Part shown: in pieces, positions 1 through 56,700 of the stretch
How the letters are laid out: the number at the start of each line of letters is the position of its first letter
Numbering within the stretch: the first letter of the stretch is position 1
Source: a phage
Length of the DNA stretch: 56,700 bases
Sequence record: PZ544694.1
Strand: one strand, 5' to 3'
Made by a program: the position numbers and the translations under genes
The notes under the pieces: generated by a model
Seen by the model: the letters and a program-made list of their open reading frames with translations, nothing else
Told to the model about the DNA's origin: nothing
Databases searched by the model: none

Positions 1-276
1 ATGAGCCGTCCATGCGATGAAACTCTCGCAGTATTAAAACAGCGATATGTTGAAGCGAGCCGAGCATATCACGATTTACAAATCGGGGTGTCTGGCCGAG
101 TGTTTGTCGACCAAAATAGCGAACGTGTTGAATTCACCGCAGCTAACCGTCAGAGTCTACTTGCGTATCTTACCGGGCTACAACGTCAGATTTGTCAGTT
201 AGCCCCGAACGACCCGATCTGTAATTGCGGTGTCGGCTTCGGGTCAATTTCCGCACCACTAGGGGCGTTATTCTAA
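1..276 (+). CDS. head-tail joining protein, lambda gpW-like
   Basis: 91 aa; segment HDLQIGVSGRVFVDQNSERVEFTAANRQSL aligns with lambda gpW ([29 protein letters not shown]); next to portal and terminase ORFs. Confidence 0.6.
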   Translation: MSRPCDETLAVLKQRYVEASRAYHDLQIGVSGRVFVDQNSERVEFTAANRQSLLAYLTGLQRQICQLAPNDPICNCGVGFGSISAPLGALF

Positions 277-1401
277 ATGAAATCAATCAAGGAACTTGTC
301 GCGAGAAGTGCGAACAATCCCCCGGAGGTTAAAGCACAAGGCGGTTATGAGGGTGCTCAGCGAAACTCGCGAGAAATGTATCGCTGGACGCCCGCAATAG
401 TCTCTCCGGATCAGGAATTAGACGGCGGACAAAAAGAATTAGCCGATGCCCGGGTTCAAAACGTTATCCAGAATGACGGTTTTGCGTCCGGTGCCGTATC
501 GATACATCGAGATAATATCGTCGGCTCTCAATACATGCTAAACGCTAAGCCGAATTTGTCCGCGCTAGGACTAAAAGGAGCTGACGCCGAAGCATGGGAG
601 GAGGAGTTTCAAGACGTCGTAGAGTCGAAATTCAACGTGGCTGCGGACTCAACGGAAAACTGGTTTGATGTCACACGACGCAATTCTTTTACCGGCTTGG
701 TTCGCCTCGCGGTGGCCCAAGCACTGATTTCCGGTGAAGTATTGGCATCGGCAGAATGGTCAAGAACCGCAGGTCGTCCTTTCAATACGGCCATTCAAAT
801 GATTAGCCCGCATCGACTGAGCAACCCGAATAACTCGGCCAACACGAAAAACATTCGAGGCGGTGTTCATGTCGATGCGTTCGGACGACCAATCGGGTAC
901 TACATTCAAAACAGTTTCCCGGGAGAGAGTTTAATCAACGGTGAGAATCAAATGTGGCGATATGTTCCATCACGCAAACCGTGGGGACGTCGACAGGTTA
1001 TTCACATCATGGAGCAAATTCTCCCGCACCAAAATCGCGGTATCTCAGACATGGTTGCAGCATTGAAGACCATTAGAATGACTAAGAACTTTCAGGAGAT
1101 AACGCTACAAAACGCGGTAATCAATGCCTCGTATGCAGCCGCAATTGAGTCGGAGCTACCACCGGAAGCCGTTTACGCTCAGTTAGGTTTAGGGCAACGT
1201 CCGTTCGGCGAGATTATCCATGAGATGATGACGAACGCAGCATCGTACTACGCGACTGCTAAAAACATGGAAATAGACGGCGCCAAGATCCCGCATTTAA
1301 TGCCCGGCACTAAGTTGAACTTAAAACCGATGGGGACTCCCGGCGGGATCGGCACGGACTTTGAGGAGTCGTTACTACGCCACATCGCAGCATCGTTATA
1401 A
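277..1401 (+). CDS. portal protein, lambda gpB family (N-terminal ~70 percent only)
   Basis: 374 aa colinear with lambda gpB: SIHRDNIVGS, MISPHRLSNPNN, INASYAAAIESEL, AKIPHLMPG, FEESLLRHIAASL; ends with TAA where homologs continue. Confidence 0.85.
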   Translation: MKSIKELVARSANNPPEVKAQGGYEGAQRNSREMYRWTPAIVSPDQELDGGQKELADARVQNVIQNDGFASGAVSIHRDNIVGSQYMLNAKPNLSALGLKGADAEAWEEEFQDVVESKFNVAADSTENWFDVTRRNSFTGLVRLAVAQALISGEVLASAEWSRTAGRPFNTAIQMISPHRLSNPNNSANTKNIRGGVHVDAFGRPIGYYIQNSFPGESLINGENQMWRYVPSRKPWGRRQVIHIMEQILPHQNRGISDMVAALKTIRMTKNFQEITLQNAVINASYAAAIESELPPEAVYAQLGLGQRPFGEIIHEMMTNAASYYATAKNMEIDGAKIPHLMPGTKLNLKPMGTPGGIGTDFEESLLRHIAASL

Positions 1402-3468
1402 ATGGCTAAATACAAAAATCTCTTTGAGATCGCGGTCAAGATGTCGGATAACTTACGACCCCCGGAAAGGTTGACCGTTTCTAATGCAGCATCTCAATAT
1501 CGATATGTAAATTCTCCCGGGTCGTATGTAGGCCCGTGGTTGAATACAACAACGCCGTATATGGTCGAACCAATGGACGTATTAACTTCGCGCAATCACA
1601 GCAAGATGGCGTTTGTAGGCCCGGCACAGTCAGGTAAAACCGACGCGATTATCATTAATGGCGTGTCATACTCAATCAAAGTCTCACCGATGGATACAAT
1701 GGTATTCTGTCCGACAATGGCAGCCGCCCGAGACTTTTCTATGCGACGTATTGATCGTCTTCACCGACACAGCCCGCTAATCGGCGAGCAATTGTTGAAA
1801 GGTAGAGACACCGACAATAAATTCGATAAACAATACATTACAGGTATGATGTTAACTATCACATACCCTACCGTGACCGAATTGGCCGGACGACCGGTTC
1901 CAAGAATATTGATGACCGACTTTGACCGTATGGACGACGATATCGGCGGTGATGGTAATCCATTTGACTTGGCAACACAGCGTACAACAACCTTTGGTTC
2001 GTTTGCTATGACTATGGCCGAATCGTCCCCGTCGAGAGAGATTCTTGACCCGCACTGGATAGCTAAGTCACCGCATGAGGCTCCGCCGTGTACCGGTATT
2101 ATTGCGCTTTACAACCGTGGGGATAGACGACGTTGGCAATGGCCGTGTCCTCACTGTGACGAATATTTCGAGGGTAAATTCGAGCATCTAACGTGGGACA
2201 ACGGAAAACAGCTATCTAACCGAGAGAAAGCAGAAACCGTACAAATGGTATGCCCGGAATGTGGTTGTTTGATCCACCCCGACGAACGCTTTGAAATGAA
2301 TTTATTCGGAGTGTGGGTTCCGGAGGGTTGTAAAGTTGATAAGAGCGGGAGACTTACGGGCAAAGCCCCTCATACCGACTTCATTTCTTACTGGCTCCGC
2401 GGTACGGCAGCCGCCTTTACGACATGGCAAAAACTGGTAAACATCTACCTCGATGCCCTTGACGAATATCAACGGACGTACTCAGAAGAAGCCTTGAAGA
2501 AATTCTGGAATAACAACATGGGTGAGCCGTATCAGCCTAAGTCGTTAGAATCAGTCCGCGCACCGGAAGCACTGAAAAGCCGGTCATCAGATTACCCGCT
2601 AGGCATGGTTCCGAATGACGTTCGATTCCTCGTAGCAACGATAGACGTTCAATTGAATAGCTTCGTAGTACAGGTGTTCGGTATTTCCCCGGGTTCACCG
2701 TATGACACTCATGTTATAGACCGGTTCTTCATCAACAAGTCGGAGCGTAAGGACGAAGACGGCGACGCAATGATCTTACAGCCGGCGACATACGAAGAAG
2801 ACTGGAAACTTATCGAAAAACAGGTAATAGATAAAGAGTATCCGTTGTCAGACGGTAGCGGTAGAATGATGTCAATTAAGATGACCGGTTGTGACTCCGG
2901 GGGTAAATCTGGCGTAACCGGCATGGCATACGCGTTCTATCGATATTTGAAGACAAAGAATAAACATGCTCGCTTCATCTTATTGAAAGGTGGCACACGA
3001 GTAACAGACCCGAGAACCCGTATTAGCTATCCGGACTCTAACCGGAAAAACGATAAGAATGCAGCTAGAGGAGAAATCCCGGTATTATTCTTAAACTCGA
3101 ACTTGTTGAAAGACGCATTAAACGGACGACTAGATTGTATTGAGCCTCACAAGGGCTATTATAATATGACTAGGGAATTACCGGACGAATTTTTCTCGGA
3201 GCTATGCGCCGAAACGAGAACCGCGAAAGGTTGGGAGAATTTAGCGCAAGCCCGAAACGAAGCATGGGACTTAAGCTACTACTGTTTGGGCCTTTGTACG
3301 TCTCCGGAGTTATTACGAGTAGAGTCGATAAATTGGGACAACCCCCCAACGTGGGCGGAGGAATGGGATAATAATACGATGGTCAGGGAACCCGAGGAAG
3401 AAAAACCATTCGCCTTTCAACCTCGACCGATGTTAGACTTTAGCCGTTTAGGTGAACTATTAGGATAG
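1402..3468 (+). CDS. terminase large subunit (GpA family)
   Basis: 688 aa; Walker A-like GPAQSGKTD; CPHC/CPEC Cys pairs; FTTW, VATIDVQ, MTGCDSGG and NEAWDLSYY blocks colinear with lambda gpA. Confidence 0.85.
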   Translation: MAKYKNLFEIAVKMSDNLRPPERLTVSNAASQYRYVNSPGSYVGPWLNTTTPYMVEPMDVLTSRNHSKMAFVGPAQSGKTDAIIINGVSYSIKVSPMDTMVFCPTMAAARDFSMRRIDRLHRHSPLIGEQLLKGRDTDNKFDKQYITGMMLTITYPTVTELAGRPVPRILMTDFDRMDDDIGGDGNPFDLATQRTTTFGSFAMTMAESSPSREILDPHWIAKSPHEAPPCTGIIALYNRGDRRRWQWPCPHCDEYFEGKFEHLTWDNGKQLSNREKAETVQMVCPECGCLIHPDERFEMNLFGVWVPEGCKVDKSGRLTGKAPHTDFISYWLRGTAAAFTTWQKLVNIYLDALDEYQRTYSEEALKKFWNNNMGEPYQPKSLESVRAPEALKSRSSDYPLGMVPNDVRFLVATIDVQLNSFVVQVFGISPGSPYDTHVIDRFFINKSERKDEDGDAMILQPATYEEDWKLIEKQVIDKEYPLSDGSGRMMSIKMTGCDSGGKSGVTGMAYAFYRYLKTKNKHARFILLKGGTRVTDPRTRISYPDSNRKNDKNAARGEIPVLFLNSNLLKDALNGRLDCIEPHKGYYNMTRELPDEFFSELCAETRTAKGWENLAQARNEAWDLSYYCLGLCTSPELLRVESINWDNPPTWAEEWDNNTMVREPEEEKPFAFQPRPMLDFSRLGELLG

Positions 3469-4053
3469 ATGGCAAAGGCACCGGTAACAACAAGACGTCG
3501 TAGCAATCAGCTAGACCGTGAATCCGAGTCGATGATCTTCGACGGGGTTAACATTACTCAGATCGCAAAGATATTTAACATGGAGCGTAGAGACGTTACG
3601 CCCAAGATCCGAGAAGTTCCTCCTTGCGGGGAACGAGGCGGGTATCCGATTTACAAATTAAATGAAGTGGCGCCATACCTAGTAAAGCCCCTGTATGATG
3701 TCGAAACCTACATTAAGCGAATGCACCCCAACGAGCTTCCTAAAATGCTCTCTAAAGAGTTCTGGAACGGAATGAAAGCTAAGCAGGACTACGAGTTGAG
3801 AGAGGGTGAGCTATGGCCTACCGACCAAGTAGAAGCGCTAATGTCGGAGTCTTTTAAACACTTACGCATGTCATTACTCTTAGTAACGGACTCACTGGAA
3901 CGTGAATCCACCCTCACCGATCATCAAAGAACCCGCATCACGGAAATGATAGACGGCGCGCTAAATGAGATGGCGCAAACACTCGTTGAGGCATTCGGAG
4001 ACCGGGCTAAGACGGAAGTCAAAGAGAGTACCGTAGGTGGCAAGAATGGCTAA
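3469..4053 (+). CDS. terminase small subunit (Nu1-like, HTH DNA-binding)
   Basis: 194 aa; N-terminal HTH-like IFDGVNITQIAKIFNMERRDV; C-terminal region resembles lambda Nu1; last 8 nt (ATGGCTAA) identical to first 8 nt of the terminase large ORF. Confidence 0.55.
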   Translation: MAKAPVTTRRRSNQLDRESESMIFDGVNITQIAKIFNMERRDVTPKIREVPPCGERGGYPIYKLNEVAPYLVKPLYDVETYIKRMHPNELPKMLSKEFWNGMKAKQDYELREGELWPTDQVEALMSESFKHLRMSLLLVTDSLERESTLTDHQRTRITEMIDGALNEMAQTLVEAFGDRAKTEVKESTVGGKNG

Positions 4054-5577
4054 ATGCGAAAGAAATTCTCGAAACGTACGGTTGGGAAGACTAAAGTTAA
4101 CCTACTTGAAGAAATCAGGAAAGGTAGAAAACTTGTTGAAAGACAACGGGAAGACTTACACGAGTATCAAGTTGAAGCCCGACAACTGGCGCATGACATT
4201 CCATTCTGCGGATTATTCCTCGAAATGGGTATAGGCAAAACCGTAATAACCGGAACGCTGATCGCCGACTTACTTGATAACTTTGAAGTAGATAGAGTTC
4301 TCATTATAGGCCCTCGTAGGGTGGCTAAAGTAACATGGCCGGACGAATTCATGGAGTGGGGTCATCTATGTGGGTATAAAGTAACGCCGGCAGTCGGAAC
4401 ACCCAAGGAAAGACTAGCGGTACTAAATAGCAATAGTCCTATCGTATCCATAAACCGAGAGAATGTAAGCTGGCTAGTAAACTATTACAAAGGCAAGTGG
4501 CCGTTCGATATGGTGGTCATAGACGAGTCGAGTTCCTTTAAGTCTCACAAATCTAAGCGGTTTAAGGACTTAACTAAAGTCAGACCGAGGATAAAACGAC
4601 TAATCGAGTTGACGGCCACCCCAAATGGCGAGGGATTTACTTCGTTCTTTTCTCAAATATATTTACTTGATTACGGTAAACGGTTCGGCCGTAGCTTCAA
4701 TAAGTTTAGGGATAAATACTTCGAGTACAACCCGTATAACCACAGCATCAAGCCGAGAGAAGATACGGAGATGCGTATCTTAGAAAAGATAAAAGATATA
4801 TGCGTAGTTATGCGAGCAGAAGACTATCTCGATCGAGTACCGTATGAGCCAAAGGTGATCCCGGTAAAACTCAATAAGAAGATCACCAAGGAGTATTTCG
4901 ACTTCCAAAAGAATTTAGTCATGATGATACCCGAAGCGGAAAACGTCATAGTGGAAGCGCAATCGGCAGCGATACTCGCATTGAAACTGCTACAAATGTG
5001 CTCCGGCGTTATTTACAACACGTACTATGACGGGATAGATGAGAACGAGGAGCCGATAAGGAAGACCGACATCTATGATATCCACGAGGAGAAACTAGAC
5101 GCGCTCGAAGTGTTTCTGGAAGAAGCAAAGGAAGCCGGAAAGAATGTTTTCCTTGGGTATCACTTTCGGTCATCACGAGAAAGAATATTAGCCCGATTCC
5201 CGGATATCGTCGAGATGGATAAAGACGGAAATAACATAAAACAATGGAACGCGGGGCGAATAAAAGTTTACATGGCACACCCTCAAAGTGCGGGGCACGG
5301 CTTGAATTTACAGCGGGGCGGACATACAATTCTTTTCTATGACATTCCGTATTCGTTCGAGAACTATGACCAATTTATCGGCCGGCTCGATAGGCAAGGT
5401 CAAAAGCACCGAGTAACAGTACACCACTTAGTTGCGGTCGGAACAAATGAAGATGGCCGAACAGTCCAACTAGCCGACCGCCACGTTTATAACAATCTGA
5501 GACGTAAGGAAGAAAACCAAGATTGGGCCTTGAAGACCTTACGTGATCTCAGAAAAGCGATGAAAAAGGAAGTTTAG
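4054..5577 (+). CDS. SNF2-family (DEAD/DEAH-like) helicase
   Basis: 507 aa; motifs GIGKT (I), VVIDESS (II), LTATP (III), QSAGHGLNLQ and QFIGRLDRQGQ (VI). Confidence 0.85.
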   Translation: MRKKFSKRTVGKTKVNLLEEIRKGRKLVERQREDLHEYQVEARQLAHDIPFCGLFLEMGIGKTVITGTLIADLLDNFEVDRVLIIGPRRVAKVTWPDEFMEWGHLCGYKVTPAVGTPKERLAVLNSNSPIVSINRENVSWLVNYYKGKWPFDMVVIDESSSFKSHKSKRFKDLTKVRPRIKRLIELTATPNGEGFTSFFSQIYLLDYGKRFGRSFNKFRDKYFEYNPYNHSIKPREDTEMRILEKIKDICVVMRAEDYLDRVPYEPKVIPVKLNKKITKEYFDFQKNLVMMIPEAENVIVEAQSAAILALKLLQMCSGVIYNTYYDGIDENEEPIRKTDIYDIHEEKLDALEVFLEEAKEAGKNVFLGYHFRSSRERILARFPDIVEMDKDGNNIKQWNAGRIKVYMAHPQSAGHGLNLQRGGHTILFYDIPYSFENYDQFIGRLDRQGQKHRVTVHHLVAVGTNEDGRTVQLADRHVYNNLRRKEENQDWALKTLRDLRKAMKKEV

Positions 5578-5865
5578 ATGACTGTTAGAGAGAGCAAAGT
5601 CGAATCGGATATCCGAAAATACGCTTTGGCCCGAGGCTGGTGGGTTTCTAAATTTACTAGCCCCGGTAAACGAGGCGTACCAGACCGGATATTCATTAAA
5701 AACAGTTTTGTAGTTTTTATCGAAATCAAACGCCCCGGAGAGAAGCCGTCGAAGCAACAAGAATTACGCATGGCCGAGATGAAGCGCTACGGGGCTTTAG
5801 TATATTGGGTGGATAATTTAAACGATGCGAAAGAAATTCTCGAAACGTACGGTTGGGAAGACTAA
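5578..5865 (+). CDS. VRR-NUC domain nuclease (PD-(D/E)xK fold)
   Basis: 95 aa; GVPDRIFI ... VFIEIKRPGEKPSKQQ pattern typical of VRR-NUC; last 41 nt identical to first 41 nt of the SNF2 ORF. Confidence 0.6.
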   Translation: MTVRESKVESDIRKYALARGWWVSKFTSPGKRGVPDRIFIKNSFVVFIEIKRPGEKPSKQQELRMAEMKRYGALVYWVDNLNDAKEILETYGWED

Positions 5866-7899
5866 GTGGAATCGAAAAGAACGTTAATTTTTGACTATGA
5901 AACATATAGCGAACTAGACATAAAGAAAGTAGGCGGTCACAAGTATGCACAGCACCCGTCTACTGAAATTCTAATGGTAGCGTGGAAGTTTACTGACTCG
6001 GACGAAATCGGTTTTTGGGACAACACAATGCCCGAAGAAGATTTAGACGAGTTAAAGGGATATTTGCGCGACGATAACATCATAAAACGGGCATTCAACG
6101 CGCAGTTTGAGCGGTTGATCACTAAACACGTCCTAGGTATCGACACACCGTATGACGTCTGGCGTTGTACGATGGTGGCTGCGTACCACCGAGGTTTTAC
6201 CGGCGGGTTAGACATGGTTGGTAAGGCTCTAGGTTTTAAAGGGGATAAAGCAAAAGACGCAGCAGGTAAACGCCTAATTCAGAAATTTTGTAAACCAAGA
6301 AAGCCAACTAAACTCGACAAAAGTACAAGACACGATGCGGAATCACACCCGGAAGAATGGGAAGCATTCGGAGCCTATTGCCGACAAGACGTGATAGCCG
6401 AAGAAAATATCGACCGCCGTCTGAGTGACATCAAGTATGACATGATCGAATTTGAGTGGGAAGTTTACGCGTTAGACCAGAAAATTAATGACCGCGGAAT
6501 AAATATCGATAACGACTTCATCGAAGCAGCAATAAAGATGGCCGAGACACGCAAGCCACAGATTATCGATGAAATGCGAGAACTTACAGGGCTAGCCAAT
6601 CCCGGGTCTCAGAAACAACTATTAGCGTGGCTACAACAAGAGGGATACCCGTTCAACGACCTATTAGCTGACACCGTGAAAAAAGTCATAAACGAGTATC
6701 CGGACAATGGGATCACAGAAAAAGCGTGTCGAGTTCTTAAACTTCGTCGTAAATCTAACAAAACCTCTCTAAAGAAATACAACAAAATGTTAGATATTGA
6801 AAACGACGACGGTAGGGTACGCGGAACAATTCAATGCTACGGGGGTTCTCGAACCGGACGATTCGCCGGGCGGGGCTTACAAACTCACAACTTCGTAAGA
6901 ACACCGAAGATACTTGAAGACGTCGAAGCTACGGAAATCGCTAAAAAGCTAGTTCTCGACCAAGACATGTGGGCTTTAAACGTTTTTGCTGGCGAACCCA
7001 TGGATATGTTGCCGGGGCTACTACGATCCGCACTAATCCCAACGGTAGGTCGTCGCTTCGTTGTAGCGGACTTGTCATCAATTGAATCGGTAGTAATAGG
7101 TTGGCTTACCGGCTGTAAGTGGTTCCTAGATACCTTGCGGGCTAAAAAAGACTTATATCGCGCATTCGCCTCAGCATGGCTAAAAATTCCTTACGAAGAC
7201 ACCCTCCCATTCCGAGGAAAGGCAAAACCGGCCACACTAGGTTGCGGATATCGACTAGGCGGTGGCGAACTTATTGACGGTAAGAAAACCGGACTTTGGG
7301 GTTACGGTGAAAACATGGGAGTCATGCTAACACAAGAGGAGGCTCACGCTTCGGTAGACGCATTCCGAGAGTTGTGCCCTGAGATTGTTGACGGTTGGTA
7401 TAAACTTGAAGATTGCGTAAAAACCACCATTAAGACGCACAAGACAACCCGATGGAGATCGTTAGTATTCGGGTTTAAAAAACCGTTCTTATGGATTAAG
7501 TTGCCATCGGGGCGGAAACTTTATTACTACCGCCCACGCTTAGTAACAAACACCTACAAGAACCGCAGAGGTGAGACGTACACTCGTCAAGAAATAATGT
7601 ACGAGGGTAAAAAAGATCAAGGCGGTTGGGGTGTTCAAACCACGCACGGCGGGAAATTGATTGAGAATATCGTTCAAGCCATAGCAAGAGATGTCCTAGT
7701 AAACGGCATGTTTAATGCGGAAGAAATAGGTTTCGATATCGTATTCCACGTTCACGATGAAATCATAACGGAAGTCGACGAAGATGACCTGTTAGGGCTA
7801 GACGACCTCATTGATTGTATGGCAGCACCGATATCGTGGGCGCCGGGACTACCATTAGGAGCAGCAGGGTGGGAGGGGTATTTTTACCGTAAAGATTAA
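5866..7899 (+). CDS. DNA polymerase, family A, with 3'-5' exonuclease domain
   Basis: 677 aa, GTG start; exo motif LIFDYETYSELD; pol motif A-like VVADLSSIESVV; motif B-like KAKPATLGCGYRLG; motif C FHVHDEIITE. Confidence 0.8.
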   Translation: MESKRTLIFDYETYSELDIKKVGGHKYAQHPSTEILMVAWKFTDSDEIGFWDNTMPEEDLDELKGYLRDDNIIKRAFNAQFERLITKHVLGIDTPYDVWRCTMVAAYHRGFTGGLDMVGKALGFKGDKAKDAAGKRLIQKFCKPRKPTKLDKSTRHDAESHPEEWEAFGAYCRQDVIAEENIDRRLSDIKYDMIEFEWEVYALDQKINDRGINIDNDFIEAAIKMAETRKPQIIDEMRELTGLANPGSQKQLLAWLQQEGYPFNDLLADTVKKVINEYPDNGITEKACRVLKLRRKSNKTSLKKYNKMLDIENDDGRVRGTIQCYGGSRTGRFAGRGLQTHNFVRTPKILEDVEATEIAKKLVLDQDMWALNVFAGEPMDMLPGLLRSALIPTVGRRFVVADLSSIESVVIGWLTGCKWFLDTLRAKKDLYRAFASAWLKIPYEDTLPFRGKAKPATLGCGYRLGGGELIDGKKTGLWGYGENMGVMLTQEEAHASVDAFRELCPEIVDGWYKLEDCVKTTIKTHKTTRWRSLVFGFKKPFLWIKLPSGRKLYYYRPRLVTNTYKNRRGETYTRQEIMYEGKKDQGGWGVQTTHGGKLIENIVQAIARDVLVNGMFNAEEIGFDIVFHVHDEIITEVDEDDLLGLDDLIDCMAAPISWAPGLPLGAAGWEGYFYRKD

Positions 7900-8505
7900 A
7901 TGGCAAAACTTAAACCAGTAAAACGTATTAAACATGAAGGTAAAACAGTAGCGGTAATCTATGAAGACGGCCACGTCCGAATTGATAATGTTCGCTTGTC
8001 ATACCCACACTTAGCAACACCACAAGAGGGTGATGACGGCAGTAAAAAGTTCGGTGCTACATTCTTATTAGACAAGGACATTCATTCTGAAACAGCCGAA
8101 GTCTTAAAAGATTTAGCAGCTAAAACAGCGAAAAACGCGAAAGTGAAAGTCCCGTCATCGAAGTATTTCATCAAAGATGGTGACGAAGAATTTTCGGACA
8201 AACCTGAATGTGAAAATATGTTTGTTATCTCCGCCCGGGAAAAGAAACGTCCTGTTTGTCGAGATGCTGACAAAGAAGAAATCGACGTAGACGATATTGA
8301 AGAAATCCTATACGGCGGTTGCTATGTTAGTGCCTTGATTGGTCTTTGGGTTCAAGATAACAAATACGGAAAACGAGTTAACGCTAACCTCCGTTCAATC
8401 AAATTCATCAAAGACGGCGAGCCGTTCGGTGCTGAAAGAATCGATGATTCCGAAGCGTGGGACGACGAAGACGAATGGGGTGAAGGCGAAGAAGACGACA
8501 TCTAA
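7900..8505 (+). CDS. putative ssDNA-binding protein (DUF2815-like) with acidic C-terminal tail
   Basis: 201 aa; N-terminal RLSYPHLATPQ...FGATFLL resembles DUF2815 phage proteins; C-terminal DDSEAWDDEDEWGEGEEDDI; next to DNA polymerase. Confidence 0.4.
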   Translation: MAKLKPVKRIKHEGKTVAVIYEDGHVRIDNVRLSYPHLATPQEGDDGSKKFGATFLLDKDIHSETAEVLKDLAAKTAKNAKVKVPSSKYFIKDGDEEFSDKPECENMFVISAREKKRPVCRDADKEEIDVDDIEEILYGGCYVSALIGLWVQDNKYGKRVNANLRSIKFIKDGEPFGAERIDDSEAWDDEDEWGEGEEDDI

Positions 8506-9834
8506 ATGGATAAATCATTTTTACATCGACTTATGTTGGCTTGCGAAAATGACGGACATTCGATATTCGCACCGTCATACTCCGCAACTTGGATGAATTG
8601 CCCCGGGTCGCTAGTACCTAGCATCTTGGAGGAAGATTCAGCCGGGTTCGAGGCAGCCGAGGGAACCATCGCCCACGCTATTGCTGAGGAGTGGTTGAGA
8701 ACCGGGAACAGGCCCGACCACTTATTAAATACAACTCAGGTACACGAGGAGAACGGAAATCGATTCGAGATCCCGGTCGACCACGAAATGTTCGAGTATC
8801 TTCAAGAATACATTAAGATGTGCGGTGAGAACAAAGGCGATCAGTTTGTAGAAACTAAAGTGTGGTTCACGGACTTAATGCCGATCGCCAACCCGGACGC
8901 AGACGAGCTAAACGGGGAAGATGAAAGCCCGATTAAGTTTATCCGACAAGGCGGTACGTGTGACCACGCTGTATGCCAACCCGGTAAATTAATCATAACC
9001 GATTTGAAATACGGGCAATTCATTCACGTTTCTACTGACGACAATACTCAATTGAAATTGTACGCATACGGATTCTTTAGAGAGTTCGACGAAAAGTATC
9101 ACTTCGAAGATATAGAGATCCGTATCTGTCAACCGAGAAAATATAATTTTGGCCGGTTTAAGATGACCCGTTCGGAGATTATCGCTTTCGGGGAGCGAGT
9201 GAAAAAAGCCACCAAAGAAGCGTGGAGTATGGACGCTCTACGTTACCCAAGTGAAAAGGCTTGCGAGTGGTGTAAGATATCCTACAAATGCCCGGCGAAC
9301 TTCGCAAGAATACTAGATCTCAAGAACGGCAGATACAGCCCTAACCCATTCGGATACTCGGCGGACGACATGGCAAGTATAAAAGATCTCCTCAGAGAAG
9401 AACTAAATTTACAATTAAAAGAGACTTCCCTATTGACATGGGAGGAAATTTCGTTAATATACCCACATCGCAAGCCGATAGAGAAGTGGTTCAAAGATGT
9501 TGAGAAAGCAGCATCAAAACGGATCATGGAGGGTAAGCCGATAAAAGGCTTGAAGATGGTAGCGAAAAGAGGGACTCGGCAGTTTGTTGAGGAGTCCACG
9601 GCCACGGAAGAACTAGAATTTGTAGGGCTAGACGAAAGTCAAATAAACCCCACAAAGATGATATCCCCGAAACAGGCCGAAACACTATTGAAAAAGCTAG
9701 GATATGATAAAGATGTTGTTAAAAGCATCTTGTCTGACCTGACTTTTACAAAACCGGGCGAACCGACGTTAGTTACAGAGGACGACCCACGAAAAGACCT
9801 AAACGAGAAGTATCAAGAAGTTTGGGACGATTAA
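8506..9834 (+). CDS. Cas4/RecB-like PD-(D/E)xK nuclease with Fe-S cysteines (DUF2800-like)
   Basis: 442 aa; N-terminal Cys (WMNCPGS), ITDLKYGQ (D-x-K), C-terminal C-x2-C-x5-C (CEWCKISYKC). Confidence 0.5.
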   Translation: MDKSFLHRLMLACENDGHSIFAPSYSATWMNCPGSLVPSILEEDSAGFEAAEGTIAHAIAEEWLRTGNRPDHLLNTTQVHEENGNRFEIPVDHEMFEYLQEYIKMCGENKGDQFVETKVWFTDLMPIANPDADELNGEDESPIKFIRQGGTCDHAVCQPGKLIITDLKYGQFIHVSTDDNTQLKLYAYGFFREFDEKYHFEDIEIRICQPRKYNFGRFKMTRSEIIAFGERVKKATKEAWSMDALRYPSEKACEWCKISYKCPANFARILDLKNGRYSPNPFGYSADDMASIKDLLREELNLQLKETSLLTWEEISLIYPHRKPIEKWFKDVEKAASKRIMEGKPIKGLKMVAKRGTRQFVEESTATEELEFVGLDESQINPTKMISPKQAETLLKKLGYDKDVVKSILSDLTFTKPGEPTLVTEDDPRKDLNEKYQEVWDD

Positions 9835-10317
9835 ATGTCACAACAAAACGGCGTTTTAGAAATGTTATTAGCTAGCTTCGCAACTTTAAACGAGAATATC
9901 GAGAAGTTAAACGGAAACATCGAAGCGTTGGTAGCTAACGGCGTAGCATCGGGTAAAACTGAAACTAATGCCGACACTAAAGCTGAAAGCAAATCTGAAA
10001 CTAAAGCAGAAAGCAAGTCAGAGACTAAGACAGAAGAAAAGAAAGCGGATAAAAAATCTAATTCTAAAAAATCTGAAAAACAAGCTGACAAGCCGGCGGA
10101 TAAACCTAAATACACTAAATCAGACATCACCGAAGCGCTTCGCAAAGTTCGAGCTGATATCGACAAAGAAGAAGCGGTTCGCATCATCAATGAAGTCGGC
10201 GGTGTTGAGAAGATGGGCCAGATCCCAGAAGATAAGTATGAAGCTGTTTTCCAAGCGTGTGAAGCATCTCTTAACGGTGAATCAGATGACGACTCAGGCG
10301 ATGACGACGATATGTAA
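9835..10317 (+). CDS. hypothetical protein, charged repeats (KAESKSETK) and acidic C-terminus
   Basis: 160 aa frame-1 ORF; low-complexity Lys/Glu/Ser repeats; no recognised domain. Confidence 0.4.
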   Translation: MSQQNGVLEMLLASFATLNENIEKLNGNIEALVANGVASGKTETNADTKAESKSETKAESKSETKTEEKKADKKSNSKKSEKQADKPADKPKYTKSDITEALRKVRADIDKEEAVRIINEVGGVEKMGQIPEDKYEAVFQACEASLNGESDDDSGDDDDM

Positions 10318-10653
10318 TTGACTGGATTGTCTCGTTTCGACACGGCCTATAATACTCGTTATGAAATCCCTGTCAACACCTTTTTGACGAAATTTTTATA
10401 TCGGGTATCCACCTCAATGTTAGGCCACCCGAAAAGTTTCATTGCCGGTAAGATGTTTATCGCCTTTTAGGTGATACTTTTATCCTCTCAACTGATATCG
10501 CTCTCAGGTGGCCGTAGATTTAAGTCCGTTCACGTATTGACTTTCTGTTTTAAGTGGAATATCCCGCGCGTTGACTTATCTATAATTCTTGCGGTATTAT
10601 CTGCGTCTACCCTCGGGTTAGATTTATCACAACTAAGGAGCAAGTATTTATGA

Positions 10654-10938
10654 ATGAAAGAGAGTAATTTCCCATCGTGGGCGAAGAACAATAAAACGGG
10701 TCGACTTAAATTCATGATCCGGCATTTAGCCAGTTTCGCTTCGGAGGAGGGCCACCTAGTTTTCCTGTGCCGAGACGCTAAACTGTCGGTTCGTGGTGTC
10801 TCACAAGCAATCGACCGAGGAGAATTCACCTTTCAAATGGCGGATAAACTCGTTAAGGCTGCAAGCGTTGCTGGAAACCCGGACGTCACAGTTATGAACC
10901 TATTAAAACCTATGGAATCATTTAAAGAGGACAAATAA
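10654..10938 (+). CDS. hypothetical protein
   Basis: 94 aa frame-1 ORF upstream of primase-helicase; AAGAGGA Shine-Dalgarno-like motif at its 3' end precedes the next ATG. Confidence 0.35.
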   Translation: MKESNFPSWAKNNKTGRLKFMIRHLASFASEEGHLVFLCRDAKLSVRGVSQAIDRGEFTFQMADKLVKAASVAGNPDVTVMNLLKPMESFKEDK

Positions 10939-13614
10939 ATGTCTAACGTTTTCAAATCTCGTGGCCCTGAACTTTTCGACAATGGATACGAAGTCGTACC
11001 TATTACTCGTATCGACGCAACTGACAGCAAAGGGAAATTATTGTCTGGCGCGGGTAAAGCCCCGGCGTTAAAAGGGTGGCAGAAAATAGAGATCACTTCT
11101 GACATCGTTAATGAATGGGCGACGGGTAGTCGCTCTCGCTGTGGTGTGGGTATTCGTACCCACCGTAACCCTGCTGTCGATATCGACTGTTTAGACGCCG
11201 AAGCGTCAGAACACATGACGGCTTTCGTTGAGTCGGAAGTGGGCTTTGCTCCTATCCGTGTTGGGCGTGAACCTAAAGCGCTACTCCTCTATTATACAGA
11301 ACGTCCTTTCACAAAAGTAAAATCAACCATCTTCGTTGATGAAAACGGGAATGAAAACGCTGTCGAGATATTAGGAAGCGGGCAACAATTCGTTGCTTAC
11401 GGTATCCACCCGGGAACTAAGAAACCGTATAAATGGGTTACTAAAGGCGAGTCGCCTGCGGAAAACCAAGCGGATTTTGACCTTGAAGAAATCACACTAG
11501 AAGACGCGAGAAAAATTATTGCGGAATTCGACCGGTATGCGAAAGAGCGCGGTTGGAAACCTTTAAAAAGTAAAAGCGGTACGGTCATCAAGCCATCTTT
11601 GGGCTACTACTTAGATGCTCCGGAAGAACTATCAGACTGGTCGGACGAGTCGGACTTTGACGATGATGAAGACGATTGGGTCACTACTGATGATATCACC
11701 GATAAATGGGACGGTACTTACGAAGAACTTTACGAAATCTTCGAAAATGATATCGAACCATCTTACGATTACCACACTTGGATTCCTGTTCTGGCTGCAC
11801 TTAAAGACGCCGAACGTGAGCCGGACGAGTTTAAAGAGATCGCGAGAATGTGGTCTGCTCGGGCCGAGGAGTCTTTCGATAACGATGCCTTTGAAGATAA
11901 ATGGGAAAACGGTAATTTCAATCGTGTTGGTAAATACGCTAAGACATTACGAGGAGTAATTGCCGAAGCGGAAAAGATCCAAGGCGTTCGCGAAATTGAG
12001 GACGTAGTTATACCTTTATTCGAAAAAGCTACTGACTTGGCCGAGTGGACTTTAGCTGCCGACCGCCTACGTGAAACGTGGGCTTTCGGTTTAGAAAGAG
12101 AGACGGCCATAAACATTGCTTGCGAAAAGTATAAGAAAGTCACTAACGGGTTAAAACTTACGGACGTTCAAAAGAAACGATATCTTAGTATCGATTACTC
12201 TCTCTTTGACGCTCCCGAATGGTTGGCTCCTTGGGTTTATTGTACTACGGATAACGAGTTTATTAACTTAGACAATAGAACCAGAATGAACCCTAAATCT
12301 TTCGCGAATGCCTATAACCGAGAAACTGTGAAGAAATTCGGGGTAGCTGCGGACGTTTTCGCCACGGTTGAAAGACCCGTTCCTGTTATCCACGATACGA
12401 TGTATTACCCGTTGATGCACGGTGAGATGCCTAAGAACAAATGGAAGCGGGTTCCGGGTATTAATGACAAGCGTGTTTTCGAATACAACGGTTTGACGTT
12501 CTTAAATACCTTTGACCATCGTTCCATGCCTGAGACCGCAACAAAAATTTCGACCGCTGGATATAAGGCGATCGGGGAGGTAAAACGATACTTCGAAATA
12601 CAGTATCCAGATCCAGACGAACGAAGACATGCGATGGACTGGATCGCGTGGGTTATCAATAATCCTGTTAGAAAGATTAACTATATGCTTCTCGTTCTTG
12701 GTGGTCAGGGTTCCGGTAAAACCATCGTTAAGAAGTTTATGGAACACATGCTCGGCTCTGATAACGTCTCTACGATTTCGAATAAGGTTATCCATGGTAA
12801 TTTTACCGGGTGGCAGTCTGGTCACATGCTCAAAGTTATTGAGGAAATATCGGTGAGTGGTCATCGCTACGACGTTATGAACTCATTGAAAGAGCCGATA
12901 TCGAATGAAACGTTACAGATCGAAGCGAAGTACCGTGACCCACGCCAGTGTGTGAATACTTCGTCGTATATGGCATTTACCAATGATGTTGGTGCTTTGC
13001 CTCTTACATCAAGTGACCGTCGCTTCTTGTTAGTTCGTAGTGCGTTCCAGCACAAGCGTGAAGTCACTGAATACCTACGGAAAGACCCTAATTACTTTAA
13101 ACGGTTTGAGAAAGCCTTTACTAAACACGCACCGGAGATCCGCAAATGGTTTAGCGAGTGGGAGTATTCCGAGGGCTTCAAACACGATGGTAACGCTCCT
13201 GAAACGGTGAGTATGGGAAGCATGTCTTTAGCGTCAGAAGACGATTTCACCTCCGTAGTAATGGGGGCCGTAGATGATTGTGAGAAAGAGTTAGAATTTA
13301 CATCGGGGATCACAGACGAAGTAATTTTCATTCCATCGGCAGTAGATTTAGTCCGAGATAGGTCTAAGGTTCCTAACGGGAAAATAATATATCGCATACT
13401 CGCTGAATATGGTTTCTTCCGGCCTGTGGATTCTCGTACACAAATAAGATTTAATGACGTAAGAGGACAAGTTGTTGTCGCGAATAGACATAAATGGCTC
13501 TATCCTGATGGGAGTGTCAACGTAGATAAGATTAAAGAGCATTTAGAGGAGAACGAACGCCGGGTAGAAGAACAAGAAAGCAAGAGAGAGTTAGAAGAAA
13601 CTGACGTTTTCTAA
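10939..13614 (+). CDS. DNA primase-polymerase / SF3 helicase (PrimPol N-terminus, D5/P4-type helicase C-terminus)
   Basis: 891 aa; N-terminal GYEVVPI...GKAPALKGWQ PrimPol-like; Walker A LVLGGQGSGKT, Walker B-like region further C-terminal. Confidence 0.7.
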   Translation: MSNVFKSRGPELFDNGYEVVPITRIDATDSKGKLLSGAGKAPALKGWQKIEITSDIVNEWATGSRSRCGVGIRTHRNPAVDIDCLDAEASEHMTAFVESEVGFAPIRVGREPKALLLYYTERPFTKVKSTIFVDENGNENAVEILGSGQQFVAYGIHPGTKKPYKWVTKGESPAENQADFDLEEITLEDARKIIAEFDRYAKERGWKPLKSKSGTVIKPSLGYYLDAPEELSDWSDESDFDDDEDDWVTTDDITDKWDGTYEELYEIFENDIEPSYDYHTWIPVLAALKDAEREPDEFKEIARMWSARAEESFDNDAFEDKWENGNFNRVGKYAKTLRGVIAEAEKIQGVREIEDVVIPLFEKATDLAEWTLAADRLRETWAFGLERETAINIACEKYKKVTNGLKLTDVQKKRYLSIDYSLFDAPEWLAPWVYCTTDNEFINLDNRTRMNPKSFANAYNRETVKKFGVAADVFATVERPVPVIHDTMYYPLMHGEMPKNKWKRVPGINDKRVFEYNGLTFLNTFDHRSMPETATKISTAGYKAIGEVKRYFEIQYPDPDERRHAMDWIAWVINNPVRKINYMLLVLGGQGSGKTIVKKFMEHMLGSDNVSTISNKVIHGNFTGWQSGHMLKVIEEISVSGHRYDVMNSLKEPISNETLQIEAKYRDPRQCVNTSSYMAFTNDVGALPLTSSDRRFLLVRSAFQHKREVTEYLRKDPNYFKRFEKAFTKHAPEIRKWFSEWEYSEGFKHDGNAPETVSMGSMSLASEDDFTSVVMGAVDDCEKELEFTSGITDEVIFIPSAVDLVRDRSKVPNGKIIYRILAEYGFFRPVDSRTQIRFNDVRGQVVVANRHKWLYPDGSVNVDKIKEHLEENERRVEEQESKRELEETDVF

Positions 13615-14030
13615 ATGCACGTTTGGTCAAAAAATGAGCGTACAAAATTTATACAGAAAAACGTTCAATATTTAACCGATTTTCGGGTGATCGGATTTTT
13701 TGAGTGAGTGAATTTCCAATTTTTCATTTTTCCATTTTTTGGTCGAAAAACACCGAAAATGCTGTACAAATTTTATACAGGGTTTTTTGACACAAAGTGT
13801 GTCGGTCATGTGTTCCGACGTGTGCGTGCCAGTTAAATGTTGTACAAAAATCACCCAACACACATGATCGAATTACCTTTATATAGCTTATATATATATT
13901 TTTCTATTTTTCCTTTCCTATCTATTTTTTCTTTCTTCTGGAATTTCTATTTTATTATCTATTACTGTGTTTGCTGTGTCAGAAAGAAAGTAATATAGTT
14001 GCTGTGTCAGAAAGAAAGTAATATAGTAAA
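13615..14030. promoter_or_regulatory. AT-rich repeat-containing region, candidate origin or regulatory region
   Basis: Three copies of AATG-nn-GTACAAA-type motif at 13633-13656, 13757-13780, 13834-13853; T-tracts; 28-bp tandem repeat at 13972-14027; only very short ORFs. Confidence 0.35.
13972..14027. repeat. perfect 28-bp tandem direct repeat x2 (TGCTGTGTCAGAAAGAAAGTAATATAGT)
   Basis: Read directly: copy 1 at 13972-13999, copy 2 at 14000-14027. Confidence 0.9.
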
Positions 14031-14333
14031 AACAATAACTTACCTTGGAACACCTATTGGAACATCAGCCGGCACAGCAATTTCCTGTGACACACCACCA
14101 GCCATGGTAATACCTAAAACGGCGCATAACTATTTGATATTATTACGGAATTACCTAAAATACCGGTCATTACGGTAAATGATGTCCCCTATTGCTAAAG
14201 CCTGTGCGTCGCTCTCCGTGCTTTCTAGAGAAGAATCACTTTTAAATCGAAAAAGGTACTTGGACGAGTTGTCCGGTTGGGCGGGGGTGCGCAGAGCCGT
14301 CTTCCAGAAATTTGTCCGGGATCTGCCATAGAT

Positions 14334-14624
14334 GTTTGGGTGTTCGGGTGGGCGGTGTTGTGGGTTAGATGTGCTTCAAATTGTAAGCGTGTGCGATTGT
14401 GCGAGGCGATCGCGGTGTTAGTTGTCGGTCGTATCCGTTGAGCGGGGGTATAGCGCCTCGGGTGAACACGCCGATCGGGAACGTCGTTTTTACGTTTTGT
14501 GCGGGTGTTCGGGTGTGCGGTTGTACCGCATGACGTTTTTACAAATATAAATGCGGTCGCGCCAGCGCCTACCCACCCAACACCACCACCCCAAGCCCTC
14601 ACTCTCCCCCATTCCCCCCCACCC
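14334..14624. repeat. G-rich imperfect direct repeats followed by a C-rich tract
   Basis: GGGTGTTCGGGTG-type motif at 14334-14366 and 14494-14528; C-rich tract about 14566-14624 (CCCACCCAACACCACCACCCC...). Confidence 0.6.
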
Positions 14625-14766
14625 TATGGAAAATTGCCGTAAAGCCATGTGTTGCGTCCTCAGCGTGTTTTGCCCGCTAGGTAAGGCCGATGTATTACCT
14701 ACGATGAGTTATGCCCGTGTGGTTCGATTGAGGGCGGAAGACGGCGCTTTGTTTGTTCCGACTTAA

Positions 14767-15006
14767 ATGAGCATTCTCAAGATGCTACTCTCCGGTGTGT
14801 ACAACGTGGGCGCCGTGTGTTTCTTCGGCCTAATTTCGATTTATATTCTCTCGTTCTTTTTCCGCGCCCTACAAAACCACGGTTTCGACGGTCTACACCG
14901 CACTACGTTAGTTCTCGAATCAATCGGCGCTATCATGATGGTCGTCTTCATGGTTTGCGTTGCGATCTTGGTGTTCGCCGGAGGCGTCGCCCTAACAATC
15001 CGGTAG
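14767..15006 (+). CDS. small hydrophobic membrane protein, hypothetical
   Basis: 79 aa, two or three predicted TM helices (VCFFGLISIYILSFFF; IMMVVFMVCVAILVFAGGVAL). Confidence 0.4.
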   Translation: MSILKMLLSGVYNVGAVCFFGLISIYILSFFFRALQNHGFDGLHRTTLVLESIGAIMMVVFMVCVAILVFAGGVALTIR

Positions 15007-15585
15007 ATGAGTTGTAACTGTTTCGATCGTATTCAAAAATCGATGGCTGATCGGGTGGCCGGTAAGTTGCCGAACGGCGCAATAATACACTCGGCGGAGT
15101 GGAAAACAGAAGTGTTAGCTATTGAAAATAAAAAGTTGAAAACCCGATATTTTCTAGACTTCACCATAGAGTATCAAGAGCGTAGACCGGACGGGACGCT
15201 CTACTCGACGGTAACAAAATCTGATTTTCCTGTGTTTATGAATTATTGCCCGTTCTGTGGCGTAAAGTTCGAGGAGGACGAACAAACTCAGGATCAGGAA
15301 GACCGTTTTAAATTCCCTGCGCTAGTCTACGTCAAAAATGGAAAAGACCCCATCGCACACACGGGGGCAACGTTACAACGAAGTGGGACAGAACACCCTC
15401 GCGGAATGTTTGCGGAGTACGTGAACGTGCGAACCAATGAGCGGATTTACTTTTCTGAGTCGTTGATGTCCTCCCGCCTAGACGGTGGCGATTACGTCGA
15501 GATCCCCGACGACTGGGAACAACTCAGCGACTATTGCCAGAAAGACATAATCGCAGAACGAAAAGCACGAGGCGGTCGAAAATGA
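15007..15585 (+). CDS. hypothetical protein with Cys pairs (CNC...CPFC)
   Basis: 192 aa frame-1 ORF; possible zinc-ribbon cysteines. Confidence 0.45.
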   Translation: MSCNCFDRIQKSMADRVAGKLPNGAIIHSAEWKTEVLAIENKKLKTRYFLDFTIEYQERRPDGTLYSTVTKSDFPVFMNYCPFCGVKFEEDEQTQDQEDRFKFPALVYVKNGKDPIAHTGATLQRSGTEHPRGMFAEYVNVRTNERIYFSESLMSSRLDGGDYVEIPDDWEQLSDYCQKDIIAERKARGGRK

Positions 15586-15798
15586 ATGGAAATAATCAAC
15601 GCTTGGCCGTTTTGTCTCGGTGTCGTTTTGATGGTGTTAGGGTTCGGCGTGGCTGTCCTGTGTATCGTGGGGACGAACAAAGCGACCCGAAGCGAAACCT
15701 TTGAGAAATTACGCGCTGTAAGTTTAGCCGGAATCACCTTTGTGATGGTGGGCGCGTGTTTCGTCATCTACTCGTCTGTTAGGAGTCAATTATTATGA
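15586..15798 (+). CDS. small membrane protein, hypothetical
   Basis: 70 aa, two hydrophobic helices. Confidence 0.4.
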   Translation: MEIINAWPFCLGVVLMVLGFGVAVLCIVGTNKATRSETFEKLRAVSLAGITFVMVGACFVIYSSVRSQLL

Positions 15799-16488
15799 AT
15801 GATCGTATTAACTGGTTGTACTCAAAACACGTTTGACATGAAGATCCACACTAAAGCGGGCGCCGTTTTCCATACAAATATTAGCTTTGAAGATTTCCGC
15901 ACTAAAGCCAGTGGGGCTTCGTACCACTTGCATAAAATGGGTCATGAACTGGGCGACGTTGAGTCTCTTGGCATGGTTCCGGAAGATAGGTTTAACCGTG
16001 TGCGCTTTTGGGCGCATGGCATGGAAAAGCTGATCGTAGCGCATAATACCGGCTTTCACTCGTTCGACTTTCTCCACGTTGATTTATTGCCGATAAATAC
16101 ACTACTAGGTGAGGTCAAAACGCCGTTAATCATTCCGTCGTTGATTGGTGGCGTGAATCTCGGCACATGGAAAAACGATTGTTATTTAATTACCTCACCC
16201 TTGGCGAAAGATAACGGTAAATCGGTTCTAGTATGTCAAGGGGAGAAAGTTCTAGAGGACGAGGAACTAACGCAATCAGAGCTAGACGCGGGGGAGAACT
16301 TGAACACACTCACCGTATTAACTGACCTGCAAACACTCCGCCAGCCTTACCTAGTCAGCGATGGCGATTTATTTTGCGACCAGTTCGATTCTAGCGTGGG
16401 GATTGTGTTAAACGTTGTCGCGGACACCTACGGGGATATTGTCATTAACCCACACGGAATAGCAAATACTCAATTTATGGATCGCTAG
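15799..16488 (+). CDS. hypothetical protein
   Basis: 229 aa frame-1 ORF; AGGAG upstream; ATGA stop/start duplicated at junction. Confidence 0.5.
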   Translation: MIVLTGCTQNTFDMKIHTKAGAVFHTNISFEDFRTKASGASYHLHKMGHELGDVESLGMVPEDRFNRVRFWAHGMEKLIVAHNTGFHSFDFLHVDLLPINTLLGEVKTPLIIPSLIGGVNLGTWKNDCYLITSPLAKDNGKSVLVCQGEKVLEDEELTQSELDAGENLNTLTVLTDLQTLRQPYLVSDGDLFCDQFDSSVGIVLNVVADTYGDIVINPHGIANTQFMDR

Positions 16489-17289
16489 ATGAAAAAGATT
16501 ACTATCGGTGCTTCAGAACGTGCGGAATTACGTCAAATTTGTAACGTTATCAAAGCTAATCCTACGCACTATGAAACGGTTACTTACACGAATAAAGACG
16601 CGACCGCATCTATCAAAGTTAAATATTCCGCCGGCGAAAAACTAACGTATAAAGCCTTTATCACCGTTATCGTGGGCGAGAAAGTGGCAACCGAAACCGT
16701 AGAAGCCGGAAGTTTTAATATCGTCGAGAACAAGATCCGTGCGTGTGGTTCTGTTGACTACTTGACCGAGTTATCAAATAAAACCGTATCCCTAGATAAA
16801 CCGCTTCACGTATCATTGCGTAAATCAATGCAACCAAGCGCACAGCAACGTAGAGGAATCAAGGAGATGACGCGTAAAGCGGAGAAAGCCGACCCATTGG
16901 ATTTAGTGCTTATGGATAGCCTCTTGATCGTTCGCAAGTCGTTTGGTGTCGTATATCGTGGCCAAGTTCTAAACTTCAAAAGTGCTATAAACAATCAAGG
17001 GGCGATCAAGATTATCGTGTCTATAAATACGATGTTTAATAACGACTTACAATATGTGTGGTCAATGATATACACCCTCGACCGTTTGGCCTACGATATA
17101 CGCAATGGGAACCTCGCCATTCTATCGCATAGTGCGCCGACGAAAGTTTTACGGGTGTACGGTTGGCGCGGTGACTATGAGACTATCGCAGTAAACCAGA
17201 AAGCCCGACTGTCATCAGTGATCGAGAATTTCATGATTGAGGGTGGTTCTCGTCGCATTGAGTTTCGCCCGTTACCTCAAAGAAACTAA
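16489..17289 (+). CDS. hypothetical protein
   Basis: 266 aa frame-1 ORF, no recognised domain. Confidence 0.5.
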   Translation: MKKITIGASERAELRQICNVIKANPTHYETVTYTNKDATASIKVKYSAGEKLTYKAFITVIVGEKVATETVEAGSFNIVENKIRACGSVDYLTELSNKTVSLDKPLHVSLRKSMQPSAQQRRGIKEMTRKAEKADPLDLVLMDSLLIVRKSFGVVYRGQVLNFKSAINNQGAIKIIVSINTMFNNDLQYVWSMIYTLDRLAYDIRNGNLAILSHSAPTKVLRVYGWRGDYETIAVNQKARLSSVIENFMIEGGSRRIEFRPLPQRN

Positions 17290-17511
17290 ATGAAGCCGGT
17301 AAATAATCCAACCTTGGATAAGACGATCGAGATTTACCAAGAGCGAGGCGAAAATATTTATTACGTTGTTGCGGGCGGTGTATGGATCGGGACGATTGCC
17401 AAGACACCACACCACCTCAAGCCGTGGACTTTCTGCGGGCAAGGTGTGAGCCTTGGCGGGGATTCCTTGGAAATGGTTAAAAAATCCGTGGTTACGATGC
17501 TCACACGGTAA
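17290..17511 (+). CDS. hypothetical protein
   Basis: 73 aa frame-1 ORF. Confidence 0.35.
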   Translation: MKPVNNPTLDKTIEIYQERGENIYYVVAGGVWIGTIAKTPHHLKPWTFCGQGVSLGGDSLEMVKKSVVTMLTR

Positions 17512-18153
17512 ATGAGACGCGTTGATCCTAAAGACTGTTTAGACATAATCCTAAACTACCATTATGCGAAACGTCGACCTAGCATATCTTACGCTTTCGG
17601 GTTCTTCGAAGACGAGGAGCTTGTCGGGGTTCTAACTATCGGTAAGCCGGCCAGCAACCCGCTATGTGTTGGAATATTGGGCGAGGAGTACAAAAGCCAC
17701 GTTTTTGAGTTAAACCGACTTTGTTTTATTCGTCCAATCCGTAACGCTCCGTCGCAGTTGATCGCCTTCGCTATGGCTGAGTTGAAAAGTGAAAACCTTG
17801 TCATCGTGTCGTATGCGGATCGCGGTATGAACCACAACGGATATATTTATCAAGCGTCTAATTTCATCTACACGGGGGCGACGAAAGCGCGCACCGATAA
17901 ATACACGGAGCAAGGTAAACACTCTCGGCATTATCAAGGAAAGGAAAGCAAGACGTATCGACAAGTCAGAACATCTAAGCATCGTTACGTTTATTTTACG
18001 GGGAGCCGTTCGGTCGTGAAGAAGTATAAAAAGTTGCTTCGATATCCGGTATTGCCTTATCCCAAGGAAGAAAATAAAAATTATGTGCTCGGATCCGAGT
18101 ACAAGCAAGAACTCGTTAAGATTAAAGGGGGAGAAAATGAAGCCGGTAAATAA
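17512..18153 (+). CDS. putative Mom-like DNA modification protein
   Basis: 213 aa; HYAKRRP, LVGVLTIGKPASNP, VIVSYADRGMNHNGYIYQASNFIYTG, KHRYVYF, PVLPYPKE recalled as characteristic of Mom-family proteins; recalled from memory, not searched. Confidence 0.4.
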   Translation: MRRVDPKDCLDIILNYHYAKRRPSISYAFGFFEDEELVGVLTIGKPASNPLCVGILGEEYKSHVFELNRLCFIRPIRNAPSQLIAFAMAELKSENLVIVSYADRGMNHNGYIYQASNFIYTGATKARTDKYTEQGKHSRHYQGKESKTYRQVRTSKHRYVYFTGSRSVVKKYKKLLRYPVLPYPKEENKNYVLGSEYKQELVKIKGGENEAGK

Positions 18154-18894
18154 ATGACTTTCATTTCTAACGTTGTAACCGATAACAGCCCTTTTGATAT
18201 GCCCGAAAGTGTTCGTAATTATATTTTGACAGTTAACCCTCGCGCCAAGGTGGGCGATGTTAAAACATTATCGGGGGCGATAGCATTAATTGCGGATTTC
18301 GATAAATTCATTCCACTAGCACGTTACCTATTTGAGAGCGTCGAGGTGAGCGTGTTCGATCATGGTGCGAGCTGTCATATGGCCAATGATGCGGACTTAT
18401 CCGCACGAACTATCGCCGTAATGAAAGCGCTGGGGTTCTCTTTAGACCTTGATAAATCTCACGGAGCGACAACATTTGCGAAAACAATCGACGGGAAAGA
18501 ATTAAAAGCCATATTTTTTAGCCGTGGCGAAGAAGCCGAAGGTTGGGACATAACTTTCACGATCGGCGGGTGTGTGACGCTTAAACGTAACGCGGTTAGC
18601 GATTTAGACGCCTTGATCTTGGCGTCACTCCCTGAAAGTTTCGACACAATGCGCCCACTGTTAGACGGCCTGTCAAGCCTTGGTTTCGAAGTGAACAACG
18701 AAGCATCAGTTGACGGGCTTACAGTGTTCTACTGCGAAGACGACGGGCGAGAAATCCACGTGAAAGATGGCGACGTGTTCGGGCATTTTTTCGCGGTCTA
18801 CTTCGTTGATGGTAAAGACGTTGCGATACGCGCGAATCGTCCGGCCGAAATTATTGTTCGTGACGCCTCAGAATCGTGGACGTGGGAGGGTTAA
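18154..18894 (+). CDS. hypothetical protein
   Basis: 246 aa frame-1 ORF. Confidence 0.5.
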   Translation: MTFISNVVTDNSPFDMPESVRNYILTVNPRAKVGDVKTLSGAIALIADFDKFIPLARYLFESVEVSVFDHGASCHMANDADLSARTIAVMKALGFSLDLDKSHGATTFAKTIDGKELKAIFFSRGEEAEGWDITFTIGGCVTLKRNAVSDLDALILASLPESFDTMRPLLDGLSSLGFEVNNEASVDGLTVFYCEDDGREIHVKDGDVFGHFFAVYFVDGKDVAIRANRPAEIIVRDASESWTWEG

Positions 18895-18970
18895 TTGTTT
18901 TCATGTTTTCAAATCAAGGCTATATTAACGGATATTTTTCAACTTGTAAACAATAAATTTCTCAGCGGAA

Positions 18971-18998
18971 AAGAAAAAAGCCCGCATATACGGGCTTA
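18971..18998 (-). terminator. intrinsic terminator-like hairpin (T-tract on complementary strand)
   Basis: GAAAAAAGCCCG-CATATA-CGGGCTT; 6-bp GC-rich stem, 6-nt loop; reverse complement gives hairpin followed by TTTTTTC. Confidence 0.45.
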
Positions 18999-19179
18999 AA
19001 TGGTGATCAGGGAAAAGAAAAACTGGTATTATTGTTCATGCGGTAAGCCGTTTAGATCTGAGGCTCGCAGTAGTAACGGGCTAGTTTTGTTTCGATTAAA
19101 GTGCGTATCCTGTGGGATATATTCACCGTGGCGCGGTTCAATTGGGCTATGTGTAGCGACGCTTGACAGCACCACGTAA

Positions 19180-19545
19180 ATGGGTAACTCAGTAAATTGT
19201 TTCAAATTTTATGAGGTTTGTAATGAGTTTCTAAATCTACCGGTAGTGGCTATCGGGAGGCCTAGCAACGATTTATCATTACCGGAATTTAATTACTCTT
19301 ATGGCGTGGTGTTCCATGTTAACAACAAGTTGCTTAGAGTCCTAACCGTCCGATATTCTTATGGACACCGGAGGGCATACGTTAGGATCGACGACGTAAG
19401 AACGGATTACCCTAATGTCACTTATCCGGTTTACGAGCCGGTTCTTTTCTCGGGGGAGATCGCCGGCGAATGGATACGAGGCGCAAAAAATTTATACCGG
19501 AGTTATAGGGACACGCTAACGAACGTAAGGGGGTCTGTATGGTGA
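19180..19545 (+). CDS. hypothetical protein
   Basis: 121 aa frame-1 ORF. Confidence 0.45.
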   Translation: MGNSVNCFKFYEVCNEFLNLPVVAIGRPSNDLSLPEFNYSYGVVFHVNNKLLRVLTVRYSYGHRRAYVRIDDVRTDYPNVTYPVYEPVLFSGEIAGEWIRGAKNLYRSYRDTLTNVRGSVW

Positions 19546-20115
19546 ATGGCAGAATTAGCATACACTAAAGCGTCTATCTTCCAATCTATCGTTGATGATG
19601 TTAGTACGGGTCTACCTAAAGGAACTTCATTAGATACCCGCGGAGATTTCGAAAATCAATTACGCGACCTTTTCGAAGAAAATAATCTTATGAATGCGCC
19701 GGAATGTATCAGCGTCGACTACTTCGGGGAAGCATGGGAGATCGTCCAGTCTAGCGAGTTTGATTCTGTTGAGCTAGAAACGCCTTTAGATTTCAGCGGG
19801 TGCAAAAGTTCATTAAAATGTTTGATGATGGAAGCTAACGCATTAATAAGCGCGTCTTGGCGTGAACAAGTGGAAGCCTACATCGAAGAACTGGCCGAAG
19901 CACTGGAAGAAGTTGTCGAGGGTTGCGAGGAGTTCGGAACAATCGACGAACTGGTAATCACTGGCGGGTGCCGTTTCGGTCACATTCCACACCTAAGAGA
20001 GTTCGATGCTGGCGACTTTTCTGTGTGCATGTGGGCGCCGAACGAAGCCGGAGAGTCTGAAATTTATTATAATTTCCGAGGTCTGGAACTGCGCGGGGTT
20101 GTATATCATGGGTAA
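19546..20115 (+). CDS. hypothetical acidic protein
   Basis: 189 aa frame-1 ORF, Glu/Asp-rich. Confidence 0.45.
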   Translation: MAELAYTKASIFQSIVDDVSTGLPKGTSLDTRGDFENQLRDLFEENNLMNAPECISVDYFGEAWEIVQSSEFDSVELETPLDFSGCKSSLKCLMMEANALISASWREQVEAYIEELAEALEEVVEGCEEFGTIDELVITGGCRFGHIPHLREFDAGDFSVCMWAPNEAGESEIYYNFRGLELRGVVYHG

Positions 20116-20493
20116 GTGGACGGTGTGACATACTTTTCATCAGTTCCTAAAGATACCAATTCACGCCGGGCGAGATCCCGGCTTTCTTCGTTCTTGAGTC
20201 CGCACGAAAAAGAGTTACAACTATCTACGCACGACATACAGACTATTTTAAACCTAGCTAATGCGTTTTACTTCCGAGCTGATCCGGAGAGTAAACCGGC
20301 TTACTCAGACAACAAAACTATTGTAAGCCTTCGCATATCCGGAATAGTCGAAGATGATCGGGGCTGGCTCATTATCCGCCGGCATTTCCTTAATTCTGGT
20401 CAGTGCTGGAAGACGTTGCACTTAGAGGTTATTTTTACCCACATAGAAAATCTGACCTTATGTGAGTGTAAAATTCCCTATTTCCCCGATTGA
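20116..20493 (+). CDS. hypothetical protein
   Basis: 125 aa, GTG start directly after preceding stop. Confidence 0.4.
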   Translation: MDGVTYFSSVPKDTNSRRARSRLSSFLSPHEKELQLSTHDIQTILNLANAFYFRADPESKPAYSDNKTIVSLRISGIVEDDRGWLIIRRHFLNSGQCWKTLHLEVIFTHIENLTLCECKIPYFPD

Positions 20494-20685
20494 ATGATGA
20501 AGAATAAAATCACATTAAACAGCGGTATGATTTTAATCGCTGACGACGAAAAAGTTACGGTAAACGCAGACGGTTCGCTATTCTGTCCGGCGTGGGATAT
20601 GCGCTTTATGTTAACTCGTAACATTTCATATAATCGAACGGTTACACATCGAGAGGTGAAAAGTTTTGAGCGATTATACAGTTGA
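20494..20685 (+). CDS. hypothetical protein
   Basis: 63 aa frame-1 ORF. Confidence 0.3.
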   Translation: MMKNKITLNSGMILIADDEKVTVNADGSLFCPAWDMRFMLTRNISYNRTVTHREVKSFERLYS

Positions 20686-20928
20686 ATGGCTAAGAAATTA
20701 AATAATTTAGAGGCTCGCGGGGCGTTTGGTTTTGTCGTCGCGTCTCTTTGTGCGGTAGGGTTCGCGGGGGCGGTGGGAACTTTGGCCGTATATGGTGATC
20801 TAACCGTCGCGCGTTTCTGTCTTTATGGGGTAGCGTTTGGGGTGGTCGGCGGGATTGCGTGGCCTGATCAGGAGAGCGGGGAGGCGTTTATATCTGCGAT
20901 ACGTGGGGGCGGTAATGATGAAGAATAA
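20686..20928 (+). CDS. small membrane protein, hypothetical
   Basis: 80 aa, Gly/Ala/Val-rich hydrophobic segments. Confidence 0.4.
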   Translation: MAKKLNNLEARGAFGFVVASLCAVGFAGAVGTLAVYGDLTVARFCLYGVAFGVVGGIAWPDQESGEAFISAIRGGGNDEE

Positions 20929-21255
20929 ATGAGCAAACAAATTCCTTTCGATCTTTTCCGTTCTGCGCATCGTCTGACTGTCACAGGGATCGAGGCGAAC
21001 TATGAGCAATATGTCGTTCTCTCCCATAAAGCCGACGCGGATTATCTGGAAAAGTTCATCGATAACTTATTGAATGATTTCCCTTTCCCTGTTGCGATAT
21101 CAGAAGAAAGAGTGAGTAGCCCGTCTTCTGTAATTATCCGGTCGGGCTTGATGGTGTCCGAGATTAAAAAGGATATAAAAAGCGGTAAGGTGGCTAATAT
21201 GTATTTATCGGAGCCGGTTCGAACTCGCAACGATAATATTATTATTCACCCGTAA
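20929..21255 (+). CDS. hypothetical protein
   Basis: 108 aa frame-1 ORF. Confidence 0.4.
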   Translation: MSKQIPFDLFRSAHRLTVTGIEANYEQYVVLSHKADADYLEKFIDNLLNDFPFPVAISEERVSSPSSVIIRSGLMVSEIKKDIKSGKVANMYLSEPVRTRNDNIIIHP

Positions 21256-21474
21256 TTGTACTTATCTACAAAAATTTCGGGCTTACTTCAAAAACCTCGC
21301 GGGCCGATGATTTTCTGTGACGATTTAAAAACTTTTCCGGCCGGCTTACTTCAAAAACCTCGCGGGCTGAAAAAATTCCCGTGAGTGAGAAATAAAAACC
21401 GGCCAATGGATTTATCTACAAAAATTAGAACCTTACTTCAAAAACCTCGCCGGTTGACGGAAATCCTCGGGTAA
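21256..21474. repeat. cluster of ~22-bp direct repeats (CTTACTTCAAAAACCTCGCGGGC), candidate regulatory elements
   Basis: Copies at 21282-21304, 21345-21367, 21432-21453 (last with 2 mismatches); TTATCTACAAAAATT at 21262-21276 and 21412-21426. Confidence 0.6.
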
Positions 21475-21906
21475 ATGATCGAGTCAGAAGATATTATTTT
21501 CGTAAACGGCGACAAACCTAAAATCGATAACTCGCCAGCGCTAGAAAGACGCAACACGGTTAGTGTAGAACTAGAACGAGAGTTAACCGCAGCGTCTTCG
21601 ATTCCGGACAAACTTACAGTAGTACCAACAAAAGGGAGACCAACCAGCATGGTAGGTATGATCGTATCGTTAGATGTCGGAGACGTGTTCACTAAATCCG
21701 AGTTTATTCTTGAAGTTTCAGGTCTCGACGCCATGAGCGAGAGCGTAGACCTGACTACACGAAAAGAAAAACTCAGACAAAGCGTAAAAGCGTCTATGAC
21801 ACACGCTAAAAAGAAAACTAAGGGCGAATATACTTTAGAAACGCACCACTTTATTACGCCGTTGGGTCGCCTTTACATTCAAGTTTTAGTGACCCGTATT
21901 TCCTGA
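21475..21906 (+). CDS. hypothetical protein
   Basis: 143 aa frame-1 ORF. Confidence 0.45.
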   Translation: MIESEDIIFVNGDKPKIDNSPALERRNTVSVELERELTAASSIPDKLTVVPTKGRPTSMVGMIVSLDVGDVFTKSEFILEVSGLDAMSESVDLTTRKEKLRQSVKASMTHAKKKTKGEYTLETHHFITPLGRLYIQVLVTRIS

Positions 21907-22218
21907 ATGGAACGCAACGACAATTTAGAGCACACCACCCCCGCAGACCCGGATACGCAAATCGTCAAGTTGTTAGAGGGGAACCCGGATCTTTTAAAGC
22001 ACTTTTATAAACTTTCCGCATTAGCGGGAAACGTGGGGGAGATGGAACGCTCTTTCGAAGAACGAGTTGACGCCGTGTTTAAAGTAGGTATCCGCCTAGT
22101 CATGGTCGCGAGCAACCGGAAAAACCTTATCGTAACCGATGACGATGTGGCAAAGGCGGAGAACTCAACACTGGAAGTTAGCGAAAATAACGGCAATGTT
22201 AAATATATGATCAAGTAG
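21907..22218 (+). CDS. hypothetical protein
   Basis: 103 aa frame-1 ORF. Confidence 0.4.
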   Translation: MERNDNLEHTTPADPDTQIVKLLEGNPDLLKHFYKLSALAGNVGEMERSFEERVDAVFKVGIRLVMVASNRKNLIVTDDDVAKAENSTLEVSENNGNVKYMIK

Positions 22219-22539
22219 ATGAAAAATTCAAACGTAGCACTCGCCATTGATTCCGTTTTGGTAAAAAAGAAAATTGATATTATCCCGGTTTTTAAATCGT
22301 TAGAGGAAGAATATCAAATGCGGATACAAGCGTCGTGGTCAGGCATCACCGCGCACACGCCAGAACGACGCATCTACACCCACGGCCACCCGACTACTAA
22401 GATGGCAACAACACCGGAACAACGTACAACGTATCGCCTCCGTCTATTGAAATTCCTACGGTGGCTCTACGCGAACAACTACACAACGGGGCCACTGTTA
22501 GAAATCAAATCGTGGCTAGAGGAGCAAGAGGAATGGTAA
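22219..22539 (+). CDS. hypothetical protein
   Basis: 106 aa frame-1 ORF. Confidence 0.4.
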   Translation: MKNSNVALAIDSVLVKKKIDIIPVFKSLEEEYQMRIQASWSGITAHTPERRIYTHGHPTTKMATTPEQRTTYRLRLLKFLRWLYANNYTTGPLLEIKSWLEEQEEW

Positions 22540-22887
22540 ATGGTAAAGGTCTTATACAACAGCGAACAAGCGCAAGTAAACCAGTTGCGAGACCAGATTA
22601 AATCGCACACTGAGTCGTTTGAAACAGCGATGGCCGAAGTCGACCAGATCATTAAAGAAAATATCGAGACATACCTAAACGATATATCCGGGTTAATGAT
22701 GTCGATAGTTAGAGTGTATGACAACGCGGAGATTGAGGACAAAGCGGTGGCCTTAGATCTTGTTCACTCTAAAGCGGTAACTCGTTTAGCTGCTATCGAA
22801 GATAAGAGCATAGAACTACGCGCCCATATTGAAAACTTAGTATCCACCATTAAAACCGGAGTGATTAAAAACAATGAAACCATTTGA
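22540..22887 (+). CDS. hypothetical protein
   Basis: 115 aa; AGAGGA Shine-Dalgarno-like motif upstream; last 14 nt duplicated as start of next ORF. Confidence 0.45.
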   Translation: MVKVLYNSEQAQVNQLRDQIKSHTESFETAMAEVDQIIKENIETYLNDISGLMMSIVRVYDNAEIEDKAVALDLVHSKAVTRLAAIEDKSIELRAHIENLVSTIKTGVIKNNETI

Positions 22888-23976
22888 ATGAAACCATTTG
22901 ATAAATTTATTGCTTTTGCAATATCTGAACCAGCAGACCCTAACAATACGACTTCGTTTTCCGCATTAGCTAACGGGACAGAAGACCAACTAAAACAACT
23001 AGGCCGAGAACTAGAAACAAGCCTGAGAAACTTACCGATCGGAGACCCAAGCGCTATGCAGTGGACGCGCCACGGTTTTGCTAAACCCGACGAGAACGCC
23101 GAACCGATCACCGTTGTAGATGAAGTCCTAGGGGACATGGAAGACACACCATACGTTATGATAGACGAAGCGGGTAAATATCTTGTGTTCACTTTCGAAG
23201 AACGTGCTCGAATGCTAAGCCCGACAACGATCAAGGACGAATTAGAGGTTAAAGTAAAAGATTGGATAGAACGAGTTGGTGACACCCCGACAAAACGTGA
23301 ACGTAATGATATGCGCGATGAAATCATCAATGACTTGTTGCCAAAGGCCACAATAAAGCGCACCAAGACATACGCCATGATCATCAAGGGTGTTCTTATT
23401 GTCTTCGCCGGTAGCAATAACATCGGTGAAAAAGTAGCATCGGCCGTAAGAAAGGTAGTAGGGTCTCTCCCAGTAGTACCATGGTTTGAGCATTCGGCCC
23501 TCATTACGGAGTTTCTAAAGAAAATCGCTACGGTAGACTTTGACCCGGAAGATGCAGTAGGCCAAGCGCTAGATAAATTTGAGATTGTCCGTAGTGCTAA
23601 AGTCTCCGCTGAAACCGGTGCGTACACTTTCAAAGATGTTTTTGACATCACGAATGACGTTTCCTTCAAAGAAGCGCTAGGACAAACTAACGGATACTCA
23701 TACCCTCTCGGGATCACCGAAGCGAATTTAGAATTACGACATGACGCCACAGACAGCCCTATCGGTTTTGTTCTTACGGCCAAAGGCGTTTTAAAGAGCG
23801 TAAATTGGAATGACGAGCCGGAAAATATTTTCGACGACTCAGTGTTTGACACGAACGAGGAACGGGAGCGTGCTCGATTTATTTTCTCTACGTGGGACGC
23901 TTACACCTTAGTTACGGCCGTGCTAGGAGCGCTACACAACGCAAACGCAAACCGATTTGTAGAAGACGATATGTAA
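22888..23976 (+). CDS. rdgC: recombination-associated protein RdgC-like
   Basis: 362 aa; RNDMRDEIINDLLPKATIKRTKTYAMIIKGVLIVFAGS...VRKVVGSLPVVPW colinear with E. coli RdgC (KDEVLHSLLPRAF...LRKSLGSLPVVP). Confidence 0.7.
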   Translation: MKPFDKFIAFAISEPADPNNTTSFSALANGTEDQLKQLGRELETSLRNLPIGDPSAMQWTRHGFAKPDENAEPITVVDEVLGDMEDTPYVMIDEAGKYLVFTFEERARMLSPTTIKDELEVKVKDWIERVGDTPTKRERNDMRDEIINDLLPKATIKRTKTYAMIIKGVLIVFAGSNNIGEKVASAVRKVVGSLPVVPWFEHSALITEFLKKIATVDFDPEDAVGQALDKFEIVRSAKVSAETGAYTFKDVFDITNDVSFKEALGQTNGYSYPLGITEANLELRHDATDSPIGFVLTAKGVLKSVNWNDEPENIFDDSVFDTNEERERARFIFSTWDAYTLVTAVLGALHNANANRFVEDDM

Positions 23977-24177
23977 ATGAATACAGAACGTAAAAAACTG
24001 GCGTCTAACCTGACAAGACTAAAAGTCGGAGAGTCTTTCTTCGTAGAATGTCTTCCGAAAGACCTAGCCCACGTTCGACGCCTAGCTTATAAGCTGAATA
24101 TTAAGTTATCCATGGTTCGTGTCGATGTCGACCCGATCTACGGTACATTGGGGACGAGGATATCTCGCGTCAAGTAA
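23977..24177 (+). CDS. hypothetical protein
   Basis: 66 aa frame-1 ORF. Confidence 0.3.
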   Translation: MNTERKKLASNLTRLKVGESFFVECLPKDLAHVRRLAYKLNIKLSMVRVDVDPIYGTLGTRISRVK

Positions 24178-24996
24178 ATGATTAAACTTATGCACTATGC
24201 GGATTACGACTACCGCGACCCAAGTAAACATGAACACCGAATATTCCCGGTTCCGGCCGGAATTAGAGTCGGGGTGATCATTAAACGCGTTAAGTCCATC
24301 GCGAACCCAACAAAGATTGAGGTGTGGCAATACGACGAAAAAGGTAACGCGATTACTGACCTTACCGGCTTCGCCCCACACATCGAGGAAATATGTTTAA
24401 AAGCGTACCAATGGCTTACAGAACATACATTATCTCTATCCGGGATCTCTGATACTGAGTCCGATGCGTATGACTCCGGGATCGTAATCGATGGGTATTT
24501 CCAAGATATCCGTCCCAACTATGGAACGGCCGACGAGACATTAGACCAGTTGGAAGAATGGTTATTAGATGAATTCGAGACGACGGACGAAACTAAAACC
24601 ATATTTCAATATCTGGCCGTTACGACCTACGAGTCAGCGCTTCGCGGTAAAGACGGTAAAGACATTCATCTACGCCGTTCTAACCTACGCCATGCGTTGT
24701 GCGCATCGAACAATGCTGACCACACCCGAGCAAATATCTCTGTCTCGGATAATGTGCCACGTTTTACCGTGTGGCCGATGTCTATGTCACCTCGTTCTTG
24801 GGATATGAGCAAGCCCGGCCCGAACGCTTGGGACTCCATGGCGGGCGTCGCAGCACCAAGAGGTCAACAATTCGAAGACCAGTTAAATACATGCTTTGAG
24901 CGCGGTTTTATCGGCGGGCTAGATATGCGAGCGTTTCACGGCTGGAATACAAGAGTTACCGCGTACCAGTTTATTACTGAGGACGCAACGTTATGA
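24178..24996 (+). CDS. hypothetical protein
   Basis: 272 aa frame-1 ORF. Confidence 0.5.
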   Translation: MIKLMHYADYDYRDPSKHEHRIFPVPAGIRVGVIIKRVKSIANPTKIEVWQYDEKGNAITDLTGFAPHIEEICLKAYQWLTEHTLSLSGISDTESDAYDSGIVIDGYFQDIRPNYGTADETLDQLEEWLLDEFETTDETKTIFQYLAVTTYESALRGKDGKDIHLRRSNLRHALCASNNADHTRANISVSDNVPRFTVWPMSMSPRSWDMSKPGPNAWDSMAGVAAPRGQQFEDQLNTCFERGFIGGLDMRAFHGWNTRVTAYQFITEDATL

Positions 24997-25764
24997 ATGA
25001 TTGACGGGGAATTGGATATTATGGCACTACCACAGATTAAAGACTTTGCCGGATACGATGGCCCGTTAGACCACCCGATCATTATGCCTGTTCCGTCCCT
25101 CATGAGGGCGGAAGTCTATGTATCCCACGATTTAAAGGATATAGAAATCAACGGCGTTTTTCGCGACGGAACCTATTCTGCGTCGAGATGGACGGGGTTA
25201 TGCCCGGAATTAGAAGAACAATTTTTATTCCTAGCGGAGTTGTTGAAAGACGACTTTAAGGAAAAATGTATCCTCCCATTTAGAGTTGGTCGAGACAAGT
25301 CCGAACTACGGGAAGTCGATAGATTTATCCCGGGGATCACCGGAAACATCGGTTTTGAAGTGTATTTACATGACACCGGGGATTTCGGCACCAAGTATAC
25401 TCAGAAATACTTAGCCAACAGTAAGATGACGGGAGAGAAAGACGACGGCGGGCTAGTATCCGCCTCGATCGTGAGCGCTTACGGGTTCGGGGAACTAACG
25501 CCAGTTTCGCGCGAGGTAATAGACGTTGTGCGGATTTACGAAAGACGTTATCAGATTAGCCACCGACTCAACCTCATGGACGACGAGGGGTATTTGCTGT
25601 CATTAGCTCCCGGAGAACTGAAACGCGTTGACGCGGTACGAACTGCTGAATTCTATTTCGAACAAGGATACCCCAACGTGATTATTCTCAATTCCGGACG
25701 TCCGTACAACTCCGACGCTACCGGACAAATGTATTACTATTCACCGGAGACATACGACTTATGA
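24997..25764 (+). CDS. hypothetical protein
   Basis: 255 aa; ATGA stop/start duplicated at both junctions. Confidence 0.5.
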   Translation: MIDGELDIMALPQIKDFAGYDGPLDHPIIMPVPSLMRAEVYVSHDLKDIEINGVFRDGTYSASRWTGLCPELEEQFLFLAELLKDDFKEKCILPFRVGRDKSELREVDRFIPGITGNIGFEVYLHDTGDFGTKYTQKYLANSKMTGEKDDGGLVSASIVSAYGFGELTPVSREVIDVVRIYERRYQISHRLNLMDDEGYLLSLAPGELKRVDAVRTAEFYFEQGYPNVIILNSGRPYNSDATGQMYYYSPETYDL

Positions 25765-26211
25765 ATGACCGAGCACAAGAAATTAACCCGCGTGTACGGC
25801 GCTAACCTTTGTACTTTTTGCGGTAGAGCATGGGAAGACGGAGAAGAAATCCCCGATTGCGTTGCGCCCCAAGAGGAGGTTCAAAAAACACGCAAGAAAT
25901 TTTTCCGGGCATACTTCCCGGCGCCAACCCACTTTACCGCATGGTTGTTATATGGGAATAACGGTAAAGCGATGGTCGCCTATGCGGATCATCGGGAGGT
26001 GGCTTTACGCATCGGGTATTATTGGACGAGAAACAGAAAAGATATTGTAAAGGTAGAAGAATCGGCGGAGCTAACCCGTTTTGCTGTTTGGCAATCCGTA
26101 CCCTATATTGAGATTAATCCGGTAATTATTAATAAACTAAACCAGTTAAGCAAAAAAGGGGATAACATAATAATATCTCCCGCTAATTTTAAAAAGGCCA
26201 TTTATGACTAA
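25765..26211 (+). CDS. hypothetical protein
   Basis: 148 aa frame-1 ORF. Confidence 0.45.
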   Translation: MTEHKKLTRVYGANLCTFCGRAWEDGEEIPDCVAPQEEVQKTRKKFFRAYFPAPTHFTAWLLYGNNGKAMVAYADHREVALRIGYYWTRNRKDIVKVEESAELTRFAVWQSVPYIEINPVIINKLNQLSKKGDNIIISPANFKKAIYD

Positions 26212-26844
26212 ATGACTAAGTTAGATGAAGTACGCAAATTATCATACTCGTTCAAACTGCCCGAAGATGTCCGAGAGGGAACCTATGTAGTTTTACGCTT
26301 CGAATCTGAGGTAGGAAAGTGGTATCAGAACGCAAATATTGTTAGCTATATGCTCGGTGTTATCAGCCACACTACTAAGACACAATTCCAAGTTTCTTGT
26401 GAGGGTTTATCCTCCCCGATGCGTTTCGGGCGCGATGGCGGTATCCGCGCAGACAGCAAGGGACAAGTTGGTGGCGCACTAAGAACGTCAGTATTCCTTG
26501 CCGGTAGTGCAGATACCGCAGAAGAATACATCAAGGGCCAAGTAGAACAACACAACGACCCCGAAGTAGTAAGACGCGAGCCAACGTTCCACTTAAAAAA
26601 TGCTGACGATTTGATAGGTATCATCGTCAAGCTGGACAAGCTGATAAACGATGCGACAACGCTATGGGGCGCAATACCTGAAAAATGGAAAGGCCGAGAG
26701 CAACGACGTAGCCGAAACGACCGAATACCGCATGATATGTTAGTAGCGATCTTGTGTAATCCGGACGCATCGGACATATTAGCAGACCTATTTAAGTCCA
26801 TAGCTAAAGCATTCGGAGTATCAACCAAAAAAGAGGAAGAATGA
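26212..26844 (+). CDS. hypothetical protein
   Basis: 210 aa frame-1 ORF. Confidence 0.45.
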   Translation: MTKLDEVRKLSYSFKLPEDVREGTYVVLRFESEVGKWYQNANIVSYMLGVISHTTKTQFQVSCEGLSSPMRFGRDGGIRADSKGQVGGALRTSVFLAGSADTAEEYIKGQVEQHNDPEVVRREPTFHLKNADDLIGIIVKLDKLINDATTLWGAIPEKWKGREQRRSRNDRIPHDMLVAILCNPDASDILADLFKSIAKAFGVSTKKEEE

Positions 26845-27585
26845 ATGATGATCAATCCCTACGCGGTGGAATTACAGAAATTGAAAGACGCCAAGAAACA
26901 CATTCCAAAGCAGATAAAAGACCAATGGCGTACTCCGGACTGGCTTTTCTACGCGCTAAACTCTTTATACGGCCCGTTCTTGGTAGATTTGTTTTCAGAT
27001 GGACAGAATGCTAAGTGCTCCCGGTATTTCATGGCCGAGGATAATGCGCTACAACAGAACTGGAAAGAAGCACTAGAAGACGCCAAGTTTGAATTCCTTA
27101 TCGATGCAGACTGTGCGGGGTACGATGCTACTGACGATCTAAAGACGGCCAAGTGTTTTGCTAACCCGCCATACAGCCCGGCTAAGTATATCGGTAAAGG
27201 GCGTAAGAATAGAATACCGCTCTGTGGTATGCGAAATATCATGGCTAAGGCCTACGAGGAACACAAGGCCGGTTGCCCTTCATTCTGGTTGCTTAAATCC
27301 GCCACGTCAGAAGATTGGTGGCCTAACGAGACCGCAAGCCAGATAATCCACATCAAGGGTAGAATTGCTTTCGAGAAACCGGTGTGGTTTAGAGATGAGG
27401 TCGTAGACCGCGTGGAAAGTAGTGCTGCTTTCGGTGCGTCCGTTGCTATTTTTAACGGAATAAACGATATTCAAGAACCGGAAGCCTACATCAGTCGAGA
27501 TACCTTAAAATTAATAGGGGAGCCACTTGCTGAAATTAATGCGGAAAGACGCGCCGAGTGGATAGCTAGTTTCGACGATCTATAA
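26845..27585 (+). CDS. dam: DNA N6-adenine methyltransferase (phage Dam family)
   Basis: 246 aa; WRTPDWLF...FLVDLFSDGQNAKC and catalytic NPPYS motif. Confidence 0.8.
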   Translation: MMINPYAVELQKLKDAKKHIPKQIKDQWRTPDWLFYALNSLYGPFLVDLFSDGQNAKCSRYFMAEDNALQQNWKEALEDAKFEFLIDADCAGYDATDDLKTAKCFANPPYSPAKYIGKGRKNRIPLCGMRNIMAKAYEEHKAGCPSFWLLKSATSEDWWPNETASQIIHIKGRIAFEKPVWFRDEVVDRVESSAAFGASVAIFNGINDIQEPEAYISRDTLKLIGEPLAEINAERRAEWIASFDDL

Positions 27586-27816
27586 GTGGCCTCCCTATTA
27601 AAAGGTAAATCCCGTGAAAATTCTAAAGTATACATTGCTTGTGTTGATTGTGATTTCTGCGGTTGTCGGCTCATACATGGCAATACGATCAACCTCATGC
27701 GCGGAGTATGGCCAGAAGAACAAAGTTGCGACCGAATACTCATTGTACGAGGGTTGTGTGATAAAAAACTCCGGCCACCCGTAAAAAAGTTCACCTCAAG
27801 CGAGAAAAATAGTTGA
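27586..27816 (+). CDS. hypothetical Cys-rich protein
   Basis: 76 aa, GTG start; CVDCDFCGC and C-x-C pattern. Confidence 0.3.
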   Translation: MASLLKGKSRENSKVYIACVDCDFCGCRLIHGNTINLMRGVWPEEQSCDRILIVRGLCDKKLRPPVKKFTSSEKNS

Positions 27817-28350
27817 ATGGATCATAAGTACAAGGTTTCGGACAGGAATACCGTCGCCCGAGTAGTGGGCCGTCATCGCCAATGGTGCGACGCATACGTT
27901 GAGGTAAAACGTATCGTTCGTGAAATGTCCGAAAAAGGGATAACCGATCTGGAAGTTGACGCGATGCCGATCCACGCGCACCTAAACCGGATTGCTGGTT
28001 TCAACTCATTTTTTGCCAACACTCAAAACGAATGGTGGCTAAGATTTAGACCATTTGAAGCCTACCCACAAGATAACGGGAAGACGCTAATTAAGTACCG
28101 CGACTCCCACCCGTGTAACATCTGGCGAAAAGTAGAAAAGATGGAATTCGACCGAGAAGATTTAGAACGAAGAATAAGTCGTATCGAACAAATATTACAA
28201 GGACAGCCGGAAACAATCGCATACGATAGAAAAGTATTTCGAATTCGTAGAACACAAGAATTATCTCAAACCGGCATGTCAAACCGAAAAGCGAGAAAAA
28301 TCGCATGGGAGGAAGCCGGTAGAGAATTCCCGGGAGAAGACCATGTTTGA
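27817..28350 (+). CDS. hypothetical protein
   Basis: 177 aa frame-1 ORF. Confidence 0.45.
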   Translation: MDHKYKVSDRNTVARVVGRHRQWCDAYVEVKRIVREMSEKGITDLEVDAMPIHAHLNRIAGFNSFFANTQNEWWLRFRPFEAYPQDNGKTLIKYRDSHPCNIWRKVEKMEFDREDLERRISRIEQILQGQPETIAYDRKVFRIRRTQELSQTGMSNRKARKIAWEEAGREFPGEDHV

Positions 28351-28602
28351 ATGTTTGATGAAATACGGAGAATAAAACGGAAATATGAAATGTTGCCTCC
28401 CGGAGATAACATACCTCTGTATGGCGATTTCATTGAGTTTAAGGACGAATTTAACGGAGCAACATATATTGGGGAGGTGTTAGATCACCATTTCAGTTCA
28501 ACACCTCACGATCAAATTTGGAATGTCTTCGTAGACGGCGTGACCATATCTGCGAAACAATCTGAGATAACAAGAGTATACCGACGCAAACGGAGAAAAT
28601 AG
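28351..28602 (+). CDS. hypothetical protein
   Basis: 83 aa; first 8 nt duplicate last 8 nt of upstream ORF. Confidence 0.35.
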   Translation: MFDEIRRIKRKYEMLPPGDNIPLYGDFIEFKDEFNGATYIGEVLDHHFSSTPHDQIWNVFVDGVTISAKQSEITRVYRRKRRK

Positions 28603-29466
28603 ATGAAAGACCTAACAAAACCTTTAGTAGAAATCGATATCGACGTTAGAACGGATTACCTACCTCACGGTGTTTTATCCGTTGATATCAAAACCGAGGA
28701 AATATCTCACGAACTAAAATCGTTACTAGCCGATACATTTGAAGCCATGGTAGTTCGTTTGATTTCTTCGGAGAGAAAATACCAAAGAGGGAACTCTTAC
28801 CAGAACGAAGAACTAGCGCAAAGCGGTGAACTCGCATTCCGGATCGCCGACCGGCTTAAAAATTTCCAAGATATTGACGCCATGAATTTGATTATGTTTT
28901 CCATGTACCATCAGGCGTATTCTGGACAACAAATTCATCTAATGGATAGTTGTATTAAAGATTTCCATCGCGGGGTGGTAGACGCGTATAACTTCATTGA
29001 TTCTACTTGCCCTCCCGGTTGTGCTGAGGAAGCGTTCCGAACACTGCTTATGAGCGAGTTAGTCGACACTACCATGAAAGAACTCGGCAAAGGCGATAAA
29101 ACCTCATACAAGATGTTAGGTGGCGATACGGCCAAGTTATCCGTTAACCCCCCTAAGTCCCTAAAAGCATTTGCGGATCAACTAGGCGACGAGGAGCTTT
29201 ACATCTATAACATTCTAGGCATGAATTTTGTGATCCCATGGTGGGGCGATACCGTAGTAGCGAATAAGGAAAAACAACTACTCGTGTTCCCGGGTGTACC
29301 ATATGTTGATCGAGAGACCGATAGATGGCGTTCACCAGACTGTGAAGATTTCCAAAAAGACGGTCTCGTTATCGGCACAATAGATGTCTCGAAAGAAAGA
29401 GAATATCTCATTGATGGTTTTATTCTATCTCTGTCCGCATTCAACCGCAAACCGCTAGAGGGCTAA
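28603..29466 (+). CDS. hypothetical protein
   Basis: 287 aa frame-1 ORF. Confidence 0.5.
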   Translation: MKDLTKPLVEIDIDVRTDYLPHGVLSVDIKTEEISHELKSLLADTFEAMVVRLISSERKYQRGNSYQNEELAQSGELAFRIADRLKNFQDIDAMNLIMFSMYHQAYSGQQIHLMDSCIKDFHRGVVDAYNFIDSTCPPGCAEEAFRTLLMSELVDTTMKELGKGDKTSYKMLGGDTAKLSVNPPKSLKAFADQLGDEELYIYNILGMNFVIPWWGDTVVANKEKQLLVFPGVPYVDRETDRWRSPDCEDFQKDGLVIGTIDVSKEREYLIDGFILSLSAFNRKPLEG

Positions 29467-29931
29467 ATGAAATTAGTATACATAGCTGGCCCATACCGCG
29501 CAGACACCAAAGAGGGCGTGGCTGAAAATATCCGTAAGGCACAAGTAATCGGGCTATCTCTAACCACCAACGGACATACATTAGGGGTATTCCCCGTGAT
29601 CCCTCACATGAATACGGCGCACTTTGAGACCCACACTTTAACCGTATCACAAAAATTCAGCGCTTTTATTGAGCCGGTGCCAGATGAATACTGGCTACAA
29701 GGAACAATGGCATTGATGGAAAAATGCGATGCGGTTTTATTGACGCACCCACAAGCCGGCATAACAAGCAAGGGAACGCGGGCGGAGGTTATGCGCGCTA
29801 TTGAGTTGGGTATTCCTGTTTATGACCACATAAACGGTCTACTATCTGACCTTAGAGACGAATCAACGCCTCTACGAAGTATTAATGTTTTGAATGACAA
29901 GCGAGAATTTCTCGGGGCGGTTGATGAGTGA
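29467..29931 (+). CDS. DUF1937/DUF4406-like protein (nucleoside 2-deoxyribosyltransferase-like fold)
   Basis: 154 aa; N-terminal LVYIAGPYRAD and mid-protein CDAVLL...G pattern. Confidence 0.35.
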   Translation: MKLVYIAGPYRADTKEGVAENIRKAQVIGLSLTTNGHTLGVFPVIPHMNTAHFETHTLTVSQKFSAFIEPVPDEYWLQGTMALMEKCDAVLLTHPQAGITSKGTRAEVMRAIELGIPVYDHINGLLSDLRDESTPLRSINVLNDKREFLGAVDE

Positions 29932-29968
29932 ATGACAAGCGAGAATTTCTCGGGGCGGTTGATGAGTG
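29893..29968. repeat. perfect 38-bp tandem duplication spanning a stop/start junction
   Basis: AATGACAAGCGAGAATTTCTCGGGGCGGTTGATGAGTG at 29893-29930 and 29931-29968; copy 1 is the 3' end of ORF 29467-29931, copy 2 is the 5' end of ORF 29932-30035 in another frame. Confidence 0.9.
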
Positions 29969-30035
29969 ATGTAGCGTACTTAATAGTCGTTGCGATGTGT
30001 GCCTTAGTTATAACACTAGGGATACGGAAATAAAT
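29932..30035 (+). CDS. small single-TM membrane peptide (33 aa), lysis-region candidate
   Basis: MTSENFSGRLMSDVAYLIVVAMCALVITLGIRK; hydrophobic core; below the ORF-track size cut-off, found by reading frame 1. Confidence 0.3.
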
Positions 30036-30147
30036 GCCCCTTTACTTTATTATCAAAACCGGCAAGACCGCTCACCGTCTTCACCACCCCAACCGCACAA
30101 CCTTTGTCCTAGGCAGTTATGAAATAAAACTTGGTCGGCCGTTTTAG

Positions 30148-30402
30148 ATGTCCTTTTGGGCTAAAATCAAGGCGATGGCTCTAGGGGTCGTCGCCTTTTT
30201 TGTCCTCCTATTCCTAACGTGGCGTAAAGGAAAACAGGACGGAAAGAACGAGAAAGTTATCGAAGATATTATCGATAACCATATTGAACAAGAACGAGTT
30301 AATGAGGTAAAACAAGATGTCGATTCGGGGATTAATAGCTTACCGGACGGCGGTAGTTCTGATCGTCTTCGCAGTGGTTGGTTGCGTAAAGACCGTAAAT
30401 AA
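30148..30402 (+). CDS. membrane protein with N-terminal TM and charged C-terminal domain (holin- or spanin-like candidate)
   Basis: 84 aa; TM ALGVVAFFVLLFL then Lys/Glu/Asp-rich tail. Confidence 0.3.
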   Translation: MSFWAKIKAMALGVVAFFVLLFLTWRKGKQDGKNEKVIEDIIDNHIEQERVNEVKQDVDSGINSLPDGGSSDRLRSGWLRKDRK

Positions 30403-31107
30403 ATGGCGAATTTAAAGCCTAAAGGTATCAGACAAAATAACCCGGGTAACTTGGAGTGGGGATCTCCTTGGCAGGGGCTAGTACCGAAAGCGGAGAGAAC
30501 GTCTCCTCGCTTTTGTGAATTCGTAAATCCGGTTTATGGTATTCGTGCGATCGCAGTAACGTTAATCACGTATTACGATAAGCGCAAATCAAAGAACGGC
30601 TCTCGCATCGACTCCGCGCGTGAAATCGTTGAGCGTTGGGCGCCGGGGTCGGAGAAAGGGAATAATACCAACGTATACGCTAAAAACTTAGCAGACCTAC
30701 TAGGCGTTGGCCCGGACGACGAAGTTATCGATATGCACGACTACGACCAGTTGTTTTTATTGGTGTCAGGCATCATCGGTACAGAAAACGGCTTCAATGG
30801 GCCACTCAAAGGCAAAACGGTAAACACTTGGTATTCTGACGAGACTATCGAAGAAGCCCTCCGTATGGCCGGGGTGACTAAGAAACCGAAAGTCGTTAAT
30901 TCTACTGCAACCGTAGCAGCCGGCACCGCAGCACTAGGCGTCGCTCAGTTGGTTGAGGTCGTCCAGCCGGTCAAGGAGGCGGTACACAATGCCTCGGGAG
31001 ACCTTTCATCTGGCGACTACGCTAGAATCTTCCTCGGCGTCGCCACCGTCGGGATCGGGATTTACCTCGGCTATGTCCGCTACCGTAAATTCAAATTGGG
31101 GCAGTGA
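30403..31107 (+). CDS. hypothetical protein, possible peptidoglycan hydrolase (endolysin candidate) with C-terminal hydrophobic segments
   Basis: 234 aa; N-terminal GIRQNNPGNLEWG; two C-terminal hydrophobic stretches; sits among small membrane proteins. Confidence 0.25.
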   Translation: MANLKPKGIRQNNPGNLEWGSPWQGLVPKAERTSPRFCEFVNPVYGIRAIAVTLITYYDKRKSKNGSRIDSAREIVERWAPGSEKGNNTNVYAKNLADLLGVGPDDEVIDMHDYDQLFLLVSGIIGTENGFNGPLKGKTVNTWYSDETIEEALRMAGVTKKPKVVNSTATVAAGTAALGVAQLVEVVQPVKEAVHNASGDLSSGDYARIFLGVATVGIGIYLGYVRYRKFKLGQ

Positions 31108-31422
31108 ATGGCGGGTAGAGATGGAGGTACGGGAGGCGTTCGCATTGACTTGGCGATCAATATCCCGACTATCCTTTCGCTAATAGCAGCGTTGTGTAGC
31201 GGTATAATGTGGGTTAATAACCAGTTTAGCAATGTTAGAAACGATGTTTTGTTGGTCACGGCTGACGTTAGAGTCCTAGAACAACGAACAACGCAAGCCG
31301 AGCGGGAAATCGCCGATATAAAACATAATACCGCACAACAAATAAACCAGTTTCGAGGTGAAGTTCGCGAAGACCTTAGAGACATTAAAACTAGCGTTCA
31401 AAAACTCGCAGATAAAAAATAG
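31108..31422 (+). CDS. membrane protein with N-terminal TM and coiled coil (i-spanin-like candidate)
   Basis: 104 aa; TM INIPTILSLIAALCSGIMWV then heptad-like charged helix. Confidence 0.3.
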   Translation: MAGRDGGTGGVRIDLAINIPTILSLIAALCSGIMWVNNQFSNVRNDVLLVTADVRVLEQRTTQAEREIADIKHNTAQQINQFRGEVREDLRDIKTSVQKLADKK

Positions 31423-33408
31423 ATGGCAGTCAACGCAAGGAACACTTCGCGGGCTGTCGTTTATCAGATCTTGCCTGACTTTAGGGCAAGGTCTACCCAC
31501 CGGAATGTTCTATATCAGGTCTCCGCGAAACTGCGTTTTCGGTCGCAGCACCGAAACGTGGTCTACCAAATACCGCCATTTCGTGCTAGGTCGGTCGTTT
31601 CTAATATAGTATATAGTACCGATTCAACTGCAAGAACGGTAATTACTGTCCCACAAGCGCTAAACCAAGTTGTCTATAACACGTCGTACCAGTTTGAGAT
31701 TTCAAACAATATCATTGGTGGGGTAATAAATACCGCGACCTATTCATGGGTTGAAGCGTTGCCGATCTCTAAACTTGATGTGAAGTCTTTTACGCAACTG
31801 GTGGTCGTTGGTACGGAATACGACACTACGTCCATGAAGTTTATCGGGCAAAACGTCCACCTCGTAAACCAAGGGCTACCGCAACCCCGCCCGGTCGATA
31901 CATGGTCGAACACGGAGATGGGTTCCGAGGTTATGCTCGTTTGTCAGTCTTTGGATATCGAATATATCCCGAGATCCGGGGTTGACTCTCCTAGCGTTGT
32001 ATCGTTGGTTTCCTACTCATCTCCGATAAAATGGGAGACAAGACCGGCTGACGTCGGTACGGTAACACATTTAGCATCGGTTCCGACGGATTTGTTCGGC
32101 CTCCCTAACTCTTTCACATCTTCCGGGAGTGTCGTTCAATTGTCGTCGTACCCGTCCACACCTCCGGCACGAGTAGGGGTTGAAAACGTCCCTCAGATTG
32201 TCAGTTTAGCCTCGATACCGGTAGGCGATGATCCGACCGTCGGAGTGGAGAAATCGTCTCAGGTTTTCACTCAAGCGATTCTGTCATCGGATTATGTATA
32301 TCCGCAATCCGATACTGATGTCGGCCAAGTTTTATTGTCACAAGTTGAGTCGGTCATTGATGAACTACCGATTTCCCCGGAGGACGTTAGTTCCGTTGTG
32401 TCCTTATCGGCGATTGGGGTCGACGCAACATGGAGTTGGTCAGATATATCTTCACCGTCAGTTAATATTTTGGCCGTACAAGATAGCCCGCAACCTCCGC
32501 TAGAGTCGTACTTCGTTTTAAATGCGGTAGGGTCTGCTACGGTGGCGATGTTATTAGAATCGGACTTCGGGCCGGCACACAAAGACAGTTACACCGAAAC
32601 GTATTCCGTACCGATCCTATCGTTGATGACTGCGCCTAAACGGTTTTACCCGCCTCTTGATAACGTGGTAGAACTTGAGAAAGGAAACCATGTTACTCAA
32701 TACGTTACGTCTACTGCGATGAAACGTGACGACGGTATGCCGATATCTACGGAAGATGTCGCCTCACTATCCATTGTTTCCGGGATAAAATCTCCGATGC
32801 CAACTCCGGACGAAGTTGCGAGGAAAGGCGACTTTATTTCGGGCCTATCGCAACACACCATGGTTACGAGTTCGTTCCCGTCTACGGAAGAACCTCAGAG
32901 TTATGTTGAAACGGGTAGTTTAGCTAAAAATATCGCGGTAACGGCATCGTACCCTGATATTCGTCTACCGATGACAGTTGGCCAAACGGACTTAGTAGCA
33001 TTTAATATCGCTAACTCGGTTGACTACCCGCCGGTGAAATCGTTTTTAATGTATGATTTCGCGGGATTAGTAACACAAAATATCGCGTGTAAGGCTAACT
33101 ATTTGCCCGCAAATACGCTAAACTCCTTATCGTTGACGACACAAACTTCGGCTAACGTTGCGTTCTCGGCCAGATACCCTGATAAAAGTACGGTTTATTC
33201 GCGAATTAATTCCGCTCAGGTTTCATCTTCGCTGGCAACGGTAGCTGAGTACCCGGATAAAGACTCAGTTCTTTCAGACATAAAGTCTACGTCCGTGTAT
33301 CAAAATGTTGTGCGCGTCGATTCTTCGTTATATCACATGCCACACCCACCGCAGAGACATCGCGTTAGGATCGTGTGTAAGATGATATATGGATATAAGA
33401 ACCGATAA
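31423..33408 (+). CDS. putative tail fiber / structural protein with internal repeats
   Basis: 661 aa; N-terminal RNVLYQV / RNVVYQI / SNIVYS repeats; recurring (S/E/R/D)YP(D/S/Q) motifs; Ser/Val-rich. Confidence 0.45.
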   Translation: MAVNARNTSRAVVYQILPDFRARSTHRNVLYQVSAKLRFRSQHRNVVYQIPPFRARSVVSNIVYSTDSTARTVITVPQALNQVVYNTSYQFEISNNIIGGVINTATYSWVEALPISKLDVKSFTQLVVVGTEYDTTSMKFIGQNVHLVNQGLPQPRPVDTWSNTEMGSEVMLVCQSLDIEYIPRSGVDSPSVVSLVSYSSPIKWETRPADVGTVTHLASVPTDLFGLPNSFTSSGSVVQLSSYPSTPPARVGVENVPQIVSLASIPVGDDPTVGVEKSSQVFTQAILSSDYVYPQSDTDVGQVLLSQVESVIDELPISPEDVSSVVSLSAIGVDATWSWSDISSPSVNILAVQDSPQPPLESYFVLNAVGSATVAMLLESDFGPAHKDSYTETYSVPILSLMTAPKRFYPPLDNVVELEKGNHVTQYVTSTAMKRDDGMPISTEDVASLSIVSGIKSPMPTPDEVARKGDFISGLSQHTMVTSSFPSTEEPQSYVETGSLAKNIAVTASYPDIRLPMTVGQTDLVAFNIANSVDYPPVKSFLMYDFAGLVTQNIACKANYLPANTLNSLSLTTQTSANVAFSARYPDKSTVYSRINSAQVSSSLATVAEYPDKDSVLSDIKSTSVYQNVVRVDSSLYHMPHPPQRHRVRIVCKMIYGYKNR

Positions 33409-34986
33409 ATGTTGACGGGAGGTTATAGCGATGAAAGTTGGTTGCCTGACGATTCTTACGCTCCTAATGGCTCTCTAGACGTATCTAAGATCCCGCTATT
33501 CACGGTAGATAGTCGTGGCTTATTTAATGGCGGTAATACTGGGGCTATGTTGTATACTTTTAGAGCTTCCGGCCTCTATGCTCCCGTATCCGCACCGTGG
33601 TCGCCTAGCTACCCTTTCGGGTATCCGTTCAATAGTCCGAGTATTCGACCGGAGTTATCCCCGAGCGGTTTTTCTATTGTACCTTGCCCGACTAGACCCG
33701 GAAGAAAGCGCTTCATGTTCCCCGGAAAAAAGATGGTCGGTAGACCCCTTACTTCTACAAGTAGCAGTGATAACTGGTCGGGGTCTCCTAACTGCTTCTC
33801 AATTCGCTATCGCATTCCTAGACCGTCGGTATCGGCTCCGGCAGGGCGTCAAACTAGCATATCTTTTGTAGCTAGATTTAATAGACGTACGGATAAGACC
33901 ACTAGACTAGCTTGGTATTTTTCTGTCGGATACCCGTCGATTAAGGTTCGACCGGGATACCAAACTAACTGGAGGAATTATGGGCTATCCAGTTTATGTC
34001 CGGGGTTCTTCGCTAGTTATATAATTTTTGGGAGTTCTAAACGTATAAATCTAGGGTCAGGAACACCGGGAGATACGGAGACTTGCACTTATTCAGATGG
34101 TCTTCCGTGGGTGTGCTTAAGACCTAACAACGAATTAGCTACGGATATACCCAACCCGACGGTACCGGGGAGAGACGGTCATTTTTTCAAATTTGAGTTC
34201 GACCGAGATTACCATATAGAAATTTTGTTGAGGATAAACTCCGCTACAAACAATTATGTAACTCGACCCTCCGTGAAAGTATTCATCGATGGGGAACCCG
34301 TCAGCAGTTGGAACGTTTCTGGAGCCAATGACGAGTTCTGGATTCCGCCCGAGGATACGTCAAATTTAGCTACTTCGGATCGGGTAAACTCAGAGAACTT
34401 TCTTACAGGGTTGCAGTTTAATTTTCAGATGAATCATAAGTACAACGTGTCAGTTTACCCGACGTATCACTATCCGGAGATGGCGGAGGAGTCCGGCCCG
34501 GTATTGATTAGTGATATCGTGGTAGGGGAGTCCAGTGCTTCCGACGGAGAAGTTGTCTTCGGGCCGTCAACTCGCGTATGGGGAGACGCTCCTAACTCGG
34601 ATATCGAGACATCATTCAAACGGCCACAAAGTTTCGATTCTAATGCTAGCGTGGTTGGTGCCCCCATGGGGTCGAATGTTGTTGATGAGGGGGCCGAGTT
34701 ATCCGGTGGGGCTGGAGACCGAGACATGTATAAAACCGATGGTAGTTCTATGCCGGATTTCGCCGGGAATATCTTAGGAGTTCAAGTAAAATCGATAGTT
34801 CGTGCCCCGTCCGCTGACGGCGAGGTCGTATCGCTACTAGGAGAAAGAGAATTGGGGTCTACCGAACTAAAGGCTTCGAATGGCGGGCGCTATTCGTCCG
34901 TAGCTCACACGATTACTTATACAACCCCCACCTCTCCTGAAGAAATATCCAATACTGCTTACGGTATATCAGTGAAAGAGGTATAA
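33409..34986 (+). CDS. putative tail fiber / receptor-binding-like protein
   Basis: 525 aa; central DRDYHIEILLRINSATNNYVTRPSVKVFIDGEPV resembles the WYYFEI...V(W/F)INN motif of the three downstream paralogs. Confidence 0.4.
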   Translation: MLTGGYSDESWLPDDSYAPNGSLDVSKIPLFTVDSRGLFNGGNTGAMLYTFRASGLYAPVSAPWSPSYPFGYPFNSPSIRPELSPSGFSIVPCPTRPGRKRFMFPGKKMVGRPLTSTSSSDNWSGSPNCFSIRYRIPRPSVSAPAGRQTSISFVARFNRRTDKTTRLAWYFSVGYPSIKVRPGYQTNWRNYGLSSLCPGFFASYIIFGSSKRINLGSGTPGDTETCTYSDGLPWVCLRPNNELATDIPNPTVPGRDGHFFKFEFDRDYHIEILLRINSATNNYVTRPSVKVFIDGEPVSSWNVSGANDEFWIPPEDTSNLATSDRVNSENFLTGLQFNFQMNHKYNVSVYPTYHYPEMAEESGPVLISDIVVGESSASDGEVVFGPSTRVWGDAPNSDIETSFKRPQSFDSNASVVGAPMGSNVVDEGAELSGGAGDRDMYKTDGSSMPDFAGNILGVQVKSIVRAPSADGEVVSLLGERELGSTELKASNGGRYSSVAHTITYTTPTSPEEISNTAYGISVKEV

Positions 34987-36003
34987 ATGTTAAAACATCA
35001 AGACGGTTTCGACCACTACGCAGATATCGGCAAGAAAGGTTCCGTAGTCGAGCCGTACTTAAAAGCAGCCGGGTATGATATCCGAAATGCTACTGACGAT
35101 ACGTTCCAGATTGACCTAGGTCGTCGTGACGGCGCTAAGAGCCTTAAATTTACCGTAGAACGTAACTCCGCAACCAATGCGTCGCTATCATGGGGGTTCA
35201 CTCCGGCCGGAAACTACGCGTGTTTCGGTTTCGCGATGAAAGCCAATGGTTCTCGTATGCGAGTATGTCGGGTTGAGAACTTGGTCGACGTGGAGTGGGA
35301 TAGCGAAGACGGTAAGCTAGAAATTGATGGCCAAAAAGGGGTAAACCCGCTGATCCTTAATGCGTGGTATTTTTTCGAGATAGAACTTGATAAGTCCGCT
35401 AAGAAAGTAACCGTATGGGTTAATAACGAAAAGCAAATCGAGGCGACCCTTACTACTTCTTGGCCTGAAAAACTCGTTCTGGTATGGGGGCAAGTGGGTA
35501 CAGCGCCCAATGCGGGTATCCAGTACCTAGATGATTTTTACGCTATGGACGATTCGGGGTCGGTAAACACTTCCCGCCTAGGGCCGATTGAGGTTGCTAC
35601 CCGCGCTCCTACTTCTGATGTTACGACCGAATGGGAGATCGTTAACGGCACTAACGAAAATCACTACCAAGTTGCCTCCCAACTGGAGCCGGGGAGACCT
35701 AACGCACCGTATTTACAGTCTAACAAGTCGGGAGCTAAAGACATTTTCCGTTCTAATACGATCCTACCGACTAACAACAAGGTTTTCGGCGTGTCGGTGA
35801 TTGCGTATGCCCGTAAAGGGGACTTAGACGACCGCAAACTCGGTATGGTGATCCAGACTGACGGGGGTTCTGAGAAAGAAGTCCAAGTACCGTTGACCGA
35901 AGACTATAAATACTACCAAGTTACCCACGAACAAACTCCGGGTAATACCGACTGGAATAAAGGCGCTGTCGAAGCATTGCAGTTCGGCATCGTGACTCGA
36001 TAG
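34987..36003 (+). CDS. putative receptor-binding / tail fiber protein, paralog 1
   Basis: 338 aa; shares WYFFEIELDK, LGPIEVATRAPTSDVTTEW, YLQSNKSGAKDIF with ORFs 36004 and 36988. Confidence 0.5.
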   Translation: MLKHQDGFDHYADIGKKGSVVEPYLKAAGYDIRNATDDTFQIDLGRRDGAKSLKFTVERNSATNASLSWGFTPAGNYACFGFAMKANGSRMRVCRVENLVDVEWDSEDGKLEIDGQKGVNPLILNAWYFFEIELDKSAKKVTVWVNNEKQIEATLTTSWPEKLVLVWGQVGTAPNAGIQYLDDFYAMDDSGSVNTSRLGPIEVATRAPTSDVTTEWEIVNGTNENHYQVASQLEPGRPNAPYLQSNKSGAKDIFRSNTILPTNNKVFGVSVIAYARKGDLDDRKLGMVIQTDGGSEKEVQVPLTEDYKYYQVTHEQTPGNTDWNKGAVEALQFGIVTR

Positions 36004-36987
36004 ATGATGCAATTTATGGACGGTTTCGACCAGCTAAAAGATATGCCGTCGGATAAGATGGTAAATTTACTCAACAACTCGGGGTACAACGCAGTACCGC
36101 CGATCCGTATTGCGGAGGGACGTAATACAGAAACCCGATGCTTATACCTAGGTGATGTAAACGAGAACGCAGCAAGCCCGGCAACACTGTCTCGACTTTT
36201 TAACTCCGAGACTAACCGTGTGGTTATCGGTTTTGCGTATTGTGCGGACAAAGTGCGGGACGATATTATCCGTATTCCCGGTTTTGGGGTGCTCGCTTGG
36301 AACCGCGACAATGGTAAAGTCTCCTTGGCCGGTGTTACGGGTCAAGCTATCTTGCTCCTAGGTATCTGGTACTATTTCGAGATCGTCATCAACAAAGAAA
36401 CAAATACTTTCCAAGTTTTTATTAATAACGGTGCGGACTTAGCTGGACAACTACCGGATAGTGTTCGTTTCATGACAGACTACAAATGCGAATGGCCGGG
36501 CGGTTCTGGCGGTAAAAAATTAGATGATATCGTTTTTATCGATGCGCAAGCCGGCAAATACGTTGACCGAGTTGGCCCGATTGAAATACTCACCCGAATG
36601 CCGACGGTGGACGTGGTGAGCGAATGGTCGCCATCGAAAGGCGATAACCACTGGTCTCTTGTCAGTAATCGCCCTCCGAAAGAGGACGAATATATTCAGT
36701 CTAACGTCTCCGGCGCGATGGATACTTTCAAAAGTGAAATCCCGCTCGACGCTAAAGGCGACATCTTGGCCGTGAGTGTCACCGCGATCAACCGTAAATC
36801 TGACGTAGATAATAGACAACTCGGGTTGGTGGTTGGCGAGAAAGACAAACAGTTGGAAAAGGTAGATGAAAAACTTACCTTGACTGACAAAATAAGTTAT
36901 GCTGTATTCGAAAATTCTCCGCTCGGCGCTAATTGGGATCGCGATAATATCCCTGAAACTCCGTTCGGTGTAGTTATTAGACCATAA
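36004..36987 (+). CDS. putative receptor-binding / tail fiber protein, paralog 2
   Basis: 327 aa; WYYFEIVINK, VGPIEILTRMPTVDVVSEW, YIQSNVSGAMDTF. Confidence 0.5.
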   Translation: MMQFMDGFDQLKDMPSDKMVNLLNNSGYNAVPPIRIAEGRNTETRCLYLGDVNENAASPATLSRLFNSETNRVVIGFAYCADKVRDDIIRIPGFGVLAWNRDNGKVSLAGVTGQAILLLGIWYYFEIVINKETNTFQVFINNGADLAGQLPDSVRFMTDYKCEWPGGSGGKKLDDIVFIDAQAGKYVDRVGPIEILTRMPTVDVVSEWSPSKGDNHWSLVSNRPPKEDEYIQSNVSGAMDTFKSEIPLDAKGDILAVSVTAINRKSDVDNRQLGLVVGEKDKQLEKVDEKLTLTDKISYAVFENSPLGANWDRDNIPETPFGVVIRP

Positions 36988-37908
36988 ATGTTTTTCTTCG
37001 AGGGGTTCGAACAGTTCGCCTTCGATGGGGATTCCCCGGCTTTCATGCGTAGAGCCGGGTATACCGTTTCGGGGTCTTTCGGCTTCGGCGCAGGACGTAA
37101 GAACGGCGCAAGCGTCCTACTCGGCCGAGGTCGAATATCCCGAGATTTCCCATCTGATACCGGCAATTTTACCGTAGGTTTCGCGTTCAATATGACCACG
37201 AGAGGAAATCTCGTAGGCATCTCAGGCGGGGATAGTACGCTTAAAGTTGGTGTAGACCAGACCACAGGGTTATTACAGTCCGAGGGAGAGTCAGGTTACG
37301 TTATCCCATTGCGTAACAACTGGTACTATCTAGAAGTGGAAGTAAACAAAGACGCAAAGACGGCCGACGTCTATATCAATGGTAAAAAAGACATTACGGT
37401 TTCGATACCAGATGGCGTAGCGACGGCAGACACGCTCACAATAACATTGCGGGACTTCGACGAGTCGGATTTTGCGGACATTCGCTTCGATGACTTGTAT
37501 TATGCCGACACTACGAGAGTCGGGCCTATCACCGTCACTACTCGCGTTCCGACGAAAGACGTATCGAAAGATTGGGGTGTTTCCGGTGGGGAATCTCACC
37601 ATGAGGTCGTAGCTCCCGCACTACCGAACTTAGTTGACCGGTTCATCTATACGGGGACGAATGGTGCTACGGATTCTTTCACCTCGGAAACCGTGCTATC
37701 AGAGGAGACAGAAGTAAAAGGTGTTTCGGTGATAACACTCCTCCGAAAAGCCACCGTAGATCCAGTTAGCGTAGATGTGTTCACAAACGAGCTAGTTAAA
37801 AACGAAGCTACGTTACCTCGTGATTGGGAGTACCGCTACTCAGAACTTGGAGTGCTCCCGGAGCACGTAATACCGGACTCAACTTTCGGAATAACTCTAA
37901 AAGCGTAA
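36988..37908 (+). CDS. putative receptor-binding / tail fiber protein, paralog 3
   Basis: 306 aa; WYYLEVEVNK, VGPITVTTRVPTKDVSKDW, FIYTGTNGATDSF. Confidence 0.5.
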   Translation: MFFFEGFEQFAFDGDSPAFMRRAGYTVSGSFGFGAGRKNGASVLLGRGRISRDFPSDTGNFTVGFAFNMTTRGNLVGISGGDSTLKVGVDQTTGLLQSEGESGYVIPLRNNWYYLEVEVNKDAKTADVYINGKKDITVSIPDGVATADTLTITLRDFDESDFADIRFDDLYYADTTRVGPITVTTRVPTKDVSKDWGVSGGESHHEVVAPALPNLVDRFIYTGTNGATDSFTSETVLSEETEVKGVSVITLLRKATVDPVSVDVFTNELVKNEATLPRDWEYRYSELGVLPEHVIPDSTFGITLKA

Positions 37909-38646
37909 ATGAAAATTGCCCCTAACATGGGGCTTTCCTATGGTTGGGTGAGAGGCGAGGATTTTTGGGGTGGCCCAATGAACGAGACGCTAACCACCTT
38001 AGATACTGTTACGTTTCTACGCCTACAATCTATCACGTTTAGTGCGCCACCGGCTGACGCTAAAAACGGCGACACCTATTTTATCTATAAAAACCCGACT
38101 GGCCCTTGGGTTGGCCAAGAAAGAAAACTGGCCGTATTGATCGACGGCGTGTGGCAATTCATCGAACCCAAACGAGGTTGGCGAGCATTCTTAGACCCGA
38201 CCAGTGAGTTTATCTGGTGGGACGGGGAGACGTGGCGTATTGAGAATACCGGAGTTGACCCGATCAACCCTAACCCATCTCCCGATGTTGTACCTATGGC
38301 GTTTGATGTATCCGCGACTATTTCGGAGAAGATGTATCCATCGGAAGTGCTCGTACACTTGCCAATTATCGACAATATGTACCTACCGGCTAACATGGCA
38401 CAATCTCAATTCGACGCCCGTAGTGCTTTTCTCGATAAAGCTAAGTTCACTGTGCAGAGAAATAACCAAACTGTCGGCACATTCACTGTCGATCGGGGGC
38501 AATATAACGCCACTTTCGTGACGTCTGGTAGCGTTGCCGTGAGATTTTTCAAAGGTGACAGGCTGACAATCTTAGCTCCGGTTGATACAATCGACTCAGC
38601 CGTTAACTTCGGCTTTATTATTAGATTAATGATTCAGGGGGCTTAA
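37909..38646 (+). CDS. DUF2793-like tail fiber-associated protein
   Basis: 245 aa; GDTYFIYKNPTGPWVGQ...IDGVWQFIEPKRGWRAF...WWDGETW aromatic/Gly pattern. Confidence 0.4.
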   Translation: MKIAPNMGLSYGWVRGEDFWGGPMNETLTTLDTVTFLRLQSITFSAPPADAKNGDTYFIYKNPTGPWVGQERKLAVLIDGVWQFIEPKRGWRAFLDPTSEFIWWDGETWRIENTGVDPINPNPSPDVVPMAFDVSATISEKMYPSEVLVHLPIIDNMYLPANMAQSQFDARSAFLDKAKFTVQRNNQTVGTFTVDRGQYNATFVTSGSVAVRFFKGDRLTILAPVDTIDSAVNFGFIIRLMIQGA

Positions 38647-41600
38647 ATGGGGCTACACATGGGGATCGGCCGTGGCCCTATTGATGAATTGATGGAAATC
38701 GAGGTCGGCGGAAGAACCGCTTGGCGTGGTTCCGTTAAAGAGTCCTCGTTCTTTCGGATACGGGCTGAAAATCTTTTCGGGGGTAAGAAAGCGGAGGGAG
38801 GCATTGAGGGTGGTTTCGAACTCTACATGGGCGATAAGGATCAGGTCGTTAGCGACAAACTTAAATCCATGTTGGGCGGTGGGAGCCAACCGGAGTTTCG
38901 CGGAGTAGCTACCGGCTATTTCGATGGTTTAGTGTCGGCCATGAACCCATACCCGAAAGCGTGGCGATTTAAAATACGTCGCATCTTAAAAGGTTGGGAC
39001 GGTGGGGTGTGGTATCCGGAAAAAGCGGTCATAGAACTTACCGGCCACGATGACGAGGGGAAAGAGTATCCCATCAAGGCGATGAACCCGGCTCACGTTA
39101 TTTACGAGTGTATGACAAACCGAGATTGGGGCCGAGGTATCTCTCGTGACCTACTGTTTGACTCGGAGTTCCGAAAGGTGGCCGATACGTTGTTCGAGGA
39201 GGGGTTCGGGATCTGTATTGCGTGGAGACGCCAAGACACCCTAGAGTCTTTTATCCAGAATATACTTAACCACATTTCAGGCGTGTTATACGTCGATAAG
39301 TTTACCGGTACTTTCAAACTCAAGTTACTTCGTAATGACTACGATGCGGATAACTTGCCGGTGTACGGTTTTGAGAGCGGGTTACTACAAATCGAGGAAG
39401 CGACTAACGGCGCAATCCATGGTCTGATGAATGAGTGTGTCGTTAAATGGTTCAACCCGATCGTCGGTAAAGAGAGTCAAGTTCGAGCACAGAACCTAGC
39501 CCTGATTCAGACTTCCGGCGCCATCAAAAGCGACACATTCACGTATGAGGGGGTGCCAACCGCAAAACTGGCCACTATCATAGCAGAAAGAGACTTACGT
39601 GTTGCGTCTACTAACGTCCGCCGGTTCACCCTAGTTTGTGACCGTCGAGCATGGCGAGTACAACCGGGAGACGTTTTGAAGATTTCCGACCCAAAGACAC
39701 GCGGACTTGAGAGCGTAATCGTTCGTGTAGCGGACACAGAGGAGAGTAAACAATCCGATGGTCAGATACGATTATCTTGCGTACAAGACACGTTCTCGTT
39801 CGACCTGAACACGTTTACTGGTGTTCAAGACCCGTCTTTCCCTAAACCGAACCTAAACCCGGTTCCGGCCAGACGTTTAGTTTATGAGGCGACATACGCA
39901 GAATTGTCGTCCCTATTCCCACTAGGAGAGTTTGAGGCCATCAAGCCGTCTTTCGGGTATTTGCGGGCACAGGCGGAAAAAGGCTCACCGGTAACGATGG
40001 CGTTCGAGATGCACGTCCAAAACCCGACCACTGGAAAGTATGAGAAAACAGGTGCGGGGGATTTCACTGCGCTATTCGAATTACCGGTTGACCTTGGATA
40101 TTTAGACCGCTATATCCGAATGAAAGATCCGGTAGATGAAGACTTGATTGAAGTCGGGGACGTTTTTTACGTCAACCAAGAAATAATCATGATCCAGTCT
40201 ATCGAGGAAGACGGGTTAGTCGAAATACGTCGAGGCGTGTACGACACCGTACCTCACCAACACCCCGCTGGCTCCGTAGTGTGGGATATGGTTCAAGGTG
40301 GCGGGCTTGACCTGACAACCCGACAAGCGGGAGAAACCTTATCGGTGAAGATACTCCCATGGACGCTATCGGGTGGGGTTCTCGACGAGTCTAACGTGTC
40401 CGAAGATGAACTGACTTTCAATTACCGATTCTACCGCCCATACGCTCCGGGTAAAGTAGAACTCACCTCAGTGGAAAGCACGGAACCGAACCCTTGGTTT
40501 AATGGCCATGTTTTACGAGCGGACGTCGGAGAGGCCGAAGTGCCTGACGCCTTGACGATAACGTGGGCGCACCGAGATAGACCGATGCAACAAGACAAGC
40601 CTATTTATCATGAGCAAGATAGTATCGGGCCGGAGCCGGGAACGACATACCGAATTAGTATCCTAAACGCTAAGGGTGAAGTAATCCGCAGAGAAAACGG
40701 GATTACCGGCACACAGTTTGTCTACACTTACGGCCAAGCGAGCCTAGATTTGAACGTGGAAGCGTCAGCCATAGATCCGGTTGCTGGGTACTTGAGATTA
40801 GAGTCTATGCGCGACGGGTTCGAATCGTGGCAAAACTACTTAATACCGATCACCGTTTTCAAGAAACCGCCTCAAATGGCGTATGTTAGTTTCTTAAACC
40901 AATCTGTCGCTCAGGTGTCCGATAAAATCGACCCCGAAGATAAAGACGGAGAGACGGCCGTAGACGCAAAAGCCATGGTTAGTTTTGTCAACCAATCCGT
41001 AGCACAGGAGAGCGAAGATCTATCTTCCGGTGGCGGGGGCCTACCTGATGGCGTGAATGTTAGCTATGTGCGACAACCGGTTTCGCAACAAGGCAAATTA
41101 GTTCCTATCGTAGATAGCCAACTGTTTGAGTTCCCTTACTTAATGTTGCTACGCCATGGGTTCGAACCGTCCGCCTCACAATTCTTCGCTACGGTAGCTA
41201 GACCGTCAGACCGTGTAACCGACGGGTACGATTTGTTCGAGAAAGAGAAGAACGATACAGAGTACGTGAACCAAGGGGCGCAACCGTGGACGCCGTGGGG
41301 GATTCTGTCTAAGGCAATCTCATATCTGGATAATGAGATAATCCTCGATGCTACGTCGGATTCTGACGGGGTTCCTACTGAGGACGCGATGCCGGGCGAC
41401 GTGATTTTCGTCGGAGCCGAAGCGATGGTGATCCGGGGCATCGATGGTAAACGTATTACGGTTGGCCGTGGTTGTGTTGATACAATCCCCGCACTTCATG
41501 GGAAAGGTCAAGTTGTGTGGTTTGTCGACAAACAAATAGCTTCCGGGCAACGTAAATATCACGACGGCCAGACTTGCGTAGTTGCCGTAAGGCCTCATTC

Positions 41601-42426
41601 TCTCGCAGCAGAAATCCAGCCTAAAGACGTGGTAAACAAACAACTGGAAGTGAAACTACGCGCGGATAGACCATATCCACCGGGGTTCTTGCTCGGCAAC
41701 GGTGAGCACTTTTTCAAAGGGTGGGACGCACTGGCCGATAACTTTGACTACTATGACCCGCAAGGCAAAGACTTAGTGATGACGTGGGCGCACCGTAACC
41801 GAGTTCGTCAAGGGGAAACCGTGTTAGACCATCTTGATGTGGGACAACAACGGCCAAGCGACGTAATGTATCGAGTGTGGATCGGGAAACGATATACTCC
41901 TAGATACAGCAATCGCACAGTTACTATCACCATGGGGACGTATTATACTCGCGACGCAGGAATGACGATCAAGGCCGAAGACTTACACGCGTTCGGCAGA
42001 CGAGTAGGGATCTTGACGGAATCCACCGGCTACGTCTATGTTTCGATCACGGTATCCGCTGTCGATGAAAACGAGCTTAGTAGCTGGCAAGGATATAATA
42101 CTCAGTGTAAAGTACCCTCAATTCCGGCCAAGCGAGATGTTGACCCCAATCCGGGAAGACCTGACCCGGGAACTGGCGGTGGCGAAACTGGCGGTGGCGG
42201 AACTGGCGGTGGTACGAACCCCGGCAATCCAGATCCGGGTCAGCCTGATAGACCGAACCCCGACCCCGACCCGGGCAACCCTGATCCAGAACCTAATCCG
42301 GGCAACCCTGACCCTGATCCGGTCGAGCCTCCGCCACCGTTGGTTGTTGCCGGTTGGTCAAACAAGTGGGATCATGATTGGGCGGAACGACTACCAGACC
42401 AAGACGTCAAAGAGGATACTGAATAA
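38647..42426 (+). CDS. host specificity / central tail fiber protein (lambda gpJ-like) with Gly/Pro-rich C-terminal tract
   Basis: 1259 aa; region GISRDLLFDSEF...GFGICIAWRRQDTLESFIQNI colinear with lambda J (GMGKRLGAADVDKW...); C-terminal PNPGRPDPGTGGGETGGGG... at about 42145-42345. Confidence 0.6.
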   Translation: MGLHMGIGRGPIDELMEIEVGGRTAWRGSVKESSFFRIRAENLFGGKKAEGGIEGGFELYMGDKDQVVSDKLKSMLGGGSQPEFRGVATGYFDGLVSAMNPYPKAWRFKIRRILKGWDGGVWYPEKAVIELTGHDDEGKEYPIKAMNPAHVIYECMTNRDWGRGISRDLLFDSEFRKVADTLFEEGFGICIAWRRQDTLESFIQNILNHISGVLYVDKFTGTFKLKLLRNDYDADNLPVYGFESGLLQIEEATNGAIHGLMNECVVKWFNPIVGKESQVRAQNLALIQTSGAIKSDTFTYEGVPTAKLATIIAERDLRVASTNVRRFTLVCDRRAWRVQPGDVLKISDPKTRGLESVIVRVADTEESKQSDGQIRLSCVQDTFSFDLNTFTGVQDPSFPKPNLNPVPARRLVYEATYAELSSLFPLGEFEAIKPSFGYLRAQAEKGSPVTMAFEMHVQNPTTGKYEKTGAGDFTALFELPVDLGYLDRYIRMKDPVDEDLIEVGDVFYVNQEIIMIQSIEEDGLVEIRRGVYDTVPHQHPAGSVVWDMVQGGGLDLTTRQAGETLSVKILPWTLSGGVLDESNVSEDELTFNYRFYRPYAPGKVELTSVESTEPNPWFNGHVLRADVGEAEVPDALTITWAHRDRPMQQDKPIYHEQDSIGPEPGTTYRISILNAKGEVIRRENGITGTQFVYTYGQASLDLNVEASAIDPVAGYLRLESMRDGFESWQNYLIPITVFKKPPQMAYVSFLNQSVAQVSDKIDPEDKDGETAVDAKAMVSFVNQSVAQESEDLSSGGGGLPDGVNVSYVRQPVSQQGKLVPIVDSQLFEFPYLMLLRHGFEPSASQFFATVARPSDRVTDGYDLFEKEKNDTEYVNQGAQPWTPWGILSKAISYLDNEIILDATSDSDGVPTEDAMPGDVIFVGAEAMVIRGIDGKRITVGRGCVDTIPALHGKGQVVWFVDKQIASGQRKYHDGQTCVVAVRPHSLAAEIQPKDVVNKQLEVKLRADRPYPPGFLLGNGEHFFKGWDALADNFDYYDPQGKDLVMTWAHRNRVRQGETVLDHLDVGQQRPSDVMYRVWIGKRYTPRYSNRTVTITMGTYYTRDAGMTIKAEDLHAFGRRVGILTESTGYVYVSITVSAVDENELSSWQGYNTQCKVPSIPAKRDVDPNPGRPDPGTGGGETGGGGTGGGTNPGNPDPGQPDRPNPDPDPGNPDPEPNPGNPDPDPVEPPPPLVVAGWSNKWDHDWAERLPDQDVKEDTE

Positions 42427-42636
42427 ATGGAAAAAAGAATTTACATCAAACATGTTCGTCAAGCCGGATATTGTGCTAACGGCGTAGGCCGGGTATTAGA
42501 GCGGATCGGTGTTGACGAAAGAGACTTTTTACAGAACGGGTTGCTGATCACCCCGCAACTGGCTAACAACACAAACCCGATGATACGACGTGTGGTAGAA
42601 ATCGCACTCGCTGATAGTGAGGTAAAACGTGGGTAA
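42427..42636 (+). CDS. hypothetical protein (tail module)
   Basis: 69 aa frame-1 ORF. Confidence 0.3.
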   Translation: MEKRIYIKHVRQAGYCANGVGRVLERIGVDERDFLQNGLLITPQLANNTNPMIRRVVEIALADSEVKRG

Positions 42637-42873
42637 ATGGGTATCGAATGGGCTTTAGCAGCCATGGTCGCAAGTTTGCTGATCTCAATTGCGTTAACCC
42701 CGAAACCGGCTTCGGCAAAACCGCCGACGTTTGATGACTCTAACATACCTCAGATTGAAGACGGCACACCGCAAACCGTATATTTCGGGGAGTGCTGGAC
42801 AGGAGATTGGCAGGTGTTAGGTTACGGCGATATGAGAACTTCAAAAATCAAAGCAAGTCAGGCTAAAAAATAA
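42637..42873 (+). CDS. hypothetical small protein with N-terminal TM (tail module)
   Basis: 78 aa; TM LAAMVASLLISIAL; PQTVYFGECWTGDWQVLGYG motif. Confidence 0.3.
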   Translation: MGIEWALAAMVASLLISIALTPKPASAKPPTFDDSNIPQIEDGTPQTVYFGECWTGDWQVLGYGDMRTSKIKASQAKK

Positions 42874-43689
42874 ATGGCATATAATCAACTAGAAATATCC
42901 ACTGATGACGGTCAGCCGATTTACTTATATGAGTTTCGGCTGAACGACAATTATTGGCGATACACTTCCGCTAAAAAAGATATCCAGATGTTAGGGCAAA
43001 CTTGGCTTGGCACCCCCATGGAAGATGACGGGATACGCCAAACAAGTGACGCCCAATCGGATAGCCTAACCATCTTAATGCCTCAGTCGGCGGTAATAGT
43101 CGATTTGTTCCGGGGCACACCACCAATCAATGCAGTAACGTTAAAGATCCGCAGGTTCCACCGTGGCGATACCGAAGCAGCCGTCTGTTACGTCGGCGAA
43201 GTGCTACAACTAGATACTGCTAACGCTGCCGCAGCTAAGATTACGTGTAACACCCTTTCCGCGTCGATGGAGCAAAACGGTTTACGTTTAGCGTGGTCTC
43301 GCTCGTGCCCCCACGCGTTATACAATTCGTCATGTGGCGTAAACCCGGCCGAGTTTATGGTCGAAGCTACGATACAAAGCGTCGGGTCAAACAATATCAT
43401 GTCTAAGGATTTAGCACCTTACGGGGAATCCTATTTCGCCGGCGGATACATCGAATGGGTAGATAAACTCCGCGGGGTGGAGAGACGCGCTATTCAGGCA
43501 CACAGCTACGACTCAATAGAAATTTTCGGAACCGTGGGCGGAATTACCGGCGGAATGATCATAAAGGTATTTCCCGGCTGTCCTCGAACCGTGGCATCTT
43601 GCCGAGATAAGTTTAATAACCTCGCTAATTATGGCGGAATACCATCAATGCCGGGGCGTTCTCCGTTTGACGGAAATCCGGTTTACTAA
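42874..43689 (+). CDS. DUF2163-domain distal tail protein (GTA gp13-like)
   Basis: 271 aa; conserved Cys pattern SCPHALYNSSCG and GCPRTVASCRDKFNNLANYGGIPSMPG. Confidence 0.6.
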   Translation: MAYNQLEISTDDGQPIYLYEFRLNDNYWRYTSAKKDIQMLGQTWLGTPMEDDGIRQTSDAQSDSLTILMPQSAVIVDLFRGTPPINAVTLKIRRFHRGDTEAAVCYVGEVLQLDTANAAAAKITCNTLSASMEQNGLRLAWSRSCPHALYNSSCGVNPAEFMVEATIQSVGSNNIMSKDLAPYGESYFAGGYIEWVDKLRGVERRAIQAHSYDSIEIFGTVGGITGGMIIKVFPGCPRTVASCRDKFNNLANYGGIPSMPGRSPFDGNPVY

Positions 43690-45378
43690 ATGGCACTATT
43701 AGGATTACGGCCGTTTAGGGAGACAAATTCCGAGGGGTTGGCGCCAGAACAGAGCGCCCGCCTTTCGGGGGCGTACCAAATATTCGCCCAAGAAATCTAT
43801 GACAAGCCCGACGTCGGTCAAAAATATTACGGGTCTAAATGGACTCGTTTTCCGGCGGGGGAATATACGATATCGATGATCGCTAACGGCTTCGGCGGTG
43901 TTGGTCTTGAGGGAACCGTCATCGCGGATAATGTTAGTAACGGTGGGTCTTGGACTACGCCCACTACCGCAAAATTTTCGATAACGGCCAACGCGGTAAT
44001 TAAATTCGATATCTGGTATACGGCCAACGCGACTAATGAGCCAGCGTATTTCATCTACGTGATACATGATAGTACCGGAGAAGTATTTGAAGTATCGAGA
44101 GCGAATGAGTATATAGGGAATATCGTTCCTATCGAAATGGAAGATATGCCCCCACGACCTCCGTTCTCGGTAGACAATCGACTACAATTGCCGGTGTTCC
44201 TACCGAAACCAAACTGGAAAGATGGCGTAGTTGAGGGGCTATCGTGGCTCACTGACGTTCTTCAATCAGAAACGGGCGCGGAACAACGTAGACGACTAAG
44301 AGAGCAACCGAGACAACACTTGACGGCGAGTTTTGCTAGTTTCGGAGTAACGAGAAACCTAATTGACGGATACCTTACGGCCGTTGGCCCTAACGAGGGT
44401 TTAGTCCCCTTATGGTTTTACGAAGAAGTCGTAGACAACAAACTAACCGTGGCTACCGTGGAAGTGTTGGGGGACTTTAAAGACATACCGCTACGCGTTA
44501 ATGATACGGTGATCATTAGAGAACCTTACGACATGCTCGCTTTTGAGTTGAATGTCATCAAAGAATACTCCGACAATAAAATCGTATTACGGTATGGTTT
44601 ACAAAGAGATTTCATTCTCGGTAGCACAATAACGCCTATGCGACAATCTCGCGTGGAACTAACGGCCGAAGTATCGCAACTCACGGATCAAGTTAGCACG
44701 ACTCAACTACAATTCAGCGTAACCGAAGACCCGACAATATTTGAGAAGTGGGACGCTCCGGTTTACAAAAATACCGGATTGCGTGTGTTCACTATGGAAC
44801 CTAACTTTAGGGATATCGCATTTACATACGGGTCGAATGCAGTATTTTTCGATGGTCAGGTGGGCGGTATTTCAATGGCCTATCCGGGAGGTCAAGCGCA
44901 ACAATGGGAACGACTCGGGTTCCATATTAACGGCCGTGAGGATATGCGTAAATTCGTAGAGATGATCCACACAATGAATGGCCGGTGGAAATCATTTCAC
45001 TTACCGACGTACCGAGATGAATTTGAACTGATACAAGATATCAATACCAACGACGGGGCGCTTAGAGTACACCCATCAGGCTATACGCTTTACGGCCAAA
45101 GTAGCCAGAACACCCGAAAACACATCATGATCGAGTTGTTTGACGGCCGAGTTTTTTACAACACGATAATCTCAAGTAGAACTATGCGAGGGGAGGAGTG
45201 GCTATTCTTAGCAGAGACACTACCTAACATTGCAATGAGTGACGTTCGTCGTGTATGCTATATGCCGATAACTCGCTTAGATATAGATTCTATTGAGTTC
45301 CAACGATTAACTGATAGTCGGGGAGTAAGCACAGTTACGCTCGTATTCGTAAATATTCCGATGGAGCGAACCGTTTAG
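43690..45378 (+). CDS. putative distal tail / tail tip assembly protein
   Basis: 562 aa ORF between tape measure and DUF2163 protein; no motif recognised. Confidence 0.3.
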   Translation: MALLGLRPFRETNSEGLAPEQSARLSGAYQIFAQEIYDKPDVGQKYYGSKWTRFPAGEYTISMIANGFGGVGLEGTVIADNVSNGGSWTTPTTAKFSITANAVIKFDIWYTANATNEPAYFIYVIHDSTGEVFEVSRANEYIGNIVPIEMEDMPPRPPFSVDNRLQLPVFLPKPNWKDGVVEGLSWLTDVLQSETGAEQRRRLREQPRQHLTASFASFGVTRNLIDGYLTAVGPNEGLVPLWFYEEVVDNKLTVATVEVLGDFKDIPLRVNDTVIIREPYDMLAFELNVIKEYSDNKIVLRYGLQRDFILGSTITPMRQSRVELTAEVSQLTDQVSTTQLQFSVTEDPTIFEKWDAPVYKNTGLRVFTMEPNFRDIAFTYGSNAVFFDGQVGGISMAYPGGQAQQWERLGFHINGREDMRKFVEMIHTMNGRWKSFHLPTYRDEFELIQDINTNDGALRVHPSGYTLYGQSSQNTRKHIMIELFDGRVFYNTIISSRTMRGEEWLFLAETLPNIAMSDVRRVCYMPITRLDIDSIEFQRLTDSRGVSTVTLVFVNIPMERTV

Positions 45379-48300
45379 GTGGCAAATAGAGACGTAGAAC
45401 TACGGATCAGAGCCAGAGATGATAGTCAGAAAACGCTAAAGCAAGTATCAAAGACGTTAGATGACTTAACATCGGCGCAGACCCGTAACGCGGACGCAGC
45501 GAAACGAGGTGACGCTTCGGTCAGAGAACTAGAACAACAATATAAGAAATTAGAGAATGCCGGACAACAATTGCTCCGGCTTAATTCTTTAACAGAGATG
45601 TTTACCCGCCAGAAAGAGGCGCTTAATAAGGTAAACACTCAATTGGCCGAAGCCAAGAAAAAACATAGTGACCTTTCCTCCGCTATGAACGGTGCGTCTA
45701 ATGTCACTAAGAAAATGCAGTCCGACTTAGACAAAGCAGAACGAGCGGTAAAGCGTTTGACCGACCAACAAGACCGGTCGACCAAGAGCGTACAAAAGAC
45801 CGCCAAGGAACTATCTCGTTTCGGGATTTCGTCGAATGATATTGCGACCGCACAGAAAAGAATACGTGATGAAGTAACCCGGACAAACCAAGCGCTAGCC
45901 CGCCAAGAGAAGATCATAGGTGACGTGCCGACTCGCGCACAGAAAGCCCACGCCCAACTACTAGCAAGTTTGAAGTTACAAGCAAACCAACTGGTAGCGA
46001 GCACGAAAGGCTATCAAACACTTGGCCGAGTGATCTCGTCTTTACCGTCAATGTCCGGGCAAATGGCCGACTTGATGGCTCCGGCAGAAGCAGCTAGGCG
46101 TAAGATAGGTACACTAGAAAAACAGATAAACGATTTAGCTACGGCATCAAAACGTTGGCGCAAAGACGCTAGCGGTATGAATTCAGACCTAAAGGCCCTA
46201 GAAGCCTCCGCGAAATCGGCGATAGGAATGTCCCGCATGATCGAGACTTTCCAACGTCAAACCGAAGCGGTGAGAAAAGCGAGAGCGGAATACCGATCAG
46301 CACAGGCCGACGCTAAGAACTTAGCAAATCAGGTAAGACAAGCCGGCACAGCGAATGCCGAGATGGGCGCAAAACTTCAAGCGTCTAATGCTCGACTACG
46401 CGAAGCAAGCCAAGCGTTACGGAATGAAACGGCTTCCGCTAGACAGACTCAATCCGCGTTACGGTCAGCCGGTATTGATACTAGAAACCTAGGAGCGGAA
46501 CAACAACGACTCCGGGGATTAGTACAAAACTCGGTGGGCGGTATTAATAACCTCCGAGCATCGTTAGAGCGGTTGTCCGGTAGCGCCCGATCTTCCGGCA
46601 AAGCCTTTTCATTCTTCCGAGACGAGGGACGTACCACGTTGTCATTCATGCAGAGAATGCGTGGTGACGTTCTTAGTCTGGCGTCAGCCTACATCGGGGT
46701 TCAAGGCGCCGTAGACATGGCGAAAGGTGCGGTAGAGGCCTTTAAGGTTCAACAACAAGCCATGGTTAAAATCGGAACGGTGGTGGGGTCTGGCCCGGAA
46801 GAACGAGCGAAAGAATGGGAGTATATGTTAGGCCTCTCAGATGCGCTCGGTATTAAAATTGAAACACTAAGTAAGGCATATACCAAGTTTGCGGTATCGG
46901 CTAAGGAAGTAGGCCTATCGCAGAAAGAAGCTAAATTTATCTTTGAGAATATCGCAAAGACGGCTCGCGTATATCACCTATCCGACGATGATATGAACGG
47001 CGTGTTCTTGGCCTTGGAACAAATGCTCTCGAAAGGACAAGTTTATGCAGAGGAGTTGAGGCAACAATTAGGTGAACGTCTCCCCGGCGCCGTAGCGATG
47101 TTCGCGAAAAGTTTAGGTAAGACCATACCCGAATTTACAAAGATGATGGAGAATGGCGAGGTAGACGCCAGATCCGTGATTAACTTCGCGAACGAACAAG
47201 GCAAAGCTATCGAAGCGCAACTCGCCGAAGCGCAAAAAGGCGTAGATGCGATCGAAGCTAGAGCATCAAATGCGATGTTCAACCTCAAACTGGCGATATC
47301 AAAATCCGGGTTCATCGAAGCGTATACCTCGATGTTGGAGAAACTGACGGAGTTCATCACATCAGACCGAGGTAAAGAAGCAGCCGAAAAACTCGGAACA
47401 GCGTTCTCCGCGATTGCCGACGGGGTGATATGGGCCGTGGATAATGTAGACCTACTAATAGACGCCCTAAAGGTCTTAGCATCGATAAAGGTGATAAAGA
47501 TCTTAGTATCCACCGGCCGGAATTTGATATCCGTATTCAAGGAAGTTAAGGGCGTCATTTCAACGGTATTGCCTCTAGGAAAACGCTTGGTAGGAGGTAT
47601 CGGATCTCTAATTGCTAGCACAGGACTACTCACCGGTGCGCTGAAACTTCTACTAAGAGCGATACCGTTTGTCGGGGTGGCCCTGTTAGCGTGGGATATG
47701 GTTTCCATTCTCTACGAGAACAACGAAGCGTTCCGGAAGTTTTGCGACGAGACGATCGAGCGGGCTAAGTACCTCGGCAAGATGCTAATCGATTATGCGA
47801 AAGTACCGGGTACTGCGATATATGATTTATTAGTGTCGTTCGTCAGGCCAATAACTACGTTGTTCGGTGATTCCATCAAACAAGTTGGCAAGTGGTTGGC
47901 AGACCTGTTAGGAATGTTACCTGTGGTGGGGGACTCACTAAGCGCATGGGTCATGGGTATTACTGACGACCTGACGAAAGCTGACCGTGAGATATTCGAG
48001 TCTTCGAATAAGCTCAGCAAAGATATCGTAGACAATTGGGATAAGATGACCGGCGACGTATCTTATGTCCACGAAAAAGCCATGGAAACGGTGGCAGACA
48101 ATGCCGGAAAGACCGCCGGAGCCGTAATCGGTTCAATGGAACTGGTGAGCAAGGCTGCAGAACAGTTAGCCAAGAAACAAAGCGGATTCGAGTTTCAGAA
48201 AGACCCCGGAACGGGAATAGGTCAAAGAGACCTCGACATGCGTGCGTTGAAAAAGGAGATCGAGAAACGCCAGAACGCGGAGGAGAAAGCCGACCTAGCA

Positions 48301-49710
48301 GCCAGAAAAGCAGCACAACGTAAGAGCCTCGCAGGACGCCTACAAATCATCGATGAAGAATACGCTAAGATGTATGAAAAAGCGAAAGCCATCGGTGGCA
48401 AAGAGGGCGACGAGATGAAAAAGCAAATCGACGACCTAGTAGCTCACGCGAAACGGTCAGAGACGATGCTATTCAATGCTCAACAAAGTTCTAGCGGTGG
48501 CCTAGATAAGCGTAAGCGCAAGATCGATGCTATCACGCAAGCGCTTGAAAGAATGAACGCAGAAGTTAACAGACGTCAAACTAAGGCTGATCCGGAGTCG
48601 TCTCTCGATGACCGAATTAACGCGGAGATCGAGAAGTCAAACGTTAAGATTAATGCGTTGAAAAAAGAGGCCCTAGCCATAGGCGGACAAGAGGGCAAAC
48701 AACTGGCCGACAACTTGGAGAAGCTACGAGAGAAAACAAACCTCTATCTCTCAGAGAAAATGCAAGTCGAGGAGGTTAAGCGTCTTCAAGATGCAGTTAA
48801 TGCGCAATTAGAGATCAAAAAGAACAAGATTGAAGAAATCAACGCCAAAAGAAAAGCGGGCTTGATTGATGACCAGCAACAAGCTGACGCGATCAAGGCC
48901 ATAAATGAGGGGTCAATAGGGGCGATATCTTCATCACTAGACGCTCTTAGCAACCAAGTGGCGCAGTCATCTACATTATTCAGTGAAGAAGAACTAGTCC
49001 GGATAACAACTGGTATTAGTAAAATACGTTCCGAACTACAAGGCGTTGAGGGTGAATTCACTAAACTAGACAGCCAAGTTGTAAACGGGGTTCTAGGAGG
49101 TTTCGACACGGCGATCAACTCGGCTTATGATGGGATCGTTAAAGTCGCAACTGGGGCAGAAAGTATCGGAGACGCATTCGCAAACCTAGGCGTCGCAGTG
49201 GCTCAGTTTTTCGCAGATTTCCTAAAACAAATAGCTATGGCAATAATGCAACAAATGGTACTCAATGCGATAGCCGGCATGGGTGGAGGGGTAGGAGCAG
49301 CAGCAGTATCGATGGGCGGTGTGGTAGCCCCGGTAAAACACTCCGGCGGTGCGGTCGGGAGCGGAGGTAGGTCTAGAACCGTGGCTCCCTCTACATTTGC
49401 ATCGGCTCCGAAGTTCCATAACGGGGGAATGCCCGGAATTAAGCCTAACGAAATACCGACAATATTAGAGCGAGGGGAAGAAGTCTTATCCAAGAACGAC
49501 CCTAGAAATATCGCAAATGGCGGACAGGCAGCAAGACCGGGAGGACAAGCCGGCCCGACAAACATCAAACTAGTAGCAGTTGATGACCGTAGCAAGATAC
49601 CGGAAGCCATGGCAACGGCCGAGGGCGAGCAGGTTATGATTGTTAACTTAAACCGAAAATCACCCGCGATCCGTAGCATATTAAATCGCGGAAGCTCTAA
49701 GAGGACATAA
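45379..49710 (+). CDS. tail tape measure protein
   Basis: 1443 aa, GTG start; long coiled-coil N-terminal half, Gly/Ala-rich hydrophobic segments; position between chaperone and distal tail genes. Confidence 0.8.
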   Translation: MANRDVELRIRARDDSQKTLKQVSKTLDDLTSAQTRNADAAKRGDASVRELEQQYKKLENAGQQLLRLNSLTEMFTRQKEALNKVNTQLAEAKKKHSDLSSAMNGASNVTKKMQSDLDKAERAVKRLTDQQDRSTKSVQKTAKELSRFGISSNDIATAQKRIRDEVTRTNQALARQEKIIGDVPTRAQKAHAQLLASLKLQANQLVASTKGYQTLGRVISSLPSMSGQMADLMAPAEAARRKIGTLEKQINDLATASKRWRKDASGMNSDLKALEASAKSAIGMSRMIETFQRQTEAVRKARAEYRSAQADAKNLANQVRQAGTANAEMGAKLQASNARLREASQALRNETASARQTQSALRSAGIDTRNLGAEQQRLRGLVQNSVGGINNLRASLERLSGSARSSGKAFSFFRDEGRTTLSFMQRMRGDVLSLASAYIGVQGAVDMAKGAVEAFKVQQQAMVKIGTVVGSGPEERAKEWEYMLGLSDALGIKIETLSKAYTKFAVSAKEVGLSQKEAKFIFENIAKTARVYHLSDDDMNGVFLALEQMLSKGQVYAEELRQQLGERLPGAVAMFAKSLGKTIPEFTKMMENGEVDARSVINFANEQGKAIEAQLAEAQKGVDAIEARASNAMFNLKLAISKSGFIEAYTSMLEKLTEFITSDRGKEAAEKLGTAFSAIADGVIWAVDNVDLLIDALKVLASIKVIKILVSTGRNLISVFKEVKGVISTVLPLGKRLVGGIGSLIASTGLLTGALKLLLRAIPFVGVALLAWDMVSILYENNEAFRKFCDETIERAKYLGKMLIDYAKVPGTAIYDLLVSFVRPITTLFGDSIKQVGKWLADLLGMLPVVGDSLSAWVMGITDDLTKADREIFESSNKLSKDIVDNWDKMTGDVSYVHEKAMETVADNAGKTAGAVIGSMELVSKAAEQLAKKQSGFEFQKDPGTGIGQRDLDMRALKKEIEKRQNAEEKADLAARKAAQRKSLAGRLQIIDEEYAKMYEKAKAIGGKEGDEMKKQIDDLVAHAKRSETMLFNAQQSSSGGLDKRKRKIDAITQALERMNAEVNRRQTKADPESSLDDRINAEIEKSNVKINALKKEALAIGGQEGKQLADNLEKLREKTNLYLSEKMQVEEVKRLQDAVNAQLEIKKNKIEEINAKRKAGLIDDQQQADAIKAINEGSIGAISSSLDALSNQVAQSSTLFSEEELVRITTGISKIRSELQGVEGEFTKLDSQVVNGVLGGFDTAINSAYDGIVKVATGAESIGDAFANLGVAVAQFFADFLKQIAMAIMQQMVLNAIAGMGGGVGAAAVSMGGVVAPVKHSGGAVGSGGRSRTVAPSTFASAPKFHNGGMPGIKPNEIPTILERGEEVLSKNDPRNIANGGQAARPGGQAGPTNIKLVAVDDRSKIPEAMATAEGEQVMIVNLNRKSPAIRSILNRGSSKRT

Positions 49711-49869
49711 ATGGTACAGGCCGAAGTAGACATTGTTATCAAGCGAGTTAATAATCAAATAGCAACGGAAGCAATATTAATGCAACAATGTATCGCCTCC
49801 GCCGTATGGGGGAAAGAGGGCGCTAAGATTTTCAACAAGACGATAAAGGGGCTACAAGGTGGCAAATAG
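49711..49869 (+). CDS. small ORF in tape-measure/chaperone intergenic (gpT-like) region
   Basis: 52 aa; first 19 nt identical to last 19 nt of ORF 49870-49965. Confidence 0.25.
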   Translation: MVQAEVDIVIKRVNNQIATEAILMQQCIASAVWGKEGAKIFNKTIKGLQGGK

Positions 49870-49965
49870 ATGCGGAGAAAATCAGGGAGGGGGTTAGCCT
49901 CCTCCTGTCCCACGGTCATACGTTCGCACGACACTACCCGATCGGCATGGTACAGGCCGAAGTAG
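49870..49965 (+). CDS. small ORF in gpT-like region
   Basis: 31 aa; read from frame 1. Confidence 0.2.
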   Translation: MRRKSGRGLASSCPTVIRSHDTTRSAWYRPK

Positions 49966-50418
49966 ATGTCATTATCCGCATTCGAACCAACGAAAAAAAG
50001 CGTAACTATCAATGATTCTATTTCCATCGAAGTTCGAGGCTTATCACTAAACGATATCTCTCGATTAATCCAGTTACACGCCCAAGATTTAGACGGCGTA
50101 TTCGACTTATATTCACAAGGAGTTGGGGCCGGGAAAGAATTAGATAGTTTAGTATTCGCTAACTACTTGCTCACCCTGATATCCTCCGCACCGGGGCTAA
50201 TTAGTAGCATTATCGCGGTTTCTGCGGACGAACCTACCATGGCCGATAAAGCCTCCCTCCTACCGATAACGGCGCAATACGATTTAATGATGGCCGTATT
50301 TGAGTTAACTTTCTCGGACATTGCTACGCTAAAAAAGATCATGGCGAACGTAATGGAGAAAGTGGGAGAAGCGAACGGGAAAACAGTTCCGGCCAAGAAA
50401 GCCAAGAAAAAGGGTTAA
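49966..50418 (+). CDS. tail assembly chaperone (gpG-like)
   Basis: 150 aa acidic protein between major tail and tape measure; ends KKAKKKG with AAGAAAAAGGG stretch. Confidence 0.45.
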   Translation: MSLSAFEPTKKSVTINDSISIEVRGLSLNDISRLIQLHAQDLDGVFDLYSQGVGAGKELDSLVFANYLLTLISSAPGLISSIIAVSADEPTMADKASLLPITAQYDLMMAVFELTFSDIATLKKIMANVMEKVGEANGKTVPAKKAKKKG

Positions 50419-51606
50419 ATGGCACAACCATGTACAAGCAGCAACGACCAGAATTACGTCGTAGGGCGTGGTCGACTATTCTTCGACAAGTTCGTCGACG
50501 GTTGTAACAACTCCGAGCATGGCGAAATGTATTTCGGTAATACCCCGGAGTTATCACTATCTTCTGACACAGAAACGTTAGACCATTATTCGTCTGATTA
50601 TGGTATGCGTGAAAAAGACCTAACCGTGATGCTAGAGCATTCTCGTTCTGGTTCATTCACAACCGACCATATCTCCGCGGACAACCTAGCGTTGTTCTTC
50701 CTAGGGGACAAAACGCATGTTACTCAGACTCAGGTGACAGGCAACAAAGAAGTATTCGAAAACGTGGCATTAGGTCGTCACTACCAACTCGGCACAACGG
50801 ATATCCTACCGATGGGCGTTCGTAACATCGAGAATCTGTTAGTTTACGTGGCGGACGGTGATACAACCATCAACCTAGGCGATGGCGATGTGTCAACTAT
50901 CGACGGTGTAACTAAAGTAAATTTTGCCGGCCAGATCGACTACGACCTAGAGTTAGGACGTATCTATATCGAACCTACCGCTACTGAAATTAAAAACGGT
51001 CAGCAGTTAGTAGTCCAGTATGACATCGAGGCGCAGGCTCGCGAAATCATCATTGCCCGTAACCGCATGATCTACGGCTCACTGCGATTCTTGTCAGCTA
51101 ACCCGGTAGGTAGCGCGAAAGATTTCTACTGGCCCAAAGTCATGTTACAACCTGACGGAGACTATGCACTTAAAGGTGACGACTGGCAACAAATTGGGTT
51201 TACCTTTAGCGTTCTTCGCAAAAACCGCAAAGTGGAGCAGGTTTACATCGAGTCAGCGATGGCAAGAGCATCTACGCCCCCAAAGCCTGATCCGGAGCCG
51301 GAATACCGTCTAACTCTTAGCGTTACTCCGACCTCCGGTACTGAGGGTGATACTTTAGTAGCTAAGGTAAAAGCTACGAAAGACGGCGCTCCGAGAAAAA
51401 CAAAAGTGGTCTTTGCCTTTAGCTCCGACGAGGTGGAACTGGCCGATAGTCACCCTGACGGTGTAGAGACAGACGGGGTTACGGGAGAGGCCACTGTGAA
51501 TCTTACGGTAGGCCCCGTGTCCGGTTCCGCGACAAAAGTTACGATAACAGTAACCGATAGCGACGGAGGAAGTGCGACGGAGGAAGTTACCGTCAACCCA
51601 AAGTAA
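50419..51606 (+). CDS. major tail protein with C-terminal Ig-like domain
   Basis: 395 aa; C-terminal ~100 aa beta-rich Ig-like (TLSVTPTSGTEGDTLVAKVKAT...VTITVTDSDGG); position as in lambda gpV. Confidence 0.5.
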   Translation: MAQPCTSSNDQNYVVGRGRLFFDKFVDGCNNSEHGEMYFGNTPELSLSSDTETLDHYSSDYGMREKDLTVMLEHSRSGSFTTDHISADNLALFFLGDKTHVTQTQVTGNKEVFENVALGRHYQLGTTDILPMGVRNIENLLVYVADGDTTINLGDGDVSTIDGVTKVNFAGQIDYDLELGRIYIEPTATEIKNGQQLVVQYDIEAQAREIIIARNRMIYGSLRFLSANPVGSAKDFYWPKVMLQPDGDYALKGDDWQQIGFTFSVLRKNRKVEQVYIESAMARASTPPKPDPEPEYRLTLSVTPTSGTEGDTLVAKVKATKDGAPRKTKVVFAFSSDEVELADSHPDGVETDGVTGEATVNLTVGPVSGSATKVTITVTDSDGGSATEEVTVNPK

Positions 51607-52119
51607 ATGGCAAGTAAAAAATTAGAAATACTAAAAGCACTAACGTCTCTACTAGAAACAGTATCATCGGACGGTAACGAAAATATACGGCCGTATAGTT
51701 TGGCCGGAAGTGTCTATCGCGGTAGAACCGTTTTTGGAGATAACGACCCCGTACCTTTGGTGAGTATACTTGAAGCGAAAGGGGCTAATTACGCTGATTA
51801 CGCTGATGACTTCAAGATCATAAACAAAACCGGCTGGAACCTATTAATACAAGGGTGGGTCGACCCGATAGACCCTAAACAAGAAACCGACCCGGTATAC
51901 GAGCTAGTACAAGACGTAATATGTGCGTTACAAAAGATTAATGCGGTACGGCCGGAGACCGGTAAACCGCTATACCCGGAGTATTATCGACTAGGTGGGC
52001 GGATTTTTGAATTAACTTTAGGTGACGAGGTTGTCAGACCAAGCGAAGTTGAGGTATCATCTAAGGCGTTTTTCTACCTCCCGATAGTAATCGGCATCAC
52101 TAATCAAGCAAGAGGGTAA
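51607..52119 (+). CDS. putative tail terminator (gpU-like)
   Basis: 170 aa; position between gpZ-like and major tail genes; weak N-terminal similarity to lambda U. Confidence 0.35.
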   Translation: MASKKLEILKALTSLLETVSSDGNENIRPYSLAGSVYRGRTVFGDNDPVPLVSILEAKGANYADYADDFKIINKTGWNLLIQGWVDPIDPKQETDPVYELVQDVICALQKINAVRPETGKPLYPEYYRLGGRIFELTLGDEVVRPSEVEVSSKAFFYLPIVIGITNQARG

Positions 52120-52737
52120 ATGGCGATATCGGTGGAGACGGTGGGCGTTAATGCGTTAAAACTGTATTTCGACGGTATGCCGAAGATGACGGCGCGGTCT
52201 ATGCGTTTAGCGATAAATACGGTAGTCCGCCGGTCAGGCATGAAAGCGCTACGGGACGGAATGTTGGCCGAGATAAGTTTCCCTAGGGGATACCTAAAAG
52301 GTGACAGACTGAAAGTGGCTCGATACGCCTCAGACAATAAACTAGAAGCGACAATACTCGCGAGGAAAAGGGCCACCAGCCTAGCGCGTTTTGCCACCTC
52401 CGGAACGATGGGTAAGTCCGGGGTAACAGTTAAAGTTCGTCGGGGGAGAACAACCTTTCTTAAGAAAGCGTTTCTTGTTAAACTGAAAGCAGGTGCGAGT
52501 ATGTCAGAAGACAATTACAACACCGGACTAGCAGTTCGTCTCTCTCCCGGGGAGAAACTTAACAACAAAGCAAGCGCCCACAAAGCGTGGCTTGTTCCCG
52601 GGCGAGTGGCCCTCCTTTACGCCCCATCGGTAAATCAGGTTATGGAAACTACGGCCGGAAAAGTGTCACCTCAGATCGCGAAGTTAGTTGAAGGCGAGTT
52701 CTTCCGGCAGTTTGAGAGATTAAGCAATGGCAAGTAA
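52120..52737 (+). CDS. tail completion protein (lambda gpZ-like)
   Basis: 205 aa; MAISVETVGVNALKLYF...RSMRLAINTVVRRSGMKAL aligns with lambda Z N-terminus (MAIKGLEQAVENLSRIS...AAMAINRVASSAISQSA). Confidence 0.55.
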   Translation: MAISVETVGVNALKLYFDGMPKMTARSMRLAINTVVRRSGMKALRDGMLAEISFPRGYLKGDRLKVARYASDNKLEATILARKRATSLARFATSGTMGKSGVTVKVRRGRTTFLKKAFLVKLKAGASMSEDNYNTGLAVRLSPGEKLNNKASAHKAWLVPGRVALLYAPSVNQVMETTAGKVSPQIAKLVEGEFFRQFERLSNGK

Positions 52738-53091
52738 ATGACCGCTTGGGCTAGACAAAAATATAAAATGAGAAAGGCGGTTCATTCCGCCTTTCGCCTA
52801 TCTGCTATCTTGATAAGAGGGAATCAGGAGCCGGTCGCCCTGTATGTCCGATATCACAATAAGATAGCAATCATGGGCGACCTCATGGAAGCGGGCTATT
52901 CAGAAGTTATTGACGGAGTAGACCGAATGATCTTCGATAGAGACGAACTGAAAGAAAAAGGTGTCGTACTAGCATACGGAAATATCATTCAATTGACAGA
53001 CCCGGGATTCGAAGATATCCGAGTGTCGTTGGTAGCGCAAGAGCCGTACAACGGCCCGGTCGAATCAAAGTGGCAAGTTAAAAGGATATAA
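52738..53091 (+). CDS. putative head-tail adaptor (FII-like position)
   Basis: 117 aa; position after major capsid in transcription order; beta-rich. Confidence 0.3.
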   Translation: MTAWARQKYKMRKAVHSAFRLSAILIRGNQEPVALYVRYHNKIAIMGDLMEAGYSEVIDGVDRMIFDRDELKEKGVVLAYGNIIQLTDPGFEDIRVSLVAQEPYNGPVESKWQVKRI

Positions 53092-53439
53092 ATGTCAGAG
53101 ACCAAAGAAACTGTAGTACAACGCGTGGCGCTTCAAACGATCATCTTACGTCGTAACGGCCAGCAATTCGTTCCGGCCATCGGCGATGTAGTTGAACTCA
53201 CAACCTCCGAGTTAGAACAGATTAACGCAACTAACCCTAGCGCTATCGGCCACATTAAGATTAATCAATCTGTGGCAAAGGCCCTCGTCGAAAAGACGGT
53301 TGATATGGAAGCCATCAAACGAGAAGCACTAGAACAAGCCCGTGCAGAACTCGCAGCCGAACAAGCTAAATCCGCAGACACGGCAAAGAGCAATAAGAAA
53401 GGAGCCAAAGCGAAGACCGACGCTGACGACGATCTATAA
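53092..53439 (+). CDS. hypothetical head-module protein (FI-like position)
   Basis: 115 aa; helical Ala/Glu/Lys-rich C-terminus. Confidence 0.3.
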   Translation: MSETKETVVQRVALQTIILRRNGQQFVPAIGDVVELTTSELEQINATNPSAIGHIKINQSVAKALVEKTVDMEAIKREALEQARAELAAEQAKSADTAKSNKKGAKAKTDADDDL

Positions 53440-54507
53440 ATGGCTGGACAGTATTCAACCGTACAACTTTTACCGGTATTGCGTAAAATCGAATCGCTAC
53501 CGTCGTTTTTCTTAGGGTTCTTCCCGAACACGATCAACTTTGATACCGACGAAATCGCGATCGATAAAGTAAGCGACAACTACAAACGCGTAGCACCGTT
53601 CGTCGCTCCTAACGTACAAGGCGTGGTGATCAAAGAGAAAGGTTTCCACACCGTAGCGTTTAAACCGGCGTACCTGAAACCTAAACATGCTATCGACCCA
53701 TCGATGGTGTTTCCTCGTCGCCCGGGCGAAAACCTACTAACTGGTTCCTTGACGCCAGACCAAAAATTCAAGATGGCCGTCGCAGAAACGCTACGCAAAC
53801 ATAAGTCAATGATCGAGAATACGTTCGAGGTTATGGCAGCGTCAGCGGTGATCTATGGCTACGTTGATGTTGAAGGGCCGGACTATCCGAAAACCCGTGT
53901 AGACTTCCGACGTGACCCGTCGCTGACCATCACAACCGACTGGACGGCTCCCGGCATCACATCGGAGCAGACCTTTAAAGACTTACGCTTAGGCAAGCAA
54001 CTGGTTAATGACAAGTCTGCTAGCGGTACGGTTGTTCGTGACTACATCTTCGGCCAAGACGCTTGGGATTTATTCGTCAAGATCAACAAAGACGAATTGT
54101 TCGGCGATCACGGCTTGATGGATACTCGTTTCAAAGGTTCTGAAACATTGATTACGCGTATCTCAGATGGCCTTGAGGGCATTGAATACATGGGCCGTAT
54201 CGCGGGTGTAAATGGCGCGGGTGCAATGGATATCTACGTCAACACGCAGAAATTCGTTAACCAAGACGGCAAAGAAGAATACCTAGTACCACAAGGCGGT
54301 ATCGTAGGTGTATCTCGTGCTATCGAGGGCTACCGTTGCTTCGGTGCAATCCACGACAAGAAAGCGGGCTTCCGTTCATTAGAAATGTTCCCTAAAATGT
54401 GGGAAGAAGAAGACCCAAGTGTTGATTATGTGATGACGCAATCGGCTCCGTTAATGGTTCCACGCGATCCTAACACTTCATTCTTACTGATGGTATCCAC
54501 CAAGTAA
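53440..54507 (+). CDS. major capsid protein (lambda gpE family)
   Basis: 355 aa; YLKPKHAIDP vs lambda YVKPKHEVNP; QSAPLMVPRDPNTSFLLMV vs QSAPLMLLADPDEFVSVQLA. Confidence 0.85.
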   Translation: MAGQYSTVQLLPVLRKIESLPSFFLGFFPNTINFDTDEIAIDKVSDNYKRVAPFVAPNVQGVVIKEKGFHTVAFKPAYLKPKHAIDPSMVFPRRPGENLLTGSLTPDQKFKMAVAETLRKHKSMIENTFEVMAASAVIYGYVDVEGPDYPKTRVDFRRDPSLTITTDWTAPGITSEQTFKDLRLGKQLVNDKSASGTVVRDYIFGQDAWDLFVKINKDELFGDHGLMDTRFKGSETLITRISDGLEGIEYMGRIAGVNGAGAMDIYVNTQKFVNQDGKEEYLVPQGGIVGVSRAIEGYRCFGAIHDKKAGFRSLEMFPKMWEEEDPSVDYVMTQSAPLMVPRDPNTSFLLMVSTK

Positions 54508-54903
54508 ATGTTAGCAGGTTCTCGCGACCTTAACGCATGGGAACCAACTCAGATTTTCGCCGGCGAGTCACCGATCCATACGGACAACGGCGTGGCGTCA
54601 AGCGATATCGATATGTACCAAGTGGTATATCGTAAAGAAGACGGCACTATCGCAGCATTTGACGACACGGTTTATCCGGGTACGGGTTCCGGCGGTGACG
54701 AGGGTGAGGGGACTGCAACGGCGATATTACCAGTCGGGATCTCGGCACAAGCAACGAAAAGCGGTCAGACAGTACAGTTCTACACCGGCGGTACGTTTAA
54801 TATCGATGCGATCACATGGCCGAAAGCCATTGATGACCTAGTGAAAGCCAAATCGCTTTTCGAGTTAGGTCGCTCAACAATCATTATCAAAAAACTGTAT
54901 TAA
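54508..54903 (+). CDS. head decoration protein (lambda gpD-like)
   Basis: 131 aa; TATAILPVGISAQATKSGQTVQFYTGGTF...WPKA...FELGRSTIII colinear with lambda D. Confidence 0.65.
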   Translation: MLAGSRDLNAWEPTQIFAGESPIHTDNGVASSDIDMYQVVYRKEDGTIAAFDDTVYPGTGSGGDEGEGTATAILPVGISAQATKSGQTVQFYTGGTFNIDAITWPKAIDDLVKAKSLFELGRSTIIIKKLY

Positions 54904-56181
54904 ATGACGCAAGGCACTTATCAAGCTGCTGCCGTACAAGCGGTACAAGCTATTAATCTACGCCCGGCGTTTCTGGACGAACGTTCAGTCGGTTCTATGG
55001 GGAGTAACTTACAGTTGCTAGCTAACGTAGAGGCCGACATGACTGACGAAACTTGGTCAACAATGCTAAACAACGTGTGTATGACGTATGGGGTGTCTAA
55101 CAGCGCACCAACTAACAAACCATACGGATTCTCTAACGGAACCGCTTTCATTCCGGTACACGGCTCTCTAATTAACCGCTTCGGCGGTTCTTGGGGATTC
55201 GTTACAGGATATAGCTATATTCGTAGAGCACACGCAATGGCCTTGAATGATCCGGACGTCGAGAGAATCGTCTATGACGTTAATTCGGGTGGAGGCGAGG
55301 CAGCCGGTTGTATGGAACTATCGGACGAGATTTTCAGTCGTCGCGGTGAAAAACCTACACTGGCCGTCATCAACTCAAGTTGCTATTCTGCTGCTTACGC
55401 GATCGCAAGTGCGTGTGACGCGATAAGTATCACGCCCTCGGGTGGCGCGGGTTCAATTGGGGCGTTGATTATTCACGCTGATATGTCTAAAATGTTGTCT
55501 GACGTAGGAATTAAAGTATCTGTGATACGCGCCGGCGACAGAAAGGCAGAAACCAACCCTTTCGAGGAACTTAGCGATCAAGCGAGAGCAGAGCTACAAT
55601 CAGGCGTCAACGCTTGTAGAAAAACGTTTGTAGCAACCGTAGCAAGAAATCGCGGTTTGTCGGAAAAGCTAGTATTCGACACCGAAGCGAAAACATACGA
55701 CGCGAATGATGCTAAAGACTTAGGTCTAGTTGACCGCGTTGAATCGCCAGAAATGGCATTACACAACTTCATTAACGGAACAGAGAGCGAAACTGATATG
55801 GCCGTAAAAAACACAAACGCGGAGCAACCGACAATCAATGCGTCCGAAGAACAAGCTAAAGGTGCGAAAGCAGAACAAGCGCGTATCAAGGGCATTCTTG
55901 GTTGTGATGAAGCAAAAGGGCGCGAATCGTTAGCACAACACATCGCGTTCAACACCTCAATGAGCGAAGAAGATGCTAAGGCAATGCTTAACGCTTCTCC
56001 GGTTGAGAAAGCGGAAGAACCAAAGCAAGAAGAAAAGCCGAACGCTTTTAAGAAAGCAATGGACGAAGGCGAACAGCCGGGCATCAAAGCCGAGCCACAG
56101 GACACGGATAAGCCCTTAGCAACGGACGAGAATAACTCGTTATTAGACGACCTTTCAGGTCTTGGCTATTTCGGTAACTAA
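54904..56181 (+). CDS. head maturation protease (S49 / SppA-like, lambda gpC-like) with scaffold-like C-terminal region
   Basis: 425 aa; S49 core GFVTGYSYIRRAH...VINSSCYSAAYAIASACD...GSIGALIIH; C-terminal ~110 aa Ala/Glu/Lys-rich, Nu3-like. Confidence 0.8.
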   Translation: MTQGTYQAAAVQAVQAINLRPAFLDERSVGSMGSNLQLLANVEADMTDETWSTMLNNVCMTYGVSNSAPTNKPYGFSNGTAFIPVHGSLINRFGGSWGFVTGYSYIRRAHAMALNDPDVERIVYDVNSGGGEAAGCMELSDEIFSRRGEKPTLAVINSSCYSAAYAIASACDAISITPSGGAGSIGALIIHADMSKMLSDVGIKVSVIRAGDRKAETNPFEELSDQARAELQSGVNACRKTFVATVARNRGLSEKLVFDTEAKTYDANDAKDLGLVDRVESPEMALHNFINGTESETDMAVKNTNAEQPTINASEEQAKGAKAEQARIKGILGCDEAKGRESLAQHIAFNTSMSEEDAKAMLNASPVEKAEEPKQEEKPNAFKKAMDEGEQPGIKAEPQDTDKPLATDENNSLLDDLSGLGYFGN

Positions 56182-56700
56182 ATGAACCTTTCATACGAAC
56201 AGTTTAGCCGAGACTACACGAAGACTAACTATTCTTCCGCGAGAGCCTCAATGGGGGAAACATGGAAATTCATGCAGTCTCGCAAAAAGATCATTGCTGA
56301 TGCTTTCGCTACAAACATTTATGCGTTGTGGTTAGAGGAGATGATAAACAAAAACGAAATCCCGTTGCCACGAGGAAAAACGAGCGACTGGTTTTACGAA
56401 CCGTTAGTGAAAGACTGTTTAATTCGTTGCGACTGGATAGGTGCAGCCCGCGGTCAAATCGACGAGAAGAAAGAGACCGAAGCAGCTATCATGAGAATTA
56501 ACAGTGGTCTGAGCACTCGTGAGAAAGAAATCGCTCGACTCGGCGAAGACTGGAGAGAGATTTTTAGGCAGTTAGAACGAGAAAAACGAATAAAAGATAA
56601 ATACGGGCTTGTTTTCTCCGGAGATGTGAGTAATATATCCGCTAACGAGAAAACAAACTCGGAAGATGACGAAGAAACTAACAGTGGGGATTCGGAATGA
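56182..56700 (+). CDS. portal protein, lambda gpB family (C-terminal ~30 percent only)
   Basis: 172 aa; NLSYEQFSRDY...YSSARAS...WLEEMI...CDWIGAARGQID...INSGLSTREKE colinear with the lambda gpB C-terminal third; continues ORF 277-1401 with no residues missing; ends with TGA at the last window base. Confidence 0.8.
   Translation: MNLSYEQFSRDYTKTNYSSARASMGETWKFMQSRKKIIADAFATNIYALWLEEMINKNEIPLPRGKTSDWFYEPLVKDCLIRCDWIGAARGQIDEKKETEAAIMRINSGLSTREKEIARLGEDWREIFRQLEREKRIKDKYGLVFSGDVSNISANEKTNSEDDEETNSGDSE

Follow-up and report, generated by a model that had tools for sequence, protein, structure and literature searches.

Concatenated gene calls over the non-coding cohesive-end region of Escherichia phage E21, with conserved octamer arrays in the natural sequence

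The G-rich and C-rich stretch analysed here (14225-14640) is a construction product laid over genuine non-coding phage DNA. The window, that is, the whole 56,700-nucleotide stretch of DNA under analysis (PZ544694.1), is not a stretch of genome: gene calls from Escherichia phage E21 have been joined head to tail into a synthetic sequence. The four small open reading frame (ORF) calls that the region spans (50, 29, 42 and 71 aa) are spurious; the DNA beneath them is the right end of the phage chromosome, which is non-coding. Taken as a whole and including its inferred parts, the explanation of the region as concatenated E21 calls over right-end cos DNA has, in our estimation, a probability of about 85%. 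The locus itself is already known as the cos region of a published phage, and the pattern that drew attention to it is an artefact of construction. We infer that the region acts as DNA, rather than as protein or structured RNA. Coordinates given below are window positions unless assigned to E21, and all features lie on the plus strand of the window unless stated.

The evidence for concatenation comes from the window at its full length. Its 56,700 bases amount to 18,900 codons and are tiled from base 1 by 85 abutting start-to-stop ORFs, all in frame +1, with an ATG, GTG or TTG directly after the preceding stop in every one of the 85. Stop codons number 85 in this frame versus 559-1406 in the other five; the natural E21 genome has about 940 per frame. 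Exact substrings of E21 (MN604053; Lavrentievavirus, Casjensviridae) account for 83 of the ORFs, in ascending genome order, 54 of them taken from the E21 minus strand and flipped singly and 29 from the plus strand. The two ORFs that are not exact come from the portal gene, which the record origin cuts in two; one half carries an extra TAA and the other an extra ATG, both absent from E21. Compared with E21 across the genome, overlapping calls have their overlap written twice and separated calls have lost the spacer between them. Together, the abutment in a single frame, the added start and stop codons, the duplicated overlaps and the missing spacers establish that the window is a synthetic concatenation.

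The opposite view, that natural rearrangement of a genuine phage genome produced the window, its segments being truly inverted, has next to no probability. Its sole support is the existence of the sequence, and it would have to accommodate 85 of 85 ORFs abutting exactly in one frame, a split portal gene with added start and stop codons, and the doubling of overlaps and removal of spacers genome-wide. The BLAST results take the same shape. The matches of the window are to Chi-like phages of Proteus, Escherichia and Salmonella, on the 'wrong' strand, and its blocks match E21 at 99-100% identity in an order that is reversed relative to their orientation. The natural E21 sequence, used as the query, finds 28 phage records in a single piece, and the window version breaks into four to five pieces in most of these records. 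A mosaic breakpoint near 14178, which the window BLAST had suggested, was dropped after the concatenation had been recognised.

Immediately before the region under study, the AT-rich block at 13615..14178 corresponds to left-end non-coding DNA of E21 (13830-14391) in its natural orientation. It has been cut into spurious calls of 30, 42, 53 and 59 aa, with a 30-nt spacer dropped and overlaps of 4 nt and 28 nt doubled, and in the alignment with E21 the differences are confined to ORF boundaries. The duplicated GTGA at 13704-13711 is one such call overlap written twice. A perfect 28-nt tandem 'direct repeat' at 13971..14026 consists of two overlapping calls (gap -28); as a natural repeat it was rejected, E21 having a single copy.

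The practical point therefore concerns the data. In this window, and presumably in others similarly built, adjacency, orientation, spacing, intergenic sequence, direct repeats at ORF boundaries and steps in composition are not to be trusted.

The four pieces under the region derive from one strand of E21 (the minus strand of the record), within a non-coding region of about 1.4 kb around the cohesive-end site. Because minus-strand calls were each flipped separately, the order of the four is reversed in the window, and spacers of 14-74 nt have been lost, among them the one with the intrinsic terminator behind the last right-arm gene. The conserved cos core lies in the 50-aa call (14179..14331; reverse complement of E21 14465-14617), at whose junction with the preceding AT-rich block 73 nt of natural spacer are missing. 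The 29-aa call (14332..14421; reverse complement of E21 14618-14707) follows it in the window and naturally lies immediately upstream of it. Next come the 42-aa call, with a TTG start (14422..14550; reverse complement of E21 14728-14856), and the 71-aa call (14551..14766; reverse complement of E21 14871-15086), naturally the most upstream of the four and placed directly behind the terminator of the last right-arm gene.

In the natural order, the stop of the last right-arm gene, of 79 aa, is followed by a terminator hairpin (GGCCTCGCATTCGTGCGGGGCTTTT), which the window lacks, and then by the C-rich tract. Some 230 nt separate this tract from octamer run 2, octamer run 1 comes next, and a further 165 nt or so lead up to cosN (GGTGCGCAGAGC). 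Once the ends have joined, cosN is succeeded by the AT-rich block and a second terminator, beyond which lies the primase-helicase gene, 3' end first. This gene (10939..13614; 891 aa; Prim-Pol, PriCT-2 and SF3-type DUF5906 domains) naturally converges on the cos region. On first view, the region had appeared as an intergenic gap of 1.15 kb behind the 891-aa primase gene.

Restoring this order changes how the composition is to be read. The preliminary description had reported an abrupt change from the AT-rich region into G-rich repeats and then a C-rich tract. The step, at 14178/14179, is a construction junction, the AT-rich block belonging naturally on the other side of cosN and in opposite orientation. 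The succession of repeats and tract is likewise artificial: in E21 the C tract precedes the repeats by about 230 nt on the same strand, and 74 nt, not the 165 of the window, separate the start of one octamer repeat from the start of the other. The suggestion that adjacent pieces had been joined in opposite orientations holds, as a matter of construction, for the AT-rich and G-rich blocks; it fails for the G motifs and the C tract, which share one natural strand, so that neither is an inverted copy of the other. The sequence features themselves were located correctly. A first G-motif, GGGTGTTCGGGTGGGCGGT, stands at 14338-14356, and a second, GGGTGTTCGGGTGTGCGGT, identical to it at 18 of 19 positions, at 14503-14521; the surrounding sequence (14225-14565) is G+T-rich, with 35% G, 29% T and 18% C.

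The landmark of the region is an exact match to the 12-nt 5' cohesive end GGTGCGCAGAGC at 14286..14297 (E21 14510..14499). This 12-mer is the overhang determined for phage Chi, and it has been confirmed or predicted for Siskin and for Proteus Chi-like phages, in the latter from reads (PMC4342425, PMC9022528, PMC6498227). Those Proteus phages are 90-96% identical to E21 over the right-end region. In line with this, the Saba record starts and the Phraden record ends exactly at window position 14297, the DoubleBarrel, DanisaurMW, Jing313 and NotEvenPhaged records also end at the cosN 12-mer, and many IMG/VR contigs with a homologue of the primase stop, a few hundred bases downstream of it, at a 12-mer resembling cosN. 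Conservation of DNA across genera, as seen by BLAST, is limited to about 100 bp around cosN, a core common to Chivirus, Kokobelvirus, Cenphatecvirus and Lavrentievavirus. By sequence identity, then, 14286-14297 is the cohesive-end site of Chi-like phages. The arrangement agrees as well, with the exact 12-mer flanked on one side by the left arm, which carries the primase gene, and on the other by a long right end that is non-coding, and with the terminase genes some 10 kb away. The motifs and the tract studied here differ from cosN itself in being flank, 165-560 bp inside the right end, and this flank is genus-specific, with octamers in E21 and 19-22-mers in Chi. A literature search on cos-flanking repeats or origins in Chi-like and Lavrentievavirus phages found nothing.

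Real small genes, either the 50-, 29-, 42- and 71-aa ORFs or an ORF of 125 aa on the opposite strand, are most improbable here. Gene callers did predict such genes in the source annotation of the window, similar ORFs are annotated in the SD-12_S18 and P2-71 records, and the 29-aa and 50-aa frames are open in most relatives. Against this, frame conservation across an alignment of 11 Lavrentievavirus right ends (E21 and ten relatives) breaks down for two of the four: the 71-aa ORF is frameshifted or stopped in all ten relatives, and the 42-aa ORF is broken in six (premature stops in five, a frameshift in one), which bears out, for the two longest, the doubt already cast on these Pro/His/Arg-rich ORFs. 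The 50-aa ORF spans cosN and is consequently cut in virion DNA, and the 125-aa minus-strand ORF (14225-14602) crosses three artificial junctions, which makes it impossible in nature. Seven of the ten related records have no annotated gene starting in this stretch. Homologous proteins, which the preliminary description had named as the observation that would speak for real genes, did not appear: neither PHROG nor Pfam yielded a family for any of the four ORFs or for the 125-aa ORF. In Chi-like phages, permissive gene calling evidently fills the non-coding cos region with small ORFs that are false.

What the natural sequence does contain is a pair of octamer arrays. The G-motifs are tandem runs of octamers (TGTNCGGG) in strict 8-nt register. 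Run 1 (14333..14364) consists of TGTTTGGG, TGTTCGGG, TGGGCGGT and GTTGTGGG and lies naturally at -196 to -165 from cosN; an extra upstream unit, TGTTTCGA, falls mostly in a dropped spacer and brings the full run to -204 to -165. Run 2 (14498..14529) consists of TGTGCGGG, TGTTCGGG, TGTGCGGT and TGTACCGC, naturally at -270 to -239, and its 3' half forms a small hairpin with a T run that a scan scored as terminator-like. A degenerate copy (TGTCCGGT, TGGGCGGG, GGTGCGCA) abuts cosN. Each octamer run is preceded by an element of the form GGATCGGGA...TTTTT; the GATCGGGAACGTCGTTTTTA element at 14473..14492 does not vary among the ten relatives whose sequence is complete at this point, and a near-identical copy of it stands just past the primase terminator in E21, in a spacer dropped from the window.

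The octamer arrays are real, beyond chance and constrained. In the natural sequence the extended 24-mers of the two motifs match at 21 of 24 positions, a value reached by none of 200 dinucleotide shuffles of the whole right end and by none of 300 shuffles of the GT-rich part alone. Within the 58.5-kb genome, three of the six sites for TGTKCGGG and three of the four tandem pairs are found here. Kokobel1 (Kokobelvirus) and Saba (Cenphatecvirus) have the same register and the same distance from cosN, with matches of 19/20 and 17/20, respectively (0/300 shuffles in each case), and keep the register although their flanks outside the cos core are too diverged for BLAST. Absence of the motifs from related phages had been named as a result that would count against them; they are in fact conserved in the Lavrentievavirus relatives as well as in Kokobel1 and Saba. 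All three octamer-bearing phages infect Morganellaceae and are closely related to one another, so that shared ancestry could explain part of this conservation. A literature search found no description of the octamer arrays.

Register and position are thus shared by Lavrentievavirus, Kokobelvirus and Cenphatecvirus, and lineage-specific arrays replace the octamers in Chivirus and in metagenomic relatives. Chi and Phraden have four copies of TGATATACGCGGCGTGCGT instead; among the metagenomic relatives, GGGGTGC is repeated in L032 and L038, and CCTGGTTA occurs more than 12 times in L042. Every lineage examined has some repeat array within the last 100-450 bp of its right end. The right-end strand is 61-66% G+T in seven of nine lineages, L042 and L044 being without skew.

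Most plausibly, the octamer runs would be binding sites for a phage DNA-binding protein. The use to which we would tentatively assign them, at clearly less than even odds, is that of iteron-like sites of a replication origin. Under this preferred reading, the octamers would become contiguous with the AT-rich left end and the primase-helicase gene only after circularisation through cos. The arrays have the form of iterons, with runs of four to five in-register octamers, in two clusters, significant in three genera. Among the four proteins compared between E21 and Chi, the primase-helicase is the most diverged (40% identity, the others 54-62%), and its last 90 aa are its most diverged part (24%). 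The best-conserved part of the small terminase subunit TerS is, on the contrary, its N-terminal half (66-74% identity), which is probably the DNA-binding part. The conservation of that half between phages whose arrays differ, together with the divergence of the primase C-terminus, favours a replication protein over TerS as the partner of the arrays. It is more doubtful that the octamers represent a new cis-acting element of the Casjensviridae, for example origin iterons assembled only by the joining of cos and read by the fast-evolving C-terminus of the primase-helicase. Counting against the origin-iteron reading, L038 and L042 have fairly similar primase C-termini and different repeat motifs. 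The degenerate octamer copy at cosN is of a kind that would suit a role in packaging. There is also a second candidate for the origin, stronger-looking than the octamers: the AT-rich block across cosN carries TGACACA repeats in a pattern conserved across lineages, and after circularisation the two would be contiguous.

Sequence similarity did not connect the C-terminus of the primase-helicase with a solved origin-binding domain. A phmmer search of the whole protein against solved structures matched it, in the helicase core, only to the NrS-1-type primase-helicase; a 39-sequence profile of the C-terminal 175 aa gave nothing meaningful in the PDB, and a single-sequence AlphaFold model, at a pLDDT of 42, was too poor to use.

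A packaging function, in which the arrays would be accessory terminase sites, binding sites like cosB, or a termination element of the cosQ kind that the translocating motor would reach just ahead of the terminal cosN, is unlikely, although several observations point in that direction. The arrays are no more than 270 bp from cosN, a spacing conserved in three genera; one degenerate motif copy sits directly against the nick site, the large terminase is of the lambda gpA type, and some repeat array is found in the last 100-450 bp of every lineage examined. Against it, the arrays of E21 and Chi are unrelated in spite of the 66-74% identity of their TerS N-terminal halves, the shared cos core of about 100 bp is the likelier target of terminase, and the repeats that E21 offers as candidates on the cosB side are two copies of GGTAATWCCTAAAA. 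In phage lambda, cosB is a set of terminase-binding repeats situated between cosN and the terminase genes, at the end that is packaged first. E21 resembles lambda in its gpA-type large terminase, its 12-nt 5' overhangs and the presence of short repeats near the nick site; it departs from the lambda model in that its arrays are on the opposite, right-end side of cosN, with terS and terL about 10 kb into the left arm, and in that the repeat sequence does not co-vary with the probable DNA-binding half of TerS between E21 and Chi. Much less likely still is that the GT-rich strand with its 3' end at the right end signals recombination or end protection, either as a Chi-like site for RecBCD or as a sequence preferred for RecA loading. 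In the lambda model the right end is the first to enter the cell. The G+T content of 61-66% on the right-end strand in seven of nine lineages would fit such a signal, and the orientation would suit the reading of Chi by RecBCD entering at the right end. The octamers nevertheless differ from E. coli Chi (GCTGGTGG), the repeats are lineage-specific with no obvious host specificity, and the skew is missing from L042 and L044. What probability remains falls to sites for some other regulator or to no specific function.

The closest parallel to the iteron-like reading is satellite phage P4, whose alpha primase-helicase binds, through its C-terminal domain, the octamers (TGTTCACC) that make up the type I iterons of ori and crr. 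E21 has, similarly, direct octamer clusters beginning with TGTTC, two such clusters separated from each other, and a neighbouring gene for a multidomain primase with an SF3-type helicase. It differs in that its primase domain is Prim-Pol and not of the P4 type, and in that the C-terminal 175 aa of its primase are without match to solved structures, including the P4 alpha domain if this is in the copy of the PDB searched. Mapped origins or terminase-binding sites in the Casjensviridae are apparently absent from the literature. The octamer arrays are in this regard reasonable candidates for binding and deletion work, of modest, specialist interest.

The other component of the pattern, the C-rich, G-poor tract, occupies 14566..14624, as first described, and has 66% C and 3% G over 59 nt, including a poly-C run of variable length. 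Its supposed resemblance to the reverse complement of the G motifs dissolves into base composition. The duplex of the tract with motif 1 has a predicted RNA energy of -40.2 kcal/mol compared with a mean of -36.8 (sd 3.9) for composition-matched shuffles, and 100 of 500 shuffles do as well; for motif 2, 190 of 500 are equal or better. The best Watson-Crick 20-mer between tract and motifs has 14 matches, where shuffles average 13.9.

Two further proposals concern the tract and the repeats. A structured RNA had been among the first suggestions; a non-coding RNA in which the C tract pairs with the G-rich repeats is most improbable. The minimum-energy fold of the natural plus strand does pair the tract with motif 1, and the hairpin of motif 2 stays paired through the changes seen in relatives (T-A to G-T and G-C to G-T). 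Fold energies, however, match those of shuffled sequences (z = +0.26 on one natural strand and +0.03 on the other, with -0.18 for the sequence as arranged in the window), the strength of the tract-motif duplexes is what composition predicts, and the length of the poly-C run is free to vary. An Rfam scan of the window and the natural sequence gave best scores of 12-21 bits versus thresholds of 37-80, no family coming within 20 bits of its threshold, and a sigma-70 promoter scan of the natural region found 3 sites where 2.6 are expected, so that promoter-like sites upstream on that strand are at chance level. Scarcely more probable is G-quadruplex or i-motif DNA, formed by the C tract and motif 1, that would regulate replication, transcription or packaging near the chromosome end. 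The description of the DNA as quadruplex-prone stands insofar as pattern matches are present, namely one canonical G3N1-7 x4 pattern at L001 3362-3390, on the strand complementary to the C tract, and one long-loop pattern, with a 9-nt loop, in motif 1 (L001 3702-3728). Pattern matches are the whole of the evidence, and nothing points to a quadruplex function: the C run ranges in length between 6 and 13 and has been lost from SD-12_S18, motif 2 has just two G3 runs, and Kokobel1 and Saba retain the 8-nt register but not the G3 runs.

A different role for the tract is suggested by its position, beginning 90 nt past the stop of the 79-aa gene and behind the hairpin terminator. It may form part of a stop zone behind the late operon, a stretch of the Rho-loading type that would back up the hairpin, a possibility that we rate as tentative at best. 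Like rut sites, it is an untranslated stretch with C in excess of G downstream of a gene, a likeness of composition only, and the constraint would be on composition rather than sequence, since the length of the poly-C run varies; unlike a typical rut site, it is short. Across the 11 aligned Lavrentievavirus right ends the run is 6 to 13 long, with the deletion in SD-12_S18, and Saba has a CA-rich, G-poor stretch at the same place.

Intergenic DNA is absent from the window throughout its length (1-56700), 85 of 85 ORFs adjoining one another in frame +1. As a consequence, the promoters, terminators, cos spacers and similar elements that Escherichia phage E21 actually carries are missing or scrambled window-wide, and other findings drawn from the same window require the same construction check. 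Traces of this assembly are seen at several joints. The origin of the circular E21 record falls within the portal gene and divides it into two ORFs in the window (277-1401 and 56182-56700), with a TAA stop added to one half (1399-1401) and an ATG start to the other (56182-56184); E21 lacks both additions, which are deliberate edits by the builder of the sequence. Additionally, a perfect 28-nt tandem duplication (13971-14026) and a duplication of GTGA (13704-13711) each correspond to a single copy in E21; both arose from overlaps between ORF calls, the shared bases being written out once with each call.

The same concatenation, by removing the spacers, deprived the window of the terminators of the 79-aa gene and of the primase-helicase gene. 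In the natural E21 sequence across the cos region (L001), these genes close two convergent transcription units, each followed by a clear hairpin and T-run terminator (L001 3243-3316 and 4575-4652).

One copy of the element GATCGGGA(A/G)CGTCGTTTTT lies on either side of the cos and AT-rich region, in direct orientation and 980 nt apart; the first is found at window 14473-14492, and the other (L001 4575-4599) was dropped from the window. Between them lies a third copy, GATCGGGAGGGCGGG (L001 3996-4010). GATCGGGA occurs seven times in E21 versus about 1.6 expected, and copies of GCGGATCGGGA precede the G-rich octamer runs in Kokobel1 (Kokobelvirus) and Saba (Cenphatecvirus).

The AT-rich left-end block (window 13615-14178, E21 13830-14391) contains TGACACA/TGTGTCA repeats around TATAAATA-like stretches. 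Among the left ends of loci L021-L032, the same AT-rich repeat pattern, with lineage-specific repeat sequences, is present in Kokobel1, in Chi (Chivirus; GTTACAAGTTACA) and in L023, L031 and L032. The block's role may be that of an origin or of an early promoter-operator region.

Dozens of metagenomic viral contigs of 55-67 kb from IMG/VR (loci L023-L062) have variants of the cosN 12-mer as their termini, reading toward the end, for instance, GCTCAGCGCACC and GCTCTGCGCCCC. The primase homologues on these contigs are distant (25-50% identity), indicating that both the cos type and its primase-adjacent position reach well beyond the named genera.

Among the 11 Lavrentievavirus right ends aligned (A1), three nucleotides (GGT) are missing at the left edge of cosN in SD-12_S18, ASh-2020a and pPM_01 (columns 738-740; window ~14284-14286). 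The cos is internal in these records, and the absence probably reflects faulty assembly across the joined ends, not genuine variation. Within columns 52-147, a 39-nt insertion follows the terminator in P2-71 and pPM_01, and NotEvenPhaged has CCACGCGGTCGCGCCAGCGCC duplicated in part, with Ns in the duplication. The 20-mer CCATGCGGTCGCGCCAGCGC, upstream of the C-rich tract (window 14566-14624), is kept in Saba as well, with flanks that are not conserved.

Three records bear host labels that look doubtful: Staphylococcus phage SVV09-A, Enterococcus phage AS-M1_NWU and Pseudomonas phage E21 all share 92-94% identity with Proteus Lavrentievavirus DNA.

What the first reader, a model, noticed from the sequence alone, without database searches (positions are those of the whole stretch)
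17512..18153. Mom-like DNA hypermodification candidate alongside a Dam methyltransferase
ORF 17512-18153 carries motifs (VIVSYADRGMNHNGYIYQASNFIYTG, KHRYVYF, PVLPYPKE) that I recall as typical of the Mom family, whose phage Mu member makes N6-methylcarbamoyl-adenine. The window also encodes a Dam-family N6-adenine methyltransferase (26845-27585, NPPYS) and a DUF1937 nucleoside-deoxyribosyltransferase-like protein (29467-29931). Together these suggest layered DNA modification as anti-restriction. GATC looks frequent by eye; I did not count it.
Basis: partly seen in the sequence, partly recalled or inferred. Interest (0 to 1): 0.65.

Follow-up and report, generated by a model that had tools for sequence, protein, structure and literature searches.

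The report
Mom-family DNA adenine modifier, already annotated
The ORF is a genuine, selectively maintained member of the phage Mom family of DNA adenine-modifying enzymes, but public records for this phage (Escherichia phage E21) already label it so, and it is an independent gene cassette, not part of a coordinated system with the Dam methyltransferase.

Summary
The ORF at 17512-18153 is real, and its Mom assignment holds. It matches Pfam Mom (PF25680) at E=5e-35. A profile comparison with the Mu Mom clade gives 99.6% probability. An AlphaFold model's best PDB match is the Mu Mom crystal structure 8BV8. dN/dS against relatives is 0.03-0.05. The window is Escherichia phage E21 (Lavrentievavirus), where RefSeq already calls this gene "Mom-like DNA modification protein". 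The most likely function follows Mu Mom (Silva et al. 2026): transfer of glycine from host Gly-tRNA(Gly) to N6 of adenine in double-stranded DNA, then rearrangement to N6-carbamoylmethyl-adenine, as anti-restriction. gp18 belongs to the large non-Mu part of the family. It keeps H58/Y59/R111/S124/D149/Y159 but lacks Mu's essential R151, its N-terminal sheet and its two-helix insertion, and it has a conserved extra C-terminal tail. The product and target motif are therefore inferred, not shown. The "layered" idea is only weakly supported. Dam is real but ancestral to the whole phage family, lies 9.4 kb away on the opposite strand, and occurs without Mom elsewhere. The NDT-like gene also occurs in two related phages where Mom was not found. 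GATC is not enriched. Caveat: the window is a gene-by-gene, sense-flipped concatenate with intergenic DNA removed.

The parts
17512..18153 (+). Mom-family GNAT DNA-modification gene (E21 gp18, JT325_gp18; native record coordinates 18104-18745, minus strand). The real start is probably 9 nt further upstream (GTG, giving 216 aa), in DNA missing from the window.
   Evidence: Pfam PF25680 E=5.2e-35. PHROG 1384 at 1.4e-68. hhalign against the Mu clade: 99.6% probability, E=1.4e-23. AF2 model pLDDT 87.8, with top PDB hit 8BV8 at E=2.8e-10 and TM 0.66-0.69. dN/dS 0.03-0.05. 100% identical to the E21 gene that RefSeq annotates as 'Mom-like DNA modification protein'. Start codon evidence.
18154..18894 (+). 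gp19, 246 aa, unknown function. Natively it is the gene immediately UPSTREAM of mom and the first gene of the mom transcription unit (record 18758-19498, minus strand). In the window it appears downstream because of the gene-wise flipping.
   Evidence: Native order. Only match is PHROG 38602 (unknown function), with no Pfam hit. Confined to Lavrentievavirus plus Kokobel1, where it occurs without Mom.
17290..17511 (+). gp17, 73 aa, unknown function. Natively it lies immediately DOWNSTREAM of mom, and its ATG lies 19 nt inside the 3' end of mom behind its own GGGGGAG Shine-Dalgarno (record 17899-18122, minus strand). It is the last gene before the terminator.
   Evidence: Native sequence read. 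PHROG 37849 (unknown function), no Pfam hit. Homologs occur in Kokobel1 and Saba without an adjacent Mom.
26845..27585 (+). Dam-family N6-adenine DNA methyltransferase (E21 gp35; record 28177-28914, plus strand). It is an independent module and not part of the mom unit. Listed because the finding names it.
   Evidence: PF05869 at 9.1e-30; TIGR01712 at 117.1 bits against a cutoff of 97.05; PHROG 111 at 1.2e-61; FANPPYSP motif. Orthologs occur across Casjensviridae, including Chi. RefSeq mislabels it 'phosphoadenosine phosphosulfate reductase'.
29467..29931 (+). NDT-superfamily protein (DUF7768; E21 gp39, record 30861-31325, plus strand). Not linked to mom. Listed because the finding names it.
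   Evidence: DUF7768 at 28.1 bits (cutoff 26). DUF1937 at 17.7 and Nuc_deoxyrib_tr at 16.0 are both below their cutoffs. PHROG 355 at 1.4e-20. Homologs are present in Kokobel1 and Saba. No solved-structure relative by sequence.

Best explanation
gp18 is a functional Mom-family GNAT enzyme that modifies the phage's own double-stranded DNA after replication. By analogy with Mu Mom, it most likely takes the activated glycyl group from host Gly-tRNA(Gly) (E21 encodes no tRNA), flips out a target adenine and acylates its N6. The N6-glycyl-adenine then rearranges on the base to N6-carbamoylmethyl-adenine, which blocks many restriction endonucleases. Unlike Mu mom (late, dependent on C, Com and Dam/OxyR), this gene sits in a compact three-gene unit (gp19, mom, gp17). 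That unit is driven by a conserved near-consensus sigma-70-type promoter and ends at a strong intrinsic terminator, so the host RNA polymerase probably transcribes it without phage activators. It behaves as a single-gene accessory cassette added to the Lavrentievavirus lineage. Shown here: family membership, fold, conserved catalytic residues, purifying selection and the operon anatomy. Inferred: the tRNA donor, glycine as the group transferred, adenine N6 as the target, the sequence motif and the anti-restriction benefit.
For: Family and fold. Pfam Mom matches at E=5.2e-35, far above cutoff. The only significant PDB match by sequence is Mu Mom 8bv8 (E=3.8e-7). Profile comparisons give 98.1% and 99.6% probability and extend to the C-terminal PYPK. 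The AF2 model (pLDDT 87.8) has 8bv8 as its top Foldseek hit (E=2.8e-10, TM 0.66-0.69), with generic GNATs at E of about 1e-4 and TMq 0.29-0.49. The control Mu-type model matches 8bv8 at TM 0.87/0.93.

Residues. All six residues whose mutation compromised Mu Mom in Karambelkar et al., and which Silva et al. place in the active site, are present: H17/Y18, R69, S81, D103 and Y113. They are invariant in 120 of 120 E21-type proteins. Also family-wide invariant are E108, G156, N163, H183, R216 and Y217.

Functionality. dN/dS is 0.03-0.05 at dS 0.33-0.36 against four relatives.

Mechanism of the prototype. Silva et al. 2026, PMC13219725.

Single-enzyme logic. Distant homologs have no conserved neighbours. 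gp19 and gp17 occur without Mom. E21 has no tRNA genes.

Operon. A promoter TTGACA-17-TATATT lies at record 19581-19553. It is repeated three times in the early arm against 0 expected by chance, and its hexamers are invariant in 5 genomes. The terminator hairpin folds at -20.9 kcal/mol, z = -6.2. The junctions were read directly.
Against: No biochemical or nucleoside data exist for this phage or for any E21-type Mom. gp18 is only 23-26% identical to Mu Mom. R151 is essential in Mu (R151A is inactive) and is Arg in 120 of 120 Mu-type proteins, but it is Gly in gp18 and never Arg in 120 E21-type proteins. W48 (Mu dimerisation) and W181 have no counterpart. The Mu N-terminal ~40 residues are absent, including the basic 11-19 segment suggested to help bind tRNA. 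Deleting Mu's HTH-like insertion abolishes activity; in the gp18 model that position holds a shorter, mostly coil, basic loop of lower confidence. The clade also carries a conserved 27-residue C-terminal tail that Mu lacks. Donor, product and motif could therefore differ. DNA of the relative RP6 is cut by EcoRI and HindIII (PMC10194311), but neither site places an adenine in Mu's S-A-S context, so this does not bear on the question.
Confidence: 0.7

Rival explanations
1. gp18 is a Mom-family DNA modifier with different chemistry or specificity from Mu Mom. It might use a different aminoacyl-tRNA or another acyl donor, or target a different sequence context, so the adduct in virion DNA would not be 6-NcmdA at S-A-S sites.
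For: There are clade-specific active-site differences. Mu's essential R151 is replaced (G 76, Q 28, A 11, E 3 of 120), while a His at Mu position 154 is invariant in 120 of 120 E21-type proteins and in all 8 non-Mu intermediate phage homologs. The N-terminal sheet and the two-helix insertion, proposed in Mu to contact tRNA and the DNA major groove, are absent or remodelled. The clade has a conserved extra tail, E-N-x-N-Y-x-L-G. Silva et al. state that co-substrate and substrate could not be predicted from structure alone.
Against: The residues lining the acyl-transfer site (H58, Y59, R111, S124, D149, Y159) are all invariant. The paper reports metagenomic homologs as active in its in vivo assay. 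Glycine is the smallest acyl group, and the rearrangement that restores base pairing is specific to a glycyl adduct.
Confidence: 0.2
2. gp18 is an ordinary acetyl-CoA-dependent GNAT acetyltransferase acting on a protein, small molecule or tRNA, not on DNA. Many actinophage records label their homologs simply 'acetyltransferase'.
For: The fold is GNAT, and generic acetyltransferases appear among the structural matches. Several phage records annotate homologs as 'acetyltransferase'. Karambelkar et al. measured acetyl-CoA binding by Mu Mom.
Against: The best sequence, profile and structure matches are all specifically to Mom, by large margins. Mom-specific residues that are not general GNAT features are invariant: R111, the H-Y pair, H183 and R216-Y217. 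The insertion is strongly basic and conserved, which fits nucleic-acid binding. One distant locus places the gene between two DNA methyltransferase genes.
Confidence: 0.05
3. Mom, Dam and the NDT-like protein form one coordinated, layered DNA-modification system. For example, Dam methylation might regulate or complement momylation as a functional unit.
For: All three genes lie in the early, non-structural part of one genome. In Mu, host Dam methylation regulates mom transcription (established knowledge). One unrelated contig places a Mom gene between two N6/N4 methyltransferase genes.
Against: The genes sit in different, divergently transcribed units 9.4 kb apart. Dam is conserved across Casjensviridae, while the close Mom orthologs were found only in Lavrentievavirus. 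The NDT-like gene occurs in Kokobel1 and Saba, where the corresponding slot holds no Mom. The mom promoter is a plain sigma-70-type consensus, and no com-like gene was found among its neighbours. GATC is not enriched. No other modification genes were found in the arm.
Confidence: 0.08
4. The ORF is a decaying or non-functional remnant.
For: None beyond the absence of direct functional data.
Against: dN/dS is 0.03-0.05 with 37-40 synonymous against 6-9 non-synonymous differences. The reading frame is intact in 27 records at 95-100% protein identity. All catalytic residues are retained. The promoter, Shine-Dalgarno and terminator are conserved.
Confidence: 0.01

Closest known systems
Bacteriophage Mu Mom (Mup55; PDB 8BV8), a tRNA(Gly)-dependent DNA adenine N6-aminoacyltransferase that makes N6-carbamoylmethyl-dA
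   Same: Same Pfam family (PF25680). Same GNAT core with an insertion between beta6 and beta7. Homology runs the full length to the C-terminal PYPK. H58, Y59, E108, R111, S124, D149, Y159, H183, R216 and Y217 are conserved. It is a single-gene module with no dedicated partner enzymes.
   Different: Only 23-26% identical. gp18 lacks Mu residues 1-41 (a three-stranded N-terminal sheet and a basic segment). R151 is Gly, and an invariant His occupies Mu position 154. W48 and W181 have no counterpart. The insertion is about 12 residues shorter and is predicted to be a basic loop, not two helices. gp18 has an extra conserved tail of about 27 residues after PYPK. Regulation is entirely different: a sigma-70-type promoter in a virulent chi-like siphophage, against Mu's late expression controlled by C, Com and Dam/OxyR. 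No activity data exist for gp18.
E21-type Mom-like proteins of Listeria Pecentumvirus (for example LP-083-2 gp004), Staphylococcus Baoshanvirus phiSA_BS2, Bacillus phage Riggi and Acinetobacter phage JeffCo
   Same: Same clade, at 43-56% identity over the full length. They share the G-H-x-G motif, and the Listeria and Staphylococcus members examined share the short insertion with K-H-S-R-H-Y and the conserved C-terminal tail.
   Different: Different hosts (mostly Firmicutes) and unrelated genome contexts. As far as the literature searched shows, none has been characterised biochemically either.
tRNA-using GNATs FemX (PDB 4II9) and TacT (PDB 7F36)
   Same: GNAT fold. They use or act on aminoacyl-tRNA, and served as structural analogies for tRNA and DNA binding by Mom.
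   Different: No specific sequence or structural affinity to gp18 beyond the GNAT fold. Neither appears among the 50 listed Foldseek hits. Their acceptors are peptidoglycan precursors or the tRNA-bound amino acid, not DNA.
Phage T1/VT2-type Dam methyltransferases (PF05869, TIGR01712), for the accompanying gp35
   Same: Profile scores above curated cutoffs, the NPPY catalytic motif, and the typical size.
   Different: Specificity was not tested here. RefSeq mislabels it 'PAPS reductase'. There is no sign of functional coupling to mom.

Membership tests
Mom family (Pfam PF25680) | Profile match above the curated gathering threshold over the whole domain | tested here: met
   121.4 bits against a cutoff of 27.1, E=5.2e-35, profile positions 5-202 of 202. 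PHROG 1384 at 1.4e-68. hhalign against the Mu clade gives 99.6% probability.
Mom family (Pfam PF25680) | GNAT fold whose closest solved structure is Mu Mom (8BV8) | tested here: met
   AF2 model pLDDT 87.8, pTM 0.82. Foldseek top hits are 8bv8_B and 8bv8_A at E=2.8e-10 and 5.3e-09, TM 0.64-0.69; the next hits are generic GNATs at E of about 1e-4. Control Mu-type model against 8bv8: TM 0.87/0.93.
Mom family (Pfam PF25680) | Functionally required active-site residues H58, Y59, R111, S124, D149 and Y159 (Mu numbering) | tested here: met
   gp18 has H17, Y18, R69, S81, D103 and Y113. Each is invariant in 120 of 120 E21-type proteins and conserved family-wide.
Mom family (Pfam PF25680) | R151 (essential in Mu; R151A shows no detectable activity) | tested here: not met
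   It aligns to G105. The column is R in 120 of 120 Mu-type proteins and in 0 of 120 E21-type proteins. All 8 non-Mu intermediate homologs also lack it and instead carry His at Mu position 154. R151 is thus a feature of the Mu clade, not of the whole family.
Mom family (Pfam PF25680) | Insertion between beta6 and beta7 (HTH-like in Mu, residues ~175-209; its deletion abolishes activity) | tested here: inconclusive
   An insertion is present at the same position and carries the family-invariant H183, R216 and Y217 equivalents (H137, R158, Y159). It is 35 residues against Mu's 47. In the model it is a basic loop with one helical turn (residues 131-148, pLDDT 62-76), where the Mu-type model has two helices.
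Mom family (Pfam PF25680) | N-terminal extension (deleting 20 residues reduces Mu activity) and the dimer-interface residue W48 | tested here: not met
   gp18 begins at about Mu residue 42, and W48 aligns to K7. The Mu-type model has a three-stranded N-terminal sheet that gp18 lacks. Oligomeric state could not be tested.
Mom family (Pfam PF25680) | Gly-tRNA(Gly)-dependent glycyl transfer to N6 of dA in dsDNA, giving 6-NcmdA | not testable with these tools
   Requires nucleoside LC-MS or in vitro reconstitution. No literature on E21-type enzymes was found.
Mu mom operon (regulatory system) | Com translational activator overlapping mom, a C-dependent late promoter, and a Dam/OxyR-controlled upstream region | tested here: not met
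   The native upstream gene is gp19 (246 aa, no Pfam hit, PHROG of unknown function). The unit has a sigma-70-type consensus promoter and no com-like ORF. Compare Mu and PhiR68_1, where com overlaps mom.
Phage Dam N6-adenine methyltransferase (PF05869 / TIGR01712), gp35 | Profile above curated cutoffs and the NPPY catalytic motif | tested here: met
   PF05869 at 104 bits (cutoff 28.1); TIGR01712 at 117.1 bits (cutoff 97.05); FANPPYSP present.
Phage Dam N6-adenine methyltransferase (PF05869 / TIGR01712), gp35 | GATC target specificity | not testable with these tools
   Only site counts could be made. GATC occurs at 0.95-0.98 of zero-order expectation and 0.77 of Markov expectation, which says nothing either way about specificity.
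DUF1937 (PF09152) / nucleoside 2-deoxyribosyltransferase (PF05014), gp39 | Profile match above the gathering threshold | tested here: not met
   DUF1937 at 17.7 bits (cutoff 23) and Nuc_deoxyrib_tr at 16.0 bits (cutoff 28.8) both fall short. The related DUF7768 passes at 28.1 bits (cutoff 26), and PHROG 355 matches at 1.4e-20. Its homologs carry overlapping DUF7768, DUF4406, DUF1937 and Nuc_deoxyrib_tr hits, so superfamily placement is reasonable.

The most novel reading that the evidence does not exclude
The E21-type proteins represent the large and uncharacterised non-Mu part of the Mom family. The exhaustive search found 1788 clusters at 50% identity with E <= 0.001, and the word-indexed searches returned 7410 E21-type against 843 Mu-type proteins. 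These proteins have a different active-site solution (an invariant His at Mu position 154 in place of the essential Arg151), no N-terminal tRNA-facing segment, a remodelled DNA-facing insertion and a conserved extra C-terminal tail. They may therefore use a different aminoacyl-tRNA or recognise a different DNA motif, and so place a not-yet-described N6-adenine adduct or pattern in the DNA of Lavrentievavirus, Listeria Pecentumvirus and Staphylococcus Twort-like phages.
Probability: 0.22. Interest if true: 0.55.

Novelty: already known. Interest (0 to 1): 0.22.

Why it matters
As it stands this is a correct recognition of an already annotated gene. NC_052983 and at least a dozen related records call it 'Mom-like DNA modification protein', Pfam and PHROGs both hold the family, and the prototype's mechanism was solved in 2023-2026. 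Its practical relevance is modest. Lavrentievaviruses are being developed against Proteus mirabilis, and hypermodified adenines would affect host range across restriction systems, restriction mapping and long-read base-calling of these phages. The more useful point from this analysis is that Mu Mom is an atypical representative of its own family. Most homologs, including this one, lack R151, the N-terminal extension and the two-helix insertion that feature in the Mu mechanistic model. Testing one E21-type enzyme would show whether tRNA-dependent glycylation of DNA is general to the family.

Tried and rejected
1. I looked for a conserved partner gene. The native neighbours gp19, gp17, gp16, gp15, gp13, gp20 and three unannotated ORFs have no Pfam hits and match only PHROGs of unknown function. 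Three distant E21-type loci share no neighbours. gp19 and gp17 occur in Kokobel1 and Saba without Mom. The partner idea was rejected.

2. I looked for further modification genes in the divergent early arm. Only RdgC and proteins of unknown function turned up.

3. I looked for phage-encoded tRNA(Gly). There are no tRNA genes in E21.

4. I tried to identify the paper's active 'Homolog A/B' to see whether either is E21-type. The supplement is not held, and the main text gives only IMG taxon ids.

5. I looked for experimental evidence on Lavrentievavirus DNA. The only finding was EcoRI/HindIII RFLP of RP6, which is uninformative for S-A-S adenines.

6. I initially read R151->Gly as a peculiarity of gp18. 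The family-wide alignments showed that the Mu clade is the outlier.

7. Sequence searches of the PDB with Dam and with gp39 gave nothing significant.

8. GATC enrichment was tested and rejected.

9. Promoter and terminator analysis inside the window is impossible, because both elements are absent from it. It was done on the E21 record instead.
Full report
**Observation.** Window 17512-18153 (+) is an ATG-to-stop ORF of 213 aa. It matches Pfam Mom (PF25680) at E=5.2e-35, 121.4 bits against a gathering cutoff of 27.1, across profile positions 5-202 of 202. It also matches PHROG 1384 'Mom-like DNA modification protein' at 1.4e-68. The second protein named (26845-27585) is a Dam-type N6-adenine methyltransferase: PF05869 at 9.1e-30, TIGR01712 at 117.1 bits against a cutoff of 97.05, with FANPPYSP present. 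The third (29467-29931) falls below Pfam's cutoffs for DUF1937 and Nuc_deoxyrib_tr. It passes only the related DUF7768, and matches PHROG 355 at 1.4e-20. 'GATC looks frequent' is wrong: there are 212 sites in the window against 216 (zero-order) or 274 (Markov) expected, and 215 against 226 or 280 in the native genome.

**What the window is.** The window is Escherichia phage E21 (MN604053 / NC_052983; Casjensviridae, Lavrentievavirus; 58,536 bp) at about 100% identity. It is not native sequence. A block-by-block BLAST shows that every gene has been turned to its sense strand and the genes concatenated in record order, with 1,836 nt of intergenic DNA removed. In the real genome mom is JT325_gp18 at 18104-18745 on the minus strand. 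Its true upstream neighbour is gp19 (downstream in the window) and its true downstream neighbour is gp17 (upstream in the window). RefSeq already annotates gp18 as 'Mom-like DNA modification protein', as do many records of related Proteus phages.

**Relationship to Mu Mom.** Recent work established the prototype's mechanism (Silva et al., Nat Commun 2026, PMC13219725; preprint 2023). Mom is a GNAT that transfers glycine from Gly-tRNA(Gly) to N6 of adenine in dsDNA at S-A-S sites, about 20% of dA. The glycyl adduct then rearranges on the base to N6-carbamoylmethyl-dA. The important residues are W48, H58, Y59, R111, S124, D149, R151, Y159 and W181, together with an essential HTH-like insertion at ~175-209. 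Truncating 20 N-terminal residues reduces activity. gp18's only significant match by sequence in the PDB is this protein, 8BV8, at E=3.8e-7. A 40-sequence profile of gp18 relatives aligns to Mu Mom with 98.1% probability, and to a 32-sequence Mu-clade profile with 99.6% (E=1.4e-23). Both alignments run from gp18 residue 1 to the shared C-terminal PYPK. An AlphaFold2 model (pLDDT 87.8, pTM 0.82) has 8BV8 as its best Foldseek hit (E=2.8e-10, TM 0.66-0.69), five orders of magnitude ahead of generic GNAT acetyltransferases. As a control, a Mu-type model built the same way matches 8BV8 at TM 0.87/0.93.

**Residue-level test.** I aligned 252 sequences: 120 E21-type, 120 Mu-type, 10 intermediate phage homologs, Mu Mom and gp18. 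The following are conserved across the family and present in gp18 as H17, Y18, E66, R69, S81, D103, G110, Y113, N117, H137, R158 and Y159: H58, Y59, E108, R111, S124 (S/T), D149, G156, Y159, N163, H183, R216 and Y217. This set includes all six residues whose mutation compromised Mu Mom in Karambelkar et al.. Three Mu features are not shared. R151 is Arg in 120 of 120 Mu-type proteins but in none of 120 E21-type proteins (G 76, Q 28, A 11, E 3; gp18 has G105). W48 aligns to K7. W181 falls in a Mu-specific stretch of the insertion. In their place, a His at Mu position 154 (gp18 H108) is invariant in all 120 E21-type proteins and in all 8 non-Mu intermediates, from the archaeal virus HGTV-1 to actinophages. 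For this residue the Mu clade is the outlier and gp18 is typical of the family's majority.

**Architecture.** The two clades differ in median lengths.

| Region | E21-type | Mu-type |
|---|---|---|
| Residues before the H-Y pair | 20 | 48 |
| Insertion G168..R216 | 35 | 47 |
| Residues after PYPK | 27 | 5 |

In the models, Mu-type has an N-terminal three-stranded sheet and two helices in the insertion. gp18 has neither. Its insertion is an 18-residue basic loop with one helical turn and lower confidence.

**Is the gene functional?** Against four Lavrentievavirus relatives the gene shows 37-40 synonymous and 6-9 non-synonymous differences, giving dN/dS of 0.03-0.05 at dS 0.33-0.36. Twenty-seven phage records carry it at 95-100% protein identity.

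**Native anatomy, read from the E21 record.**
- **Promoter.** A near-consensus sigma-70-type promoter (TTGACA-17-TATATT, 11 of 12 matches) lies at 19581-19553 on the minus strand.
- **Genes.** It is followed by gp19, a 12-nt spacer, mom, and gp17. The gp17 ATG lies 19 nt inside the end of mom, behind its own GGGGGAG Shine-Dalgarno.
- **Terminator.** The unit ends at a 12-bp hairpin with a T-run at 17881-17852, folding at -20.9 kcal/mol, z = -6.2.
- **Promoter copies.** The 29-nt promoter element occurs three times in this arm against 0 expected by chance, and its hexamers are invariant in five genomes.
- **Start codon.** An in-frame GTG lies 9 nt upstream of the annotated ATG and 7 nt after a GGGAGGG Shine-Dalgarno. 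It is probably the real start. Three relatives have ATG there and annotate a 651-nt gene, and the database representative is the 216-aa form.
- **Contrast with Mu.** There is no com-like gene, and nothing resembles Mu's control by C, Com and Dam/OxyR.

**Is it part of a larger system?** gp19 and gp17 have no recognisable domains and are confined to Lavrentievavirus and a few relatives. In Kokobel1 the slot between them holds an unrelated 284-aa gene. In Saba a gp17-like gene has no Mom beside it. Three distant E21-type loci share no neighbours, although one has Mom between two N6/N4 methyltransferase genes. Dam lies 9.4 kb away on the opposite strand, in the divergent arm, and has orthologs throughout Casjensviridae, including Chi. 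The NDT-like gene is also found in Kokobel1 and Saba. The rest of that arm holds no other modification genes. E21 encodes no tRNA. Mom here is therefore a self-contained accessory cassette that depends on host tRNA, in line with the 'single viral enzyme' picture for Mu. The 'layered system' is at most the co-presence of two independent adenine-N6 modifiers.

**Mechanism proposed.**
- **Shown:** Mom-family membership, the GNAT fold, a conserved catalytic core, purifying selection and an autonomous sigma-70-driven operon.
- **Inferred from the prototype:** use of host Gly-tRNA(Gly), acylation of a flipped-out adenine's N6 in dsDNA, rearrangement to N6-carbamoylmethyl-dA, and protection from restriction.
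- **If Mu's S-A-S specificity held:** 5,547 adenines, 17.8% of all A on both strands, would be targets.
- **Open:** the missing R151, the missing N-terminal segment and the remodelled insertion leave donor, product and motif unsettled for this clade. I give 0.7 to the Mom-like mechanism and about 0.2 to a variant chemistry or specificity.

**Novelty and scale.** The gene is already annotated and the family is curated. The exhaustive search finds 1,788 50%-identity clusters at E <= 0.001, 643 at <= 1e-10 and 64 at <= 1e-30. The word-indexed searches returned 7,410 E21-type against 843 Mu-type proteins. No experimental data on any E21-type enzyme, or on Lavrentievavirus DNA modification, were found. 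The EcoRI/HindIII digestion reported for RP6 does not probe S-A-S adenines. Verdict: a correct but ordinary identification, already known. The one point of residual interest is that the well-studied Mu enzyme is atypical of its family.

Noticed in passing
whole window (1-56700): The window is not native genome sequence. It is phage E21 cut gene by gene, each gene flipped to its sense strand and concatenated in record order, with 1,836 nt of intergenic DNA removed. Minus-strand genes therefore appear in reverse transcriptional order, all ORFs abut exactly, and promoters, terminators and some start codons are missing. Any first-stage inference in this window based on adjacency, strand or intergenic signals is unsafe.
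   Followed up: yes
window 26845-27585 (E21 record 28177-28914): RefSeq labels this Dam-type methyltransferase 'phosphoadenosine phosphosulfate reductase'. The same label recurs on its orthologs in many chi-like phages (KFS-SE1, phage 35, BP12C, FSL SP-088, NSP). The label probably comes from PHROG 33262: gp35 matches only positions 285-482 of that 495-position profile, which would fit a fusion family with a methyltransferase part at its C-terminal end.
   Followed up: partly
E21 record (L001) 17791-17819, 19553-19581, 21030-21058, minus strand; absent from the window: A 29-nt near-consensus sigma-70-type promoter element (TTGACACCTGAAAGCGGTAGTATTATATT) is repeated three times in the minus-strand early arm, dividing it into tandem short operons. 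None is expected by chance, and the hexamers are invariant in five related genomes.
   Followed up: partly
public records matching window 16000-20000: Genomes 93-96% identical to this Proteus/Escherichia phage are deposited as 'Staphylococcus phage SVV09-A', 'Enterococcus phage AS-M1_NWU', 'Pseudomonas phage E21' and 'Salmonella phage SD-11 to SD-14'. Such a host spread within one genus is implausible and suggests contamination or mislabelled hosts.
   Followed up: no
window 17512 (E21 record 18745-18754): The annotated ATG start of mom is probably 9 nt too far downstream. An in-frame GTG (ATG in three relatives) lies 7 nt after a GGGAGGG Shine-Dalgarno. Relatives annotate a 651-nt gene, and the database representative P0001 is the 216-aa form beginning MYTMRRV.
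   Followed up: yes
L024 (Providencia phage Kokobel1, 50846-51700) and L025 (Proteus phage Saba): The position that mom occupies between the gp19-like and gp17-like genes is a variable slot. Kokobel1 carries an unrelated 284-aa gene of unknown function there, with no Pfam hit. In Saba the gp17-like gene follows an unrelated 242-aa gene, with no Mom beside it.
   Followed up: partly
proteins P0393, P0413, P0418, P0425 and others; PHROG 3339; Campylobacter phages CP220 and F379: Some Mom-domain proteins are much longer (about 480-720 aa), with the Mom domain at the C-terminus or embedded. Some phage records label these 'homing endonuclease'. This fits the Mom-nuclease fusions described for jumbo phages (PMC7824862).
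   Followed up: no
L007 5014-7801 (metagenomic contig SRR26937437_736): In this 128-kb phage-like contig an E21-type Mom gene sits between two N6_N4_Mtase genes and next to a Gad2-domain gene and an IS605 OrfB/TnpB. This looks like a small DNA-modification and anti-defence island.
   Followed up: no

Follow-up and report, generated by a model that had tools for sequence, protein, structure and literature searches.

What are three copies of a short direct repeat, two of them preceded by a second motif, doing directly before a block of genes in a Chi-like phage? Analysis of the sequence of the window (the whole 56,700-nt stretch of DNA studied here) had led to the prediction of repeated promoter or operator sites ahead of the gene block that starts at position 21475. 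Chi-like phages (Casjensviridae), which target the flagellum, are widely isolated and serve in phage therapy and biocontrol, but hardly any work exists on their gene regulation or replication. In the searchable literature we found no description of the repeat sequence or of the function of DUF7609, the protein family encoded next to it, and the repeats go unmentioned in the Chi genome paper. The element described below is one conserved cis-element at the boundary between early and middle genes, tied to a DUF7609 gene that is essential in phage JS26. The site and the protein form a testable pair, which could reveal either the early-to-middle switch of the family or its replication origin.

Repeats and boxes in the window and in the natural genome

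A mismatch search placed the 23-mer CTTACTTCAAAAACCTCGCGGGC at 21282-21304 and 21345-21367 without mismatches and at 21432-21454 with two, which confirms the three copies originally reported and sets the third core at 21432-21454. Further copies at ≤3 mismatches were absent from the whole window, and none arose in 100 dinucleotide-preserving shuffles. A 15-mer box, TTATCTACAAAAATT, matches exactly at 21262-21276 and 21412-21426, each time 5 nt 5' of a repeat copy. These exact matches bear out the predicted pairing of a box with repeats 1 and 3 in units about 150 bp apart (the composite units of box and repeat start 150 nt from each other). Looser matches to the box (3 mismatches) elsewhere in the window are at chance level. 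The repeat itself is real, but the 22 bp first assigned to it are too short: the conserved unit is about 26-28 nt long, with the consensus ggCTTACTTSAAAAAccTnnCnGGyTG (41 copies from 10 lineages).

The layout around these motifs differs from that in the phage. All long open reading frames (ORFs) in the window are on the plus strand, and adjacent ORFs abut with zero spacing. Compared with Escherichia phage E21 (MN604053; Lavrentievavirus, Casjensviridae), the window resolves into 64 matching blocks, ordered as in the genome coordinates and nearly all 100% identical, of which 55 are individually reverse-complemented. The E21 sequence missing from the window amounts to 2,006 nt, all of it intergenic, and where gene calls overlap their ends are duplicated (E21 reads ...cccGTGAgaaat, whereas the window, at 21381-21388, reads ...cccgTGA followed directly by GTGAgaaat). 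From the strand and abutment of the ORFs, the pattern of E21 blocks and the duplicated overlaps it follows that the window is a concatenation of gene calls: the predicted genes of E21 are placed end to end, each in sense orientation, and the intergenic DNA is removed (examples are the junctions 1401/1402, 3468/3469, 21255/21256, 21384/21385 and 21474/21475). Spacing, strand or neighbour relations read over any such junction are artificial. The repeat region (E21 22366-22580) is in the window because the gene caller made two tiny ORFs there. In concatenated gene-call "genomes" generally, regulatory DNA is kept only where it was miscalled as an ORF, and spacings and neighbours are distorted. The features of the locus, in window coordinates with E21 equivalents, are as follows.

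21255/21256, no strand: artificial junction; 143 bp lost (E21 22223-22365), comprising the leftward promoter PL, box 1 and a spacer
21256-21384, plus strand: spurious gene call, starting at TTG and 42 aa long (QGF21917.1 in the E21 annotation)
21262-21276, plus strand: box TTATCTACAAAAATT (E21 22372-22386), 5 nt upstream of repeat 1
21280-21308 (core 21282-21304), plus strand: repeat copy 1 (E21 22392-22414)
21343-21371 (core 21345-21367), plus strand: repeat copy 2 (E21 22455-22477), without a preceding box
21385-21474, plus strand: another spurious call, starting at GTG and 29 aa long; its first four letters (21385-21388, GTGA) are a duplicated 4-nt overlap
21412-21426, plus strand: box TTATCTACAAAAATT (E21 22518-22532), 5 nt upstream of repeat 3
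21430-21458 (core 21432-21454, two mismatches), plus strand: repeat copy 3 (E21 22538-22560)
21474/21475, no strand: artificial junction; 110 bp lost (E21 22581-22690), comprising an AT-rich spacer, the rightward promoter PR (TTGACA-17-TAGTAT) and the next gene's ribosome-binding site
21475-21906, plus strand: gene for a 143-aa DUF7609 (PF24582) protein (E21 22691-23122), opening the rightward operon

Several apparent properties of the locus change once the natural sequence is restored. The left neighbour gene (20929-21255) is on the opposite strand in natural E21. Copies 2 and 3 are 87 nt apart in the window and 83 nt apart in the phage; the larger value is an artefact, because GTGA (21385-21388) is duplicated at the joint of the two overlapping gene calls. 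A third box, TTATCTATAAAAATT (E21 22290-22304), is absent from the window and present in the natural genome. A search of the whole genome for more copies, which the original prediction had called for, returned the three-copy array at a single locus of the 58.5-kb E21 genome, and outside the array the motif was not found there even as 13-mers at ≤1 mismatch.

The natural control region spans 469 bp (E21 22222-22690) between back-to-back promoters. A sigma70 scan of this region recovered PL and PR as the only promoter-like sites, both outside the repeats. PL (E21 22254-22282) points leftward and reads TTGACA-17-TAATAT with a TG extension, and PR (22621-22649) points rightward; the two are near-identical, near-consensus and inverted with respect to each other, and have the extended core TTGACACC in common. 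In Kokobel1 and XAP3, the PL/PR pair forms a 23-26-nt inverted repeat. Reading from PL to PR in E21, box 1 (22290) stands directly upstream of the PL -35 hexamer and is followed by box 2 (22372) paired with repeat 1 (22392), by repeat 2 (22455) and by box 3 (22518) paired with repeat 3 (22538). Successive repeats start 63 and 83 bp apart in the natural genome. About 50 bp of AT-rich DNA lead from repeat 3 to PR, and the -35 hexamer of PR begins 83 bp downstream of where this repeat starts. Within the natural region, a terminator scan found no terminator and an Rfam search at E-value ≤1 gave no match. The 12-mer cos sequence was determined for phage Chi (PMC4342425), and the same sequence, GGTGCGCAGAGC, occurs exactly at E21 14499-14510. 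The PL operon (E21 15161-22221) therefore runs from the array outward to the physical end of the genome, the array lying about 7.9 kb (13.5%) from the cos end. The PR operon opens with the DUF7609 gene.

Conservation of the array and its link to DUF7609

A one-directional array of 2-6 repeat copies, each oriented toward PR, occupies the same position, upstream of PR and the DUF7609 gene, in 12 of 12 Casjensviridae lineages examined. The array is present in Kokobelvirus, Zhonglingvirus, Jacunavirus (two species), Enchivirus, Redjacvirus, Chivirus, Yonseivirus and Dunedinvirus, as well as in the Pseudomonas phage SS2019XI group and in uncultured IMG/VR contigs. Phage Chi itself carries five copies, and JS26 (Dunedinvirus) has six repeats of a diverged unit, GGTACTTGAGAAAGCCAGCSAGACC. 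Across the 41 copies, the 5' half of the repeat is nearly invariant and the 3' half is variable, often with a small dyad, CCT-N3-AGG. Related boxes (TTYTCTAYAAAAA) stand 5' of some repeats in Kokobel1, XAP3, Stilesk and Chi, and the flanks of the array cannot be aligned between genera. At the same position in the GC-rich Burkholderia phage AH2 there are about six tandem 29-bp units, GGTGCCCTTCGGCGACCTGTCGGGCTGTCGG, which agree with the enteric unit at 20 of 31 positions when aligned in register. Such drift of the site with phage lineage is as expected if the binding protein is phage-encoded.

Constraint is also visible at short range. Among nine Lavrentievavirus genomes that are 96-100% identical at the control region, variable sites number 7 of 153 in the repeats, boxes and promoter hexamers and 46 of 316 in the spacers (Fisher p = 0.001). 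In passing, Proteus/Escherichia Lavrentievavirus genomes share about 95-98% identity with GenBank entries that carry the names Staphylococcus phage SVV09-A, Enterococcus phage AS-M1_NWU and Pseudomonas phage E21; the hosts given in these names are doubtful and may reflect contamination or mislabelling.

The distance from the start of the copy nearest PR to the PR -35 hexamer is 29 bp in KPN U2874, 30 in Stilesk, 39 in AH2, 44 in JC01, 68 in JS26, 75 in Chi, 80 in Kokobel1, 83 in E21, about 101 in XAP3 and 109 in Enc34, that is, 29-109 bp in 10 of the 11 lineages measured, with about 40 bp, judged by eye, in SLP-22. In Stilesk and KPN U2874 the last copy comes within only 7-8 bp of the PR -35 hexamer. 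Spacing between copies is irregular in most genera (31-124 bp), and the sites are spread over 170-300 bp. Some patterns are nevertheless common to pairs of genera (51/71 in Chi and Stilesk, 63/83 in E21 and Kokobel1), which suggests that the array works as one structured unit. Helical phasing gave no general rule: the spacings 63/83 and 51/73/52 are near whole turns, and 61/57/47/57 and 29 are not. In several genera the array also contains a single third motif, TTGAAAAATTTTGAAC, directly 3' of one of the repeats; this motif might be a bend or a site for a host factor. Its positions in the extracted loci are given below.

Chi, 1460-1480: third motif TTGAAAAATTTTGAAC
Enc34, ~1897-1915: third motif
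Stilesk, ~1956-1972: third motif
XAP3, 1470-1486: third motif

In all lineages checked, namely E21, Kokobel1, XAP3, SLP-22, JC01, Enc34, Stilesk, JS26 (gp15), Chi (gp62), KPN U2874 and AH2 (gp14), the array and PR are followed first by a gene for a DUF7609 protein, and the same linkage holds on IMG/VR contigs that reach far enough downstream. Matches in the Pseudomonas group are weaker (E ~1e-4). None of the 31 database relatives of DUF7609 comes from a contig longer than about 64 kb, and many of these contigs are close to 60 kb; matches in BFVD belong to other Casjensviridae, and the family appears to be confined to Chi-like phages. A fold search with its domain of about 85 aa was uninformative and showed no winged-helix, Rep-like fold. 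Just N-terminal of the domain is a conserved, AT-hook-like arm (P-S-R-x-R-P-x-S), a weak hint from sequence that this arm might contact the minor groove at the A5 tract of the repeat. Some of the proteins (Enc34, XAP3 and Stilesk) end in an acidic DDDEV tail. Several GenBank records call DUF7609 proteins "RecT family protein" or "replication protein", names for which we found no support.

Phage JS26 has two DUF7609 paralogues, gp15, which adjoins the array, and gp28, which has no array upstream. In a transposon-sequencing preprint, both gp15 and gp28 are essential, and gp14, the gene predicted over the array, is not among the essential genes (bioRxiv 10.64898/2025.12.19.695335). The same study assigns gp01-13, on the PL side, to the early period and the genes from gp15 onwards, on the PR side, to the middle period (bioRxiv 10.64898/2025.12.19.695335). 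Judged by linkage only, the leading candidate for a protein binding at the repeats is DUF7609.

Coding sequence, promoters and CRISPR

The repeats are neither promoters nor coding sequence. If the two small ORFs were real genes of 42 and 29 aa, the repeats would be a duplicated peptide motif, LLQKPRG. Such ORFs are indeed annotated in E21, pPM_01, SD-11 and other GenBank records (Salmonella phage SD-11_S17 carries the same annotated pair), and they are open in 9 of 9 Lavrentievavirus genomes. Against this, their start codons are TTG and GTG, and no Shine-Dalgarno sequence is visible in front of them. The first ORF ends differently in 2 of 9 close relatives through a 1-nt indel, giving 42 or 44 aa; the second is 29, 37 or 51 aa long among relatives, its stop codon not being conserved; and the ends differ even among phages with 96-98% identity. 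Because most repeat spacings of other genera are not divisible by 3, no reading frame is conserved. The small ORFs have no protein-family match and no PHROG match, and several GenBank records show no gene at the array at all. The original prediction had set coding in the source genome against a regulatory role; the region is coding there on paper only, since two CDSs are annotated in it but the ORFs are not conserved. We regard the coding explanation as extremely improbable.

Expression data from JS26 bear on both the coding and the promoter readings. Predicted gp14 (6676-6918) overlies 4-5 of the 6 array repeats of this phage, and it received no strand-specific RNA-seq reads at 5, 20 or 40 min (PMC8754663), although multi-mapping reads in such a repetitive stretch may have been discarded. 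The absence of reads argues against translation of the region and against promoters within it.

A promoter in each composite unit, serving host RNA polymerase or a phage-modified form of it, would fit the size of the unit (about 43 bp), its promoter-like spacing of 47-83 bp and the TTGAAA inside the repeat in most genera, which resembles a -35 hexamer. The sigma70 scan, however, picked out only PL and PR, the 41 copies have no conserved -10 hexamer 16-18 bp downstream, and no phage RNA polymerase was seen in the E21 annotation. We consider this reading very unlikely. Promoters of the sigma32, sigmaE, sigma28, sigma54 and T4 MotA types were likewise rejected, no conserved -10 partner being apparent by eye in the 41 aligned copies. 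What survives of the predicted "promoter or operator sites" before 21475 is thus the cis-acting, operator-like part: promoter prediction, which had been proposed as a check, places no promoter in the repeats and finds the two real ones outside them, in DNA that is missing from the window.

CRISPR arrays have regular repeats of 23-50 bp, usually palindromic, with unique spacers of similar length and with cas genes or a leader. The locus has three copies, natural spacers of 40 and 60 nt and a second motif inside the spacers, and it was rightly held not to be a CRISPR array. CCT-N3-AGG is its sole dyad; no cas genes were seen in the E21 annotation, and Rfam gave nothing.

Transcription control, replication origin or DNA entry

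The repeats are non-coding, untranscribed and family-wide, their position, orientation and gene linkage are fixed, and the array has evolved along with a gene specific to the phage lineage. They very probably constitute a cis-acting array of putative protein-binding sites. That a protein binds them, which protein this is, and that the output is control of transcription are points we infer from these regularities. By analogy, the element would work like known direct-repeat binding arrays, either iterons or multi-site operators.

We tentatively favour control of transcription from PR and PL as the role of the array. PL would drive the early operon toward the nearby cos end and PR would drive the DUF7609 operon. 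A phage-encoded, sequence-specific DNA-binding protein, for which DUF7609 is the candidate, would fill the 3-6 sites and so build a protein-DNA complex just upstream of PR. This complex would set the timing or level of PR, by autoregulation and/or as an early-to-middle switch, and it may also dampen PL. Control of the promoter is preferred because the nearest copy stands at an activator or repressor distance from PR in all lineages, because the PR operon of JS26 is delayed although its promoter looks constitutive, and because insertions in the array region of JS26 seem to be tolerated. As in operator arrays, the sites lie just upstream of the candidate for the regulated promoter, PR. Two points run counter to this reading. 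The 3' half of the repeat does not obviously follow the relatedness of the DUF7609 proteins (JC01 and SLP-22 belong to one genus and have different 3' halves), and 3-6 irregular sites over 170-300 bp exceed what a simple activator or repressor needs. A search for a conserved regulator in the early operon showed that JS26 gp01-13 have no BLAST-level relatives in E21.

Phage operators with many sites offer a partial parallel. The O1-O3/IAS sites of Mu (Pe/Pc) and the p4/p6 sites of phi29 (A2c/A2b, A3) are also many short asymmetric sites between back-to-back early promoters, and there, too, the sites coincide with a switch in transcription timing. Unlike them, the Chi-like sites are longer (about 26 bp), have one orientation and are clustered toward one promoter, and no lysogeny repressor is involved in E21.

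The main rival is a replication origin in which the repeats would be iterons bound by an initiator, either DUF7609 or a phage primase-helicase of the Prim-Pol/D5 type; it is the main rival because the order of repeats, promoter and essential gene is also the classic layout of an iteron origin. Iteron origins have several same-orientation direct repeats of about 17-22 bp, and in iteron plasmids and in P1 oriR the iterons overlap with the region that controls the neighbouring essential gene. The arrays of P1 oriR (incC-repA), pSC101, F and R6K, and the phage origins lambda ori and P4 ori/crr, have the same kind of 19-29-bp direct repeats in one orientation, and as in iteron arrays, the Chi-like repeats are non-coding, lie immediately 5' of the promoter of a neighbouring essential gene and change in sequence with lineage while the architecture is kept. 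Here, 2-6 direct repeats of 22-29 bp in one orientation fill an untranscribed gap between divergent promoters, those of AH2 are strictly tandem with a 29-bp period, and the adjacent DUF7609 gene is essential in JS26. The DDDEV tail of some DUF7609 proteins resembles the tails of SSB, and SSB acidic tails recruit replisome components. E21 also encodes its own PolA and a Prim-Pol + PriCT_2 + DUF5906 helicase, and its box TTATCTACA agrees at 8 of 9 positions with the DnaA box consensus TTATNCACA. This likeness is lost in other genera (TTTCTCTATAAAA, TTTTCTATACAAA), including Chi, XAP3 and Stilesk, and neither the DnaA-box nor the IHF reading of the 15-mer box is conserved across genera. Unlike iteron arrays, the Chi-like array has no conserved AT-rich unwinding element beside it (the stretch from PL to the array is very GC-rich in SLP-22, JS26 and AH2), has no conserved DnaA or IHF site and is irregularly spaced in most genera, and the adjacent ~85-aa DUF7609 domain showed no likeness to winged-helix Rep proteins. 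That JS26 gp14, over the array, is not among the genes found essential by Tn-seq also speaks against an origin, and another region of the genome looks more origin-like:

~13614-14770 (E21 13751-15160), no strand: non-coding DNA flanked by the primase gene and the end of the early operon; AT-rich (GC 0.39-0.42)

This 1.4-kb region, next to the primase gene and cos, contains many short direct and inverted repeats (e.g., GTACAAAWTTTATACAG and TTTTTCATTTTTCC) and holds the cos 12-mer; it could plausibly be the replication origin instead, or serve in packaging. The cumulative GC skew of natural E21 tracks the direction of transcription and was uninformative about the origin. An iteron origin at the array seems somewhat less likely than transcription control, and our preference for a promoter switch over it is a tentative one.

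A further alternative takes the array for an analogue of the T5 injection stop signal (iss), a polar barrier or organising site that would delay entry or exposure of the PR side. The one-directional array would then mark the inner edge of a first-injected early segment until early proteins have been made. In T5, 7.9% of the genome enters in the first step of transfer, which stops at a conserved region of untranslated repeats (bioRxiv 10.1101/866236). The array lies 9.7% of the genome length from the early-operon end in Chi, 10.5-11% in JS26 and about 13.5% in E21, and all of its copies have one polarity. The hot spot for transposon insertion in JS26 covers exactly gp01-gp13, which its authors read as the DNA injected first (bioRxiv 10.64898/2025.12.19.695335), and this Tn5 boundary fits an early segment that enters first. 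An iss-like site, if true, would explain why expression of the PR operon falls in the middle period despite a promoter near the sigma70 consensus. The likeness to the T5 iss as described by Davison (bioRxiv 10.1101/866236) extends to conserved untranslated repeats at the inner edge of a terminal early segment, about 8-13% from the end, and to poorly conserved early genes nearby. The T5 region, however, is about 1.2 kb long with nested inverted repeats, palindromes and paired DnaA boxes, whereas the Chi-like element is a simple one-directional array with no paired DnaA boxes, and the two-step DNA transfer of T5 is not known for Chi-like phages. The argument for an entry site is purely positional, it leaves the tight linkage to DUF7609 and PR unexplained, and a diffusible regulator explains the delay of PR equally well. 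Both the polar barrier and the marking of a first-injected segment are improbable in our view, and transcription control remains the tentative choice.

A minor observation concerns the early operon to the left of the array. The 63-aa ORF at 20494-20685 of the window aligns with PHROG 18953 ("tail protein") only over the C-terminal 60 residues of that family, and the homologue in pPM_01 carries the annotation "tail protein"; this label is unlikely to be right, because the ORF sits in the early operon.

Follow-up and report, generated by a model that had tools for sequence, protein, structure and literature searches.

The sequence record PZ544694.1 carries perfect tandem repeats exactly where one open reading frame (ORF) stops and the next one starts, the longest of them a 38-nt doublet behind a nucleoside 2-deoxyribosyltransferase gene. 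This raises the question of whether such repeats belong to a phage or to the way in which the sequence was produced. We analysed the whole stretch of 56,700 nucleotides, referred to here as the window. The initial annotation had listed seven exact duplicates, and proposed that they are not biological tandem repeats and arise when overlapping genes are each copied out in full and joined. The mapping of the window onto its source genome and the balance of lengths, both described below, agree with that proposal. The junction repeats are a data-processing artefact from the joining of gene sequences, with no biological meaning of their own, and the artefact reaches well past the junctions, as the entire window is a gene concatenate. 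We put the probability that the window is a computed sequence, in which the predicted genes of Escherichia phage E21 were written out and joined, and not a natural genome, at about 98%.

Reading in frame from base 1, with a restart after each stop codon, resolves the window into 85 abutting ORFs, all on the plus strand and all in frame 1, an arrangement that identifies a concatenate and that holds for every one of the 85 segments. Each ORF opens with ATG, GTG or TTG right behind the preceding stop, the final stop falls on base 56700, and the 85 tiled segments leave no intergenic base at all. A stop codon is followed immediately by ATG, GTG or TTG in 84 of 84 cases in frame 1, compared with 65 of 1248 in frame 2 and 26 of 1406 in frame 3. 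We know of no natural genome with such gap-free tiling in a single frame.

A megablast search of phage records points to E21 (MN604053.1 = NC_052983.1; 58,536 bp; Casjensviridae, Lavrentievavirus), which matches in many separate pieces with 99.0-100% identity. By exact string matching, 83 of the 85 segments are placed on E21 at 100% identity and in ascending record order; 29 of the segments lie on the plus strand of E21 and 56 on the minus strand, each having been turned to its coding orientation in the window. The two remaining segments are also exact copies of the source, except for three added bases each. They are the two pieces of the portal gene, which is cut at the origin of the circular E21 record, and they lie 54.8 kb apart at opposite ends of the window, one with an appended TAA and the other with a prepended ATG (Table 1). 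The lengths balance to the base: from the 58,536 bases of E21, subtracting 2,123 that are in no predicted gene and adding 281 that are in two predicted genes and the 6 added bases gives 56,700. Within window positions 1-1401, the first two segments are swapped (E21 1128-1403 stands ahead of E21 1-1122), while the rest keep the record order; sorting by left end, 5' end or 3' end does not reproduce this swapped first pair.

These observations point to one course of events. A gene caller was run on the 58,536-bp E21 record and returned 85 coding sequences (CDSs). Each CDS was written out whole in its coding orientation and appended to the one before it, following the record, with the intergenic DNA dropped. 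Bases common to two neighbouring plus-strand genes belong to both extracts and thus appear twice in a row, giving a repeat as long as the overlap. For an overlapping minus-strand pair, flipping gene by gene in the kept record order moves the two copies outward, to either end of the joined pair. The portal gene, cut by the record start, yielded two partial genes that were made to look complete by the added TAA and ATG. The source genome, the exact mapping, the length balance, the link between overlaps and duplicates and the two patches are shown directly, and we infer that the operation was automated, and likewise the choice of gene caller. The window holds a call set of 85 genes versus 64 CDSs in the deposited E21 annotation, and therefore a different gene caller was used. 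Its many small ORFs, use of TTG starts, preference for longest-ORF starts and scarcity of gaps may resemble the style of PHANOTATE. The gene calls on record for the E21 genome are the 64 deposited ones only, and the extra small ORFs are absent from the public gene collection. Nothing in the evidence contradicts concatenation.

Table 1. Positions of junction duplicates, added bases and associated segments in the window and in the E21 genome
Feature	Window position	Strand	Description
Whole window	1-56700	+	85 predicted CDSs of Escherichia phage E21, head to tail, zero spacers
Portal 5' part + TAA	277-1401 (277-1398 = E21 1122..1)	E21 minus strand	TAA absent from genome
Appended TAA	1399-1401	+	Foreign to E21 genome; end of portal 5' part
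41-nt minus/minus overlap	4054-4094, twin 5825-5865	+	Dispersed pair, two minus-strand genes
ATGA x2	10650-10657	+	Natural 4-nt start/stop overlap; newly listed here
GTGA x2	13704-13711, 21381-21388	+	Natural 4-nt start/stop overlaps; newly listed here
28 nt x2	13971-14026	+	Natural 28-nt overlap E21 14212-14239; newly listed here
ATGA x2 ATGAATGA	15795-15802	+	Joins two minus-strand genes, E21 15972-16184 and 16198-16887, non-overlapping
7 nt x2 ATGGTAA	22533-22546	+	Natural overlap E21 23835-23841; single copy in Q29; newly listed here
14 nt x2 ATGAAACCATTTGA	22874-22901	+	Natural 14-nt overlap E21 24169-24182; single copy in Q29
ATGA x2	24993-25000, 25761-25768, 26841-26848	+	Natural 4-nt start/stop overlap each
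8 nt x2 ATGACTAA	26204-26219	+	Natural overlap E21 27545-27552; single copy in Q29; newly listed here
8 nt x2 ATGTTTGA	28343-28358	+	Natural 8-nt overlap E21 29742-29749; single copy in Q29
38 nt, copy 1	29894-29931	+	3' end of nucleoside 2-deoxyribosyltransferase CDS (window 29467-29931 = E21 30861-31325)
38 nt, copy 2	29932-29969	+	5' end of predicted 33-aa hydrophobic ORF (window 29932-30033 = E21 31288-31389)
37-aa ORF call	30034-30147 (E21 31402-31515)	+	Starts within loop of terminator-like hairpin E21 31392-31410
Prepended ATG	56182-56184	+	Foreign to E21 genome; front of portal 3' part
ATG + portal 3' part	56182-56700 (56185-56700 = E21 58536..58021)	E21 minus strand	ATG absent from genome

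The natural overlaps of E21 reappear as duplicates in the window. The 12 overlaps of at least 4 nt between plus-strand neighbours match 12 tandem duplicates of equal length, one to one (in order: 4, 4, 28, 4, 7, 14, 4, 4, 8, 4, 8 and 38 nt), and a 1-nt plus/plus overlap matches a single repeated base in the window. When each of these 12 duplicates is collapsed to one copy, as the initial annotation had proposed as a check, both ORFs stay intact and the E21 sequence is regained base for base. None of the 12 overlap lengths is divisible by 3, and the partner genes therefore lie in different frames in nature; in E21, the second gene of each predicted pair starts within the 3'-terminal bases of the first, in another frame of the same strand. 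All seven duplicates of the initial annotation proved exact on sequence comparison, and Tandem Repeats Finder reports the three longer ones as arrays of 100% identity (38-nt, 29891-29969; 14-nt, 22873-22901; 8-nt, 28343-28358). The coordinates given earlier for the 38-nt doublet still describe an exact repeat, but the register of the ORFs lies one base further to the right. The earlier list was also incomplete, as the window holds six further tandem duplicates and 12 dispersed ones of at least 4 nt, up to 41 nt long.

The dispersed duplicates stem from the minus strand. All 17 overlaps between minus-strand genes (12 of them pairs of at least 4 nt, up to 41 nt) are present as dispersed copies at the predicted positions, one copy opening segment n and the other closing segment n+1. 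They are never tandem, because once each gene is flipped with record order kept, the upstream gene comes to stand behind the downstream one. The longest of these pairs is presumably the source of the "41 nt" with which the initial annotation closed its range of duplicate lengths.

Could the same construction have been intended? One reading is that the window is a purposeful template for a fully decompressed, one-directional, intergenic-free E21, prepared for synthesis or design, which we regard as very unlikely. Still less likely, in our view, is that it is the genome of a deliberately decompressed or refactored synthetic phage, in which the bases common to two genes were given to each of them to undo the overlap, as in phiX174 and T7. 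Decompression does produce precisely such overlap duplication, and the added ATG and TAA would fit purposeful editing; however, all 2,123 intergenic bases are lost, the terminator-like hairpin at E21 31392-31410 is halved, and the natural 20 nt upstream are retained for only 1 of 84 genes. Moreover, the 56 minus-strand genes are flipped singly, such that their order along the new strand reverses the order of transcription, the essential portal gene is left in two distant pieces, the o-spanin gene is destroyed with an antisense ORF put in its place, and both copies of each overlap are 100% identical. With its regulatory DNA lost, its genes flipped, its portal split and its o-spanin broken, the molecule could not work as a phage.

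Another possibility is that the short ATGA and GTGA doublets arose by chance, since (A/G)TGA is a common gene end and ATGA a common gene start. Seven segments end in ATGA and 31 of the 85 start with it, and when the 85 segments were shuffled at random 2000 times, 2.9 +/- 1.4 junctions on average carried a tandem duplicate of at least 4 nt. The window has 13 such junctions among its 84, a number above the maximum of 9 in any shuffle, and the pattern is thus far above chance. Of the seven 4-nt doublets, six correspond to a real E21 overlap of 4 nt between the two genes in question, and this mapping refutes chance as a general explanation, leaving it hardly tenable. Chance does hold for one junction, the doublet ATGAATGA at 15795-15802. 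The genes that meet there are 13 nt apart in E21, and the 3' end of one has been joined to the 5' end of the other, ends that are not natural neighbours. Its first ATGA stems from segments 24 and 25, which truly overlap by 4 nt, while the second is the ATG plus A that opens segment 26; the doublet is a chance match and not an overlap of the two ORFs meeting there. The proposal of the initial annotation that gene overlaps were written twice, with the first copy ending one ORF and the second beginning the next in a different natural frame, is therefore correct for six of its seven listed duplicates, and fails at this one.

Natural relatives bear on the junctions in the same way. With 194 nt across the 38-nt repeat as query, matches were obtained in 27 natural phage records (E21 and 26 others), and in all 27 the matching span is 156 (or 154) nt, equivalent to one copy; a seven-genome alignment is likewise single-copy at this junction. 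In the record of Salmonella phage SD-11_S17, the annotation gives this gene pair the same 38-nt overlap and the DNA is single-copy, and Proteus phage Q29 is single-copy, not tandem, at all eight other junctions tested. Thus, the comparison with related genomes that the initial annotation had suggested supports its reading. The tandem form of the 38-nt junction gave no match in IMG/VR with an exact 35-mer and none in metagenome contigs with a degenerate 31-mer, while the single-copy junction, used as a positive control, found one match in IMG/VR, on a contig of 58,536 bp. A genuine repeat within the same window served as a further control: an exact 14-nt doublet, GCGACGGAGGAAGT (window 51560-51587), near the 3' end of the major tail protein gene has the same length in 28 relatives, and it is therefore ancient and in frame as it stands. 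Genuine biological tandem duplication at gene ends, for instance by replication slippage or illegitimate recombination, deserves practically no weight: the copies are perfect and head to tail, as expected of recent events, but this explanation is refuted by the single-copy state of E21 and its relatives, and the repeats are confined to ORF junctions with lengths equal to the natural overlaps, in a window wholly without intergenic DNA, and behave differently from the conserved tail repeat.

Two other in-gene tandem repeats of the window lie inside exact E21 segments and are natural, one of 24 nt x3.1 (9954-10028) in a hypothetical protein gene and one of 15 nt x2.8 (42171-42212) in a large tail protein gene. 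Among the relatives, the Q29 record (OM962992.1) is colinear with E21 except for two adjoining gene-sized blocks, 10033-10740 and 10748-11092, each of which is reverse-complemented in place. These blocks are the endolysin gene and the next lysis gene, and their flanks are colinear; they look like gene-wise editing or an assembly artefact in the public record. Near-identical genomes (about 95-99% identity to these Proteus phages) are filed as Enterococcus phage AS-M1_NWU, Staphylococcus phage SVV09-A and Pseudomonas phage E21. For a single genus of viruses such host labels are implausible, and contamination or mislabelling may lie behind them.

In nature, a pair of genes lies beneath the 38-nt repeat. 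The upstream gene is annotated in RefSeq as a nucleoside 2-deoxyribosyltransferase, and the downstream ORF encodes a hydrophobic product of 33 aa, MTSENFSGRLMSDVAYLIVVAMCALVITLGIRK, behind which lie the terminator-like hairpin (E21 31392-31410) and then a convergent spanin/endolysin cassette. Every Lavrentievavirus genome examined has this ORF intact. In Providencia phage Kokobel1, a 23-aa counterpart, MNDIAIWSIILLWALIFILGLRK, aligns with the E21 product from Met11 on; its ATG shares 1 nt with the transferase stop, and no upstream extension is possible. At the same place, Klebsiella phage Seifer has an annotated 66-aa "signal peptide containing protein" that starts with MLNDIMLAVVW; this gene has a ribosome binding site of its own, and a terminator lies behind it. 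Among close relatives, codons 1-10 of the 33-aa ORF are about 95-100% identical, and this stretch also codes for the C-terminus of the transferase. Judging from these alignments, the 33-aa call probably represents a real gene whose start is at E21 31318 (Met11, window 29962), and the natural overlap is likely 8 nt, ATGAGTGA, rather than 38 nt. The length of the 38-nt duplicate would then be due to the gene caller having taken the longest ORF, probably an over-long start call.

The small hydrophobic ORF from this start (window 29962-30033 = E21 31318-31389; L012 616-687; L014 1333-1533) lies between the transferase gene and the terminator hairpin. Both its position and its N-terminal sequence (M-(L)-N/S-D-I/V...) are conserved in Lavrentievavirus, Kokobelvirus and Yonseivirus. 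Most records leave it unannotated, and it is absent in Chivirus FSL SP-088, PSTCR9 and JS26. It is probably a real membrane-peptide gene, mostly unannotated, that is common to three genera of Casjensviridae. The following 37-aa ORF call is antisense to a gene annotated as o-spanin in phage DanisaurMW (E21 31421-31603, minus strand) and is probably spurious. The o-spanin itself was missed by the gene caller, and it is broken in the window by the loss of 59 intergenic bases. The 33-aa and 37-aa products were looked up in the public gene collection and are not on record there.

Elsewhere in the window, positions 49711-50418 (E21 51318-52021, minus strand) show an arrangement resembling that of tail assembly chaperones. 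A -1 frame is open from E21 51683 to 51318, overlapping the 3' end of a G-like gene, and the motif AAGAAAAAG occurs just before the G-like stop, which suggests a G/GT programmed -1 frameshift at this motif. The window cuts this region into a 52-aa piece and a 31-aa piece, the latter probably spurious.

These findings are a matter of data hygiene only. Signals of repeats, operons, promoters, terminators, strand bias or gene order that are taken from the window reflect its assembly and not phage biology, and any other findings from the window should be judged on the natural E21 genome (MN604053.1 / NC_052983.1). The combination of junction duplicates, a single frame and zero spacers provides a quick test for spotting such concatenates elsewhere.

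The duplication of overlaps has precedents in phage engineering. In the refactored T7.1 of Chan, Kosuri and Endy (2005), overlapping genes were reportedly separated by duplication of their shared bases. Decompressed phiX174 (Jaschke et al. 2012) is described as having its shared bases duplicated, making each overlapping gene a free-standing module (10.1101/2020.06.10.143693). The window has the separation of overlaps by duplication in common with these refactored genomes, but differs from them in most other respects. The phiX174 and T7.1 designs kept promoters, ribosome binding sites, terminators, gene order and strand, whereas the window keeps no regulatory or intergenic DNA and retains neither the order nor the strand of its genes. 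Similarly, legacy start codons were recoded in those designs and the phages were viable, whereas the window departs from the design rule of the phiX174 work (10.1101/2020.06.10.143693) in that its overlap copies are 100% identical, and it has single-gene flips and a split portal gene.

The biology beneath the duplicates is that of the natural start/stop overlaps of tailed phages (ATGA, 8 nt and 14 nt, out of frame). Short overlaps of this kind are commonly tied to translational coupling, and the 281 bases that E21 has in common between two predicted genes are mostly short out-of-frame overlaps of same-strand neighbours. In nature each overlap exists as one copy, and the tandem form exists in the derived window sequence alone. 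The window also resembles a concatenated CDS FASTA, in which the nucleotide output of a gene caller is written as one string: there too the spacers are zero, every gene is in coding orientation and in one frame, overlaps appear twice, and a gene interrupted where a linear record ends comes out as separate pieces. Unlike in the window, plain joining adds no ATG or TAA to the portal pieces and does not swap the first two genes; an extra scripted step was applied here beyond plain concatenation.

Follow-up and report, generated by a model that had tools for sequence, protein, structure and literature searches.

Lysis systems closest to the locus

Biochemical data on the Enc34/M4Lys (PHA02564) endolysin family date from 2020, when M4Lys of the Salmonella phage BSPM4 was characterized (Bai et al. 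2020, PMC7143992). A structure followed in 2022 for the endolysin of Enc34, a Hafnia phage (PDB 7Q47; Cernooka et al. 2022, PMC8943055). For the Enc34 enzyme, Glu131, Tyr95 and Trp79 were named as the catalytic residues (PMC8943055). The truncated domain of M4Lys degraded peptidoglycan with glucosaminidase-type cleavage, and the full-length protein alone lysed E. coli, for which its transmembrane domain (TMD) was required; lysis was independent of holin and Sec (PMC7143992). No route is known by which an N-terminal hydrophilic domain crosses the membrane through a C-terminal signal (PMC8943055). The spanins of Chi and Enc34 have been catalogued as an overlapped two-component family (PMC6139136). 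Membrane tethering by a weakly hydrophobic, Gly/Ala-rich helix is also found in SAR endolysins and their pinholin systems (phage 21 R21/S21, P1 Lyz), which, like the M4Lys type, make lysis possible without a large-hole holin.

The analyzed sequence and the native cassette

The window, i.e., the whole stretch of 56,700 nucleotides that was analyzed (PZ544694.1), is ~100% identical to phage E21 (NC_052983; an Escherichia/Proteus phage of the Casjensviridae, genus Lavrentievavirus). It does not occur naturally in this form: ~84 called CDS of E21 were concatenated exactly, in record order, each of them turned to the + strand in coding orientation, with intergenic DNA taken out and overlaps duplicated. 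Window findings that depend on the order of genes, on their overlaps or on signals between them need to be re-checked on the native genome. The following features of the region were considered:

29932-30033 (including the stop), + strand in the window: 33-aa ORF with a single transmembrane (TM) segment; E21 record 31288-31389, + strand; native sequence L001 9047-9148, - strand.
30053-30147, - strand: C-terminal fragment of the putative o-spanin (…KTADQVLFHNCLGQRLCGWGGEDGERSCRF*), found by minus-strand translation and mapping to E21 coordinates.
30148-30402, + strand: 84-aa putative i-spanin (Rz-like); phrog_1026 'Rz-like spanin' at 1.2e-16, 35% identity to Enc34 ORF40.
30317-30402, + strand: N-terminal fragment of the putative o-spanin (Rz1-like lipoprotein) in the +1 frame of the i-spanin gene; window ORF 30317-30415.
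30403-31107, + strand: 234-aa predicted endolysin of the Enc34/M4Lys type, by homology to the Enc34 endolysin and structure match.
31108-31422, + strand: 104-aa holin-like protein, first gene of the native cassette, by ORF, hydropathy and homology.

The ORFs of 84, 234 and 104 aa had been called correctly in the first-pass annotation, all on the + strand, while the 33-aa ORF ends at 30033 and not at 30035. As had been proposed, the small proteins are predicted membrane proteins, with one TM segment each (19-residue Kyte-Doolittle). Their arrangement around the 234-aa protein, which had been read as flanking, is partly an artefact of the concatenation, and the native order of the three lysis genes (104, 234 and 84 aa) is the reverse of that in the window. 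The native cassette starts with the 104/114-aa holin-like gene, followed by the genes for the 234-aa endolysin, the 84-aa i-spanin and the overlapping 79-aa lipoprotein o-spanin, and ends in a bidirectional terminator. The hairpin of this terminator was the sole feature that stood out in the promoter/terminator scan of the native locus, in which no promoter scored above shuffled expectation.

The proposal of a candidate lysis cassette was borne out, as each of the four genes has its own counterpart among Enc34 ORF38-41, in the same native order. The identities are 34% to ORF38 ('holin', E=8e-20), 51% to ORF39, 35% to ORF40 ('putative Rz') and 60% to ORF41 ('putative Rz1', E=1e-24). The E21 endolysin shares the catalytic Glu, Tyr and Trp of Enc34. 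Both phages have a dual-start TM holin-like protein, an endolysin with a PHA02564 domain and a two-helix TMD, and overlapped spanins, and in both of them convergent early genes follow the lysis module; E21 belongs to Lavrentievavirus, Enc34 to Enchivirus. We are confident that the region is the late-gene lysis cassette of E21, of the Chi/Enc34 type, with a 234-aa endolysin that would be held at the membrane, a probable holin-like regulator and a spanin pair.

The spanin pair

The 84-aa protein has the architecture of an i-spanin, with an N-terminal TM helix (peak at residues 7-25, 2.22) and a charged periplasmic domain. No lipobox o-spanin had been seen in the first-pass annotation, but a lipobox ORF does exist, out of frame within the 84-aa gene from position 30317. 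It encodes MSIRGLIAYRTAVVLIVFAVVG/C, a lipoprotein signal with the lipobox VVG/C and Cys23. The artificial junction 30402/30403 cuts this ORF after 28 codons, whereas the native protein has 79 aa. Its C-terminal part is found on the minus strand of the window since the window contains this stretch as an antisense 37-aa 'gene', and ~59 nt of the o-spanin gene between both fragments are missing. The 37-aa ORF itself (30034-30147) was judged to be a spurious call, since it is antisense to the o-spanin gene.

In the native sequence, the o-spanin ORF (L001 8776-9015) uses the +1 frame relative to the i-spanin gene; it starts 169 nt into that gene, shares 86 nt with its 3' end and shows the features of an o-spanin. 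Its product is also 56% identical to BSPM4 ORF_40, and the homologue in the Proteus phage DanisaurMW is annotated as O-spanin in its record. Compared with the Enc34 protein, it has a longer C-terminal tail with Cys. As in lambda Rz/Rz1 and P2 LysB/LysC, an inner-membrane TM protein has an outer-membrane lipoprotein as its partner, whose gene uses the +1 frame. The overlap of the two genes resembles that in P2. No sequence similarity to lambda Rz/Rz1 was detectable, and the i-spanin of E21 is far shorter (84 aa). In the last step of lysis, the pair would disrupt the outer membrane through its fusion with the inner membrane. The o-spanin is absent from both E21 records, and RefSeq calls the holin-like gene a spanin; both annotations can be corrected.

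The holin-like protein

The 104-aa protein consists of an N-terminal TM helix (~residues 15-37; peak 15-33, 1.99) and a charged helical C-terminal domain. Its native ORF (L001 7548-7892) has an alternative start 10 codons upstream, which is absent from the window and leads to a protein of 114 aa (MDIRTDNGGNM...), so that Met1 and Met11 form a dual-start motif; the second start lies 10 codons downstream in E21 and 3 in Enc34. The 104/114-aa protein thus combines the structural features of a holin: it is small, with one TMD and a charged C-terminus, and its gene opens the cassette with two possible starts. Homologues were found in 151 phage records, nearly all of them Casjensviridae-like, and the identity to BSPM4 ORF_37 is 29%. 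Pfam and NCBIfam returned no informative family for any of the lysis proteins, and for the 104-aa protein just weak, sub-threshold coiled-coil matches.

The roles of the two small proteins might be swapped, the 104-aa protein being the i-spanin and the 84-aa protein the holin. This is suggested by the match of the 104-aa protein to phrog_7686 (3e-43), which PHROGs labels 'Rz-like spanin', as does RefSeq, by its TM helix and long coiled coil, which are typical of i-spanins, and by the behaviour of its BSPM4 homologue, which alone was not toxic, unlike most holins. However, it is the 84-aa gene with which the o-spanin gene overlaps in the +1 frame, as is characteristic of Rz/Rz1 pairs, and the 84-aa protein itself matches phrog_1026 'Rz-like spanin' and the 'putative Rz' of Enc34. 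In addition, the spanins of Chi and Enc34 are listed among the overlapped ones, and the 104-aa gene is first in the cassette with a dual start, as described for Enc34 ORF38. We regard the swap as improbable. The two proteins showed no significant similarity that would make them paralogues (blastp, E=0.6).

The 104-aa protein with its TM helix and coiled coil most likely determines or adjusts when lysis occurs, as a holin, pinholin or antiholin-like regulator. BSPM4 ORF_37 was dispensable for lysis and slightly delayed it (PMC7143992); by analogy, these data argue against a classical holin role for the E21 protein.

The 234-aa protein as the endolysin

The 234-aa protein comprises an all-helical catalytic domain (residues 1-163) and a two-helix membrane domain (residues 167-227) followed by a basic tail. 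The NNPGN motif noticed near its N-terminus is located at residues 12-16, and the hydrophobic segments reported for its C-terminus were found as two segments, 169-187 and 207-225 (19-residue Kyte-Doolittle). In a phmmer search of the PDB, residues 5-163 matched the catalytic domain of the Hafnia phage Enc34 endolysin (7q47_A, E=9.1e-53). The structural comparison with hydrolase folds that the first-pass annotation had suggested led to the same protein: an AlphaFold2 model, with a pLDDT of 84-95 for most of residues 11-160 and residues 1-160 helical, as in an all-helical catalytic fold, matched 7Q47 in Foldseek with E=1.3e-16 and a target-normalised TM score of 0.84-0.88. No other fold in the PDB was found at E<1. 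The protein also matches phrog_873 'endolysin' (1.4e-67).

Trp79, Tyr92 and Glu128 of the E21 protein align with the catalytic Trp79, Tyr95 and Glu131 of Enc34 and are invariant across 34 homologues. The E21 protein lacks 3 residues of the loop that follows Trp79 in Enc34, which accounts for the shifted numbering of the Tyr and the Glu. The identity to M4Lys is 57% over the full length (51% to Enc34 ORF39; both blastp), with the C-terminal TMD and basic tail shared and no substantial sequence difference. The M4Lys gene also has the neighbours of the E21 gene: it follows the gene for lysis protein B and precedes the spanin pair. By homology to characterized proteins, the 234-aa protein is the predicted endolysin of E21, with a putative muralytic domain; muralytic activity and host lysis on expression were observed for the homologues (PMC7143992, PMC8943055).

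The first-pass annotation had recognised no lysozyme, amidase, transglycosylase or CHAP motif in the window, and Pfam agreed for the 28 proteins scanned. For the 234-aa protein, Pfam returned no family at E<=0.1, thus no lysozyme, amidase, SLT or CHAP domain, nor any T4-, lambda- or P22-type lysozyme, GH25, GH19, amidase_2/3 or M15/M23 peptidase domain, and an NCBIfam scan gave nothing meaningful. Pfam detected no domain of a peptidoglycan hydrolase in the 27 other window proteins scanned. Twenty of these served the search for a second, canonical endolysin; they contained the tape measure (1443 aa), the tail protein (1259 aa), proteins of the tail-fibre region and ten early hypothetical proteins but not every small ORF.

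The 234-aa protein could also be a virion-associated peptidoglycan hydrolase for DNA injection, the true endolysin being encoded elsewhere or absent. Indeed, the family of its catalytic domain was first named provisionally as 'virion protein' (PHA02564), some records name proteins of this type 'structural protein (P5)', and the same domain occurs inside large virion proteins: in phrog_873 (a 1277-position profile of the head and packaging category), in phrog_7182 'tail injection transglycosylase', in the tape measure phrog_2276 and in the 1295-aa Gp29 of PDB 9vvp (E=3e-7). Nevertheless, the E21 protein is a small, free-standing one with a membrane domain, and its gene lies between the holin-like and spanin genes. 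Its 57%-identical homologue M4Lys lyses E. coli from within, and no other hydrolase was detected among the 28 proteins scanned. We consider a virion role very unlikely.

That the endolysin might be divergent or novel, as the first-pass annotation had suggested, is correct insofar as the protein matches no canonical Pfam hydrolase family and is thus divergent, but not as to novelty. A new, uncharacterized kind of peptidoglycan hydrolase, for which the lack of a Pfam/NCBIfam family and of any Foldseek match in the PDB but 7Q47 could speak, can practically be dismissed in view of 50-60% identity to two experimentally characterized enzymes, a solved structure, hundreds of homologues and an existing annotation as endolysin.

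Judging from homology, the endolysin of E21 is non-canonical yet belongs to an already known family, and the lysis cassette is real but not new. The E21 records already label the 234-aa protein 'endolysin' and 'putative lysis protein A', and with a crystal structure and biochemistry available for the family, the finding in E21 adds little to it. The Enc34/M4Lys family does explain why no canonical endolysin motif is seen in Chi-like (Casjensviridae) phages.

The C-terminal membrane domain

The hydropathy profile of the 234-aa protein is that of a two-helix membrane domain, with values of 1.59 and 1.62 for the peaks at 169-187 and 207-225. The AlphaFold2 model has helices at 167-198 and 205-231, with a pLDDT <50. 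Across the 34 homologues, the charge pattern of the domain is conserved: the linker carries a net charge of +2.0, the loop one of -1.7 and the tail one of +2.6; the mean hydropathy is 0.76 for TM1, which contains 52% G/A/S/T, and 1.45 for TM2. The domain would thus comprise a weakly hydrophobic, Gly/Ala/Ser/Thr-rich helix 1, an acidic loop, a more hydrophobic, Gly-rich helix 2 and a basic tail.

The SAR domain is N-terminal and Sec-dependent, whereas the membrane domain of the E21 protein is C-terminal. No hydrophobic segment, and so no N-terminal SAR helix, was found in residues 1-36; the first weak hydropathy peak (37-55, 1.37) lies in or beside the long helix 43-65 of the catalytic domain. 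Unlike that of Sec-dependent SAR endolysins, the lysis by the E21 homologue was not blocked by azide.

We infer that the C-terminal domain of the endolysin itself would hold the enzyme at the inner membrane and, upon reaching a critical concentration or upon membrane depolarisation, would let the catalytic domain reach the murein. Self-access of this kind would account for the holin- and Sec-independent lysis by M4Lys, although no such C-terminal-signal route is known. A possible, though rather doubtful, explanation is that the 234-aa protein is a self-sufficient 'holin-endolysin' fusion, whose hairpin, like a class II holin or pinholin, makes the lesion for the enzyme. Equally tentatively, it would insert N-in/C-in with a cytoplasmic enzyme; its weakly hydrophobic TM1 would resemble a SAR helix, the acidic loop would face the periplasm, and the Gly-rich TM2 and the basic tail would follow. 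The 104-aa protein would then be a timing regulator or antiholin and not a hole-former. If true, the fusion would represent a fourth, mechanistically distinct mode of endolysin export, beside canonical holins, SAR/pinholin systems and signal-peptide endolysins. Published work on M4Lys and Enc34 has already put forward this idea, so that E21 would be only a further test case.

The 33-aa ORF

The 33-aa peptide had been counted among the proteins of the lysis cassette, but because of its native strand and position it lies outside it and was ruled out as a lysis component. Its native strand is opposite to that of the lysis genes, and it ends just short of the bidirectional terminator, beside the convergent nucleoside 2-deoxyribosyltransferase gene, whose last 38 nt (3' end) it overlaps. 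The peptide is unannotated in the listed records and conserved in Lavrentievavirus only, with one hit at E=0.7 outside the genus; it matches phrog_1470 'TciB-like' (4e-5).

The window is a concatenation of E21 coding sequences

Megablast identified the window as Escherichia phage E21 (MN604053/NC_052983; Casjensviridae, Lavrentievavirus; 58,536 bp), whose near relatives are mostly Proteus mirabilis phages with 95-97% identity; the match to E21 was split into many pieces. We compared the entire window with the entire E21 genome and parsed the result into exact matches. The window (1-56700) is an exact head-to-tail concatenation of ~84 called CDS of E21 (NC_052983.1) and not a natural contiguous sequence. 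The pieces keep the record order, every piece is flipped to coding orientation (plus strand), and each opens with a start codon and closes with a stop codon; intergenic DNA is gone and overlap bases are present twice. Because of this concatenation, nearly all ORFs of the window start directly after the preceding stop, and genes on the minus strand of the record appear opposite to the order in which they are transcribed. The concatenation also split or removed promoters, terminators and genes that overlap out of frame.

In the native locus around the lysis genes (L001), the order is tail genes, gp44, gp43, and the genes for the 104-aa (gp42), 234-aa (gp41) and 84-aa (gp40) proteins, followed by a terminator, beyond which a nucleoside 2-deoxyribosyltransferase gene lies convergently on the other strand. 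The terminator is a bidirectional intrinsic hairpin, AAGGGGCATTACGCCCCTT (L001 9026-9044), with T-runs on either strand, which natively stands between the lysis operon and the early operon convergent with it. Only a truncated form is present in the window, its native site falling between the pieces 29932-30033 and 30034-30147.

Some gene calls of the window differ from those of the record: the 661-aa ORF at 31423-33408 starts 135 nt upstream of annotated gp43 (616 aa), and the 525-aa ORF at 33409-34986 starts 63 nt downstream of annotated gp44 (546 aa). In the tail-fibre region, the adjacent paralogues at 34987-36003 and 36004-36987 (338 and 327 aa) match phrog_2448 end to end (E = 6e-120 and 4e-111) and are a tandem duplication. 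Genomes with ~96% identity to the related Proteus phages are on record under the names Pseudomonas phage E21 (PV596763), Enterococcus phage AS-M1_NWU (OR506460) and several Salmonella phages (SD-11 to SD-14); with genomes so closely related, such host names seem doubtful.

The 234-aa protein is an endolysin of the Enc34/M4Lys family

The first-pass annotation, made from the sequence alone, had proposed a lysis cassette at 29932-31422 with a possibly novel endolysin. All four of its ORFs were found, the smallest ending at 30033 instead of 30035, and Kyte-Doolittle peaks supported a transmembrane (TM) segment in each small protein. Its composition and order had been misread owing to the artificial structure of the window: the 33-aa ORF lies outside the cassette, and the order is reversed relative to the native one. 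The native cassette matches the lysis module of Hafnia phage Enc34 (ORF38-41) gene for gene. The proposal of a lysis cassette was correct.

Features of the lysis region of E21 and their Enc34 counterparts (window positions unless marked L001)
29932-30033, plus strand: 33-aa ORF, one strong TM segment
30053-30147, minus strand: last 30 codons of the o-spanin gene
30148-30402, plus strand: 84-aa protein, one strong TM segment; 35% identity to ORF40 "putative Rz" (E = 7e-14)
30317-30402, plus strand: first 28 codons of the o-spanin gene, ending at an artificial junction
30403-31107, plus strand: 234-aa protein, ORF confirmed; 51% identity to ORF39 endolysin (E = 1e-90)
31108-31422, plus strand: 104-aa protein, one strong TM segment; the 104/114-aa protein has 34% identity to ORF38 "holin" (E = 8e-20)
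L001 8776-9015: 79-aa predicted o-spanin (native ORF); 60% identity to ORF41 "putative Rz1" (E = 1e-24)

The 234-aa protein had no Pfam match at E ≤ 0.1 and belongs to none of the canonical Pfam lysin families, so the enzyme is indeed non-canonical. It is nevertheless not novel. A phmmer search of all PDB sequences matched residues 5-163 to 7Q47 chain A "Endolysin" (E = 9.1e-53), which is the Enc34 endolysin's catalytic domain (Cernooka et al. 2022, PMC8943055). The first-pass annotation had suggested comparing a predicted structure with hydrolase folds; our AlphaFold2 model, based on 32 homologues (pLDDT 84-95 across most of residues 11-160), matched 7Q47 in Foldseek (E = 1e-16, target-normalised TM-score 0.84-0.88), and no other PDB chain scored below E = 1. 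The protein has 51% identity to ORF39 and 57% to M4Lys, the endolysin of Salmonella phage BSPM4, along its entire length, with the C-terminal membrane domain included. In PHROGs the protein falls in phrog_873 "endolysin" (1.4e-67), and the E21 gene is already public as "putative lysis protein A" (GenBank) and "endolysin" (RefSeq). A database search brought up 324 homologues, nearly all of them ~230-260 aa in length.

The residues important for catalysis in the Enc34 enzyme, Glu131, Tyr95 and Trp79 (PMC8943055), align with Glu128, Tyr92 and Trp79 of E21, which are invariant in 34 family members. The NNPGN motif noticed near the N-terminus (residues 12-16) is similarly conserved in these members, with N13, P14, G15 and N16 invariant and N12 at least 90% conserved. 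The truncated domain of M4Lys breaks down purified peptidoglycan (Bai et al. 2020, PMC7143992), and that of Enc34 lysed outer-membrane-permeabilised E. coli, P. aeruginosa and H. alvei (PMC8943055). Homology thus indicates a muralytic domain of glycosidase type in the N-terminal part of the E21 protein, where Glu128 is the predicted catalytic acid.

The first-pass annotation had recognised no canonical hydrolase by eye, and Pfam found no peptidoglycan-hydrolase domain in 27 other window proteins, among them the tape measure and the large tail proteins. The authors of the Enc34 study likewise state that its genome has no other endolysin candidate (PMC8943055). The 234-aa protein has all defining features of the Enc34/M4Lys family that sequence tools can test, and the N-terminal SAR helix that defines SAR endolysins was looked for and is absent. 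We conclude that lysis cassettes of this kind are known and published, and that the locus is an ordinary example.

An overlapping o-spanin gene is missing from the annotation

The first-pass annotation had seen no lipobox o-spanin, an understandable oversight because the gene is not among the window's pieces. Natively, the 79-aa ORF begins 169 nt inside the 84-aa gene, reads in its +1 frame and shares 86 nt with it. Its N-terminus, MSIRGLIAYRTAVVLIVFAVVG/C, is a lipoprotein signal with a lipobox (VVG/C). Judged by this lipobox and overlap, the 84- and 79-aa proteins are an overlapped i-spanin/o-spanin pair, the class to which Kongari et al. 2018 (PMC6139136) assign Chi and Enc34. The pair is annotated as i-spanin/o-spanin in Proteus phage DanisaurMW; the o-spanin gene lacks annotation in both E21 records (MN604053, NC_052983), and ~59 nt of it are missing from the window. 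The 37-aa "gene" at 30034-30147 extends into the native bidirectional terminator region, where it keeps part of one stem arm. As it runs antisense to the o-spanin C-terminus, this is very likely a false gene call.

The remaining small membrane proteins

Two in-frame starts (Met1 and Met11) exist natively for the 104-aa protein, which recalls the dual-start motif of Enc34 ORF38 (PMC8943055). It is a putative, unproven holin. PHROGs and RefSeq call it "Rz-like spanin", a label that RefSeq gives to the 84-aa gene as well; for the 104-aa protein, with the genuine spanin pair sitting downstream, the name is most likely an error brought about by the protein's TM and coiled-coil architecture. The BSPM4 homologue showed no toxicity, was dispensable for lysis and made it slightly later (PMC7143992).

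The 33-aa ORF natively lies on the plus strand of the record (31288-31389), overlaps the deoxyribosyltransferase gene by that gene's final 38 nt and stops just short of the terminator, which rules it out as a member of the lysis cassette. If real, it would belong to the convergent early/middle operon. It lacks annotation in the listed records, shows conservation confined to the genus and roughly as high as the DNA identity, and weakly matches phrog_1470 (TciB-like, small membrane proteins; 4e-5).

Proposed role of the C-terminal membrane domain

Full-length M4Lys suffices alone to lyse E. coli, azide does not block this lysis, and the C-terminal TM domain is needed for it (PMC7143992); full-length Enc34 endolysin is toxic (PMC8943055). 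By homology, the membrane domain of the E21 enzyme would also be needed for lysis from within, and the cassette includes a two-component spanin. A 19-residue Kyte-Doolittle scan gave two moderate C-terminal hydrophobic segments (169-187 and 207-225). Among 34 homologues, the linker ahead of TM1 is basic (+2.0), TM1 is weakly hydrophobic (52% Gly/Ala/Ser/Thr), the TM1-TM2 loop is acidic (-1.7) with an invariant Ser-Gly, TM2 is Gly-rich and more hydrophobic than TM1, and the tail is basic (+2.6). Under the positive-inside rule, this pattern favours either an N-in/C-in hairpin that is similar to a class II holin or pinholin and has a SAR-like first helix, or, if TM2 alone spans the membrane, the N-out/C-in topology that Bai et al. 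predict (PMC7143992).

In either topology the enzyme would be tethered at the inner membrane, with access to murein governed by the enzyme's own C-terminal domain. The 104-aa protein would probably tune lysis timing, and the spanins would finish lysis by disrupting the outer membrane. The remaining interest is family-wide: the route by which a C-terminally anchored endolysin reaches its substrate.

The Enc34-type catalytic domain (window 30403-30800) also occurs at the N-terminus of the 1295-aa Gp29 (PDB 9vvp, E = 3e-7) and within PHROG families whose annotations read tail injection transglycosylase, tape measure and head protein. Other phages therefore also use this type of domain in a wall hydrolase carried by the virion.
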